A stretch of DNA of 62,840 nt, counting the filler, from Basidiobolus ranarum (lineage: Eukaryota): assembly GCA_040143965.1 (NCBI GenBank). It is 3 parts of 3 records of this genome, joined end to end, with 100 filler letters (N's around TTAATTAATTAA, not from the genome) between each part and the next. Parts side by side here need not be neighbours in the genome. Positions count along the whole stretch, not along the records: positions 21,020 to 41,914 come from JASJQH010007094.1; 2 more parts are not named here. One strand, written 5' to 3'. The notes beneath the pieces are model-generated. The model had not been told where the DNA came from, did no database searches, and worked only from the letters and a program-made list of their open reading frames with translations. The position numbers and the translations under genes were made by a program. This document shows, piece by piece, positions 1-62,840 of the stretch; positions within the stretch are counted from its first letter, which is position 1, and the number at the start of each line of letters is the position of its first letter.

Positions 1-1300
1 TGAAGGAAAGATCACCTATTTTGGAGAGACTGAGAAAGCAGTCAACTACTATGCTTCCATTGGATATCAGTGCCCAATGTACACCAATCCCGCTGATTAT
101 ATCTTCATGAATGTTCTCTTTCAGTTTGAGTCGACCACAGCCTCAGGCTCAAGACAAGACTCCAGAATAGAGAGCGACATGGCAGAGAAGCAACGACTCA
201 CCAATGTAATCACTGGTTGGGAACAGTCGGCTGAAGCTCATGAATTGTTCAAAACATCCCAAAATCCTATAGGAAACCCGATCACAGCGCGCATGCTGAA
301 ATATCGTAGTAAATTTGGCACTCAATTTCAGTTTCTTTTCAAGAGAGCCTGGAACAACGTTCTTCGTAACAAAATGATCTTCAAAGCACGACTAGGACAA
401 ACAGTATTTTTCGCAGTTCTGATCGGATTAATCTACCTTCAGATTCCCAGAAAGAGCTCGGTTTCAGCTCAAATTCAAGTAAGTATTAGTTAGTTTTGAG
501 TTTACACTGCACCACTCCTCGTTCAATCAACTAACTCTGCTATTTCACTCTTTGCTTATTATTAGGATTACTCTGGTTCTCTATTCTTCATCTGTGTTAA
601 TGGTTTCTTCTCCACAGTAATGCCTTTGTTGTCAGTATTTGCTGAAGAGCGAGCTGTGTTCCAACGTGAACATGGAAGTGGTTACTACACCCTGAAGTCG
701 TACTACTTTTCGAAAATTATTGTGGAACTTCCAATCAATCTTTTCATCCCCGTGATTTTCTCAACCATTACTTACTGGATGATAGGATACCAAACAGATG
801 CAGGCAAATTCTTCATTTACATGTTAGTCAACGTAGTCATGTCATTGGTGGGCTCAGCAATTGGTATGTTCATTGCCAGTTTATTCAAGCAATTACAAGT
901 GGCATTGGCCGTTGTTCCGTTGATTGTTCTCCCTTTGATGATGTTTGGAGGTCTCTTCTTGAATAACGGTAGTGCACCAGTGTATCTTGGTTGGATCCAG
1001 TGGATCAGTCCGATCAAGTATGGGTTTGCGGCGTTATCCAAGAACCAGTTCACCGGACTTGTGGTTAATGGAGAAGCAGTAGGAGAACAGCAACTTCAGA
1101 GCCTTTCACTGGATGGAGGATTTTCCATTTTCATAAATATTGTGATGATGTTGGTCATCTACGTTGTAATGCAAGTATGCGCTTTCCTCTCGTTGTACAG
1201 ATTGGTGAATTCCGGAGGTGGACAAAAGTTACAAACTAGGAAGGAGCTTAAAAACCAGTTATTGAGCAATCCACAATCTGAATACACAGTCAAGATGTAA
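1..1300 (+). CDS. ABCG (white-like) half transporter, 3' part; exons <1..478 and 566..1300
   Basis: GYQCPMYTNPADY motif, QFQFLFKRAW, ERAVFQREHGSGYY and WIQWISPIKYGF are typical of the ABC2 membrane domain. A GTAAGT..TAG intron at 479-565 joins ORFs 77..493 and 620..1300 in frame. Confidence 0.93.
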
Positions 1301-1599
1301 TTTTATAAGATTTTCCCAAAGCTATCATTTCACAATCCGTACATATAATTTTGTATCCCAATAAACCAACATAACCCATGTTTAATAAAAGCAAACTAAT
1401 GATTTCCCAAGAAAATGTTTATTTGTAGTAAGCTTGCCAAATGATTCGGATATTCCTATAGAATATATATAATTATAGTGGCTTTTTTTCTCATTCTTTT
1501 TTTAAAAAAATATCGAGATATGACTCTATGCTAATAAGTGGAACAGGAAGGAAATAGGTTGAATATACATGCGTTGAAACTTATATAATGGGGTCAAAT

Positions 1600-3528
1600 T
1601 TAGTTAGTCTCTCCCAAAATCTTGTTAACAGAGAGACCTTCGGAATCGGAGTCAGAATCGTATTGAGTGAAGTTATTGGATTCCAAATATTGATCAAGTT
1701 TACCGGCAGCGGCAAGAACAAGACCAACGAAAGGAGGAGAGGGCTTCAATGGTCTGGTAATGTATTCAGGATGGAATTGAGCAGCAACGAAATAAGGATG
1801 ATCCTCTTTCTCCATGATGATCATTCTTTGACCGGCCTCATCACGTCCAATAAACTTGAGTCCATTGGCTTCTAAAGTCTCAATGTAGGCAGGGTTGATC
1901 TCATATCTGTGACGATGACGTTCCTCAACAATCTTGACACCCTTGTACAATCTACGGATCTTGCTGTTTTCGGTACCATCTTGGAAGATGGTAGGGCGAA
2001 CACCGAGACGCATAGTACCGCCAAGATGAGTCTTGGAGATTTCTGGCATATTGATGACAATAGGATGAGGAGTGTCTTCGATGAACTCAGCAGAGTGAGC
2101 ATTCTCAAGACCCAAGACATTACGAGCAAACTCAGTGGCAGCGAGTTGAAGACCCAAACAGATACCGAGGAAAGGAATATTGTGTTCACGAGCCCACTTG
2201 ATAGCGAGCATCTTACCCTCAGTACCACGAATACCAAAACCACCAGGAACCAAGATACCATCAGCGGAGCATACTGATTGCCAAGAATCGTGATATTTGA
2301 TGGGATCCTTGTTTTGAGCTTCAGGTTCGAGGTCAGATCCTTCGACCCACTTGATGTTAAGCTTCAAGTTGGCAGAGAGGGAAGCATGCTCCAAGGCCTT
2401 GACAACGGAGCAATAAGAATCGTGCAAGAAAGTGTACTTGCCAACCAATGCAATGGAAACCTCTTGCTGGGGGCGATCATGTCTGAGAGCAACTTGTCTC
2501 CATTTACTCCACAATTCATGTCCTTGACGAACCATGGATGGTGAAATGTTGATAGAGTCCAAGTTAAGTCTCTTGCGAAGGGTATCCAAAGCACCTTGTT
2601 GTTGGAGCAACAAAGGAACGTGATAGATAGAGGAAACATCACGAACGGCGAGAACACACTCAGGGTTTACGTGACAGAACATAGAGATCTTGTCACGAAT
2701 TCCCTCGTCAAGGGGCTTGGAACTACGGCAAGCGATAAAATCGGGGTTCAAACCGAGACCACGCAAATCACGAATACTAGCTTGAGTAGGCTTAGTCTTC
2801 TGTTCACCAACGGAACCGACAACTGGGATCAAGGAAACGTGAATCAACGCGAAATTCTCGTGACCAACACGGAATTGGAATTGACGCATAGCTTCGACGA
2901 ATGGAGCAGATTCAATATCACCGACAGTACCACCCAATTCGATGATGCAAACGTCAGGCTCTTCACCGCTATCGTCAACAGGATTCTTGCTTACGGTCTC
3001 AACCCAGTCTTGAATGGCATCGGTGATATGGGGGACAACTTGGACAGTCTTACCCAAGTAATCACCCTTTCTTTCCTTTTCGATGACATTTCTGTAAACC
3101 TTTCCAGTAGTAATATTGTTTTCCCTGGACAAAGTAACATCCAAGAATCTCTCGTAGTTACCAAGATCCAAGTCAACTTCACCTCCATCATCAAGTACGA
3201 AGACTTCACCTAATGATCGAAAGAAATCATGTTAATGTTTAGGCGAAACGTAACAGATGGAAGAGGTTATCCATTGAGCCATCACATCGAGTGCTGCTCG
3301 TATCAATTTCCGAAGAATTTATTTACAATGCACACGGACACGTTAAAATGCAAACATACCGTGATCAAGAGGGCTGAGAGTACCAGCGTCAATGTTCAAG
3401 TAAGGATCGATCTTGATGGCGGTTACTCTGAGACCAAGGGTCTTGAGCAACAAGCCGGTAGAAGAAGCAATAATACCCTTGCCAATACCGGAGATAACAC
3501 CACCAGAGACCAAAATGTATTTAACCAT
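1600..3528 (-). CDS. URA7: CTP synthase; exons 3528..3360 and 3209..1600
   Basis: [41 protein letters not shown] and QFHPE motifs. Intron 3210-3359 (GTATGT..TAG) restores [15 protein letters not shown]. Confidence 0.97.
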
Positions 3529-4086
3529 GATAGTTTAAATTAAATTGAATATTACAAGAGGAAAATGTGAATGAAGATCTGAAGGTATCTAACAGCCCGA
3601 ACGCTATCTGTTCGGGAAAGAAAGGATGAACGAAACGAGTCAATTTGTACTTTTCCAAATCCCAGTAACTGACATCTATCCCCCCTGTAATTTTTTTTCT
3701 CACTCTTAGGGGTAATCGAAAGTGCAGCAGTATTTTTTTTTGCGATGAGAAGAATTGATATTTGGAATTTCTCAATGAATGATCGTATTTCTAAAATAAA
3801 CCATAAATAATATCTAATTTCTGGAAAACCACTCAACAAGTCCACCAATAATCAAAGCCATCCAATGAAAGCCAACCAATAAAACTCTTTTGCGCGAAAA
3901 AAAAATTGTTTTTTTCAAATGGTCTCACGTTAACTTCAATTGAATTGCGAAGATATAGTGATTCAATTGATCGCGAAACAAGCCTAAAATTAATCGATTG
4001 TTTCATATCGATTGGATTCACTTAAAAGCATTGCATATTTGCTTAAATGCAATAAATAAACGACCACATGATTCGATAGAAAAAAG

Positions 4087-4159
4087 CAACCCAGCCGGGG
4101 GTCGAACCCGGGACTTTCCGCTTAGGAGGCGGACGCTCTATCCACTGAGCTACGAGGTC
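4087..4159 (-). tRNA. tRNA-Arg(CCU), intronless
   Basis: Reverse complement reads GACCTCG-TA-GCTCAGTGGATAGAGC-G-TCCGC-CTCCTAA-GCGGA-AAGTC-CCGGGTTCGACCCCCGG-CTGGGTT-G, a 73-nt cloverleaf with anticodon CCT, followed by an oligo-T Pol III terminator. Confidence 0.95.
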
Positions 4160-4710
4160 TTGGCTTGAAAAGTTAAAGAGAAAATGTAAGATGTCATTCA
4201 AAAATATTGATATGCTTCTTGCAACTGTAGAGTTTTAAATATGTTTCCGCGGATGGAAAAGTTCCATGATATGTTGAATTTAATAAAATAAAATCCAGCA
4301 AATAGCTGGGGAGTGGTGGTTTTTTTGAAGCGTAATCATTTTTCATTTATGGGTTCTAATCGGCCATAGATGATCACGTATTTTAATGTAGTATTGACAT
4401 AAATTATGCATATAATTAACATTCTATATGCTTTTAGTTATAAGAAGCTAATGATAGTTAGAATATTGATTAGTTTACATCTTGATTCCAATCATGAATA
4501 GGTTAAACCATAAAATATAAAGATTTAAATTATACTATGCCGAAGTTTTTGAGGACTAAACACAAAATGAGTGACCTCTTGCAATATCCCTAAAAAATTC
4601 AACTTTACAATTGTGCTGGTGATGATACAAAAATTTTGACGAAATTAGTCGGTGTTAATACTTTCTGCTAAGGTATCGACAGTCTTTACCAGAGTTTTAG
4701 TATACCAAGC

Positions 4711-5227
4711 ATGTTGATAAATCTGTGCAAAAACACTTTGGTTAAGTTGGGACCTGTTACCAGCTCAGCTGTTAATACTTCCCGCGCTACTTCAGCCTAC
4801 ATTCAAACTTCAGGATATAGTTCTTTCTCCTCTTACCTTTCTTCCACCGAGAAGGCAGAAAAAACCAAAACATCTGCAGTTGAAACACCCGGCTTTGAGC
4901 AAGATTTTGAAGCAGGAATCTCACAAGGTCGTTCTGTCGCCGTTCACAATGGAAATGTATTGCAAGCTTATCGTCGTTTGAATAACATTATCAAAGATAA
5001 TAATATTCGTAAGGAACTTCGTCAAAACGAATACTTTGAAAGACCTTCCGTCAAAAAGCATCGTCTTGCCGTTGAACGTAATCGTCGTCTTTTCCAGAGA
5101 GTTATCTCCAAGAAGGTTGCCCTAGTTATGCAGATGAAGAATAGGTACGTTCCAAAGTCTTATCGCTTTGTTAATATACTAAACTTTCTTTCTATTTTCC
5201 TATGCACCACCAAACAGAGGAATGTAA
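4711..5227 (+). CDS. MRP21: Mitochondrial ribosomal protein bS21m (MRP21-like); exons 4711..5144 and 5218..5227
   Basis: Ser/Thr-rich presequence, then GRSVAV..QAYRRLN..YFERPSVKKHRL, an S21 signature. A GTACGT..CAG intron at 5145-5217 gives the C-terminus KNRGM*. Confidence 0.85.
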
Positions 5228-5989
5228 ATGATTTTACCAGGATTACAGTATGGATTACATATATATCGAAAGGTACACTCTTGAAGTACGTATAGACTTC
5301 ACCCTTTGATGTTTCTTTCATAGAAAAGCAAATTCCTTGGCACCATCTTGCATTTATTCAAACATTCATTTAAAATACATTATATAAAACCCACTTTACC
5401 AACTGAACGTATGATGTTGGTGAATCCACTTTTATGCATACTAAAGCTGACTTTTTGGATATTCATTTGATTAAACATAATCAGACCAGTCGGTATTACC
5501 CAACGGTGCATAAAGGTAATTACCTCCGATATCCGGTAACGGTAAATTGCGGGGTAACTACTTTTGTGAGTGTCTCATGTATTGCCATTTCTCAACAAAC
5601 TAAGGCTTTCAGGGTAGGAAAGGCTTGCAAATGGAGGTGTCATCGGTTTATTTGCACTCATTGGCATGTAGCTGACATAACTCGCCTATTCTGATTGATT
5701 AAATGATATCATTCCTTATAGCATGATGAGCATGACTGCGTTCCATACTTGGTTTGGCGCAGTAGTGGGCAGCTACTTAAGAGTGATGAATGTTTATCCT
5801 ACCAAGACCAATTTCATTGAAAATTTATGATACCAGCCGAAATAACGGCTAGTTTAAAACTTGTTAAATAGAAGCAACAACTAGAATTTGAAAAACACAA
5901 TACCTCGCTCAATTCAGTAAACGTAAGGTCAATACTTGTACAAATACCAAACTTTATAGTACTAAGATGTCACAAAAGGTGGTGTAAAA

Positions 5990-8900
5990 ATGGATGGAAT
6001 AAAGAATACTCGAACTATACAAAGAGAATACATTCTTGAATCTACAAAAAGGTCTGACGAAGCTTCAAGTTCAGTTCAAGAAAACACTTACCAAGAATAT
6101 TCCTTGGATAACAAAGATAGTTCCCTCACTTCTTGCGTTAATCCCACCAATAGTCCTACTACTACCCCAAAAGATACTATTTCAGCTGAAGCATCTAAGA
6201 GAAAGAGGACATTGCTTGAAGAGCCAGTATTGGTGGTCATTCCCAAACGTGATGTTTCTTGTAGAACTGTAGTTACTGGGGAAGAAGCAGTTATCGTTAA
6301 GTTATTGGTATGTCTTGTCTTTCTTGTTTCTATAATGTTCATAAAATAATCCGATCTCGTGAAAAGATAAACTCTTTATCAACAGAAGCAGTACAGGAAT
6401 CTGAGGAAGGTTATCATGAATGTTTCTTGGATGACTTTACAATCTACAACAAAAGAGGCAAAGTAGTTGAATTAATAGATAATGTAGATTGCGAGGTCTA
6501 CTTTGAAGGCCTCTTGTCTGTCGCAAGTAATACGTTACTGCAATTCAAATGCCAAAAGGTAGAAATGGACGGTTGTCAATAGAGTGAATCAGGTTGCAAG
6601 TTGACATGGATTTTTCTAACTCCTCTAGGGTGCATTTGGTATCTTCTCTATCGGAGGCTATGGGACTAATATTTCAAGGCCTATAATCTGGGTAAAATCC
6701 ACAGTACATGACGATACTTGGTATCTTTTGAAAAGCCCATCCGCACGATACTTCAAAACTTGGGAAAGTTTTTATTGGAAGGCGCAATTTACGAAATATA
6801 TCATGTAACATGGGTTTTTTGTTATGAATTCATAAGAAGTTACTCAAATATTATATTCTAGCGACTTCGTACAAGAGATGCCGGATAGACCTTTCAGCGA
6901 TGTCCAAGGTGATACTTTCCATAGTCTCTAATTGCTTGATCAATTCTCTTAATGGTTGTAAAATTAGATTTGCTTTATAAATGGCTTTATACAACTTACA
7001 AAAATGATGGTAAAGTCTCTCTAGCCTCACTCGTTGATTGCTCATATATCCAACACTTTATTATTTATAAAATTAGATTATCTCGAAGAATCGATGTCCC
7101 GAATAAGAGAGGGTGAGGTTATGGTTTCCTGCCTTGGGTAAAGCGGCTCAAACTAACGACATCACTTTCCAGAGGATATAGGTTTCATGATGGCTACCAA
7201 TGGCGATTTCTTGCTATCTCAAGTTCGTTAACCTCTGTCAGTTGTTTGCTTTGACTCTACACGGATTCTTACCGTTGTCATTATTAGGTACTCTCTTTAG
7301 GAGAAGATTTCGCACAATTACCTTTCTTTCAAAGTATATTGAAATCTGATGTTTATGATGATAAAATATCTAATCAGCATATGTTATTGCTTGCGTAATA
7401 GATTCCCGCATTGGTAAAAAAGAACGTGCTTCGACGAAGCGAAAGGTATGGCTTCTCCTCAATAGCTCCACTTTCTATTTTACATTAACATTAAGTGTTT
7501 ACAGTGTTTGGAGAACACCTCTGTTACGCCCAAAGTCATGTCTTGGTTCGAGGGCTTATTTGGGCATCATATACATAAGATCAACATTCCGAGTTTGTGT
7601 ATTTTCCTTGGTTGCTTGTGAGAGTTGCATGACTAACTTCCTTTATTTGATCTAGCGAGTCTGCCCAATTTCAAAACAGAAGCAATGGATATGGATATTC
7701 CATTGGGTAGTATGTCTGATCAAATCACTAGGTTTGATCAGGAGTATTTGCCTTTGGAGATTGAGTGGAAAGAGCCGATTTCAATTGAGGAAGGGATCTA
7801 CAACGAGGTCGTGTGTGGAGGATTATCAATCAAAATAGGGGACGTTGTGGAGCTATACCGTAAAGAATTGACGAGCTGGGACTCGGTGGGCGGGCGCTGG
7901 ATAGCTCAAATAACCCAACTCCTCAAAGACGACGAGGGCGGATACTACCGGATGGTTTGGCTCTATTCTCGTTGCCAAACCGTCATAGAAGATATTCAGA
8001 TCCATCCATCCAAAGAGGTTGCGCGATATTTTGGATCTGTGGGGATTTTCATTGGCACTAATGCATCCTTTCTTGTAGTTGTTTTACACGGTGTTCTGTC
8101 AATGCGATGATTACCAGTCGATTGGTTGTATAAAACGAAAATGCGTGGTGTTGTTCCACAGCAGTACTTGTCCAGGTAATATACAGCTCTTACTTTCAAA
8201 AGGATTTCTGATTACTGAGGGTTCTGTATCGTGCTTGAAGATATCCCACACGTGTATTTTTGTAGGTTTTTTTATGATCACCTGAATGGCTGCTTTTGGG
8301 ATCTTGACCGAGAGGAAATATCTAATTCGGAGCAAGTCTTGGTATGTGGCTGTGCAACCTTCTTAGATTCCGTTGTATCGAAAGCCGAGATTTATGATAT
8401 CAAGCAATATCATGTTGGGGATACCCTTTTGATTAAACCAGCTCAACCAAACGGACTGTTTATTTACAGCGTATGTGAGGTTACCCAAGTGGATACTACG
8501 CTGAACCAACTCACAGTGAGGTTCTTTATCAATGCCAGGGAAACATACACTACGAATCAACCAAAGATGGAAGAACCTGCTATAAATGAGCTCTATTATT
8601 GCAACCAACTCGATATACTGGGCATCACGGAGTTGTATAGAATTGGTGGATATTGTTATGTGGAATATCGCAAGCCGAACTCTCCGCTCTCAATTAATTT
8701 ACAACATAATGGCGCAGGATTACAGGTATTTCGTTTGATTTTATTAACCCCACTCTATCGCAAGTTGTTACTGAGTTTTCCTATTTTATATTCTTAGTAT
8801 TTTTTCTCATATCGACTCCAAGACAGAGTTATCACCGGAATAGACAGCACTATAGAGAGGCGCTTTTTGTCTTACCTACAAAAGAATAAGGACGTGGAGA

Positions 8901-10810
8901 AGTTATGTGTGCTTGATCTTTTTTGTGGCGGTGGTTCATTTGGTCGCGGTCTGCAAGATACCGGATTATTTGAATGCAGATGGTACGTATCATAAGCTGT
9001 TAAACATAACACTTTGTTTCCTCTGTCTAACCATACATTCTAGGGCGATTGACATCGACTCCATGGCCGCTTACACATACAAAGCTAATGCACGGAACGA
9101 CACCACCCTTGTTTTCAATCAGAGCGTCAACAAGTTTCTTGAAAACTGCGTTAATGGAGAGTCTGACACCCCAAAGAAGGTCTTTCATTTCCTGATATGT
9201 TTCCCTGAAATGCTAATATTTACATTCCGTGCTCTTTAGGGTGAAGTGGACATGATCTTGGCTGGCAACCCTTGTCAAGGCTACAGTAGTCTGAATCTAG
9301 ATCGATTCAGCGAGCTATCGCAAAACAGCAATTCGTTGTTGGCTAGTTTAGCGTCGTTTATTGAATTCTATGAACCCAAGTACGTCTTAATGGAGAATGT
9401 TAGGTAATCTGAATTATTTGGAGGGTAGAGATCTCCCGCTAGCATCTGCTAACAACCAATGATTAAGGAATTTTCCACGAATGACAGAGACAGTTGACGG
9501 GGAAAAACGAAGTCCATTCAAGATTCTTCTTGCTTTTCTGCTGAGTCTTGGTTATCAGGTTCGCTGGAGTTATATTTCGGCTGTTCACCATAGCTGCCCT
9601 CAAAACCGAGTACGATTCTTTTTATGGGCTGCAGGTGAGTTTAATTCTCATGTAAATTTGAACAATCATTGACAGAATACTGATGTTTCTCACTTAGCGA
9701 AAGGAGAATATCTACCTCCCTTCCCACTATCTTCGCATCATGGTACTGACTCTAGATACTCGCAAACATCCATCGCCTTACCAAACACAGAAAAGTAATT
9801 GTCCCTAGTCCGTAGAACCTCTTGCCACATTATGTAGTATGTCAATCTAACTATTAAACTTTCTTGTAGAATTCCTGGTGTGGTGAATCCAGAATATGCT
9901 TGTTTCCCGATGAGAACAGTAAATAATGCTATAGGTGATTTACCACCAATTGGAGAAGGTCACATTATGGTAAAGTCAAGCCAGGCGAAAGCCCATATTT
10001 TCTTTAGTTACAGTTACTAAATAGTATCAACATAAGCACTCGAGGTTTCCTGATCATAAAGTTATCCCACTTCCTCACGAGCAACAAATTTTGGTAAACG
10101 CAATACCATTGTATCCACCAGGATGTGACTATCGCTCACTTGTGGGAAAAAAGCTGCCAGATGGAAAAGCAGTAATTATAGTTCATAACAGAATATAACC
10201 ATTATCAATACCAATACCACAAAATTTAACTTTTCCTTCAAGATTGTCCTTCCTCCTTGGTTATCCAAAAAAGTAGAACGTGGAACTGCACCCGGAACCC
10301 ATTTTGCTCGAGTAGAACGAGATGGTCTCTTTCAAACCATCACTACTCGATGCTCCCCTTCCGGTTTTGTAAGTAATTGAAGTGTACCTTGTATGTATTC
10401 TCTTTTGATTAAACTTTCAGTGAACATTTGTAGCAAGGTAGAGTACTTCACTACCAAGAAAATCGAACCTTAAGTGTAAGAGAGGTAGCGCGTGGTCAAG
10501 GTAAAGTATCTACTTCAGCAAGAAAAGAATCCAACACATATTCACCTTAAATGGGATAAACATTCATTTAGGCTTCTTGGATTCGGATGAAATAGTGGGC
10601 CGTCCTCATGATCAATATCGTATAATTGGTATATACATCATTTATTTGTTAATCATAAAATTGAATGAGCAAGGAAATCAAGTGAAGGTGAAGAGTCAGA
10701 AGTTAAACACATTTATTTATCACAAAATAGGGAATTCAGTTCCACGTCCATTGGCATTTGCTTTAGGTATTATGTTGAACAAAAAAGATGCGAAAGATGG
10801 TGAGAGTTAA
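5990..10810 (+). CDS. DNMT1/DIM-2-superfamily DNA (cytosine-5) methyltransferase with RFTS and BAH domains, many introns
   Basis: RFTS-like LDDFTIYN..IWVKS..WYLLKSPS..Y (6.4-6.8 kb) and BAH-like segments (7.8-8.7 kb). Catalytic motifs: I VLDLFCGGG (~8909-8935), IV AGNPCQG (~9261-9281), VI ENV (9393-9401), VIII PQNRVRFF (~9598), IX RTLSVREVARGQG (~10465-10500), X GNSVP (~10730). Exact exon boundaries are only partly resolved. Confidence 0.9.
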
Positions 10811-11403
10811 TTGGTATGGTATGGTGAGTGTGAATGTCGGAGCTAAGCTAAGCTAAGCTAAACTAAACTGAACAGAACATCTATTCAGGTTAATTGTTTT
10901 TGGAATTTACAAAATTTGATGTAAATGTAAAATAACCAGTCAAATGATTTCTTATTCTCAATAAAATATATACCCAACCCGAAGGCGGTAAAAATAAGAT
11001 GGTTTATAATATCAAATCCAATGAAAATTGGTGAATAAACCCGAATGACGGAAGAGTGTTTATTCCTTCGGGAAAGATTTACTAAGGTGGAAATTAGAGG
11101 GAACGGGGAGAGGAAGGGGTAGGGAAAGTGTAGGTTCAGTGATTAATACGTTAATGGTGTCAAATAGTAAAATATAGTTTGTGTGGAGAGAAGACTACAT
11201 ATGAAAAAAAATTTCGATAACCAAACCAAGCTTTACTATACAGAGTAATAGGGTTACAAACCACAGGTGGGAAGGGAGGTTATGGTTATGGCTATGGTTT
11301 TCTGAATGATTCTGTAGATTTTAATGAAGGTTGCCCTTCTATTTCGAATTAAAAAGAGATCGATGTGGTCGATTCAGAATAAAGGTGAATCAAAGTTATT
11401 CAC

Positions 11404-12405
11404 TTAAACTAAAGCCAACTCCAGAGTCCAAGTACGACGACACCACAGTTTTAGGGTGACATCTGAATTATCATCCAATTTCACTTCAGAACCATCCCAC
11501 CAGCATTTTCTCTATAAAGAAAACAACATGGTTATTATCAAAAGTCACAAATATCACTGAGCGTTGGATAAACGTACCGCTGGTTTTCGCCAGAAAAGTA
11601 AAAGTTTCTGGGCTGCAGCCATTTGGGCAGGTTGTCCAGTGGTTCGAAGACGAACCATAGCAACACTGACTATAGCAGTTCGGGCGGGCTCAGCTACTCT
11701 GACTCCCCAATCATCTTCTTTAGAGAAACCAGCCGCACAAAGCATTTCAATTAATTGTTGTTCGGCAAGATTATCCTGAGTGATTTGTCTATTCAATCCG
11801 CTAAAGATACTTTGGTCCTTTACCAAATATCTTCCACAATCCATTTTAATCTTAGCGATATCCAAGGTAGGTTCCACCGTAGTCAATTCAATTCCATCCT
11901 CATCCCTTTGTAAAGAAGGAGGATTTTTCTTAGGAACCGGGAAGTAATCTATCTCTTCACGAAGTAGAATAAACGCTTGCTTATTTAAGAATGGATTATT
12001 AAGCTGGTTTCCACCCAAGAGTGCTTGAAGTGTTTCATTTTCATTAGGTGGAGTTTGGGTGAGTGGATGTTTTCCTATGTAAAAGTCCAATACATATTGA
12101 AATATACTCGGGTTAAAATCACTATACACGAGGTTTTCATTTTCATAGCTGTTAGAGTGATTATCGATATCTAATTCCGAATCATCATCCATAGCATTTC
12201 TACCAAGGTTAAGGCCATATGGAAACATAACTAAAAGAATACTCTCAGGTAGACTGACCAAAAGTTCCCGTTCCACTTGGATGAGTGTACCACGTAAATC
12301 TATTCTTATAACTGAGGGAAAATCCGTCTCTTCTTGTTGAAAAGATACTGGATATTCATAAGAATCTGGAACACTGGTTATGGGTGTGTCAGCTTTAGAG
12401 GCCAT
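11404..12405 (-). CDS. WHI2: WHI2-like BTB-domain stress/nutrient response protein; exons 12405..11578 and 11511..11404
   Basis: LRGT..ERELLVSLPESILL..FP, ILLREEIDYF and KLLLFWRKPA|RKCWWDG (across intron 11512-11577) match fungal Whi2. Confidence 0.88.
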
Positions 12406-12799
12406 ATTTGAATGGAGGAAAGTATTGTCGTGTTTAGAGTAGATGATGACACAAAGTAGAGTCTATCGAATTTCAAGAAAACCTCTCAGATATTTCGAAG
12501 GAGAAGAAAAGAGATAAATATTCGGAAAATAACCACCAAAAAAATAGGTTTGCTTGATAAAAGTATATAAAGGATAGAGGGAGTTTTCTGTAATAAGAAA
12601 CAAGGAATTTGAAAGGAAACCGCTGAAAAGGGGGAGGATGTAGCAGTGCACCAACCAATCAAACATACCCATTGAAAAAGATACTTTAATGAAGCTTGCA
12701 TTGTTGATTGATTTATAAATCAGTATCATAATAACTCTTGATTACTTAATGATCTGACGCTCTCCAGATCACTATATTTACGTTACGTGGATTTACGGA

Positions 12800-12863
12800 A
12801 TTAGAATGGCTCGATACATAGGCATGATACATTAGAATGGCTCGGTACATAGGCATGATACAT
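12800..12863. repeat. 31-bp direct tandem duplication (ATTAGAATGGCTCGRTACATAGGCATGATAC x2)
   Basis: Two copies differing by one base, in the intergenic region between the divergent WHI2 and enoyl-CoA hydratase genes. Confidence 0.9.
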
Positions 12864-13450
12864 CCTAGTATTAAGAAGTATGAGTTACGCTAACTTGAAT
12901 CTTCGATAACACTATGTTGAATGCTCCCAAGGTCGGAAGAGAAGCCTAATCTCGTATCACATGACCTGGGGCCAATGAGCCGTATGCCGACTAGCTACAA
13001 AGTGACATTCAGAAAGTTAGTGGAATAATACCAACGTGTGAAGCTGTGTTGGTGGAAAGCAAAGACGTTATCGGACCACTACAGGGTGTGAGTGAGAAAA
13101 ACGTACTCTCCCGTTCAACGATCAACATGGTTGTTACCCGAGGCTACATTTCCGGACAACATTCCCACGATCAATGGTCTTTTCCACTTCTAGTGGTCAG
13201 GTGGCATCTCTCCTAGCATTACGACACGGAGTTACTAATAGAAATCATGTAAGACATTTAGGAGTGGGGTCAATTTATACGCTCAATTTATACGTGGTCT
13301 AAATGCTCTCAGAAGGTGGAGAAATTGTCACGTGCAACGGGGTAGAGGATGATAAATAAGAGAGTTTCTGTTAAGAGACGATGAATTTCTTGAGCGAAAT
13401 CTATCAACTAATCCACCACCACTGCTAATATCTCAAGCCGTATACAAATC

Positions 13451-14604
13451 ATGTTTGCCGCTCTTATTCGCCCACTCTCACAGAAAGCCACAGTCAGTGT
13501 TCTTCCTAGTATGTCAAAGGCTTTTTCGTCCTTTGCTCCACTTCAAAGTAAGTCTTCTGATTCGTTTCTTCGTAAGTTATTTGTAGACTAAAGTGATTTC
13601 ATAGACGCTAGCACTTCTGAATCCGCTCCCAAGAACTATGAACACATTCTCACTGAGGTCAGAGGAAAGGTCGGTTTAGTTACCTTAAACAGACCCAAGG
13701 CCTTGAACGCTCTCTGCAGCGACTTGTTCTACGAATTGAATGACGCTATGGAGAAGTTCGATAACAACGAGGAAATCGGAGCTATTGTATTGACTGGTAG
13801 TGAGAAGGCTTTTGCAGGTTGGTTTACTTGGTAACATATATTCCTATTTTCTTGACAATATTAACAAACTACGTTTCGTGGCTTAGCTGGTGCTGATATT
13901 AAGGAGATGCGTAATAGTAATTACATTGAAAATTTGAAAACCAATTTCCTCGGCCATTGGACCAAAATCACCACTATTCGTAAGCCGGTCATCGCTGCCG
14001 TTAATGGTTTTGCTGTATGTATATTTATTATTTGTCATCTATTGGATCATGATAATAACCATGTTACATTTAGTTGGGCGGTGGATGTGAATTGGCCATG
14101 ATGTGTGATATCATCTACGCTGGTGAGAAGGCTAGATTTGGCCAGCCTGAGATCAAGCTTGGCACTATTCCCGGTGCCGGTGGTACCCAACGTCTTGTCA
14201 AAGCTGTTGGTAAATCCAAGGCTATGGAAATAGTATTGACTGGTACCTGGAATTTGTCAGCTCAAGAGGCTGAGAAAGCAGGTTTAGTTAGCAAAGTTTT
14301 CCCCGCTGATCAGCTCGTCGATGAGGCATTGAAAACCGCCGAAATCATTGCCAACTACTCTCAACCAATGGTTCAAATGGCTAAAGAGGCCGTAAACCAG
14401 TCCTTTGAAATCCCACTTGCCTCTGGATTACTCTTCGAACGCCGTTTGTTCCACAGCACTTTTGGCACTGTAAGTAAAATATTGAATTGGAGGTTAAAGA
14501 TTTAAGAGCTCCTCACTAATCAAGTTTTCAATTTATAGAATGATCAACGCGAGGGTATGGGCGCTTTTGTGGAAAAAAGAAGTGCCAAGTTCACCAATAA
14601 TTAG
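13451..14604 (+). CDS. Mitochondrial short-chain enoyl-CoA hydratase (ECHS1-like), 5 exons
   Basis: Presequence, then [45 protein letters not shown] and [20 protein letters not shown]. The last exon encodes [13 protein letters not shown]. Confidence 0.95.
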
Positions 14605-15233
14605 AACGATTTGTTACTTGATTGTTCTCGTTTTATACTTTGCCAGCATACTAGCACTCTCATTTCAATTATGTATAAGCAATAAAATCTGTTTGAATAA
14701 ACAATTTTTCCAAATCTTACTGCAGTTATTATCCATACAAGAACAAAGAATATTAAGTTAAAATGTCAAAGCAAATTTATGGTTGAAGGAGACTGTGTTT
14801 TCTCTGTACCTACTTTGAATTTTAACCAAAACCATTGCTCCTAGTGATAAAATTTGGAGAGATAAATATGGATAGTACAAACTAGGTCAGTTTGAACCTA
14901 ATCATCTAGATTTATGTTACATGTGTCTCTACTGATGAACTTTTCCAGGAAATTCCCCACGGTTATGTGCTTGTAGGAGGAACCAATTGAGAGGCCTATG
15001 TTCGTCGCAAACACCTGGGAATGTTGCAAGTCTGAATTATCGGTAATTCTTTTAGTGGGAAGGGGGTTTATCCACAAGTGTAAATTACTCTACTGATTTT
15101 CAGTTTCTCACGATTCATCCGATTGTATTTCACTGCATTGCAAGGCTGTATTCCTTTTAAAAGGCGAGCCTGCTGATGCAGTTTGACATTATCTATCGCC
15201 TATTCCGCACTTCTCAACCAAACTTTCTCAATA

Positions 15234-16386
15234 ATGCAAGCACTCGCACGAATCCCATCTACCAGTGGTTTTGCTACTCTTCGCAATGTTAACATCCTTC
15301 CCCAAGTAGCTCGTCGTTACTACTCAAGTGGTGAGTTTTTCTAAATATTAACGAGAAATTAATTGGTATCAATTGACTAACAACCATTCCTTCTATAGAA
15401 AAGGTAGCATTGCTTTGAAATCTGTCCCAAAGAGGGGGAATAGAAACTAATCCATTTCATTTATTATATAGAAGATTGAAACCATCGGATTCATCGGACT
15501 TGGACAAATGGGTTTTCATATGGCCAACAACTTGATTCGCAAGAGTGGTGCCCCTTTGGTTATTCACGATACTAATAGTGAGATTGTGAATAAGTTCACT
15601 GCTTTAAACTCTGATAGAAAGATTGAGGTGGTCGGATCCCCATTGGAAGTAGCGGAAAGATCGTCTGTCATCATTAGTATGTTACCCGCTTCTCCTCATG
15701 TGAAGGAAGTATACCTCGGAGAAAAGGGTGTATTAAAGGCTTTGAAGAAAGGTTCCCTAGTCATGGATTCTAGTACTATCGATGCTGCAGTGTCTCAACT
15801 TATTGCCGAGAAAGTGCGCGAAGCTGGAAGTATTGCCTTAGATCCCCCCGGTTCTGGAGGAGTACCTGGTGCTGAGGCAGGAACTTTAACCTTCATGTGC
15901 GGTGCTCAAGATGAAGCAGAATTTGAACGTGCCAAGAAACACCTTGTTAACATGGGAAAGAACATCGTATACTGCGGTAGTAATGGTAATGGCCAAGTGG
16001 CTAAGATCTGCAACAACATGTTACTTGGTATCTCCATGATGGGTGTGTCCGAGGCTATGAATCTTGGAGTTAAATTAGGAATGGATCCCAATTTGTTGGC
16101 CTCCATCTTGAATACATCCACCGGAAGATGCTGGTCTTCAGAAGTCTACAACCCATGCCCCGGAGTGGTCCCTACTGCCCCAGCTAGCAAAGGTTACGCT
16201 GGTGGCTTCGGAATCTCCTTAATGGCCAAAGATATGGGATTGGCGGTCACTGCTGCCAATGAATCCAAGACTCCAGTATTGCTCGGTGGATTAGCACATC
16301 AGTTGTACAATCAAATCATGAAAACCACTGGCTACGAACGTAAAGATTTCAGTATCACTTACAAATGGTTGAACGAGAAGAATTAA
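15234..16386 (+). CDS. 3-hydroxyisobutyrate dehydrogenase, mitochondrial; exons 15234..15330, 15399..15403, 15472..16386
   Basis: IGFIGLGQMG Rossmann motif, DSSTID, GAEAGTLTFM, AKICNNMLLG, TGRCWSSEVYNPCPG and LMAKD. Confidence 0.95.
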
Positions 16387-16699
16387 CTTGACTGGTCCAC
16401 TCAATCCATGCACTCTATCCATGCATTTTCATCATGAATAAATTCATCATTCACTCACTTACTTGATCATATGACGTATTATTCCACCAACAGTGGAATC
16501 CATTTTTCTTGGAACACATCCTATGCTTGTCCAATACCTTTATTGGGATTAGTTTCCCCACCTGTATGCCTACCGGTATACTCACAAGTGGCCCACTGTT
16601 CATATGCATGATTTATCGCTTGTGTTTGTCATCCAAAAATGGATTATTCTCGTCAACACACTCTATATATAAATCCAATTCTCACGCTTCCAATGTACG

Positions 16700-19600
16700 T
16701 ATTCCAAATAGCTGGTTGAGATTTGAAAGTAAGCTCTATGGAATTATTGCAATATACTTGCTTTGGTAACTTCAATACAGTTGCAGTTAAATTAATTGGA
16801 CTAAGCCACTAATATTCTCAACCCAAATACTAAGCAAGTCCAATTAGGGTCCAATTCCAATTCTTCCTTAAATGCCTCTTTTTTATAGGCTATCTATTTT
16901 TCATGGGTACTTGATCTGATAATGCTGGTATATATATATTTAACTACTCTTTTTACCTCTTGGTTTAACTAGACAGTCTTACAGCTTTCTTGATAGAAAA
17001 TGCTTTATACATTGAAAGGGTGGTGCTTCCTTGTTTAATACACACATTTTGGTTGGACATTTATTTTATCATTGCTTTGCCTGTCTTCATCCAGTTCAAA
17101 AATGCTATGTAAACCCTTGAGTAACTTTCTGCTTAACATTCTCTACATTAACCTATATTGCTGTGCTAACTTTGGTATCAACATTTTAGGACAAACCTTG
17201 GTCATAACCACACATTTGATATTGCATCCTTCACTGTTGTAATCTTATTGTAAAGTCCATATAGCAGATACCAGACTGTACTACTTCAATAGTAAGACCA
17301 TACACCAGCCAAAGCTTGTTAATCATGGTATTATCATACTGCACAGCAAACTCTCAATATTCCATTAATAAAACATCTAGTTTTTGGCTTTGACTCTTAT
17401 ATCACCTCTGACAAAAATGGTTTCATCAGATTGGGATCTGTTCATGATCATATTGACACATGACCAATAGGGTACCAACATGTTCCTGTCAAGTTACCAT
17501 TCATGTAATTATTGTTGAATTAAGCCTAACCTAAAAACCTATAGAGTCATATAGAGCTTAGTATCTATTTATTTCATATTTCACTAAGATATTATCAAAT
17601 ATTCTCCATTGGCAGTTACTTGGAATATTTTACCAACTTAGAGGCTCATAGATATACAGATTTGTCAAACTTGTGCTAGAAGCACCAGACTTTGCACAAA
17701 TACTCCTGGTGTTAAAGTATTCTGGGAGCCAGTTAGAAGTGGCTTGGAGAACTAGACGGATTGTTGTTTTCAATTTTCAATTTATTCAGTAGCAAGTTGA
17801 CATTTATAATTTATCAGGATGTAAGCAGACTAACATGTAGGATTTGTTACAAGAGATCTCAAGTGCATGCATGCAATGTTTTGGGCTTCTAACACAAGCT
17901 TAAAAAGTATCTTTTATCTGAGAACCTCTAAGTTAGTAAAATATCCCAAGTAAATTCCAATTCAGAATGAGGGGTGGTATCTTAATAAAGTACAAGATAA
18001 CTGAATAATAAGTTATATATGACTATTTTGGTGCTAAGGTAATGCTGATTCTAACACTCTCTCCTAACTCATTAGTCATATAAACAAATTCTAAGGAAGA
18101 TCTATATATATTTATCATCAGAGCATGAGACAGCAGCTCTGAAATTCAGAATCTTTTGGTTTGCTGGCATTCCTATGCAATCTCTACTTTCATGTGCCCA
18201 AGCAATTTTGGGTCATTATGTAGGCTTAATGGTCTTACACATATTCTGCTCTGCTAGATTGTCATGGTGAAATTCATATATATGGTGTAGGATTGATTGA
18301 AATCCCATATGAGAATGGATGGAGGGAGCAGCATGTTGCTACAGGTCAAGTACAGCATTTGGAAGGTCTTGGATCATACTTGAGTGACTCTCTAACTGTT
18401 GACTAGTTGCTTCTGCATGCTGGATTGATTGCAATATTGCTGCATTATTACTTGTCATGTCTTGTATAGCAACATTGTAGTTTTTACTTACAATTGCATA
18501 CATATCATTTTGGTATTCTGCCTGAGATTCCCTGGCTGTAATGGTTCTATCAAAGTTGTCTGTGGAGGGGTGTTTGGTGGTTGGCAGAGTAGGCATTTTG
18601 GAAGTTGCTGGTCTTGATGGTGTTTCTGTTGAACTTTGCTCAACAATTGATTTACTATGCAACTGGGAGATTGTAATCTCTTCACCTGTACTATTGCTAG
18701 AAAGGAACACATCTAGTAATTTAATTAATGCTCCCATTGTTACTTGAGTTAGTTCCTGGCATGTTAATACCTTCCAAAGTGGATATTGGATTGCTAGACT
18801 ACTCATCAATTGAGTCTCCTGTTCTTGCTGGCTGTTTTCCTTTCCTTCCTGCAGGCTTTTGCTTGAAAGCCAATTTTGATTTAAATTTGAAAACTTTTTC
18901 AATGACATTGGAATATTCAGATGATAAACTTTGTGCATTGAAATTGCTTAGAAACAAAATATGATTAACTAAAATTGACATCCATTACCTGAAATATCTT
19001 GCAAATTCCCTAATGACTCATTTGTGACACTATCTCAGAAGCAGCCAATGGTATTGATGGGATATACCTCAAATATCACCCTTACATAGTGGGTTTTCTT
19101 TTTCTACAATATCCTCCTCATGCTGTGACACAAGTTGATTGGCAATGGTTCCTTGCCACAGAACTGGTACAATTGGATTACACTTATTAATTGTATGCCT
19201 TGTAAACATTCAGTAATTGAACTACCTTCATGTCCTAATGGCTGTTTGGCTTTCACCAGTGATATGGCAAACCTGAAGTCATGTACTGTTTGCACAGAAT
19301 AGCCAATCACTGAATCAGGTAAATATCATACATATTTGGCATACATACTATTGATTTCTAGTCTTAAGGTTTGATGAAATCATCAAAATATAGATTTTTG
19401 ATCAGGTATCAAAGAACTCACCATAAAGCTGATGGTATTACCAGTATACTTTGTGGATATTACAGCCACAATCTGAGCAGTCAAAGTGTTGTGCACCAAT
19501 ATACAAGGTTGTTTAACTTATGCCATATGTATACAACCTGCATGAATATCTGTTTAGTTTAGCATCATTGCTTTCTAGTCACCTGACCTTATCCAGTGAC

Positions 19601-19900
19601 TCTATCATGTGACTTATCATATGAATAACTAGCTATTCTCTTAACCTTCTATCAGATTGTATGACCAATCACATGATCATTATCCAATTGGTATTAACCT
19701 CTGAGTTGTTGAAGTATATTGTCTTTATCATATTTGTTATCTCTATCTTTATACACCTAACTATTTCATATATCACATATAAGTTAGTCAACATTACTTA
19801 GTCAAATATCACTTATCTGAAAACCGGAACATTTGTTATATATATGTGAATAATGTGAGAATTAGCAATTCCATATTGGAAATTTCAAACTCATCCAAAT
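16700..19900. mobile_element. Degenerate, CpG-depleted repeat/transposon-derived region (class unresolved)
   Basis: ~3 kb with no intact gene, broken ORFs (longest 18339..18938, minus strand) and almost no CpG. It lies next to an inverted-repeat element and a contig end. Confidence 0.5.
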
Positions 19901-19974
19901 TGCCCCAAAGATAGCTCATTTTACTCCCACAGATGTTCTGAACACAACACCAGTGTTAGTTTTCTGTATTTCCA

Positions 19975-20919
19975 CCAAAATGTATAAATGCTTTATTTCT
20001 GGACAATAAATAATTATCTTACAAAGCAATTCACAACTCACTTTTCTAAAGTTCCTCCAAACAGCCCATATTTTCCCAATATGAGTTATCTGCTCAGACA
20101 CAAGTCAATATGAGTCACAAGAAATATAACCAATGATCTTTCACTGCCAAGACTTCAACTGTTGCATGACTCACTTATCTATCTATCCATCTATCTAATC
20201 AGATTGTGTTTTATCAGAATTAGTCATATATTATTTTTGTGCTGACTAATTCACCTAGCTATCAAAAAGTATAAATAAAGCTAACTGAACCTTTTGGTTT
20301 AGTGTGTCTTTGCAAATATGGGATCTCAGCACTTCTCAGTGTTTCTCAACAAATTCAATATTCCTCTCTCATTTCTATACAAGCCCAGTATCAACTAGCA
20401 TCTACAGTACACAAAGCCTAGCTGCCTAGCAAACCTACTCTCTACCATAACATAGCAACCCATTGCTATTCCCAAGACATGCATTAGTTAGATCTGCTCT
20501 GCTAATATATCCTGCTTAAACAGTTCTAAGATTCTGCACTTAACTGTTTCTTTGGTCCAGCAAAGCTCAAGACTTTCAATCTACTTTTGTCTTGAATACA
20601 ACACAAGGTTTCTTTGAGAGCACAAATATGTTAAACCCTAGCAAAAATAAAATTGATTTGATCCAGATCAGATCCACCCTCCTGAATTGCAAAACCATCA
20701 GAGAACTGTAACAATATTGGTGGCTTGCATTCTGCCAGGGATTTTGATGTTATGATAGTAGTTTCTTGATGGTCTGTTGATGGTGTTCATACATGTTAAA
20801 ATATTGGCCCTTATTGGGAAAATATGGGCTGTTTGGAGGAACTTTAGAAAAGTGGAGTTGTGAATAGCTTTGTGAGATAATTATTTATTGACCAGAAATT
20901 AAGCATTTATACATTTTGG
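19975..20919. mobile_element. Non-autonomous inverted-repeat element (MITE-like), right end truncated by the gap
   Basis: 19975-20081 is a near-perfect reverse complement of 20812-20919 (~107 bp) and encloses ~730 bp of non-coding DNA. Confidence 0.75.
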
Positions 20920-21019
20920 NNNNNNNNNNNNNNNNNNNNNNNNNNNNNNNNNNNNNNNNNNNNTTAATTAATTAANNNNNNNNNNNNNNNNNNNNNNNNN
21001 NNNNNNNNNNNNNNNNNNN
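20920..21019. other. Assembly gap with artificial TTAATTAATTAA linker
   Basis: N-run, TTAATTAATTAA, N-run. The same structure occurs at 41915-42013. Confidence 0.97.
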
Positions 21020-21856
21020 CTATTTGGTGACCAGCGTCATAAGTCTGCTTAAGGAAATGTCCAATATGACTTTGGGCAACTTGAGATCCCAAGACAAAGA
21101 AAGTAGCCTTCACATGTGATACTGGTATAGCTGATATAATGCAAATATAGGATGAACATGGTGAATCGAGCCCTTCCATGGTTAGTGCTTCTAAGCACTC
21201 ACTTGTTACCTATATTGCTTTTACATGCCCTCATGCGTTTGATTCTGATTAATGCTAAGTTGTCCAATCAAGATGCTATGAGTGAACAAAGGTGCTAGTT
21301 TTTGGAATTGGAGACCTTTTCTCACACCGAGTATTAAGTAACGCACGTACATTCCATTGATTAGCCAAGCTTGATGATGTTCGGTAAGTTGTGTGTGACA
21401 AAGAATGACTAATTATAGTAACCAAATACTCTCCATCTTAAAATCATAATCATCGAAGAAAACGAATTACTTGGGTCAAAATGGTATTAATTCGACTTCA
21501 GCATTCGATGTGATTTGCTGCAACAGTTGAGTACTTGACAACCATTTTGATGGATATCTTATCTAATCAGCAATGGCCAGATTTCGAGGTCTCGTAACCT
21601 ATTTACTCATCGAGACTGATGCTTTAATGGACGTAGGTTTATGCTATCGTTGGAGGCTTTTCTTTTTGTAAATTCATTTTCCTATACCAGCTAGGATATA
21701 CATGTTCTGATACCTAATAAAGAAATCATTTCTTAAGTTGGCATGGATTCACACACTCGGAACTCTCGTCATCAATAAGAAGTAGTCAGAAAATTTTTTC
21801 CCACCCGTCTGATTCCTAGACACCATCTATTGATATCTTGAGAGGTAATCGCACCC

Positions 21857-24800
21857 ATGTTACGTCTGATATATCGCACAAAATCTAGAGCTCTTTTGCC
21901 TATAACTTTAGGAGGCCTCCCCACTCGTTACCCTACTTATCGTCTCCTATCGTCTCATTCCTCTTTTCGCAGTCATAATATGCCAGCTCAACTCATTGAC
22001 GGAAAGAGCATTGCTCAGTATGTTAATGTTTTCTTTTTTATAGAATAGTACATAATACTATATAGTTACTCTCAACTTTGTTTCCATTTGACTTACCTTG
22101 CTATTGTGTAAAACCTTGATAGGTCCATCCGTACTAAACTTAAGGAAGAAACTGCCGAACTCAAGCAAAAATATTCGACTTTCAAGCCACATTTAGCCAT
22201 TGTCCAAGTAGGAGAGCGTGAGGACTCATCCCTATATGTCAGACAAAAAGCAAGATGTGCCAAAGAGGTAAACTATTCACTTATTTCCACTCTGTGAGTG
22301 AGTGAAAGCTAATTATTCTTGTAGATTGATTTTGAATTTACCGACTGTAAACTACCAGATACTGTTACTCAACATGAGGTACATTCAAATTAAAACTTTC
22401 GCAGTATATGACTCAAAAACTAATCCATTATTAGTTACTAGAGGTTGTGAACGAACTCAACAGCAACCCGGCTATCCATGGAATTTTGGTCCAACTTCCT
22501 TTACCCAAGGGCATCAACGAAATTGAGATTACCGAAGCCATTAGTCCTGAAAAAGATGTTGACGGGTATGATATATCTTTTTGTTTACCAAATCTTTCTC
22601 AATTCTAATATCTGTCATAATCGTAGATTTCACCCTTACAACATTGGAAGACTTTCCAAGCGTAGTTGTGATCCCATGTTTTTACCTTGCACTCCTTTCG
22701 GTATTCTAGAGCTTTTGACTCGCTCCAAAGTAGATATTTCCGGTAAGAAAGCTGTGGTGATTGGACGTAGCGACATCGTTGGCACTCCTATATTCAATAT
22801 TCTTACCAACAATAACGCTACTGCCGTTCTTTGTCACTCCAAGACTCAAAATCTACCAGAGATCGTTAAATCTGCCGATATTGTGGTAGTAGCTATTGGT
22901 CAGCCTGATTTTGTCAAAGGTGACTGGATTAAGCCCGGAGCGTTGTTATTGACGTAGGAACTAATGCTATTCCTGATCCTACCAAAAAATCGGGAATTCG
23001 TTGGACTGGTGACGTTGATTTTGCTTCTGTATCTGAAGTAGCTTCACAAATAACCCCCGTTCCTGGAGGTGTTGGACCTATGACCGTGGCTATGCTAATG
23101 ACCAATACCTTACTTAGTGCTAAGCGCTATTTGGAGAAGTCTCATGAGCGCAAGATCACCCCAATCCCTCTTGCTCTTAAAGAACCCGTACCAAGTGATA
23201 TCGACATTGCTATGGCTCAGAAGCCTAAGAAAGTCAAGTACATTGCCCAAGATTTAGGTCTCTTTGAAAGCGAATACGATCTTTATGGTCAATATAAAGC
23301 CAAGATTGATCCAGCTGTATTGGAGAGATTGAAGCATCGTAAAGATGGTAAATATGTTGTGGTAACCGGTATTACCCCTACTCCCTTGGGTGAAGGAAAA
23401 TCCACAACAACTATGGGCTTAGTACAAGCTCTCGGTGCACATCTCAATAAGATAGCCTTTGCTTGTGTCAGACAACCTTCACAGGGTCCCACTTTCGGTA
23501 TCAAAGGTGGTGCCGCCGGTGGTGGTTACTCCCAGGTTATTCCCATGGACGAATTTAATCTCCATCTTACTGGTGATATCCACGCAATTACCGCTGCTAA
23601 TAACCTGTTGGCTGCCGCGATTGACGCCAGAATGTTCCACGAAGCTACTCAAAGTGACAACGCTCTGTTCAACAGATTGTGTCCAGCTAAGAATGGAGTT
23701 CGCAAATTCTCTAATGTAATGAAAACACGTCTTGAGAAGTTGGGTATTACAGGCACCGAGCCTGATGATCTAACTGCTGAAGAAAAAGCTCGTTTTGCAC
23801 GACTTGACATCGATCCTGATACCATCACTTGGCAAAGAGTGTTGGATACAAATGATCGTTTTTTGAGAAAGATTACTATTGGTCAAAACTCAACTGAAAG
23901 TGGTCATGAACGCGAAACTGGCTTTGACATTGCAGTCGCTAGTGAATGTATGGCAGTATTAGCTTTAAGCACCTCTCTAAGTGATATGCGCGAGAGATTA
24001 GGCCGTATGGTAGTAGCCTCCAGTAGATCTGGTGAGCCTGTTACTGCAGATGATATTGGCATTGGTGGTGCTTTGACTGTTTTGATGAAGGATGCCATCA
24101 AGCCTAATTTGATGCAGACTCTTGAAGGCACACCAGTCTTCGTTCATGCTGGTCCTTTCGCCAACATAGCCCACGGAAATTCTTCCATTCTAGCCGATAG
24201 AATTGCCCTCAAGCTGGCAGGTGTTGAAGAAGGCGAAGATGATTCATCAGCTGGTTATGTCGTTACTGAAGCAGGTTTCGGTGCCGATATTGGTATGGAG
24301 AAGTTCTTTGACATCAAATGCCGAATTTCTGGTTTAGTTCCAAATGCTGTAGTTCTTGTTGCAACAATCAAGGCATTGAAAATGCATGGCGGTGGTCCTG
24401 ACGTTACTCCCGGTAAGCCTTTGCCAGATGAATATCAAAACGAAAATCTTGAACTACTTGAAAAGGGTTGCAATAACCTTGCTAAGCACATTGAAAATGC
24501 TAAGAAATTCGGAATTTCCGTTATTGTTGCGGTAAATAAGTTCAAGACCGATACTGATGCTGAAATCGAATTGGTAAAACGCTTGTCGTTGTCAGCCGGT
24601 GCTGATGATGCAGTATCCTGTAATCACTGGGCTCAGGGTGGTCTTGGTGCCGTTGACCTCGCTAACTCTGTAGTTAAAGTGTGCTCAAATACACCAGACT
24701 TCAAATTCCTTTACGATGTCAACTCAAGCATTGAACAAAAGATTGAAACCATTGCCAAAGAAATGTATGGCGCTGATGGAGTTTCCTTCTCTGACCTTGC

Positions 24801-25252
24801 TCGTCAAAAAGTAGAACTATACGCCAAACAAGTGAGTTACTAATTTATCCAATGCCATATTAGAGTAATCTCTTACTAATCTTTAACCCCAGGGTTTCGA
24901 TAATCTTCCTATTTGTATGGCCAAGACTCATTTAAGTCTTTCTCATGACCCTAAGCTCAAGGGCGTTCCTACAGGTACACAGTTATATTTCATTCAAATC
25001 ATATCGACCTCTATTAACATGGGTTTTTGAAGGATTTACTGTTCCTATTCGTGACATTCGTGCTAGTGTAGGCGCTGGTTTCCTCTATCCTCTTGTAGGT
25101 ACCATGCAGACCATGCCAGGACTTCCTACTGTAAGTATATTTTGCACTATGTTGTCATATTTATCATGTTCCTAACTCGCTGTATTTAGCGCCCTTGTTT
25201 CTATGATGTGGACTTGGATCCTGAGACTGGTAGAGTTATGGGGCTTTTCTAA
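21857..25252 (+). CDS. Trifunctional C1-tetrahydrofolate synthase (ADE3/MIS1-type), multi-exon, with a 1-nt frameshift at ~22941
   Basis: [55 protein letters not shown], then the FTHFS domain [35 protein letters not shown] and [18 protein letters not shown]. Confidence 0.93.
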
Positions 25253-26130
25253 TGTGCTGAGATGACTCTTGGCATCCCAACGTTTGAGTATGTCACAATA
25301 CCCTACGTTAATCCTGTTATATAGTAAATCTTTTGTTATTCAAACACAAGAATTATATCAACTTAGTTCGCAATCATTCATCAAATAATCACTGAAATAT
25401 TTTGGATTTCATACATAAACATCTTAAAACTACTCTTTCAACTTGTTCAAGTACAACAATCATATTTGGTAATTCAATGCATAGACGGGGAAAATGGAAT
25501 GTCCATATATAAGCCCTCACCTGACTTAGATTAGAATGCAGACCGAAGTAGAATCGATCTTGGATAAAGTAACAAAATGATGTAAATCTGACTGTTGTTG
25601 ATTGAACTGACGCAAAGTGCTTAGCAAATATACGACTCTTCGTGAAGTTGGCATAGCGGAAGAAATTAGATAATTACTAATCGCGATAGATTATCTCGCT
25701 CGAGTTTCCTGGAAAATTTGAAATCCGAGGAGCACCTTAATAATCTTGCCCGGAACAAATTTCTTAAACAGAAGAACACGTACACTCGCTTGAATTGGAC
25801 CTGATACATCCAAAAAGTTATATGAATTTAATAAAGTAAAATATTGGTTGAACAGGTTCAGTTCCACACAATATCAGCGTGATCAAGGGTTAAGGTTGAC
25901 CTCACAGAGTCATGTGAAAATGGTGATTTTGTAATTTCTTATGTAGGACAAACCTTGCCGGTCATTGGAATATTTTCATATATATCTCACCAAGTCAGAA
26001 ACGCTCTTCAAACTTGGAGAAAGTATACAACTCACTTTCATAGAATTCCTACCAAGTCACCCTCTCATTACCTCCCAATTTCTACTTGGTATATTTTATA
26101 TATTTACCACCTGGCCTCGTATTGTTATAC

Positions 26131-27663
26131 ATGTCTGTTCAGCTTCCCACGCCGTGCTTGCGACAGATATTCCAGTGGCTGAAATTCGATAAAGATACCT
26201 GTTATAAACTTTGCTTTGTTAACCGCCTGTGGTCGGAGGCCTCAGTTTTATATCTTTATCGGGATCCCTGGGCCTTATTAGCAAATGAAAAATTTTCGCA
26301 AACTCAGCGGAAGTTAGCTATTACCAAATTACTCCGAACTTACCTGAGCTGTTTAGAGTATGATTCTTTTGACTCTGAAGAACTAGATGCAGTTACTACC
26401 ATAGATGCGCTATGCTCTGATATTGGTTATCTTGACCGTTTCTATCTTTTGATACAAAATTTCTTCAACCAGATGAACCCAATATTGGACGACTTAGAAC
26501 TTCAAGTTGCTGTAGAAGCCTTCGAAGCTATACATTATTCAGCACTCAACCGGCCCTTCTATGATTATCTTTACTTGGCACGTACTTTTGATTTGGTTGC
26601 ACTACAAGATTTTCTCCGTCTAGTCAAAGCAGATCCTTTTCCTTTTTTGAGTTTTGAATATACATCAGAAGAAGTCTTAGTAGACCAGAGATTGGCCTTG
26701 AAACTTTGGAGTGTGACTAGAAGTAGGTGCGCACCTTGCATCACTAGTCTAACTTTGAACGCTATAATCCCTTTGAAAGAGATCTTCCCAGAGCCATTAA
26801 GCTTTTATTCTTTGACACATTTGAAGATACTATGGAAACAAGATCAAATGCCAAATCAACTGCCTGATAACCACCTAAAATTCATAGCTACATCATGCCA
26901 TAATCTTGAAGTGCTACATCTTACTGCTGAAAGTCGGTTAACTCCAATTCTTGATAAAGATATAGCCGAGGTTATCAGAAATCAACGACCAGGTTCTCTT
27001 AGAGAGTTGAAAATTTCCGGAGTAAGCGACCTTTTAACTGAAACCTTAGAGGCTCTATTAGAGCAACATCGTGGAAGTCTGACTTCATTGAAGATATCTA
27101 AGAATGACTCTGGTCGGATTCCACTCACCAAAATCACATCTTTCCCAAATCTGAAAACTTTAGAGCTAGTGGATTGCTTCGTCAGAGATAGAGACATCGA
27201 ATATATAGCAAGTCATGGGGCCCCTTTGAAGAAAATCGTTCTACGTAAATTACATCAAGTCACCTGGAGAGGTATCCGAAATTTGATTCAAAAATCCGGA
27301 TTAAACTTACGAAAATTAGTAGTTCATGAAATACAAGAGCACACTATCGATTCGGAGACGGTGGCAGTGATTGCACAGAATTGTCAAAACTTGCAGCATT
27401 TTCAAATCGAAATGATTCGTATCGACAATTTCGATTTGGCTGGCCTTCTTGGTCGTTGCCATAAGTTGAAGTACTTGTCTTTTGGTGAATTGTCTAGTAA
27501 CTTGCCCTCAGATGGCGATCAGCTGGTAAATGTCATTTTAGATAATTGTCCTCTGCTGAAATATTTGTATGCTCCAGAAATGGTCACGACTGAGTCGGCA
27601 CTCCAAGCTCTGTTACAACATCGTCAGTTAGAGAAGATATCTTTACCTACTATTCTTCTTTAA
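26131..27663 (+). CDS. F-box / leucine-rich-repeat (RNI-like) protein
   Basis: N-terminal LPTPCLRQIF..LCFVNRLWSEASVLYLYRDPW F-box-like motif and C-terminal LRR-like repeats (CHNLEVLHL, FPNLKTLEL, CQNLQHFQI, CPLLKYL). Confidence 0.8.
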   Translation: MSVQLPTPCLRQIFQWLKFDKDTCYKLCFVNRLWSEASVLYLYRDPWALLANEKFSQTQRKLAITKLLRTYLSCLEYDSFDSEELDAVTTIDALCSDIGYLDRFYLLIQNFFNQMNPILDDLELQVAVEAFEAIHYSALNRPFYDYLYLARTFDLVALQDFLRLVKADPFPFLSFEYTSEEVLVDQRLALKLWSVTRSRCAPCITSLTLNAIIPLKEIFPEPLSFYSLTHLKILWKQDQMPNQLPDNHLKFIATSCHNLEVLHLTAESRLTPILDKDIAEVIRNQRPGSLRELKISGVSDLLTETLEALLEQHRGSLTSLKISKNDSGRIPLTKITSFPNLKTLELVDCFVRDRDIEYIASHGAPLKKIVLRKLHQVTWRGIRNLIQKSGLNLRKLVVHEIQEHTIDSETVAVIAQNCQNLQHFQIEMIRIDNFDLAGLLGRCHKLKYLSFGELSSNLPSDGDQLVNVILDNCPLLKYLYAPEMVTTESALQALLQHRQLEKISLPTILL

Positions 27664-27901
27664 ATCTTTTAATATGTAAATAAATTATTTCCTCATTGTA
27701 AATCAAAAGCATATCAATTTGTTTTTAATGATTTTTCATTTATTAATTTGGTAGTGGTTGCCAATATCGCCTGTGATGAGTGCTATGGTGAATCAAAATG
27801 GAAAGTTGGTGGGGTTTAGAATGCAAGTATCTATAAGTGTAGGAGACCTATAACGAATGTCAAGGTGTGATGGTCGTTCATGACATAGGTATCTGAGCTA
27901 A

Positions 27902-29120
27902 TCAAATGGAATCGAGTAGAGTGCTAAGAACACTGACAATTTTATCACCAACTTCAGTAGTGCCCTTCTCACCGCCAAGATCCTTGGTTCTGTAACCATA
28001 TCCACCAGCCTTTGTCTCGTCCAATACCTTCTTAACTGCATTTTCAATAGCCTTAGCTTCGGCTTCCATGTTAAGAGAGTATCTCAAGAGTAGAGCAGCA
28101 CTAAGGATAGTTCCAATGGGATTGGCAATTCCTTGACCTGCAATGTCAGGAGCAGAGCCATGAATAGGCTCATAAAGTCCAAGACATTTCCCTTTTCCAT
28201 CAGGAAGACCACTCAAGGAAGCAGATGGCAAGAGGCCAAGGGAACCGGGAATTACGCTAGCTTCATCACTTAGAATATCACCAAACATATTTTCGGTCAC
28301 AATAACGCCATTGAGAAGACGAGGATTGCGGATCATATGCATGGCTGCAGAATCGACGAGATGATGATCTAGAGGAACGGTAGGAAATTCACTTTCAATG
28401 ATCTCAGTAACGGTTTTACGCCACAAGCGAGATGTAGCAAGAACGTTAGCTTTATCGATTGAGTGGATAGGAAGTGGGGGATTATGCTGAATTGCCAAAT
28501 GCGCGGCCAAGCGCGTGATACGGCGGATTTCTTCAGCACTGTATGGCATTGTATCGACAGCCTGACCGTCTTCATCAGCTTCTTTTCTTTGACCGAAGTA
28601 AATTCCACCGCATAATTCACGGATGATAATGTATTCAGTTCCTCGAACAATTTCTTCTTTGAGGGGACTTGTGGCTACCAAAGAATCACTGGCAAAGCTA
28701 ACAGGACGAATATTGGCATATAGATCGAGAGTTTTTCTGAGATCAAGAAGACCTTGTTCAGGACGAGGAGTCAGACCTTTGGAAGGATCATTAGGATCAA
28801 TGGGACGAGGCCACTGAGGGCCACCAACAGCTCCTAAAAGAATAGCATCGGCATTTTTACACGCTTCCAGAGTTTCAGCTGGGAATGGTACACCTAGATT
28901 ACATAATAAATAAAATGCCAGAAGATATAGAAAAGAAGTACTAATTACCAGTAGCATCAATAGCAGCACCACCAAACTTTGCATCAGTGAATTCAAACTT
29001 CTGACCAGTTACTTGAGAACGTTTTTCAGCAACACATTTCAAAACTTTAACAGCTTCTGTAGTGATTTCAGGGCCGATACCATCACCGGCAAGTACAACG
29101 ATTTTATAAGAGTTGGTCAT
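27902..29120 (-). CDS. LEU2: 3-isopropylmalate dehydrogenase; exons 29120..28949 and 28893..27902
   Basis: [62 protein letters not shown] and [13 protein letters not shown]. Confidence 0.97.
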
Positions 29121-30256
29121 ATGATATAATTTAAACAATCAAACAGTAGAAAAATAAAATCTGACTAAGGCGCTTGTTAAAGAAACTTCACCTGCTGAAG
29201 AATAATGTGAACGTGTATTGAGAGAGCTAGAACGAGTAAAGCTTATTTAAACGAATCCAAAACCCGTATCATCTGACGAATAATGACTCCCACCAGCTCA
29301 GAAGCAGGTTTTGGATAACGTGAGGTAAGTAGCATATATGATTGATTCAGATCATGCCATAGGATATAATTCAAGGCATCTAATATATTCTTGGAGAGAT
29401 ATATCATCTGAATGCACACTGAATGCGCTTCAGTGGAACAATGAGGACAAGCGATCGCCTTAAAGTTGAATTAGAGTAGTACAGCCTCGTGAACTTTAAT
29501 GAGGTGACGCTTCCTTATCTGGCCTCATCGGTAGCCTTCCAGCTGAATTTGGATTGTACGTAGACATGGTTGGTAAGTAGAGGACTGACTCGGAGTGAAT
29601 CACGTTCACCTATTTTCATAAAAACCCATGTTTGGTAATAACAAACTTTGGGGCTTTGATCCTCACATGAATGCAGGTTGAATGATTTCCACTTTTTGTA
29701 CTGGTAATTATCCATGGGAATTTGGCCAGTCGTGTGAACCAAATGAAGCAATGGCATATTTTATCAAGCGCTTGAAAGTGTAATGAAGCGTAGAAACGAA
29801 GACGCGTAATGAACCGCATATTCGGAATGCGCTCTATATCTCAAGAGATATCGCTAAATAGTGATGAGTATTGAATCGTCATCCAGAGTGTTCAGATTGT
29901 GCATTGACTGGCTGGTGTAATGACTCAGTATTTGTACATTGACTTGTGGCCTGTGATCTTGTTGATAATCGGAAAAGTTTGCCTTAACTTCTTTGTAGTG
30001 CTTGGTGACATGAACTTGGCCCATTAGAGATTTTAGCCAATCAAGCTGCATTTTTTAGCAATATTTATTCTTATTTTGGGTCAAAGAATCGTTGGGTATC
30101 ATGTGCATACAAAGTGAATTGCATTGATTCTAATCTAAACCATTGTCAATTAATGAAACAACGCTAAAAAGTAGTGCTCCGTATAAATATCCACTTTCTC
30201 CATCCTCAATCTCATCATCTTTCGGTTGCATTTTCAATTGATTTTAATCTTTCGCA
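29121..30256. promoter_or_regulatory. Divergent LEU2/ILV5 promoter region with Gcn4/CpcA-like TGACTC elements
   Basis: TGACTC at 29284 and 29586, ATGACTCA at 29920, TATAAATA at ~30182 upstream of ILV5. Confidence 0.45.
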
Positions 30257-31509
30257 ATGAACGCCGCCCGTGCTTCCTTCAGAGTACTTGCTAGAGCCTC
30301 TACCGTCTCTAGACAGCCCCTTCGTCAGCTATCAATGGCAACTATGCGTCCAGTCTTCAAAACTGCTGCACAAGCCACTGCTTTGAAGGTAATTTTTATA
30401 TATGTAATATTGAGCTTTGAACATTCCGATTAAATTTACTTTGTAAATAGGTTCAATCTCGTAGCATCAAGACTCTTAACTTTGGTGGCACTGAGGAAAC
30501 TGTGTACGAACGTGCTGATTATCCTAAAGAGAAAATCCAACAAATATTTGCTAAGGATACTCTAACTGTTCTTGGTTATGGCCCCCAAGGTCGTGGTCAA
30601 GCTTTGAATATGCGTGATAATGGTCTTAATGTCATACTTGGTCAACGTAAGGGTAAAACTTACGATCAAGCTGTTGAAGAGGGTTGGATTCCAGGAAAGA
30701 ATCTTTTCTCTATTGAGGAAGCTTGTGATAAGGGTACCGTCATCATGAACTTACTTTCCGATGCTGCTCAAAAAGAGTTATGGCCTACCGTTAAGCCTTA
30801 CCTCACTAAAGGCAAAACCATTTACTTCTCCCACGGATTCTCAGTAGTTTATAAAGAAGATACTGGTGTAATCCCTCCCAGTGATGTAGATGTTATCCTT
30901 GCCGCTCCTAAGGGCTCCGGATTCACCGTCCGTCGCCTTTTCCAGCAAGGTCGTGGTATTAACTCATCCTTTGCTGTGTTCCAAGATTTCTCTGGAAATG
31001 CCAAAGAGAGAGCCATTGCTCTTGGGGTTGGAATCGGTTCCGGTTATTTATATGAAACCACTTTTGAGAAAGAAGTATACTCTGACTTGACTGGTGAGCG
31101 TGGTATTCTTATGGGTGCTATTCAAGGTGCTTTCCAAGCACAATATGAAGTCTTACGTTCCCATGGTCACTCTCCCTCCGAAGCGTTCAATGAAACCGTT
31201 GAGGAAGCCACTCAATCCCTTTATCCTTTGATTGGTGAAAAGGGAATGGATTGGATGTATTCCAACTGCTCAACCACCGCACAACGTGGTGCTCTTGACT
31301 GGTGGAAACCATTCTATAAAGCCACTAAGCCTGTCTTTGAAGAATTGTATGAATCAGTTGCCAACGGAAGTGAAACTCGTCGCTCTCTCGATAAGAACTC
31401 TAAACCCAACTACCGTGAGGAACTTGAGAAAGAATTGGAAGAGATTCGTGAAAGCGAAATGTGGCGTGCTGGAAAGACTGTTCGTAGTCTTCGTCCCGAA
31501 AACAATTAA
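30257..31509 (+). CDS. ILV5: Ketol-acid reductoisomerase, mitochondrial; exons 30257..30388 and 30451..31509
   Basis: Arg-rich presequence, LGYGPQGRGQALNMRD, YFSHGF, APKGSG, EVYSDLTGERG, NCSTTAQRGALDW and VRSLRPEN. Confidence 0.97.
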
Positions 31510-32728
31510 ATCTGTAGCATAAAAGGAATTGATATTCATTCACCGTATTAGCCAGTTCATAATTTTTTAAAAAGCATCCCCCATATTTATCCCTTATTAG
31601 AACGTCGATTCAATATTACGTTATATACATTTCTTTTCACATTTGTAACATTTCGCTTTTCATTTAATGATTGAGTGATATTTCCAAATAAATCCTTCAA
31701 TTAACAAGCTACAGATTATTCACATTTAAAAGAAAAGGCTTTTCAACGAGTTTCATCGATACCTTGAATCACTTACTAAACGCAGAGATTCAGACACACT
31801 GAGCTGAACATGAGGCTTGTGTTCGTGGATTCAGTTCATTCTAGTCTCAAAGCCTTGTTTGCTCATTTGAATCAGATATCTTCATTACTCACAATAAGGC
31901 TTCACTGGAACCTAGTTTCGACTAGACACTCACACAATATATCTTTATGGAGAGGGAATTGGTTTTACTCCATTATTTCCATAAATCGAAGGTACTTTTA
32001 ACTGGTAGAAAAAAGGGCCATTCAAATTTATGAATAAGTCTATGTACGGATTCGGAAATTAAAAACCCACATGATTTAGCCGTCTATCCAGGACATCCAG
32101 ACAAGTCTCGATTCCTCTCGGATGAGCATGGAAGAGAAATTGGAAACCGGCTAAAGGTACACCCGATTTTCTGGAAATCAATATTTAGCATGGCATGTAG
32201 TTCGACATGGACATATGTCAGTAGATACATATAGATATTTGCTATTTATTGTTAAAAAGCAATAATGATCAAGTAATGAATATGTCGAGGTAGATGATAA
32301 GTGAGAAATTATCAACATTGAAAGGAAGAAAATGTGAGTGGGATGGGGATTGCGATTGGGTTGATAGGTAGGTGTATGTGAAGTAGCCTTGTTCGAAAGG
32401 AAAAGAATGGCCAACCCAAGCTGGATCATTTCAAAATTGTACGCGAAGATGGATGATGTTGATTTTGACAAGATAGAGAGAAGTACGTAGTTTACAAAAT
32501 TCCCTTGAAATTTAGGAAACCAATGGAGGTGGTAAAAGGATAGTGTGTAACTTAAGTTAAGGTGGAGTATTTCGATGTGATCTCAGCATTATCGTAGTTG
32601 CGAAGTCAATTTATGGATCCATAATAACCAGTTCTTGCGATGAGAGGAAATGCTAAGATAATGTGTGGAAAAAAATTACAATCTTAAAGAATAGAAATAA
32701 CCCTGATCTCATGGTAGAGTGATGTCAT

Positions 32729-33951
32729 TTAGCTCTGGCTGATGGAAGCCTTTCTGCTTCGAAAAAGCGAGGTTAAGGCGCTTTTGACGGTCTCGCTTTT
32801 GTTGCCACTTGACATACGGCGGACTAAGCCTATACCTCTTGGGGAAGCTTGACTCAAGGATGATGTGGGAGTGGATGACAATGGCATAACCTGATCTTCC
32901 TCTTCAGAGGAATCCAAAATATAAGCTTCGTTTGCAGTATCAACTCGGGTTGTGTTGATAGCAAGTGGTCGTGTTGAACTACCTATACCAATATTATACG
33001 AGCCTGCATCTGATGAATCGCTATCTTCATGTGTGACCAAACTCTCCATGGCAGCAAAAGAACTAAATTCGTCAGCTTTGAATGTCTTGGATAAAGCCAC
33101 CTCTTGCTCGCAAGATTTGGGAAGTGGGAATGGATCATCAACGGTAACATCCGCATTCAAATCCGAAAAATGGCGACATAATGGACAAAGGAAACCGGGC
33201 TTGGTAGCAACCATAGAGCGAACACATTTGAAATGGAAAGCGTGTGAACAAGGTGCTACAAATAAGGCCTGAAGCTGAGATATAGGGTATAAGCAAATAC
33301 AGCATTCCTCTTTCCTATAATTACACCCAGTCTCAGTGTCTACAGTAAGTGATCTAAGCGTTTTTAAAGCATTCTCTCTGTTATGAAGTAACATCAACAA
33401 AACGTTAGTTTAATAGTTTGAAATGGCTCGAATCACTAGTAAAAATGAAAATTACCTATACTCTTCGGACATTTTCATCTTTCCGTAGTGGTTGAACTCG
33501 ATCTTCATACGAACACAACGATACACTTCTTCGTGACCGCCTTGATAATCGACACCCAGTTGAACAATGTCGCCATCTCTGAGGGAATGAGGCTTACTCT
33601 CGCAACCAGGCGGACTCAAACGCGAGTTATTCAAGAAAGTACCAGAAGAAGATTTTATATCACGGATAAAAAACTTTGAAAATAAATCGGATTAATAAAG
33701 GAAAGGAATATCAGATATGTCAGCATACAACTTACCTCTCCCTTAACGCACCATACCTCGGCATGGCCTCTGCTAACAACCTTGCTTTTGAAAGCAATTC
33801 TTAGGGGCGATTGTGCTTTCTCGGTAAATCTTCCGATTTTGAGGACTGTTCCTTCGGGTACGTCGGACTCAATGATAGGGAAATATAAAGATTTGTTGAT
33901 ATCCACAATATGAGGAACAATACGAATATGAGGTATTTGTTGAGTAGCCAT
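32729..33951 (-). CDS. FHA + RING-H2 E3 ubiquitin ligase (Dma1/Dma2-like); exons 33951..33736, 33673..33456, 33377..32729
   Basis: FHA motifs IGRF, FKSKVVSRGHAE, DIKSSSGTFLN and DGDIVQLGVDYQGG. RING: ECCICL..QALFVAPCSHAFHFKC..CPLCR. Confidence 0.92.
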
Positions 33952-35518
33952 TGAAAGGAATATGTACTTTTAAAAAATTGAGACGACGGGTAAGTTAAAG
34001 AAATACAAAAGGAGAATAGAATGGAAAGAAACTCTTCACTTTTCAAAAAAGAAATTGATTACAATGGTAAAAAAGAAACAATTGAAATGGGGAAATGGGC
34101 AGCGACAGAATAATTCGATTTGAAAAATCGTGTGAAACTGGTCAGGATCCACACATTTATATTCGAAGTATTTGCGTGAGGAAGGATAGACAGAAGGCAA
34201 ATGAACATTATTCTGTGGAATATCTGATGATGCGACACATCCAAATATAGAAGTGGATTTTAATTAACGCGAACTGAGATATACGGGTATTTAGATTTTT
34301 CCTCGATGAATATTCCTGACACCCGCAATGAAGACAACAATCAGATTAACCACCATGTTAACACGGTTTAACAGCGTTTCACTCAACTTCACACAATAAT
34401 AGGTGATGATCGGGGATGTTCTGGTATGGCATGAGGGGCCTATCCAAATAAGGCGTATCAATATCCGCATCCTTTCAAGGCGATACCATATATAATAATG
34501 GAGTACTGGGTGCATCTTGATAACAGACGAAATATGTACTATCTTAATCACTTTCTGACCTTTTCAGACGCTTTCGGACGCTTTGAGATTATCAAATAGA
34601 GGTTTTATGCAGTTTGGCCCTGGTGTTAAGAATGATTCTCCTCTTTTGTACAAGTGCTCATTTTGGTTCGGTTGGATACATATGATTCAATACTGACTGA
34701 AATATGTGAACATGAAGTCAGTTGTTAAGCTTACTTATGATATCATCATTTCTCTGCTATTCATGGAGAATACCTTTTCCGAAGGGTTCTTGGGATTTTA
34801 GTTTAAGAGATGGCTTTAGTGCAGATGGTAACAGAATATCCTAAACAATATAGAATCGCGGCTAAATATGGTTTAGTGTTAAAAGATATTACAGTCTGAT
34901 AACATCAGAACCCTGGTTTCTACATAGCCAATCCCCAATCACCATCGGCCAATTCAAAAAAAGGTCTAGAACCGGACGTATTTTATTTACGAGTATGTCC
35001 TTAGCCACTTTTACCAAATATTATCACTCACTGTGGATCGTCCCAGCCTGTATTATTTCTTTCAATGGTTTATTATTATTATTCGCGAAATCTAAATGCA
35101 AACCTAATTGTTTTGTTTAGTTATTGTATAGAGATTTCAAATATTGCTTAATGTTTGACTTAACTATTATGAATACTGCTTTAAAGTTTCCTCATATAGA
35201 ATAGCAATTATAAATATGAAAATCTGTAATAGTTGACATTTTGACATTTCTTTGAAAGTTTAATTAATGTAATTTTATCTTAATAAGCTAATTGCTCTCA
35301 TAAACTAGACTGTTGACATGGCTAATGATAAAGTGGCTGAATTGCGCCAGATTATTTCTCAAAGTTCAAAAGTTAAGCATGGAATTCATTGTACGATTAG
35401 GTGAGTTTGACACCAACATACGTGATTTTAACGTGGGAAAATGGGGTTTCTATCCGTCAATACGTAAGCAATTGCATTAAATATACTTCGAGAAATATTC
35501 ATAATAGTGTATACAATT

Positions 35519-36487
35519 ATGACCTCCAAGAGCGATAATCCTTACGAAACCGACGTTCAAGTCAGCCAATATTGCGACTTTCACTATGGCCCACCAACTC
35601 CTATACGTGAAGTTGAACCCTTTCCAGTGGTGATTGCCCGCATTTGTGAAGCAGTTGTTCGTAACAGTCAGTTCTGGGATAAGCAAGCAAATGCACCCAA
35701 GAATGGCCCTCTACGTAGTTTTGACTTGGGTTGTGCAGTTGGTCGTTCGACTTTAGAGCTTGCCAAAACTTTCGACCAAGTAGTAGGGGCAGATTACTCT
35801 AACCGCTTTGTTGAAACTGGTGCGGAAGTGGCCAAAAATAAGAAGGTCAAGTTTTCAGCACTACTTGAGGGCTCTATCTTTTCTCATCACGAGGTGATTC
35901 TTGGCCAAGGAAATGTGCCACTAACTGGTGCAGATGGTCAATCTCTTATCAAAGATATTTTCGGTGGTATTCCTGCTACCGAAGCTATGGACTCAAAGGC
36001 TGTAGAGAAATTGACTGAGAGAATTACTTTTATGCAACAAGATGCTTGTAACTTGACGACTGAACCTGAACTTTATAACTTCCACTGTGTACTTGCAGCT
36101 AACCTTATCGACCGCCTATATGAGCCTCAATTATTTTTGAATTCTATTCATGAACGTATTGTACCTGGCGGATTTTTAGTGTTACTCTCGCCTTATACTT
36201 GGTTACCTGAATACACACCAATTGAACATTGGGTAGGTGGAAAAAGCTCCAATGGCGAGGTAACTATGACTAAGGATGGTTTAAAGCAAGTTCTTTCGAA
36301 GAACTTTGAACTCGTAGAAATCACACCCATCAACCCGGATTTTGAGGATTTGAATACTCCTACATCCGTAGAACCCAAAGATAAGAAAACAATCACTTCT
36401 TTCCATGTTCCATTTGTCATACGCGAAACTCATCGTAAGTATCAACACAGTTTCTCAGAGTGTACTATTTGGCGTAGACTTGAGTAA
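35519..36487 (+). CDS. Stand-alone SAM-dependent methyltransferase resembling the OvoA C-terminal (mercaptohistidine N-methyltransferase) domain; intronless
   Basis: NPYETDVQVSQYCDFHYG, DLGCAVGRSTLELA, DACNL, LAANLIDRLYEP, SPYTWL, W.GG and PFVIRETHRKYQH resemble, from my recall of the family, the OvoA C-terminal methyltransferase. Confidence 0.8.
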   Translation: MTSKSDNPYETDVQVSQYCDFHYGPPTPIREVEPFPVVIARICEAVVRNSQFWDKQANAPKNGPLRSFDLGCAVGRSTLELAKTFDQVVGADYSNRFVETGAEVAKNKKVKFSALLEGSIFSHHEVILGQGNVPLTGADGQSLIKDIFGGIPATEAMDSKAVEKLTERITFMQQDACNLTTEPELYNFHCVLAANLIDRLYEPQLFLNSIHERIVPGGFLVLLSPYTWLPEYTPIEHWVGGKSSNGEVTMTKDGLKQVLSKNFELVEITPINPDFEDLNTPTSVEPKDKKTITSFHVPFVIRETHRKYQHSFSECTIWRRLE

Positions 36488-37178
36488 ATGTGGAATACTG
36501 GAAACTTGGCTATTTTGAATGCATTACTTAAAATTCCATTGAAAAAATTAAATTTGTATGCTAGTTGATACTATAGTTACTGCATCTACAATCATATATA
36601 TCCTAGATTTGGCTTAGAAATTATTATCTGCATCGTTCAGCGTGATGCTTCAAGTTATTCTTACTGATCTGCAGGTTAACATCTAAATTGCATCTTAAAA
36701 TCAATTGTATAAATATATTCCTTTCGTCCTATAACACAGTATCATTTCCTGCACGGTTTAACAAGTTTTGTATTCTTTCCTCCAATTGCTATTTGGCAAG
36801 TCTAGCTTACCTAAATACACTATGGGTTCAGTGAATATATTATGGAGGGAACAAAATCAATCTATGTGTTAAATACGAACTAAACAATGAATGGGTGCAC
36901 ATAAAGAAATAGAACATAAATACGTCAATAAGTAAAGTTAAGGATATCCATTATTAAAGTCGATGTTAAGACGGATTTTTCTAAGGAATATTGGTTCGTG
37001 TATTAGTACATAGCGTATAGAATTATATTATCAAGGAGATAGCTGTATGAATGTATGTTGGTTGATAGAGGACTAAAATCACAATGGTTAGCATGTAGAA
37101 TGTATAGTACAATGGTTAAGAAAGACATGAGAGTTTAACGTAAAGAAACAAAATTATGTTGGTTGAAGTCACAATCTT

Positions 37179-37427
37179 CTAATATTCCTCGTCATCTTCA
37201 TAATGGTGTGGAAAAGAGACGTAATCAGAAGCGAAGATATCTTCATAGGATTTACGACGAATTGGAGGACTTCGTAAAATGTCAGCTACTGAAAATGGAT
37301 TCCATGCTTCTTTTGGTACTATAGTAGCCTGAACGTTCACTGTGGTAGTATGGTTGGTGGAACGATGTGATTTTAATGGTACACTATCTGTCGTTCTTTT
37401 GGGTGGTTCAATATGGAAATGAGCCAT
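37179..37427 (-). CDS. Small hypothetical protein (82 aa)
   Basis: Isolated ORF with an upstream TATAAATA (~37510, minus strand) and an acidic C-terminus DYVSFPHHYEDDEEY. No family recognised. Confidence 0.5.
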   Translation of the reverse strand: MAHFHIEPPKRTTDSVPLKSHRSTNHTTTVNVQATIVPKEAWNPFSVADILRSPPIRRKSYEDIFASDYVSFPHHYEDDEEY

Positions 37428-38165
37428 CGATAATGAAATAGAGGTTAAAGAGTTAAGTTTTGGGATTACAAAGTAGATGTTGTAAAGGAGTGAGCACTCA
37501 ACCTAGTCTATTTATACTTAACGTGCATGCGATGTTTCTCCACGAATAGCACCTTCAGATGTCCGGAATCGTAATGCAGCTTCACATGGCCACGAGGTAA
37601 ATCAGCTACTAGTACAATATTATAACTTGAGATAGCGTGGTGTTGTAAGAATATATTCAGAGTTATTAATCAGTATGTATAAATTGTATGTATAAATAGC
37701 CTATGTTGTATGTATCAACCGTATATATACAATTCAAACATGTTACATTAATCCGACCGTGTATTGAAGTTCTTTAGTGCGAGCCTCGTTGGAAACCCGT
37801 ATGGATGTATTAGGGTTAGAAGTAATTCTTGTATTATCTTCATTGATAAAGTACAGTTTAACATCGTTTCAAGATCAAGAAACCATTATTAACGAATGAT
37901 GGTTGCGGGCCAATACTGTTTGTTTAGAAATCAGGTTTATGGTTCCTTCAAAGCTCGTTAATTCTCGACATCATCAGGTCTTTTAAAACGCAGCACTTGC
38001 TTTTATTCTCAAAGAGAAAATGGAACACAGGAAGCAAACATCAGAGTGCTTTTAAAGATAATTCGGGCATCAGGAAACCATCGTTTGTTCTGGAAATAAT
38101 AGAATTATTGTTTATTATTGAAGATTCTCCATATTATTAAGTAACAAGTAGTTCCAGAGCACTAT

Positions 38166-38612
38166 TTAAGTATGATAAATAAATTGAACGCCGTCGATAT
38201 CGAAGTCTGCGTAGGTTTTGACATGTGGGCCTCTATTAAAGTTGAAATTGCTGGTGCTTACGGTTCCATCATCATTGATTTTTTCAACCACAGCTACGTG
38301 ACCTTGAGCTCCAGTTCCTTGTGTAAATCCAGGTAAAACGATAATAGAGGGTACTCTAGGCTCTCGTGACACCTTCCATCCTTGATGCTTTCGAGCACTA
38401 TTTGCCCAGGTTTCAGCGTTGCCTCCCCACTCAGTACGATGTCCAGTTAGCTGGTAATACCTAGCATCTGCCCAATCCGTACATTGCCCATTTCCAAAGC
38501 GAAATTCCAAAGAGACTTCTCTCGCTTGTCTTTTACGGACTGATAAAGGGTGGACAAAACTTAGATAGATGGTAAGTATAAGCAGTATAGTTTGAATTTT
38601 GAAGGAAACCAT
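38166..38612 (-). CDS. Secreted CHAP-domain protein (putative peptidoglycan amidase/endopeptidase), intronless
   Basis: Signal peptide, VRKR dibasic site, then GQCTDWA (catalytic Cys), WGGNAETW and GHVAVVE (His/Glu). Confidence 0.88.
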   Translation of the reverse strand: MVSFKIQTILLILTIYLSFVHPLSVRKRQAREVSLEFRFGNGQCTDWADARYYQLTGHRTEWGGNAETWANSARKHQGWKVSREPRVPSIIVLPGFTQGTGAQGHVAVVEKINDDGTVSTSNFNFNRGPHVKTYADFDIDGVQFIYHT

Positions 38613-39335
38613 TATTAAGAGATGTTACACTAAGAAGCAATCACGCTAGTCTAGAGAAAAATATGTGATGAGAAAGCAAACGATGGAAATAGAAACTTTT
38701 GTCTCGGTTTATATACGTTACTTACTATCCATTGAACACCTAGTTCAGCACCAAGAAGCAATCAAGCATAACGGTAATCTACTTAATGGTATATCCAATA
38801 AGCTAAAATAACACAATAATATTCTCATCTTTAACAGGATACAAGTACACTGTGTTCACCCCTGAGTTTCGAGGGTATTTTGGTATAAAGGGGTGCAGTA
38901 TTTGGCAAAATTCCAACTGAAAGAATTGCTTATATATGCAAAGTGTTATTTTAGCTAAAAGAAAATACTCATGCCAAGTGCGGTGCCATAAGCATCAGTT
39001 ACTGCTTCGAATTACAGAAAGTAATCCAATTCTGAACATCATTCTGTGAGACTCAATTGCCTGACTTAATGATTGCAACTTACTAACTTGTCACTGATTG
39101 ATAGTCATCTCCTTTCTGCAAGGTGGTTCCAAATAAATATGTATTCCACTGACAGCCACTACCCAACGTTTCTTAGGAAACAAAGCCCCGGTTCGCCCGT
39201 GGAAGCATTTACTGCATTCATAAATGATTTACATATCCTTGCTCTAAATTATGCTAGTACTAAGGAGTGGAACTTTTAATATATGAGATATTGATTCAGT
39301 ATTTATTGATTAGAGGGGCAATCAATAGATTTACA

Positions 39336-40226
39336 CTAGCGCCAGATAAAATCAACCCCATTCCCAGTTTTGAAAGAGGCATAGGTTTTGATGTATGGAC
39401 CTCCGTTGAAATTGTAATTGCTAGTGTACACGCTACCATCAGATTCGATACTTTCAACAACTGCTACATGACCAATACCTCCAGTTCCCTGAGCACCAGG
39501 CTGCAAAACGATAATACACGGAGATTTAGGGCTACTGGAAACAGTCCATCCTTTTGACTTGGCATCGTTAGCCCAGTTTAGAGCATCACTTTTCCACTCA
39601 ACATGGTGACCGCTAAGTTGATGATAACGAGCATCGGCCCAGTCGGTACATTGTCCATTTTTGAATTGAAAATCCAATGAACTATCGGCGCTACTGTATC
39701 CTTGGCCCTTTCCTGTACTGGCTGGGCTTTCAGTTTTTGAATTCTTGGGGCTAGATACCTTCGAACCGTTTCCATTGCTGTTGCCATCTACATTTTCATT
39801 ACTGTTTCCATTGGTATTACCATTGCCATTGCTTTTGTTACTCCCATTTGTATTGCCATTGTTTTTGTTACTTCCCGCGGTGTTACCATTACCATTACTA
39901 TACCCATTGGTATTACCATTACCATTGCTTCTGTTGTTCCCATAGTTATTCCCGTTTCCGTTCGTGTTGGAACTGGAGGGTGATTGACCACCACTGTTAC
40001 CACCAGTAGTTTGTCCGTAGTTCTGCTTACCATTTTGATTTTGGTTGTTTCCATTGGAGTAGTTTGGTACATAGGAGTAGTTGCCTCGACGATTGATATT
40101 CGATCCAGTCGTATCGTCTAATCCCAACGATTCAACGTTGGAGCGGTTGATGTTCAATGGTAGGGCTTGCACGGCAAGACCGGATAAATAGAGAGAGATG
40201 ATAACATAAGAATTGATAAGATACAT
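39336..40226 (-). CDS. Secreted CHAP-domain protein with an Asn/Gly-rich low-complexity linker, intronless
   Basis: Signal peptide, NGNGNT-type repeats, then a C-terminal FKNGQCTDWADARY..DALNWA..GHVAVVE..SNYN domain. Paralog of 38166..38612. Confidence 0.88.
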   Translation of the reverse strand: MYLINSYVIISLYLSGLAVQALPLNINRSNVESLGLDDTTGSNINRRGNYSYVPNYSNGNNQNQNGKQNYGQTTGGNSGGQSPSSSNTNGNGNNYGNNRSNGNGNTNGYSNGNGNTAGSNKNNGNTNGSNKSNGNGNTNGNSNENVDGNSNGNGSKVSSPKNSKTESPASTGKGQGYSSADSSLDFQFKNGQCTDWADARYHQLSGHHVEWKSDALNWANDAKSKGWTVSSSPKSPCIIVLQPGAQGTGGIGHVAVVESIESDGSVYTSNYNFNGGPYIKTYASFKTGNGVDFIWR

Positions 40227-40783
40227 GTTTATACAGTCACTTTGCCAGAAAGTTGGACTACAAAGGTAAAGAAATAGAGTGAATTGAGAATCTCTAGCTG
40301 GTTAGTGCCGCCATATATACTATCGACGGACTAAGGTACCTTGCATCGACTAGCGTGATAATAAATTCCCCATTTCCCCCATCTAGTTGATTCAGGAACA
40401 TCGAGGTGTAATATTCATTGAAGAGTGAATTCTGACCTCTGCTATAGCTAGGGTGGTTCATTTTACTACGAATTTGTATTAGCAATCTATCATTCAAGCA
40501 AAATCCAAGACATTGTTTCCATTTGTTAATAGATTTATCGCACGCGAAACAGAAAAGGAGACCATTAATATACACATATTGCAAGGCTCTAGCCCTACTT
40601 GTAACGAGAACATCAAATAGACAAGAATATAAACAATTCTCAAGAAACATTTATATTGAATACAAATTGCTCTCTCCTAGAAATCTACATCTGCCCCGCA
40701 AGAAAGCTTTCACATATACAAGATAACGGATTGAATGGGGGGAGGGGAATCTACTAAATCAACACCGCCAAACATTTTGTAAT

Positions 40784-41490
40784 TTATGCAACGGTTTCAT
40801 TTCTACTTTTCCACAAAGTCGCCTCATTCTTTAAAATATCCCATCTGTTGCGACACTCAATGCTCGTTTTACCCTTTATTTTTTTGGCAATTGCTTTCCA
40901 ATCACCAAATCCAACAGTTTTGATTGCCTTGAGAAGTGCATTGTCAAGTCTCAAACTCCAATCCTCATTAGACGAATTTAATATCTGCGAATATCTAGAT
41001 CGTATCTGACCACTAGTATAAGTGGAAAATCCATTCTGTTGAATAACATCCCAAGAATCTCCGTGTTCTTTCATCATTTTTAAAAGGAGTTCGTCTTCTT
41101 CAGGAGTAAATGGTATTACCTCAGTAGTCTCGGTTTCTTCAACAGGTTGACTTTTTTCAACTCTGATTTCGGCATTCGGGGCTTTATTGGTCTTGGGTTT
41201 TTTACCTTCTAAAACTGGTTTTAAGGTAACCATATAATGATAGCGCAAAGTTTGAGGCTGTCGATTTGAAAAATGTTCAGAAAATTGGCCCCATTTCCTT
41301 CCGTACAACTTCACATAACGTATCAGTTTCTCATCATCTTCAGGTGTCCAAATTAAAGTACGTAATGCAGACGTAGTAGAGAAAGGTCGAACTTTTAAGG
41401 AACCTAAATTAAGGTACTTGTGTTAGGATAAGTACTAGTTTGACCTGTATTGTACTCTAACTTACTTCTTGTTAGACTCCACCAGTTCAT
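40784..41490 (-). CDS. Myb/SANT-repeat protein (3 repeats) with a putative mitochondrial presequence; exons 41490..41466 and 41403..40784
   Basis: Repeats WTPEDDEKL..YGRKW, FTPEEDELL..HGDSW and WSLRLDNAL..GDWKAIAKKIKGKTSIECRNRW. Intron 41404-41465 (GTAAGT..TAG) gives the N-terminus MNWWSLTRSSLKVRPFSTTSALR. Confidence 0.85.
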
Positions 41491-41685
41491 TGTAAAGAAA
41501 TATTTGAACTGTTGTTTGTTAACAATAACGAATCTTTTTCTTTTCGAGAATTCATCGAATTTTTATGATGTCATGATTATGGAATAAAATATCGTTTATA
41601 TTTCTATTTCTAGTTGGAAAATTAATCAAAATTTTGGGAAAGATTAAATTTACATGGTGTAAGAGGAGATTTAAGCTACTCTAAT

Positions 41686-41914
41686 TCAATTCGCTGAAGT
41701 GGAAGCAACTTCACCTGATGTGGGTTCTATTTGTTCTACATTTTGTCCAACTACGAGTCGATGGTCTTTGAAGAGAGTGTATGTATCGACTGGGGTACTA
41801 AAGCGGTCACTGGATCCTCCAAAAAAAGTCTCGAAGTCGATACCAGTGTAGCCTACCGTATCATTCACTCTCCATATTAGTTGATTATAATCTATCACCA
41901 CTTCATCGTCGTAC
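41686..41914 (-). CDS. 3' fragment of a polysaccharide lyase family 14-like protein (5' part lost in the gap)
   Basis: GIDFETFFGGSSDRFSTPVDTYTLFKD resembles the conserved PL14 C-terminal F.TFFGG....TP motif. Confidence 0.6.
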
Positions 41915-42013
41915 NNNNNNNNNNNNNNNNNNNNNNNNNNNNNNNNNNNNNNNNNNNNTTAATTAATTAANNNNNNNNNNNNNNNNNNNNNNNNNNNNNN
42001 NNNNNNNNNNNNN
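41915..42013. other. Assembly gap with artificial TTAATTAATTAA linker
   Basis: N-run, linker, N-run. Confidence 0.97.
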
Positions 42014-43090
42014 NGTGCCATTCTGGCTGGATTATGAAATATTTCCGGATTATTCTGGATCAGAGAGGAGTATATTTCGAAAGTGGAAATCCCCCTCTGA
42101 CGCAATTCTACATCCACGTCGCAGGGATTCTTCAGGAATTTCTCTATCTTGACTGCAGAAGACGAAAGTTTATCCTGCTCGTAATACATGATATGAAGAG
42201 CCTGGGCGATCATTTGAAAAGGTCTAGCTCTACGCGAATCTACCACTGACTTGAGTAATGGGAAGTTCTCTACAATATATCCTACAAGACTGGACATGGG
42301 ACTTGGGATGGCTTGGAGTTTTTCTAAAATATCCCAGAATTAGACTATTTCATGGCAAGTGATCCTGAACATACCTCCAGTAGTCAATGATACACCCAGT
42401 TGAACCCTGGAAAATATCTCATGCTGAATATTCAACGTTAGCCCATGGATAACCTCAATATTATCCTAAACATAATCACCTCCTGGTCGGAGGTCAGGTT
42501 ATAGTACTCCACTAACATACATCAGTCAATAACAAGTCAATAAAGACATGAACTTCACCAAAAAACTATCAATGATCCCACCACAAATGACATCTTTGTG
42601 CTGGAAAGTCTCCTGCTCCTCTGTTGTGAGACCACATTTTCCTGCAACATCACCAGCTACAGAAAAGAACTTCTTCGTTGGACGCTCTTCATACGGATCC
42701 AAATGTGGGATTTGATTGTTCACGAACCTAAAAGGGAGCTGAGCAACCTATTCAGCATATAGTGGGCTTGGGGAAGTACCTTCGAATCGCTGTTAATCTT
42801 TGCTTTCCATCGATACATACCCGTATTATCCTTCCATCGTGACCCTGCTTACATGAAAAGATAACCGGAGGTACGTAGTAATTTTTAATCACGGAGTCTA
42901 TCAAGTAGGACATCTTTTTCTCTAACAGAACACAATCAACCACTTAGATATGAACCGAGCCAATCATGTAAAATAATAGCAGTACATATACAAACCTGGC
43001 CAAACAATATCCCGTTGAAATGTAGGCGCTGAAGCTGGTTAGTCGTACAGAATTAAGTACATGGAGAAATTAGGCTTACAAAGTTCAACC
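42014..43090 (-). CDS. DUF262 (GmrSD-N/ParB-Srx-like) domain protein, intron-containing; 5' end uncertain, 3' end truncated by the gap
   Basis: PTFQRDIVWP|EKKMSYLIDSVIKNYYVPPVIF..CIDGKQRLTAI and IFSRVQLGVSLT match the DUF262 QR, DGxQR and FxRxN/Q motifs. Confidence 0.8.
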
Positions 43091-43661
43091 AAGCCACAAT
43101 CCATAAATTCTATTATTGGAGCAGACTTTAGTATTTCTCTCATCATTTGCAAGAACCAGACATCCCCTACCGCACAACTTGTATATCATATGGCCCAGGT
43201 TGTTTGGTTTCTTAAGGCAGTCCATGGGGAAGAGGTAGTACTCACTTGGGAGACATGGAAGATCGCTTTCTATACAACTCTCCATCAATTAAGTGATCAA
43301 TTATTCGAATCCAATGTCATGGCAGCATCTAAAGTAGGATCAACTATGTCATCATACATCTGTTGAGTCTGTAGACCAAAGCTGATTCAATAGAACGTTG
43401 CAAAAGAACCTCGGCTTAATTGTATGAATCACCACATCACGGAAAACCATACTACAATGCACCGTTTAGTCAAGTAGTCGGACCCCATCAAACCAGTCGG
43501 CAACAAAAGAAACAATAACTCACTATGGTGATCTCCGCGTGACCTGTAGGGATACATCGGAGTAGGGGAATTGCCTTAGCTTCTCAGTCATTGCGTAACA
43601 GTAAAGGGGCAACGGAAAATATGTGAGTTAGGGCTAGGGTTGATGTAATAGAAATGGTATT

Positions 43662-43698
43662 CATTCACCCGATGCCATTCACCCGATGCCATTCACCC
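43662..43698. repeat. 14-bp tandem repeat CATTCACCCGATGC x2.6
   Basis: Directly visible, between the divergent DUF262 and carbonic anhydrase genes. Confidence 0.85.
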
Positions 43699-43975
43699 TC
43701 TGTAGTAACAAGCCGAAGATTCGTGGGAATGTTGTCGGCTTGGTGTAACTATGATAAACATATCTCTTTGTACTAGTGATTGCAAAAATATAGTTGGCAA
43801 TTCATCATGTAATGTAGTAACTCGGCACTCAATCAAGTAATCACTGAGACCGTTATGCGGTCAAATGGGATATAAAAATACCTAGATGGTGCATCCCAAT
43901 GCAAATTTAAGCCATTCAATTCAATCCTTCAGCCACTTTCCCTCTCTACTTGGAAATTTTAATAGCTAACCATAT

Positions 43976-45260
43976 ATGTTTAAACTTCGCGCAGGTATTA
44001 GGTAAGTACACCAATTCCTTGAACAATTGAACTTTACTCATACTACTTCCCACTCAGTGTCCTATTGACCAAGGTGTCACCAAGCTTGAACGTTGTTCGA
44101 AATTCCTCAGTGAGAGCTTTCTCTGTTTCTCCTGTAATATGTAAACGAACCACTCCAATATTATATAATCCATTACCGAGCACTGAAGGTACTTTTTTTC
44201 ACCTATATTTTTCTCACCAATCTTCTTGAAATCTCGAACTAAACATATATTTTTTAGCTGAAAGAGTGAACGGTAAACAAAAAATAAAGAATATAGAGCC
44301 TTATTCGAGAGAGAAAAGTCCGTTGACCTCACTGTTAAATAAAAACGCGAAGTGGTCGGAAGATGTTCATACCTCAGATCCCACTTTCTTCTCCCGCTCA
44401 GCTCAGAAACAAAGTCCAAATATCCTCTGGATAGGTACTTTTCTTTTCGTTAAGAAACTCCATCCTTCTTTTTAAAACCTATTTATCTAAAACAACTGTA
44501 TTTTCAGGGTGCTCTGATTCTAGAGTTTCAGCTGAGCAAATTGTTGGCGCAGGTATTATTAAAGATATATATATGTATTGATAATTCTTGATATTAACCG
44601 ACGCGTTCTATTAGGTCCTGGAGAACTTTTCGTTCATCGTAATATCGCAAATTTATGTATACATACGGACCTTAACTGTTTATCGGTAATTCAGTATGCC
44701 GTAGACGTGCTTAAGATTGAACATATCATTGTGTGTGGTATGTGAATTCCTTTCTCCTTAATAATTATGTACATGTAAGACTAACCCTAACCCCTCCCCC
44801 CAAATCAAGGACATTACGGTTGTGGAGGAATCAATGCAGCCATGCACCCCGAACCCCTTGGACTTATTGATAACTGGCTAGTTAAGATCAAGGATGTATA
44901 TGCAGCAAACAAGGAAAAATTCGAAGGTATGTCCGATTGTTTAAGATTCGATTCAACAGAAATACTAATGACTGTTGCGAAATAGGTATCAATGATCAGA
45001 AATCAAGAGAGGACCTGCTCGCCGAATTGAATGTTGGAGACACTGTGCAATCCATTTGCCACACAGCCATTGTTCAACAAGCGTGGAAGCGTGGACAGAA
45101 GGTTAGTGTCCATGGGTGGATGTACGAGGTAGAAGATGGCCTCATCAACGAATTGGGCTGGTGCGTCAGTAGCTCCGAACAATTGGAATCTGTCTATGTA
45201 TACGAAAACCCGCGTCCTCTCAAGCATCAGCGACACAAGAACATCGAATCCAAGGAATAA
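43976..45260 (+). CDS. Beta-carbonic anhydrase, copy 1, with a probable mitochondrial presequence; multi-exon
   Basis: [20 protein letters not shown] leader, [40 protein letters not shown] and VHGWMY. Confidence 0.93.
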
Positions 45261-46072
45261 ATCAAGGAACTGAATTCATTGGTGAGATTATGCTGATACC
45301 ATCACCATACCATCATCATACCACCATCTATCATTGTTACAGATTATGATTTTCATGTAAAGTACTATTCAAGTATAATTAAAATTAATCTTGTTTACCC
45401 AATTGATCAAGTAATAGTTAACCCAATTTCGCTTATCTACAACTAATCTTGTTTATTTCCACTTGGCTTATATCACAGAAACATCACCATATTAGGCTAA
45501 CGCAATATTCCATATTTCGAATGGAAACAAACCTTAATAGGCATGCAAGCGTGTCACGAGATCACATATTTTCTGATCAGGGAAGTCACAAGGCAGTAAG
45601 TCCACAGATCCTGATTACAGACTAAGGTTCTAATTGGTGGTAATGATTGGGAAGAATTAGGTAACATTAGCATTGCATTTATTGGCATGCAGCTGTCATG
45701 CATGGTTGTGGGATCCTGTGATAAGCTTTATCTAAGGTCTCCACACGTATATATCTATTTTAATAGCGGATGTACGGGTATGCCGTTCGAAGGGATAACC
45801 AATAGCTTATTTTGGTAACAGTGCACAAGATAACCCAAACAATCGCTTCGAAATTATCTCAAAGAATGTCACCCCCTCCACTCGCCGCTAATATTTTCAT
45901 TGACAACCTAAACTGAGTACTCGATTCGGACTTTTTAATCATCCCATTTACACCACTCCTTTGGAAATAACCGATGCACCTCTGATTGGGCTGCAAACCT
46001 CAGTCTGGGTATGAAATATAAGAATGCCTCTGGGCCGTAGTATCACAATATACCGTTTACCTTACAATAATA

Positions 46073-46530
46073 ATGCTTACTAGAGATATTCCCCAAGGTA
46101 CGTGACTTATGGAGCCTTCGTTGGGTTTATGTTCTGACCTTGTTTCTTTATCCAGAAGAGAAGTTTGGTGTTATCCAAAGCATAATGCTCAGCAGGGAAG
46201 CTGCCCAAGGTAGGTGAACTACGAATCCTTCATCAAGGTTCTTTTCTGACCTTATTTATCCATTCAAAAGAACAAAAACTGGCTAGTATGCTCTTGAGCA
46301 ACACAGCGCTCAGTGGTAGCATCCCCCAAGGTATGTAAACTAGGAATCCCTCGCTAAGCTCACTCACTGACTTTATTTATCCACCCAGAGGAAGATAAGA
46401 AAGTTAGCATCATAAACAACATGCTGCTCGGTAGAAATAATCCACACGGTACGCGAGCTATAAATCCTTCGTTAAAACCGTTTTCTGACGTTGTTTGTCC
46501 ATTTAGAAGATAAGTTGGCTGGTATGCTCC
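46073..46530 (+). repeat. Four ~115-120 bp tandem exon+intron units
   Basis: Introns 46098-46155, 46210-46270, 46331-46388 and 46449-46506 are visibly homologous (GTA.G...CTA..AATCCTTC....CTGAC.TT.TTT.TCCA..AG). Each follows C(A/C)CA(A/C)G at the exon end. Confidence 0.85.
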
Positions 46531-47360
46531 AGAGAAACAAAGAGTGGGCTAGAAAGGTTCGATACGAGCAACCCAATTTCTTTTCGAACTCAGCGAAAGG
46601 CCAAAGTCCTAAAATTCTTTGGATCGGTTGTTCGGATTCCAGAGTTCCCGCTGAACAAATTGTTCAATGTGGTATGTGATTTTGGTACCCTTCTATGGTT
46701 GGTTCTATCGTAAATACTTAACCGCTAAATACACCTTAGCTCCTGGAGATCTTTTTGTTCATCGTAATATTGCCAACTTGTGTCTTCACACGGATATGAA
46801 TTGCCTGTCGGTGCTTCAATATGCTGTCGATGTTCTCAAAGTGGAGCATATCGTTGTTTGCGGTATGTAACAAGTCAGGATTGATGACTATTTTAAGATT
46901 ATTAATCCTATTTAATAGGCCACTATGGTTGTGGTGGCGTTAAAGCAGCCATTGCTAATCAATTCCATGGTTTGATCGACTCTTGGTTGTGTAACATCAA
47001 GGATGTCTACAGAGGTTGGTTGCTTCTTTTTTGAATTCTGGTAAAGACTGAAAACTGATTGTTATCTCAATAGCCAACAGATCTCATCTTGAAGCAGTCG
47101 AGGATATTAGTGCTAGACAAGATCTCTTGGTTGAACTTAATGTAGGTAACACGGTACATAATGTCTGTCATAGCCCAGTCGTTCAAGCAGCGTGGGAACG
47201 TAACCAACCATTGTCGGTGCACGCTTGGTGTTATGGATTGGAGGATGGCCTAATTCGTGAGTTGGGTTTGGTCGTTTCCAAGAAAAACGAGGTCGAAGCG
47301 GTATATAAAATGGAAGTCATAGATAAAACTCTTAGCACCAAAGCTAGTGAGTCCCACTAA
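46073..47360 (+). CDS. Beta-carbonic anhydrase, copy 2, with a repetitive multi-exon N-terminus
   Basis: [48 protein letters not shown] and [12 protein letters not shown]-terminal exons at 46073-46097, 46156-46209, 46271-46330 and 46389-46448. Confidence 0.93.
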
Positions 47361-47705
47361 GTCAGGCCCACACGGCCAATAACCTATATCATACTTGTAA
47401 TTTTACACCGTCTATTCTGTTATCTGATAACCACTATATTAAATAAATTCACAATCTACTTGATCTTTCATCGGTACTGTTGCACCAAGCAAGTGCTTTT
47501 TTTTCTGACCCTTTTTTTCTTTTTTTTTGCCTCTGGATTGATTTGGGCGATTGGAGTGATTTGGGTGGAACAAGAGTATTTCGTGCAGTGAGTGCATAGT
47601 CTATTTCTTGAAAATCTGATTTGTAAGATTATTAATCAGATCCTTTTTCTAATCTTTATTTATCAAATACTCGTGCTGTTCACCGATAACTAAAACACTT
47701 CCAAG

Positions 47706-48845
47706 ATGGAGACTAAATGGATTCAAGTCAACGCCGATTCCTACCCATTTACTTCTGATTTGGAAGTATCTCAGTACACCAACAACCTTCAGGATGACCC
47801 TTTATCAGAAGCAGCCAAACTATTAACCGACGACGAGGTAGTCGCTCTACCAACAGAGACGGTATACGGTCTAGCGGGAAATGCTTTTTCAGAAGCTAGT
47901 GTGAGGAAGATTTTTCAAGTCAAGAATAGGCCAGCAGATAATCCCTTAATTGTTCACGTATCTTCTTTGGAAATGTTAAGATCTTTACTTCCCGAAGGAA
48001 AAATCCCTCTTATTTATAGTGAAGTAATTAAGAAGTTTTGGCCCGGTCCTTTGACCATTCTTCTTCCTTGTTCGAAGTTGATCCCTTCCATTGTCACTTG
48101 TAATCAACCCACTGTAGCTATTCGTTTTCCTTCCCACCCAGTCGCCCGTGCTTTGATAGATCTATGTGGATTTCCCCTGGCTGCTCCCTCAGCCAATTCT
48201 TCCGGAAAACCTTCCCCTACTTTGGCTAAACACGTTTACAAAGACTTGAACGGAAAGATTCCCATGATAATCGACGGCGGTCAGTGCGACGTAGGACTGG
48301 AGTCTACTGTGTTGGATGCTCTAAGAAACCCACCAGTCATTCTTAGACCAGGTGGCGTAACATATGAAGAACTAGTCAAAATCCCCGGTTACTCGGAACT
48401 TAAAGTATACAAAAAAGATTTCGTGGATAAAGCCTTGGAAATGGTACCTACTACACCAGGTATGAAGTATCGACATTACTCACCTGAAGCCGAAGTGATT
48501 TTATTTGAATGTGAAGGAAATAGTATAGAAATCAATACGAAATTACTCGCAATTCGACAAGAAATTCAATCACTGGAAACCTCGGGAAAAAGTAAATTTG
48601 GAATTTTGAGAACTACTCCTATTGAATCCGATACTAAAGTTTACGGAGATCGAGAATATATTGAAATTGCTATGGGAGATGCACGTCAGCCTGAACAGGT
48701 GGCAAAGGAACTATTTAAGGCTTTCAGGTACCTTGATGAGTTGAATGTTGACTCTATTCTTGTGGAGGGAATTCTAGAGTCTGATGAGGGTCTCGCCGTT
48801 ATGAATCGTTTAAGAAAAGCCGCCTCTCGTATCATCAAGTGCTAG
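47706..48845 (+). CDS. SUA5: Threonylcarbamoyl-AMP synthase
   Basis: VALPTETVYGL, KNRPADNPLIVH, FWPGPLT, LAAPSANSSG, GLESTV, PGMKYRHYSP and AVMNRLRKAA. Confidence 0.97.
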   Translation: METKWIQVNADSYPFTSDLEVSQYTNNLQDDPLSEAAKLLTDDEVVALPTETVYGLAGNAFSEASVRKIFQVKNRPADNPLIVHVSSLEMLRSLLPEGKIPLIYSEVIKKFWPGPLTILLPCSKLIPSIVTCNQPTVAIRFPSHPVARALIDLCGFPLAAPSANSSGKPSPTLAKHVYKDLNGKIPMIIDGGQCDVGLESTVLDALRNPPVILRPGGVTYEELVKIPGYSELKVYKKDFVDKALEMVPTTPGMKYRHYSPEAEVILFECEGNSIEINTKLLAIRQEIQSLETSGKSKFGILRTTPIESDTKVYGDREYIEIAMGDARQPEQVAKELFKAFRYLDELNVDSILVEGILESDEGLAVMNRLRKAASRIIKC

Positions 48846-49140
48846 TATTGCTATCTACTTCCCACGTTTTCAACCCATTTCCCCTCCACTCATCATAACC
48901 ATCTTTTAATGTACCATAAGCTTCATCGTGTAAGAATTTTCCCTAGAGAAGCTGCATCTGTTTTTGACTAAAGGTCGGGATAAATAGAGATTTCGTTTCC
49001 TCCTAGGATACCCAGTTTATTACATATATATTGGATACTATTCGAGTGACCATGACTACGCTAAAGATATAAACGTATGGGATCATGTGTTTAAATGATG
49101 TTCTTGGCTTCAAACCTCGGGTTGTATTGTAGTTATCCAT

Positions 49141-49761
49141 CTATTTGGAAGATTTCTCTCCTTGAATAGTAACCACCAACTTTCTAGCTCCACCATAGTC
49201 ACGATGTTCGCAAAGCCAAATCCTATCGGAAAAGAAAATGTGAATAAAATTACTACGAAACATGTCATTCTATCACCTACCCTTGCCATGTGCCTAGCGC
49301 GAGTCGGCCATTAGAAATGGGTATGTTAAGTGAGACGCCAAATAAAGAACTTTTAACATGGCCAGGCTAAAAAATCTCAATAAGATATCCTTGGTGTTTA
49401 AATATTCTCTCAAGTTTAACATACCATATCATCTGCTCCCTCCATAGTGTGGATATAAGGAGCATTCTCCGGTGCTATACGATTTAACATCATTTCCATG
49501 TCAACTCGTACGTCGGGATCACAGTTCTCGTTGATAGTAAGAGAGGCACTACTGTGTTGTACTGGATAATATGTTTTGTTGGTTAATGAGGACAGAAGTA
49601 GAATTTGTTGAGAATTCAAAAGATAGAAACATACGGAAGAAGTTGGCCATGCCAACTTTATATTGCTTGATTTGTGGAACTTGTGCGAGGATTTCATCGG
49701 TAACCAAGTGACAACCACGTTTTTTCGCAGAAAAACGAACGTTTGCTTGTGCCCAAGACAT
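49141..49761 (-). CDS. YjbQ/UPF0047-family protein, 4 exons
   Basis: [49 protein letters not shown] and [15 protein letters not shown]. Confidence 0.92.
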
Positions 49762-50033
49762 CTTTTTCTTAGGTTCTGTTTTGAATAGGTTTATTTGGTT
49801 AAGATATCAACTATCACTTTCAAGTGAAGGCTCACCGAGAACTGATATAAGTTTGATGTTCGAATACTAATGACGACATAGTGTCTATCATGTTGGAACC
49901 TCATTTTGAATTTTTATCAATTTATTTTCGATATTTGATGTATAATCACCATCATATCACGTGAGGTGTGTATTTATTGAGAAGGAAGGATATGTCGAAC
50001 GGATTTCGCAAGTCTCTTAAAGTTACAGCATAA

Positions 50034-52654
50034 ATGGGTGATAACGATTCTGTAGAATCAGCGGCTAAACGCTTAAAACTTTCGGTGGAAAGACTTGAGG
50101 ACCCGGTACCTTTAGATATAACCGAACGTGGTGAACACATTCCTCAACCGTTAGTTAAATTTACTCCATCATCTACAAAGCCAACCATTTCTCCACCTTA
50201 CTTACATGTATACCTTTCGTATCTTTCTGCACCTTAGTGAAAACTCTTTACAGGAGCGTTTGACTCAAAAAATTCATAGAGTTTGGGAGGAACGTAGAGA
50301 TTTTGCTCAATTAGATGAAGAGGTTTTGTTAAATGATAAAAAAGAAGAGAATCCTTCGGAAAAGGAGGAAAATGTCGATTCAAACGAACAAAAAACCGAT
50401 AAAAATGTTGCTCCTGGACAAAACTTTTGGGAGATGCGTAACCAACTTCATAGTCGTTTATGGTGGGGTCTTAATAAATTTACTTGCAACTACTATCGGA
50501 AATTAAGACTTGATTTAATTCTAGGCACGCGCAATCAGAAATCGCGGTCGCTCTGGATGTAGTTCACGTACTTCTTTCCGCGTCACGCCCGGCTGCCTCT
50601 TTGACACCTAATCCCCTTCCATTACAGCCCAATACTTTGTCATATACCTACATTAATAAGCCACGTCCTACTATTAAAACTCAGCTAGAAAATGCCAAAC
50701 TACACATGGGAGCAAAACAAAAGGTATGTATAGTGATGAAAATGAATAATCCAACCGAGTCTGATTCATAGATTTTTTTCGTGAGAAAAGCAACTCAAAA
50801 ATGCCAGCTCCATTCTTCTCCGAGGTGCGACCACATTAGAGAATGTCTTGAAGGAAGAGCACAAATTTTGGGACGAAGCATTGTCTTTACGTCAGAGAAA
50901 TTGGATCATCCAAACGAAAGGAAATAGTAAAATGGGAACAGCAGGGAAAACTTTCTTTGTCAAGTATGGATTTGATGATGGTACTGTTGCCCCCTTTTTT
51001 CATTGGTGCTTTTCACTTTCTACCTGATGGCCTTGTTAACTCTTCTTCATATCAAGTTGGTTCACACTTTCAAGAACCTGGAGTGGCCGAGATTATCCGA
51101 GACTTCTCTAGTAGTGAGAACGCGAATACCCGCACTAAAATCGCCCTCCCTCATAAAATTAAGCGTGATCTTAAAGTGCGACTCGTTAATAAAGTTGCTA
51201 GCGATGGTGAAGGAGACCATCAAGATGATGCATCAAGTATTGCCCCAGTTGGTAGGTATTCCCTATTATTCATTAAGAATATCAGCTAACGGCGTTTATG
51301 TAGTGGCTCCCGATACACAAGATGCCTTAAACGATATCTACAACGAACTAACGTTAGCTCAGTCCACCATATTTGACTCGGAATTATATCAGGAGGTAAG
51401 GTATCATACAGAACTCCGAGTCAAAGCTGGATAAAATCATTTACGTATTTCTCTTCAGATAAGCAAAGAAGCACGCACGCTGCTCACTGGTGTTCGCATG
51501 ATGGAGAATGAAATATCGATATCTGTTAGTGACTCTCACAGTCTGATTTTCAACTGGAGTACTCTTGAGGTGAAGTTCATTGGTAATAGTTCTGTGTGAT
51601 ATTGGCTAATAAATGGTGTAGAAGCAGGACGGTTCAGAAGACGCAAAGAAGTCTGAAGGTGCTCCAAGTCGTGAAAGAACCTTATCTCAAATCTTAAAGT
51701 TGATCATGCAACTGCAGCTAAGAAAGAAACACCGAAACAATTTGGCCAGCAAAGGATCGACATTCTCTCGAAGAGCTCTGACACCGGTTGATGACAAGTA
51801 CTCATAAACAATTTTTGACTTTACCCTTCCCACGTCATAATGACATCAATGCTTATTATTAGAGACTCTCCATTACTACATCAAGGGCCTATTCTAACTG
51901 AGGTGCTGAAGATATTACGTTATTATTGTTTCTGTGAAGAAATCCGTCGGATAGTTGATTCTTCTGTTAAGACCATCTCCAAGCTTGGTATCACAACTAA
52001 GGTTCATTTTAGTTCGCTAACTGACGGGGCCAACCAAAAAGGGCAATTCAGTTTTGTTGACTCTCTTGTGTTAACTGTTCGGGATGAGTATGTCATCATG
52101 AATTGAATTTGGATGGTTTTATATTTCATTAACACGCACCATTACTATGTAATCTAGGCACGTATTCCATTTTACACTCAGAGCCCCTACCACCATCCAG
52201 GCTCACTTGCAACGTGGTAATTTTAGCCTTGGCAACTTGAGTGAATTCGAGTCACTCCTCAACCGAGAGTTGGCAGGTGTGTGCTTGCAAACAATCTGTC
52301 AAATGGGAAGTTCGTTTGGGTTCATCGAGCGGAACAATTGGGAAATAGATCTAATGGAAACCAAGGCCAGCTGCAACTATATTGATGGGACTGGAAAGCT
52401 TCATCCAATGTAAGTTTTAAGAAAGGCTTTAAGCCCTGCATCTCTATCTAACAGCACACTTGTACAGGGTAATATCTATTTTACGCAAAGAAACCAATGG
52501 AGAGGAACAGCTCCAATGCAACTTCAACTTCGTCTCCAACACTGACCTTCGTTTGACTAACTTTCACATGAACTCCAATGAGTCTTTATCAAACGCCAAT
52601 ATTCCATTCGAAACTCGTCTGCGTACTTTGTTCAGTAAAAATTCAGTGTTGTAA
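50034..52654 (+). CDS. MED17: Mediator subunit 17 (Srb4), multi-exon
   Basis: PLDITERGE, IHRVWEERRDFAQLDEE, AQSEIAVALDVVHVLLS, FWDEALSLRQRNWII, VKYGFDD|GSHFQEPGVAEI and AQSTIFDSELYQE resemble fungal Med17. Confidence 0.75.
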
Positions 52655-53238
52655 ACTATTTTCTCTACCTCATTTCTGTTTCTTTCTTCCTTCTGGCTTG
52701 CGCTTGTAGACAAATAGATGATCAAACATCAAAATGCCTGGACTGTGTATGTATTGAACACATCAGAAGTCCCACGGTCTATGATGCACATGCAATGTAG
52801 AATATGATTTTCACATGATAATTCTTCGTTTTCACCAAAACTAGGCGGATTATGGATAATACGAGCATACATAGTAATTTTGCTCATTTAGTGATCATAG
52901 AGTGGCCCGATATATTCCTAAGACAGGGACAGATGCACATTCTATCCGGTTATTTCTTTAATATTTTGGATACTCGCTACAATCGCGATCCGGACACTCA
53001 AATTAGGTCATACATTCTATTTATGAAAAAGTATATTCCACTACTGCTCCATTTCTCGCTCAGAGAATCTCCGTAAATCGCCTATTACTGAAAAAGTGCC
53101 CATTAAAGCTGATAGAATATCCTTTAGATTCAATCGAATTTCCATTTAACCCTACCCAATTGCAATCATCTTGTCAATTGCTTTATTTATTGTACTAACT
53201 CTACTTTCTGCCCATCTCCTGTGCAAAGACTGTTTACT

Positions 53239-55012
53239 ATGGGTTCTATACCAGTGCTTGGACGTTTGAACTTTTCTGATTATGTACGGATTGGATTGAC
53301 CTTTCTTTTCTTCCTTTTCGAATCTATCCTTCGACTACTTTTCCACATGTATTCATTAGTATTTGACTCCACAAAGAGGTTCGTTTGTAATTCATTGACT
53401 CTCTCTCACCACTTTGCTTCAATTTTCGCTTACTGATTCTTATTCCATACCATCTCTTTGAAAACGCGATAGTTATGACGAAAGAAAAGATGAATTGAAA
53501 AGTAACTTAAAGGACCTGGAGAGTTTTGGCTCTATAGCTTCCCACTGGTATGTAGCATACAACTCGTACCTTTACACTCTATTTGTTCAAAAAAATCTTA
53601 CCTACCAATTTCAGGGGTTATCCTTATGAAGAGCATGTTGTGAAAACCAGCGATGGTTATCTGTTGGGAACACATAGAATTAGTGCTCCAGATAGTAATC
53701 CAGTAAACGCACAGAAAAATAAACCAGTCATTCTTTTGTGGCATGGCTTTATGATGAATTCTGAAGTGTGGGTTTGTAATCCTATGAAAGAGCGGAATCT
53801 CTGTTTCTTGCTAGCTGATGCCGGGTATGTTACTTTTTGTGTTTGCTATGACCGGTCAGGGCTAACCAAATTTGGCTTTCTTCATTTGTATTAGATACGA
53901 TGTTTGGCTTGGCAATACTCGTGGCAACAAGTATTCTTACAAACATTTATACTTGAAGCCTAATCAGAAGAAATTCTGGGACTTCTCCATGGATGAGTAT
54001 TCACTCTATGATTTGCCTAATACTGTAGATGTAAGTGGTTTTGAGTTGTACTTATGTTTTGTCGAGTCCTAAATTAAAATTCCTTCTAGTTTATCTTAGA
54101 AACTACTGGTGCTTCCTCTTTAGTGTATATTGGTTTCTCACAGGGAACCGCACAGGCATTTGCTTCACTATCCATTCATCAGGAGTTGAATAAAAAAATC
54201 TCACTATTCGTAGCCTTAGCGCCAGCCATTACTCCAGGAGGTAATTTGTTCTTTATTGGTATCTTCAACTTCACTAGCGCTAAATTCATTCACTTGCACC
54301 TTAGGCTTGCATAGCTCTGTGGTTGATACTTTTCTTAGAGCTACACCGAACATTGCGTATCTTCTTCTGGGAAAGAAATGTGCATTGTCTTCGGCGGTAT
54401 TTTGGAAGGATTTCCTTCCTAGACCTCTCTTCGTTAGAGCCATTGATATTGCCGTAGGGTTCTTATTTGGCTGGCATAGTCAGAATATTGATCCTGAAGT
54501 GAAAGCGATCGTCTATGGCCACTTATATTCTTATGCTAGTGTAAAGGGAGTGGTGGTAAATAATAGGCATTGTTCTATTTCCGATTTTTCTCACACTAAC
54601 TGACCATCTTTATCGTGTAGCACTGGTTTCAAATCATCAACTCTGGATCCTTTAGATTCTTTGATGAATCACCTACCATCTTCCCCTCTTCTAAAGCTAC
54701 GAATGGTCATATCTGCCATCCTTTTACAACTAATCAAATCACTACTCCTATCGTTATGTTCTATGGTGGAAGCGATTCACTATGTGATATTGAGGTTTTG
54801 AAGTCGCAATTGCCAAAGCTAAAGAATAGCCATGAAATCAAGCACTTTGAACATCTAGGTAAGAGATAGATCAAATGCTATTGAATGTTGTTATCTTTAT
54901 TGACTTTTCTATTGAAGACTTTTTATGGGCAAGAGATGCCAAGGAGCTTGTCTACTCGGAGGTGTTTAAGGTTCTAGAACAACATTCACTTGAGAATCCA
55001 ACTCAGTGCTAG
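53239..55012 (+). CDS. AB-hydrolase lipase / sterol esterase (Tgl1/Yeh-like), multi-exon
   Basis: EEHVVKTSDGYLLGTHRI, LLWHG, GYDVWLGNTRGNKYS, FWDFSMDE, YIGFSQG (nucleophile), GGSDSL and EHLDFLW. Confidence 0.92.
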
Positions 55013-55740
55013 TGCCACTTCTGTATTATTGTACTTGTCCCACAACCCTCTTACGCTCTTCTATCAATAAACTGACTAATTACACTTCTTTTTCGGTGAG
55101 CTAGCAAATCATTCATTTTTTCTGCGGAGTTAGTTGTGACTCTGAAGGATGCTTATGCGATAAGCTCTGTGATACGTATAGATAAAAAAGAACATCCCAT
55201 TCACGAATTATTATGGACGTGGGATTATTGGAGTATTTAATAGGTACAAAATACCGCAGTTCTACGGCCATTCCAGATTTTCCACATTGTTGGCCATTGA
55301 CATGTATCATTCTGGGGCTACTTACTTGTACAAATCATAACTTGATCTAGATTATAGTGAGCGAAATATGGTAATGACGTTAATGTGGCTAAATCTGGTC
55401 ATGATATTCTCATAAGGATGGCCCTATCAAGTGGATTATCTCGATCAAAGATGTACCTCTCATCGGTTATGTGTTATGAGTAGCAACTATAATGTACATT
55501 AACTTCGATATATTGAGTATACAGCCGCAGACTCCGCAGTCGATACAAAAACATAAATCATAATTACTCAGTTGGCATACATTGATCGGTCTGAAAATCC
55601 CAAAAAATATCGACTTTGAATGAGTTGTGCTTGGGTAACTAAAATCTTCACCAAAAATTACTAATCCCCCCGAATTGAAATGAAATAAAAACCCTTATCC
55701 TTTCAAGTAATACTATTTGCTAAAATATCTAGAGAGTACT

Positions 55741-60998
<5,258 letters not shown>

Positions 60999-61293
60999 TC
61001 ACTTTTATCTCTGTATACATATATATTGCCAACGCTTTTCACCCAGTTCTTTTTTATATCGACGCTTTTCTCCTTATTGGTTCTTAATCCTCGTCTCTTA
61101 AGATTTATATAATTCTCTTGATTGTGTTTGACTCTTAGTTGTGGCATAATGTTTATTCACTAGTAATACCATTAAAGTCACTAAAGTGCTACATTGATTT
61201 ATCAAATGATTTATTGAATGTTCATTATTGGTGGTGAGAGTGAAGAGGAATACAAAATGTATGATACGGGGAATATCGGTTGTTCGTGCAACT

Positions 61294-61653
61294 TTAATTG
61301 ATCTTGAAATAGTGACTATAACGTTCACTACCTTTGTCAGTGACAATACGAATTGAGTACTTGTCTCCAGATGCTAAATCATGAGGAACCGACCAATGAT
61401 GAGACTCTTCATTAGGATCAATATCAGTAGCAATCTCGTAAGAAAGAGCTAAATTAGCTTTTGGTCCTTCACGAAGTTCAATTGTAACCAACTCGGCTAG
61501 ATCAATTGCATCAATCTTCCACTCTATAATCGCATCTTCTCCACGTTCCCATTCAGTATGCTCCACTGGTTGGGTAATAGAAATCTCTCCGTTGACATAA
61601 GTTACAACGAATGATAGTATAAGAAGAAGATAAATTTGGTTGAAGGTAAACAT
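61294..61653 (-). CDS. Small secreted Kre9/Knh1-N-terminal-like (Ser-Thr-rich GPI family) Ig-like protein
   Basis: Signal peptide, ISITQP....W..G....IEW, IEL..G, WSVP.DL.SG.KYSIRI and YSHYFKI. Confidence 0.7.
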   Translation of the reverse strand: MFTFNQIYLLLILSFVVTYVNGEISITQPVEHTEWERGEDAIIEWKIDAIDLAELVTIELREGPKANLALSYEIATDIDPNEESHHWSVPHDLASGDKYSIRIVTDKGSERYSHYFKIN

Positions 61654-62694
61654 ACTGGATTGAATTGTTACTTGTAAGAATCATTGGTAGTTTTATATAC
61701 TGATTATCTTGGCGGTACATTACGGGGAATATTAATGTGGGGCGGGGGAAGTGCTTTTTGACAGGTGAATACTTGACTATTAGTGGTGATAAAAACCCTG
61801 CAAAGTAAGCATGATATGCTCGTTGAATTCCACATAATCGTTTGTTTAAAGTGATATAGACTATGGAGAACACGATGATGTTGCGTTGAACCAAATCTTA
61901 CATAATGTAGGGGAGATATTAGGGTGTAGAGGAAGTTGAGAATAGAAGCAGGTACTGTTGTGGTGAAATTCATCCATGAATCCTTTAATTTAGGTTCGAG
62001 CTCAAGTCAAAAGGTTAAATCATAAAGTTGCATATTATTTAACTGTGGAAACAAACTACTGTATAATGGCTACATTTCAGTATGTAGAAAGTATACTTGG
62101 TTAATCGTTTGGTATGTAATCAATACTTTATATTGCCAAGTTATTCTAATGCTGAAAATTTACTGTATTCTTATATCCGACTTTGGATCATCCATGTTGT
62201 CTTGGATTAGTCCGTGAACTTAGTTAGTAACACACTAACCTTATTGGGAATTCTGGTTCAAACAGAAGCAATATATCTATTTATAATAATAATAGGGTTG
62301 AATTAGTAAGAAACTTTGGTTTTTCAGTAATTGATTCTTCGCTTTCTACAATTCATCGATGGTATTTTATTACCCTACCAACCTCCTAATGATACTTTCA
62401 ACATTACCTTGATGCTAAGTGACTCAATTTTATCAATTCTCCGAAATGTGCTGCTGTATGTGATCGTAGTGCTGAATATTCAGTGTACTAATTGTACATA
62501 CACGTGTTTGAGCGAATAGTAGAATACTTGTTGCTACTAGTTGAAGCTATCATGAAACCTGACAGAGCATGAGCCAGCTACTATCGATGAGATTAGCTTG
62601 GAAATTTTTGATTGGAGTGATTTATCAATCATCCCATAATGTGTGATGTTGATGGATTGTGATTAAATTCAACTCATTCTACTTTGTAATAAGC

Positions 62695-62840
62695 ATACTT
62701 ACCTGGCAGGGGGAGTCTACGATCAAGTAGGTGGGCTCTTCGTCTTGGAAATTGAGCATTGCACAGCGTCTCAGGGTCCTTGACGCGAACATCCTTAGGG
62801 GTGTCTCGACTGTTAAATTTTTGTTTGTGGGAGGTGAGCG
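62695..62840 (+). ncRNA. U1 spliceosomal snRNA (3' end truncated by the window)
   Basis: Begins ATACTTACCTGG. U1-70K loop GATCAAGTAG, U1A loop ATTGCAC (~62758), Sm site AAATTTTTG (~62815-62823). Confidence 0.92.

What the first reader, a model, noticed from the sequence alone, without database searches (positions are those of the whole stretch)
38166..40226. Tandem pair of intronless secreted CHAP-domain proteins: candidate antibacterial effectors of bacterial origin
Seen: both ORFs have signal peptides and an intact Cys-His-Glu CHAP set (GQCT..W / GHVAVVE), share F.NGQCTDWADARY.QL.GH, and lack introns in an intron-rich neighbourhood. Established: CHAP domains are peptidoglycan amidases/endopeptidases typical of Firmicutes (SsaA/PcsB-like) and phage lysins, and fungi have no peptidoglycan. 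Inference: a horizontally acquired, duplicated cell-wall hydrolase used against bacteria. The shorter copy has a Kex2-like KR site, suggesting adaptation to the fungal secretory pathway.
Basis: partly seen in the sequence, partly recalled or inferred. Interest (0 to 1): 0.78.

Follow-up and report, generated by a model that had tools for sequence, protein, structure and literature searches.

The report
Fungal family of borrowed wall-cutting enzymes
These two fungal genes belong to a family of about thirty or more secreted enzymes that the fungus's ancestors took from soil bacteria and that probably cut bacterial cell walls, which would give gut- and insect-associated fungi a protein weapon against neighbouring bacteria.

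Summary
Both ORFs are real, intronless, signal-peptide-like CHAP (PF05257) genes on one gap-free contig with intron-bearing fungal genes; the genome is a Basidiobolus. (1) The pair is not a local duplication: the genome has 76 matches, 31 of them complete and stop-free. Each gene has its own B. meristosporus orthologue, and sisterhood is rejected. (2) The triad is Cys-His-Asn (C44/H105/N122), not Cys-His-Glu; the E of GHVAVVE is not the catalytic position. (3) The nearest bacterial relatives are Ktedonobacteria (Chloroflexota), not Firmicutes (AU p=0.011). Entomophthora, Conidiobolus, Neoconidiobolus and Massospora carry the same subfamily, and the fungal sequences form one clade (95/83). Best reading: one ancient bacterium-to-fungus transfer, then birth-and-death expansion under purifying selection (dN/dS about 0.19), giving secreted peptidoglycan peptidases used on bacteria. 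Activity, expression and secretion are untested. It works like Trichomonas NlpC/P60. My paper searches found no description of this fungal family, though one key supplement was unreadable.

The parts
38166..38612 (-). Gene A (P0001), 148 aa: signal-peptide-like N-terminus, short pro-peptide, Asn-type CHAP domain
   Evidence: ORF; Pfam CHAP E 1.2e-16; AF2 pLDDT 92.4; best structural match 5t1q, Z 16.9, rmsd 1.8, 113 aligned; orthologue P0003 75% identical
38547..38612 (-). Gene A predicted signal peptide (about residues 1-22)
   Evidence: Hydrophobic core, helix 3-18 in the model; cleavage site inferred, no SignalP run
38520..38546 (-). Gene A pro-peptide LSVRKRQAR with KR27-28 (38529-38534); likely removed by a Kex2-type protease
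   Evidence: Sequence. KR is not kept in the orthologue P0003, which has LKAR|E at the same place; processing is inferred
38169..38516 (-). Gene A CHAP domain (residues 33-148); Cys44 at 38481-38483, His105 at 38298-38300, Asn122 at 38247-38249, Asn124; Asp46 at Cys+2
   Evidence: Alignment to 2K3A, column counts, triad numbering from papers
39336..40226 (-). Gene B (P0002), 296 aa: signal-peptide-like N-terminus, pro-peptide ending INRR, Asn/Gly/Ser-rich linker, Asn-type CHAP domain
   Evidence: ORF; Pfam CHAP E 1.9e-15; sister to B. meristosporus P0010, 99/97
40086..40091 (-). Gene B dibasic RR46-47 (INRR), candidate Kex2 site
   Evidence: Conserved in orthologue P0010; similar LxxR/RR/KR ends occur in several paralogues
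39687..40085 (-). Gene B low-complexity Asn/Gly/Ser linker (about residues 48-180)
   Evidence: Sequence; the whole protein has 7 N-glycosylation sequons
39339..39683 (-). Gene B CHAP domain (residues 182-296); Cys193 at 39648-39650, His253 at 39468-39470, Asn270 at 39417-39419
40784..41600 (-). Upstream Myb-domain gene (split by introns; 5' end approximate), a syntenic marker
   Evidence: Pfam Myb E 8.8e-22. A similar Myb-like ORF lies upstream of gene A's paralogue on contig C587 (recognised by eye, not scanned)
37179..37427 (-). Downstream 82-aa ORF of no known family, a syntenic marker
   Evidence: No Pfam or NCBIfam hit; 77% identical copy on C587 downstream of gene A's paralogue
21020..41914 (.). 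Gap-free contig (G000:C7094) carrying both CHAP genes together with fungal housekeeping genes
   Evidence: N runs only at 20920-21019 and 41915-42014 around it; KARI, RING, Myb Pfam hits; CHAP places on C7094

Best explanation
The two genes are old paralogues in a large Basidiobolus family of secreted CHAP cysteine amidases/peptidases. The family descends from one transfer of a CHAP domain from a Ktedonobacteria-related soil bacterium (or its mobile elements) into an ancestor shared with the Entomophthorales. The fungus dropped the bacterial membrane anchor and put the domain behind a eukaryotic signal peptide and pro-peptide or linker. After secretion and Kex2-type trimming, Cys44 (activated by His105, oriented by Asn122, with Gln43/Asn124 helping the oxyanion) attacks an amide bond of the peptidoglycan stem or cross-bridge. 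This weakens or lyses neighbouring bacteria, most easily those with exposed walls, for competition and for food. Shown: family, fold, catalytic residues, location, copy number, selection, tree position. Inferred: direction and age of transfer, secretion, processing, substrate, antibacterial role.
For: Pfam CHAP in both. Model pLDDT 92.4; the top structural matches are staphylococcal, streptococcal and phage CHAP wall hydrolases (Z 13-17), above Gsp/trypanothione amidases (Z about 10). Cys in 61 of 61 fungal rows that cover the column and His in 69 of 70. Cys-His-Asn is the triad of the active lysin PlyCA (C333/H420/N438; passage in PMC9437275). His+17 is Glu in 0 of 70 fungal and 0 of 99 named Ktedonobacteria rows, but in 14 of 17 Bacillota/Actinomycetota rows. 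Tree of 46 rows: fungi+Ktedonobacteria-type clade 100/98, fungi 95/83. Same-clade metagenomic proteins are fused to SLT or LysM domains (P0055, P0058, P0091, P0112), which ties this subfamily to peptidoglycan. dN/dS median 0.19, maximum 0.33, over 30 of 351 paralogue pairs with usable dS. GC3 0.34-0.35 in the domains matches host genes (0.31-0.44), not Ktedonobacteria (0.60). Two paralogues carry a GT-AG intron at the same place in an added Cys-rich module. The genome also has a signal-bearing SH3x3-GH24 lysozyme, a GH25 and an NlpC/P60 match.
Against: No activity, expression or secretion data; no RNA reads could be examined. No member of this Asn-type Ktedonobacteria subfamily was found characterised. 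Replacing the third residue matters in Glu-type enzymes: CHAPK E134A is strongly reduced. The two window proteins have no recognised wall-binding domain, and their domain pI is near neutral (6.4-6.5), unlike many lytic effectors. All fungal rows have Asp/Glu at Cys+2 (61 of 61) against 2 of 98 named Ktedonobacteria, so specificity may have shifted. Nesting inside Ktedonobacteria is not shown: fungi as sister group is not rejected (p-AU 0.12), and only 118 columns are available. Other fungal lineages were not surveyed genome by genome; 791 of 941 hits were not visible. No Amidase_2 or M23 match was found in the genome.
Confidence: 0.68

Rival explanations
1. Same bacterial origin, but the enzyme was re-purposed as a secreted amidase/peptidase for non-peptidoglycan substrates, such as arthropod cuticle or host matrix proteins, gamma-glutamyl amides, or the fungus's own wall or spore-discharge glue.
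For: Shared by Basidiobolus and insect-killing Entomophthorales, whose common traits include arthropod contact and forcible spore discharge (recalled). A fixed acidic residue at Cys+2, a groove position in CHAPK (Asp56), in all fungal rows. One paralogue has a GPI-like hydrophobic tail (P0019). CHAP folds also serve the Gsp/trypanothione amidases.
Against: The domain is still 43-57% identical to bacterial wall-type CHAPs across its length. The nearest folds are wall hydrolases. A 30-fold expansion with domain pI from 4.2 to 9.8 fits many bacterial targets better than one self substrate. The genome keeps other bacteriolytic enzyme types.
Confidence: 0.17
2. The proteins act on peptidoglycan but do not kill. 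They trim or bind shed wall fragments, for nutrient scavenging or to remove the signal that alerts insect or vertebrate immunity.
For: No wall-binding domain and neutral charge in the window pair; Asn/Asp instead of Glu may lower turnover (E134A result); hosts are animals that sense peptidoglycan (established knowledge).
Against: Catalytic Cys/His are kept under purifying selection in nearly all complete copies; PlyCA is active with Asn; isolated CHAP domains such as CHAPK lyse cells without a binding domain (zymogram passages).
Confidence: 0.1
3. History differs: two separate transfers from related bacteria (one to Basidiobolus, one to Entomophthorales), or a later fungus-to-fungus transfer, instead of one ancestral gain.
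For: Support for fungal monophyly is only just starred (95/83; SH-aLRT 93), and Entomophthorales branches are long. One phylogenomic study places Basidiobolus apart from Entomophthorales as the earliest Zoopagomycota branch (passage in PMC10079182), which would need losses elsewhere under a single gain.
Against: Both trees that resolve it join the two fungal groups; they share the acidic Cys+2 residue that is rare in bacteria.
Confidence: 0.2
4. Bacterial contamination or assembly artefact.
For: Intronless genes of bacterial type; fragmented assembly (13,754 contigs); read linkage could not be examined.
Against: Gap-free contig with intron-bearing fungal genes; host-like GC3; orthologues in another Basidiobolus species; duplicated syntenic block on C587; spliceosomal introns in paralogues.
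Confidence: 0.01

Closest known systems
Bacterial and phage CHAP domains, PF05257 / peptidase C51 (S. saprophyticus 2K3A, S. aureus 5T1Q, PcsB, CHAPK, PlyCA)
   Same: Fold (Z 13-17), Gln-Cys, Gly-His and His+19 Asn motifs, small secreted single-domain layout as in SsaA-type proteins.
   Different: Third triad residue Asn/Asp rather than Glu (as in PlyCA); no CHAPK-type acidic calcium loop before the Cys (my reading of offsets); eukaryotic signal, pro-peptide and linkers; only 28-38% identical to these.
Ktedonobacteria CHAP proteins (Dictyobacter, Thermogemmatispora, Ktedonobacter; uncharacterised) and small unnamed N-terminal-CHAP or SLT-CHAP proteins from metagenomes
   Same: Closest relatives, 43-57% identity, same clade 100/98, His+17 Asn in 86 of 99 named rows; multi-copy in the bacteria too (11 matches in one Dictyobacter genome).
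   Different: The bacterial proteins mostly have a long N-terminus with a hydrophobic, membrane-anchor-like stretch (read) and Tyr/Trp at Cys+2; the fungal ones are signal-peptide-led with Asp/Glu at Cys+2.
[quoted passage not shown]
   Same: Eukaryote living among bacteria; bacterial papain-fold wall peptidase gained by transfer and expanded; shown there to degrade peptidoglycan and help outcompete bacteria.
   Different: Different Pfam family (NlpC/P60 versus CHAP), host kingdom and donor; here activity is untested and the family has 31 or more complete copies.
Transferred GH25 muramidases in eukaryotes and archaea (PMC4241558, abstract and outline seen); Dae amidases of ticks and other eukaryotes (recalled, not checked)
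   Same: Bacterial wall-lytic gene adopted as an antibacterial protein.
   Different: Glycosidase or T6SS-derived amidase rather than CHAP; Tse1/Tae3 match only at Z 8-9.
Bacterial gene transfers into Basidiobolus (PMC7466969; one results section and passages read)
   Same: Intron-poor genes of bacterial origin among fungal genes, ameliorated in composition.
   Different: That paper stresses secondary-metabolite genes and gut-type donors (Proteobacteria, Firmicutes, Actinobacteria); its main text has no 'CHAP', 'peptidoglycan' or 'Chloroflexi'. Here the donor looks like a Chloroflexota lineage and the gain is shared with Entomophthorales. Its tables S4/S5 could not be read.

Membership tests
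CHAP domain (PF05257) | Profile match above the gathering score | tested here: met
   61.4 and 57.6 bits versus cut-off 26
CHAP domain (PF05257) | Papain-like CHAP fold | tested here: met
   Gene A model pLDDT 92.4; 5t1q Z 16.9, rmsd 1.8, 113 aligned. Gene B was not modelled.
CHAP domain (PF05257) | Catalytic Cys and His in place | tested here: met
   C44/H105 and C193/H253 align with 2K3A C57/H109
CHAP domain (PF05257) | Polar third residue at His+17 (Glu in most, Asn in PlyCA) | tested here: met
   Asn122 and Asn270; PlyCA Asn438
CHAP domain (PF05257) | Peptidoglycan amidase/endopeptidase activity | not testable with these tools
   Needs biochemistry
SsaA/PcsB-type Firmicutes CHAP (Cys-His-Glu-Asn relay) | Glu at His+17 | tested here: not met
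   Glu in 0 of 70 fungal rows, 14 of 17 Bacillota/Actinomycetota rows
SsaA/PcsB-type Firmicutes CHAP (Cys-His-Glu-Asn relay) | Groups with Bacillota CHAPs; PcsB whole-protein model | tested here: not met
   AU rejects fungi+Bacillota/Actinomycetota, p 0.0114 (8 such rows in a 46-row tree); PcsB equivalog 40.6 and 31.2 bits versus cut-off 450
Ktedonobacteria-type Asn CHAP clade (informal, defined here) | Member of the clade in a tree with Glu-type outgroups | tested here: met
   100/98; SH-aLRT 97
Ktedonobacteria-type Asn CHAP clade (informal, defined here) | Nested inside the bacterial members (names the donor side) | tested here: inconclusive
   Best tree nests it (88/84, 92/77), but a sister position is not rejected (p-AU 0.12)
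Horizontally acquired antibacterial wall hydrolases of eukaryotes (Trichomonas NlpC/P60-like) | Integrated in the eukaryotic genome | tested here: met
Horizontally acquired antibacterial wall hydrolases of eukaryotes (Trichomonas NlpC/P60-like) | Patchy distribution among eukaryotes | tested here: inconclusive
   Named eukaryote hits are only Basidiobolus and Entomophthorales, but only 30 of the 150 listed (941 total) hits were looked up, and the word-index searches are of limited sensitivity
Horizontally acquired antibacterial wall hydrolases of eukaryotes (Trichomonas NlpC/P60-like) | Secreted and expressed | tested here: inconclusive
   Hydrophobic N-termini only; no signal-peptide predictor or RNA data
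Horizontally acquired antibacterial wall hydrolases of eukaryotes (Trichomonas NlpC/P60-like) | Harms bacteria | not testable with these tools
   Needs killing or lysis assays

The most novel reading that the evidence does not exclude
A single very old transfer from a Ktedonobacteria-type soil bacterium gave the ancestor of Basidiobolus and the Entomophthorales a Cys-His-Asn CHAP enzyme. It became a dedicated, undescribed fungal antibacterial effector family, expanded to 30-50 copies with diversified charge, added disulfides, binding modules and membrane anchors. With it these fungi prune or feed on gut and insect-cadaver bacteria. The shared gain would also be a rare genomic character uniting Basidiobolus with Entomophthorales, whose relationship is disputed.
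Probability: 0.4. Interest if true: 0.78.

Novelty: new variant of a known kind. Interest (0 to 1): 0.6.

Why it matters
Basidiobolus is described as a central taxon in reptile and amphibian gut networks (PMC12400927, passages), but how it acts on bacteria is open, and published work centres on secondary metabolites. A family of 31 or more small secreted wall peptidases gives a direct, cheap test: express a 115-residue domain and assay it. It adds CHAP domains, and a Chloroflexota donor, to the short list of wall hydrolases adopted by eukaryotes. Its presence in insect-killing Entomophthorales raises the same question for cadaver defence. A natural library of eukaryote-secreted, partly disulfide-bearing lysin domains could also be useful as enzybiotic leads. 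The pattern itself (eukaryote borrows a wall hydrolase) is known, which caps the score.

Tried and rejected
Contamination: rejected. Recent tandem duplication: rejected; the two genes share DNA only over the domain (67.9% over 308 nt, no flank similarity) and sisterhood fails the AU test. Firmicutes or phage source: phage records give 29 matches at 31.5-38.2%; plasmids give 582 matches, of which the 40 listed are at 29.6-37.1%; IMG/VR gives 2 relatives of 9 stretches, at 31%. A search for longer fused forms covered only 712-2030 aa and found none among 3679 candidates, which is weak evidence. The careful 95-row tree did not finish, so the quick tree and a 46-row careful tree were used; I picked those rows from 346 distinct domains. 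The regex triad counts were faulty and were replaced by column counts. The MTHFD row used the wrong strand and was dropped. The script stopped early; its remaining part was run. The ESM Atlas search with the domain gave only generic CHAP clusters. The metagenome scan gave 79 loci at GC 0.42-0.66, and the best-scoring ones look like the Ktedonobacteria type; no further eukaryote was recognised. Literature: 'Basidiobolus'+'CHAP' 0 papers; 'CHAP'+'Entomophthora'+'peptidase' 0; 'CHAP'+'Conidiobolus' 1 paper, on blow-fly lipids by its listing; 'PF05257'+'fungi' 5 and 'CHAP domain'+'fungi'+'horizontal gene transfer'+'antibacterial' 5, none on fungal CHAPs by title or abstract start. No CHAP term in the main text or supplements of PMC11291939 or PMC8778642. 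PMC10079182's supplement has no CHAP row but also lacks NLPC and Phage_lysozyme, so it is uninformative. No complex was predicted, as no binding claim is made.
Full report
Observation. Two minus-strand ORFs lie at 38166-38612 (148 aa, P0001, gene A) and 39336-40226 (296 aa, P0002, gene B). Both match Pfam CHAP at 61.4 and 57.6 bits against a cut-off of 26, and their domains are 57% identical. An AlphaFold2 model of gene A from a 138-row alignment has mean pLDDT 92.4. It matches S. aureus 5T1Q at Z 16.9 (rmsd 1.8, 113 aligned), then phage phi812 hub CHAP (14.2), 2LRJ (13.5), PcsB (13.2) and 2K3A (13.1); Gsp/trypanothione amidases score about 10 and Tse1 about 9. N-termini are hydrophobic (heuristic only).

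The triad. In characterised CHAPs the third residue is 17 places after the His: 2K3A H109/E126 and CHAPK H117/E134 (PMC4126393, passages), Skl H92/E109 (PMC8586454, passages). Gene A aligns to 2K3A without gaps across this stretch, which gives C44/H105/N122; gene B has C193/H253/N270. Column counts over 346 distinct domains show Glu at His+17 in 0 of 70 fungal rows (56 Asn, 10 Asp, 2 His, 1 Lys, 1 gap) and in 0 of 99 named Ktedonobacteria rows (86 Asn). It is Glu in 14 of 17 Bacillota/Actinomycetota rows and in 24 of 29 rows from a Chloroflexota sample. Asn is compatible with activity: PlyCA uses C333/H420/N438 (PMC9437275, passages). Against that, CHAPK E134A is strongly reduced, so the position matters. 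All 61 fungal rows that cover Cys+2 have Asp or Glu there, against 2 of 98 named Ktedonobacteria. In CHAPK the same offset (Asp56) lines the groove and binds calcium, but gene A lacks the other acidic ligands by offset, so its role is unknown.

Processing sites. Gene A has KR27-28, but its orthologue has LKAR|E and no dibasic site. Gene B has INRR, kept in its orthologue, and several paralogues have similar LxxR/RR/KR ends (the scan in 119 stopped after 25 proteins). Kex2-type trimming is plausible for both and is not peculiar to the short copy.

It is a real fungal locus. Window 21020-41914 has no N and carries KARI, RING and Myb genes; the FHA-RING gene has GT-AG introns (read). GC3 of the domains is 0.34-0.35 (whole gene B 0.41), host genes 0.31-0.44 (7 genes; one further row dropped for wrong strand), Ktedonobacteria domains 0.60 (18 loci). 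All 32 named hits (33 proteins of 42 candidates, one being gene A itself) are Basidiobolus, so the genome is a Basidiobolus. A second contig, C587, repeats the order Myb-like gene, gene A paralogue, 82-aa ORF (77% identical), without gene B and with an extra long ORF; dS to gene A is 2.1. Gene A has therefore been at this place since before an old segmental duplication.

It is a large family. The Pfam model finds 50 matches among 56 candidates in the genome, and gene A finds 76 among 83. By my count of that table, 31 span the whole domain without a stop (one has Tyr for the catalytic His), 8 contain stops and 37 are partial, many at contig ends. The assembly is fragmented, so some near-identical copies may be redundant and others missing. 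Arrays of two or three occur on several contigs (C251, C928, C2428, C7950). For 27 distinct domains, 30 of 351 pairs have dS between 0.05 and 1.5; dN/dS has median 0.19 and maximum 0.33 (simple Nei-Gojobori; 4 of the pairs include one copy that is broken at its start). The window pair has dN 0.32, dS 1.63 and shares no flanking DNA. Each gene is sister to its own B. meristosporus protein (100/100 and 99/97), and forcing the two together is rejected (p-AU 5.6e-9). Paralogues vary in domain pI from 4.2 to 9.8. Some have extra cysteines, one has a GPI-like tail (P0019, by eye), and four carry an N-terminal Cys-rich module. In the two checked, that module holds a GT-AG intron at the same codon. 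It has no Pfam match; its nearest predicted structures include parts of Myxococcota M23 and Amidase_2 proteins (TM 0.75 and 0.52 over 45-55 residues, under the tool's naming bar), a lead only.

Origin. phmmer over 1.84 billion representatives gave 941 hits, 150 listed. After the Basidiobolus rows the best are 107-98 bits. Of the first eight non-Basidiobolus hits, five have named cluster members, all Ktedonobacteria or Chloroflexota, and three are unnamed. In GTDB genomes 233 of 241 stretches were relatives; all 67 loci returned are titled Ktedonobacteria, Chloroflexia or Chloroflexota, at 43-57% identity (the search pattern came from an alignment rich in such proteins, so this is biased). Phage and plasmid collections reach only about 30-38%. 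I looked up 30 of the 150 listed hits: 3 Basidiobolus, 5 Ktedonobacteria-type, 3 Entomophthorales, 19 without organism. A profile search from the fungal sequences gave 15 proteins of 5663 candidates: six Entomophthora muscae (three with consecutive locus numbers), one Conidiobolus coronatus, one Neoconidiobolus thromboides, one Massospora cicadina, one Streptococcus and five without organism. In a 46-row, 118-column tree (rows chosen by me from 346), Basidiobolus (96/90) and Entomophthorales (99/98) form one clade (95/83). That clade lies inside one of Ktedonobacteria and small unnamed metagenomic proteins (100/98), apart from Glu-type Chloroflexota and Bacillota/Actinomycetota. A 95-row quick tree agrees (93 and 97). 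Fungi plus Bacillota/Actinomycetota is rejected (p-AU 0.0114); fungi as sister to all Ktedonobacteria-type rows is not (0.12). The donor is thus 'Ktedonobacteria-related', not pinned. Direction bacteria-to-fungi is inferred from the breadth of CHAP in bacteria and its narrow known range in fungi. One study places Basidiobolus apart from Entomophthorales (PMC10079182, passages), so a single gain implies either losses elsewhere, a fungus-to-fungus step, or support for their union.

Mechanism. Most likely (0.68) the proteins are secreted and trimmed, and cut an amide bond of peptidoglycan by Cys/His/Asn papain-type catalysis, harming or digesting bacteria. Support beyond the fold: unnamed proteins of the same clade are fused to SLT or LysM domains (4 of the 18 proteins scanned). 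The genome also holds a signal-bearing SH3x3-GH24 lysozyme (9 GH24 matches, 2 strong and stop-free), one GH25 with an in-frame stop and one NlpC/P60 match, but no Amidase_2 or M23. Nothing here shows expression, secretion, substrate or killing. Rivals: a shifted, non-peptidoglycan substrate (0.17); trimming or binding of wall fragments without killing (0.10); contamination (0.01). Separate transfers (0.2) concern history, not function.

Comparison and novelty. It is a CHAP family member by profile, fold and catalytic residues, but not of the Glu-type SsaA/PcsB group. It works like Trichomonas NlpC/P60 (PMC6299479, abstract and outline) and transferred GH25 muramidases (PMC4241558, abstract and outline). 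Searches for this family in print found nothing relevant (listings only). 'CHAP' is absent from the main text of the Basidiobolus transfer paper PMC7466969, from PMC11291939 and its supplements, from PMC8778642 and its supplement and from the 19-genome preprint. Tables S4/S5 of PMC7466969 could not be read and may list these genes, and subscription journals are not covered. Databases already label the proteins 'Peptidase C51 domain-containing'. Verdict: new variant of a known kind; interest 0.6.

Noticed in passing
window 35519-36487 (+): Intronless 322-aa methyltransferase matching TIGR04345 ovoA_Cterm (ovothiol-type 4-mercaptohistidine N1-methyltransferase) above its cut-off, 222.6 versus 170 bits. 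It stands alone, 1.7 kb from the CHAP pair, and may be another gene of bacterial type.
   Followed up: partly
L178:583-1923 (G000:C8039); also C1306: Intronless signal-bearing protein with three bacterial SH3 domains and a GH24 phage-type lysozyme, an endolysin-like enzyme in the same fungus.
   Followed up: partly
L176 (G000:C8408) and L177 (G000:C566): A GH25 muramidase gene with an in-frame TAG, and a partial NlpC/P60 match.
   Followed up: partly
L116 (G000:C753) and L114 (G000:C1249): CHAP paralogues with an unnamed roughly 55-residue Cys-rich N-terminal module holding an intron; the predicted structure resembles parts of Myxococcota M23/Amidase_2 proteins and small Ascomycota proteins. 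Possibly a wall-binding module.
   Followed up: partly
window 37179-37427 (-): 82-aa ORF with no Pfam or NCBIfam match, kept at 77% identity in the duplicated block on C587.
   Followed up: partly
G000:C587 versus window 37163-41600: Old duplicated block (Myb-like gene, CHAP, 82-aa ORF) with saturated dS, in line with regional genome duplication.
   Followed up: partly
window 44886-45260 and 47052-47360 (+): Two tandem exons resembling beta-type carbonate dehydratase (below the whole-protein cut-off), probably two paralogous genes.
   Followed up: no
window 41684-41914: 231 bp at the contig end match G000:C251, which holds three CHAP genes, at 92.6%; a repeat or shared fragment, not examined.
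   Followed up: no
L136-L145 (G001) and P0044, P0048, P0052, P0055, P0058: One Dictyobacter genome has 11 CHAP matches. A set of unnamed metagenomic proteins has an N-terminal CHAP or SLT-CHAP and C-terminal hydrophobic segments and looks mobile-element-like; none of nine looked up names an organism.
   Followed up: partly
P0177, P0200, P0204 (Entomophthora muscae proteins): Three CHAP genes with consecutive locus numbers on one contig, an independent tandem expansion in an insect pathogen; P0203 and P0121 have His at the third triad place.
   Followed up: partly

Follow-up and report, generated by a model that had tools for sequence, protein, structure and literature searches.

Introduction

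Introns that have been duplicated within a single gene have been described in fungi under the name 'same gene duplication' (SGD) by Collemare, van der Burgt and de Wit (2013, PMC3609843). Their account covers 82 introns in 24 fungi, half of which are assigned to segmental duplication with the flanking exon copied as well, and reports that these introns are like regular introns in length and folding energy. Intron gain by tandem genomic duplication, or internal gene duplication, is treated in a review (PMC3443670, citing Gao and Lynch 2009), and the RdRp gene of potato has been presented as a case of intron gain by tandem duplication (PMC4974935). For introner-like elements, descriptions speak of hundreds of copies in unrelated genes, of about twice the length of regular introns, and of stable folds (PMC3609843, PMC4457414). 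At the level of exons, the duplication of symmetric phase 1-1 exons is the subject of a comment by Patthy (PMC6335736), and combinatorial arrays of symmetric mini-exons are described for troponin T (TNNT3, PMC2447309) and for the micro-exon genes of schistosomes (PMC4350168).

Here we analyse an array of four homologous introns that opens a beta-carbonic anhydrase gene of Basidiobolus ranarum, located in a 62.8-kb stretch of DNA to which we refer as the window. By its sequence, the array fits the SGD class of fungal intron duplication by segmental duplication. Like the SGD introns of PMC3609843, its introns are homologous to each other within one gene, have ordinary length and folding, and are accompanied by copied exon sequence on both sides; within the 62.8-kb window we found no copies in unrelated genes. 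The array also departs from that description in several ways. Four copies stand in a row here, compared with the small numbers reported for SGD, and they are old, being 59-70% identical, whereas the SGD copies are described as near-identical. Furthermore, the copied segment takes in the start codon, unlike in the SGD description, and the host belongs to an early-diverging, Basidiobolus-like group that is absent from the 24 species in Table 1 of that paper (PMC3609843).

As in the tandem-duplication intron gain covered by PMC3443670, a within-gene duplication raised the number of introns while the reading frame was kept. In the AGGT model treated in that review, an intron arises from duplicated exon sequence with new splice sites, whereas here we see plain copies of a pre-existing intron, a category left out of the counts in its Table 1. 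We therefore rejected AGGT intron creation for this locus, as the alignment of the new introns to the pre-existing one covers their whole length, branch site included. With introner-like elements (PMC3609843, PMC4457414) the array shares several spliceosomal introns with a common sequence, but this classification was rejected as well: there are only four copies in the window, in tandem and 60-69% identical, and they are neither longer than the other introns of the gene (58-61 compared with 56-68 nt) nor stably folded. Finally, as in TNNT3 and the schistosome micro-exon genes (PMC2447309, PMC4350168), the internal exons are short, symmetric, homologous and includable or skippable in frame at the N-terminus. 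Those systems, however, are from animals and have documented alternative splicing, while the present array is known from sequence and its symmetry follows trivially from the copying of a phase-1 intron.

The array leaves existing knowledge of how introns arise unchanged. What it offers is a clean record of a fungal gene that would have gained three introns and 58 codons through one event repeated three times. Both breakpoints are still visible, one of them having carried the start codon along, and the age of the copies makes it apparent that splice signals and frame were kept while the peptide drifted.

Structure of the carbonic anhydrase gene

The gene lies on the plus strand at 46073-47360 and comprises eight exons, which splice to a coding sequence of 870 nt with one terminal stop, encoding 289 amino acids. 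Exon 1 (46073-46097, 25 nt) consists of the start codon, seven further codons and one base, and its ATG is the first past an in-frame stop at 46019-46021. It is followed by intron 1 (46098-46155, 58 nt, GTACGT ... CTGAC ... CAG), exon 2 (46156-46209, 54 nt), intron 2 (46210-46270, 61 nt, GTAGGT ... CTGAC ... AAG), exon 3 (46271-46330, 60 nt), intron 3 (46331-46388, 58 nt, GTATGT ... CTGAC ... CAG), exon 4 (46389-46448, 60 nt) and intron 4 (46449-46506, 58 nt, GTACGC ... CTGAC ... TAG). Exons 2, 3 and 4 are all symmetric (1-1); in exon 2 one further frame is open besides the coding frame. Exon 5 (46507-46671, 165 nt) encodes helices 1-2 and the first zinc-site motif, Cys-x-Asp-x-Arg, and exons 6 to 8 (46740-46862, 46919-47014 and 47074-47360, stop included) complete the coding sequence. 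The introns outside the array are 68, 56 and 59 nt long, and all seven introns of the gene, inside and outside the array, are phase 1. The donor site of intron 7, GTTGGT, is unusual. The G+C content of the window is about 39%, and its short introns are of the type GTAYGT...CTRAY...YAG, features that mark the DNA as fungal. An earlier, sequence-only reading of this DNA had given the coordinates of the array, the lengths of its introns (58, 61, 58 and 58 nt) and exons (25, 54, 60 and 60 nt), the phases and the peptides, and all of these are correct.

Searches with the Pfam profile Pro_CA (PF00484, cut-off 25.7 bits) gave 57.3 bits for exon 6 and 37.5 bits for exon 8, together with a partial match of 22.5 bits, below the cut-off, for exon 5; the relative P0002 scores 183 bits. 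The motifs Cys-x-Asp-x-Arg and His-x-x-Cys, which supply the zinc ligands in beta-carbonic anhydrases, occur once each in the spliced protein, at residues 108 and 164, and both are invariant across an alignment of 10 relatives. By profile and motifs the gene product is a beta-class carbonic anhydrase, with a predicted activity in CO2 hydration. The best protein matches to exon 5 are P0002 (Basidiobolus meristosporus) and P0001 (B. ranarum), with 83-88% identity, the next best standing at about 62%. For the spliced protein, identity is 88.4% to P0002 over residues 73-288 and 84.8% to P0001 over residues 67-289. The protein collection searched contains no 100% match to the gene product, and a metagenome scan with the exon 5 peptide returned at least 80 loci with a best identity of 66%, none of those kept being Basidiobolus-like.

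Four copies of one exon-intron unit

A repeat search and a MAFFT alignment in register showed that four tandem units of 112-122 nt open the gene. Each contains the ancestral first exon with its ATG and a phase-1 intron of 58-61 nt, and extends 10-12 codons into the exon that follows. Unit 1 (46070-46181, plus strand, as are all four), which is 59-69% identical to the other units, runs from 3 nt of leader through exon 1 and intron 1 into the head of exon 2. Unit 2 (46182-46302) runs from the tail of exon 2 across intron 2 into the head of exon 3, and unit 3 (46303-46420), the most diverged, spans intron 3 between the exon 3 tail and the exon 4 head. Unit 4 (46421-46542) joins the exon 4 tail, intron 4 and the exon 5 head, the last of these being the start of helix 1 of the enzyme. 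The units are 59-70% identical across their whole length, and these identities show no clear pairing that would indicate an order of duplication. In the repeat search the array appeared as four copies of 90 nt, spaced by 112, 121 and 118 nt, while Tandem Repeats Finder did not detect the array because the copies are too diverged.

The six pairs of array introns are 60-69% identical, with a mean of 65.5%. As a reference we used intron-like strings of the window, 51 of which matched the pattern, the 3 inside the array being removed beforehand; the array introns compared with the remaining 48 (192 comparisons) gave a mean of 51.7% (sd 3.8, maximum 59.5). Leave-one-out nhmmer profiles regained the omitted intron in every case (E = 4.6e-4, 3.6e-9, 4.1e-6 and 2.7e-7), and the profiles found no further copy of the array introns on either strand of the 62.8-kb window, the best unrelated match having E = 1.5. 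By these comparisons the four array introns are mutually homologous, and the view that they are copies of each other is borne out both by their identity in excess of other intron-like strings of the window (60-69% versus 51.7%) and by the leave-one-out profiles.

The exon sequence between the introns can likewise be traced to the copied unit. The tails of exons 2, 3 and 4 (the last 25 nt) give a gap-free alignment with exon 1, including its start codon, at a mean identity of 60%, against a null of 26 +/- 3.7%, and the observed value was reached by none of 20000 random sets. The heads of the same exons (the first 24-33 nt) match the start of exon 5 at 17/27, 25/33 and 14/24 positions, respectively, and with a further value of 13/27 the head matches span about 48-76% overall. 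Judged by these alignments, each internal exon is a fusion of a 'head of exon 2', which encodes the start of helix 1, and an 'ancestral exon 1', and one breakpoint is legible 3 nt upstream of the ATG, the other about 30-36 nt inside the second exon. The exons had been regarded as divergent spacers, a description that does not hold: these exons belong to the homologous unit (tails 60% versus the 26% null), and their divergence is similar to that of the introns. The array is, in its sequence, one segmental duplication repeated and not a set of repeats with unrelated spacers between them. Short matches further upstream, at 46008-46030 and 45984-45997, were considered as a decayed fifth unit and this was rejected, the unit and intron profiles having found nothing there.

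An origin of the array by tandem duplication is near certain from these comparisons. In the explanation that we favour, a segment was copied that would have begun immediately upstream of the start codon, taken in the 25-nt exon 1 and its phase-1 intron, and ended about 10-12 codons into the second exon. Three tandem duplications of this 5' segment would have led to the four units, each duplication adding a further copy of the existing intron and a micro-exon of 54-60 nt that is symmetric (1-1). This agrees with the sequence-only reading, in which tandem duplication of an exon-intron unit had created the three extra introns and a longer N-terminus, and both breakpoints of that duplication can now be placed.

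Conservation of introns and exons

GT, AG and the CTGAC branch site are unchanged in all four array introns. Identity among these introns is 58% in the interior and 88% in the splice-signal columns, so that the claim that the introns are at least as conserved as the exons (tails 60%) is true numerically, but the margin is narrow. It is also explained in part, as splice signals occupy about a fifth of each 58-nt array intron and the constraint on the peptide is weak. Compared codon by codon between units, second positions are the most alike (63-71%), ahead of first (56-62%) and third positions (44-48%), which is the ordinary pattern of coding sequence; these figures derive from about 100 non-independent codon comparisons. 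The units are only 31-38% identical in amino acids, and for this reason the peptide of the extension appears to be weakly constrained.

We also looked at the array at the level of RNA. No known RNA family of the Rfam type was found in it at E up to 1, the prediction of conserved structure in the array introns gave 0 consensus pairs, and the folding of the 501-nt array region is no more stable than that of shuffles (z = -0.53). With no further copies in the window either, these analyses gave no additional reason for the conservation of the introns.

Basidiobolus relatives

The database search returned seven Basidiobolus beta-carbonic anhydrase models. In four of five close relatives (P0001, P0003, P0004 and P0005) we see a single unit, i.e. 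a short first-exon peptide followed by the helix-1 sequence, and local alignments to these four begin at residues 64-67 of the window protein. The model of the closest annotated relative, P0002, begins exactly at the Met inside the last unit; either the upstream micro-exons were missed in this model or the species is without them. Two or more units were seen in none of the Basidiobolus protein models compared, although gene finders can miss exons of 54-60 nt. The locus is thus a likely trap for annotation, with exons short enough to escape gene finders and a model, that of P0002, which starts at the last-unit Met.

The two further models, P0092 and P0119, represent a different paralog. The window holds a second beta-carbonic anhydrase gene at 43976-45260 on the plus strand, about 800 nt upstream of the array gene; it is closest to P0092 of B. 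meristosporus, which has a long, presequence-like N-terminus, and to P0119. This upstream gene (43976-45260) has no exon-intron array. P0119 and P0002 lie on one shared 151-kb contig, and because this contig and the window both have the two-gene arrangement, the locus is syntenic and P0002 is likely the ortholog of the array gene.

Reading frame, splicing and translation start

Across the three internal exons the phase-1 frame alone is open, against 3 and 6 stops in the remaining frames, and 1.6% of shuffles of the internal exons were free of stops. Where the unit alignment covers exon sequence, every gap measures 3 nt. In a neutral-decay simulation, run at the divergence of the intron interiors (p = 0.26 per copy) and presuming a star-like history and neutral intron interiors, the frame stayed open in 17% of replicates and GT..AG was kept in three introns in 2.7%, a value that falls to 0.1% when a suitably placed branch site is included. 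Retention of intron 1 or 4 leads to a stop, as judged by reading the frame, and a direct reading of introns 2 and 3 places an in-frame stop at most three codons past the donor.

Because the signals survive, a single frame is open, gaps comprise whole codons and third positions are the most variable, these observations point to long-term selection for splicing and translation of the array, with the codon-position and in-frame-gap arguments resting on few, non-independent comparisons. Such selection on frame and splicing is expected merely from an upstream translation start, and a benefit of the extra peptide does not follow from it.

We consider it probable that an array built by duplication is read as a whole, with all of its introns constitutively spliced and a translation start at 46073. 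The four short introns would most likely be removed constitutively and translation would proceed from the first ATG (46073), the outcome being a 289-aa enzyme with an N-terminus about 58 residues longer than in the single-unit relatives. Use of all units is likewise likely, where splicing, start site and the role of the extension are what we infer from the genomic DNA. A TATA-like hexamer read at 46017-46022 on the plus strand, 51 nt upstream of the first ATG, is a putative promoter element. We also observed an upstream open frame of 19 codons (46024-46083, plus strand) that runs across the main start codon in another frame; this upstream frame is relevant only if transcription begins upstream of 46024.

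In-frame Met codons are found at residues 1, 19, 33, 58 and 73, one per exon. The first 222 spliced nt contain five ATGs, all in the coding frame and not one outside it (shuffle mean 2.5, P = 0.075), and each of the five has a purine at -3. The ATG-CT present in every exon had been put forward as a series of start-site candidates. We find instead that it is inherited, each exon carrying either a copy of the start codon or the Met-Leu of helix 1, and that it does not argue for a designed series of starts.

In an alternative that we regard as unlikely, the upstream units are a leader or decaying relics and translation begins at a later Met, e.g. residue 73 as in P0002. With a transcription start inside the array, or by leaky scanning, the 58-residue extension would be made rarely or never, and as all five ATGs are in frame and have a purine at -3, downstream initiation would always give an intact enzyme. 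The preservation of the splice signals and of the open frame in spite of about 35-40% divergence is difficult to reconcile with such a history (under neutrality, the signals would be kept in 0.1-2.7% of replicates and the frame in 17%), as are the whole-codon gaps in the exons, the greater variability of third positions and the placement of the first ATG after an in-frame stop and the TATA-like hexamer. The weak amino-acid conservation between units would fit relics, and the start of the P0002 model at the last-unit Met makes a downstream start conceivable also for the array gene, or else that model is truncated.

The predicted N-terminal extension

In alignments with solved beta-carbonic anhydrase structures the match begins only with the last unit, at residue 6 of the structure in the case of the E. 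coli enzyme (1i6o), and the Pfam Pro_CA domain starts later than the structure alignment. In the AlphaFold model of the single-unit relative P0001, which has a mean pLDDT of 69 and was built on an alignment of 10 sequences, residues 1-24 have pLDDT <50 and helix 1 comprises residues 26-44. Based on this model, the copied 'head' would correspond roughly to the first half of helix 1 and the 'tail' to an unstructured linker. A hydrophobic-moment test for an amphipathic helix in the extension gave a signal not above shuffles (P = 0.75), and we therefore do not propose that it consists of helix-loop modules. If translation starts at the first ATG, the extra residues would precede helix 1 of the dimerisation arm, and the extension is probably flexible and weakly constrained.

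Other fungal beta-carbonic anhydrases have comparable regions. For Nce103 of Candida parapsilosis, the N-terminal 42 residues are reported to be predicted as disordered and yet to promote tetramer formation (PMC12664589), and the N-terminal extension of Can2 is described as touching the active-site entrance (PMC8122340). In the accounts of Nce103, Can2 and CafA (PMC12664589, PMC8122340), as here, a variable and probably flexible stretch stands before the N-terminal helices of the dimer arm; unlike in those enzymes, the extension here is built from three repeats of the enzyme's own N-terminus. By this likeness, a role of the extension in oligomerisation or in access to the active site is plausible.

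A more elaborate proposal is that the array is a regulated combinatorial module, in which skipping of exons 2-4 would give up to 8 inclusion patterns, alternative starts would add further forms, and isoforms differing in N-terminal length would tune localisation, stability or oligomerisation. The N-terminal regions of fungal beta-carbonic anhydrases are reported to influence the oligomeric state (PMC12664589), and the sequence-only reading was right that the internal exons, with 54, 60 and 60 nt between phase-1 introns, are multiples of three and can be skipped in frame as far as the sequence is concerned; indeed, every pairing of a donor and an acceptor is in frame, and there are five in-frame ATGs. 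Exon symmetry and ATGs are, however, automatic by-products of copying a phase-1 intron together with a start codon, and all array introns are short (58-61 nt), with signals that are strong and invariant. Under intron-definition splicing as in fungi, short, strong introns favour constitutive removal over exon skipping. On these grounds we think it improbable that the array works as a module of this kind.

We are just as doubtful about a version in which the array is kept as a dial, be it that skipping and alternative starts grade the length of the arm and shift the oligomeric or regulatory state with CO2, or that the intron copies themselves were selected. If the intron-copy version were true, promoter-proximal introns would raise expression, which would explain interiors as conserved as the exons.

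It is hardly credible that a mobile or multi-copy intron family, i.e. an introner-like element or transposed intron, was inserted repeatedly in the gene, as the four homologous introns within one gene might suggest, given that exon sequence on both flanks was duplicated along with the introns, that the 62.8-kb window has no further copy (best unrelated E = 1.5), that lengths of 58-61 nt fit the other introns of the gene (56-68 nt), that conserved or stable RNA structure was not found (0 pairs; z = -0.53) and that descriptions of introner-like elements give them high copy numbers, a length above that of regular introns and a stable fold (PMC3609843).

Other features of the window

About 350 nt downstream of the array gene lies a gene for a Sua5/YrdC threonylcarbamoyl-AMP synthase (47706-48845, plus strand) without visible introns. 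The window contains runs of N, 44 nt each, arranged as two pairs whose members are 12 nt apart (20920-20963 and 20976-21019; 41915-41958 and 41971-42014), and the pair at 41915-42014 breaks open reading frames of the minus strand. A Myb-domain protein is encoded at 40784-41422 on the minus strand. On the same strand, the product of an open frame at 39336-40301 has a long Asn/Gly-rich repeat ahead of a CHAP domain (Pfam E = 2.2e-15), a family found mostly in bacteria. Horizontal gene transfer has been reported for Basidiobolus (PMC7466969). The Asn/Gly-rich stretch of this open frame is underlain by a DNA repeat at 39755-39956.
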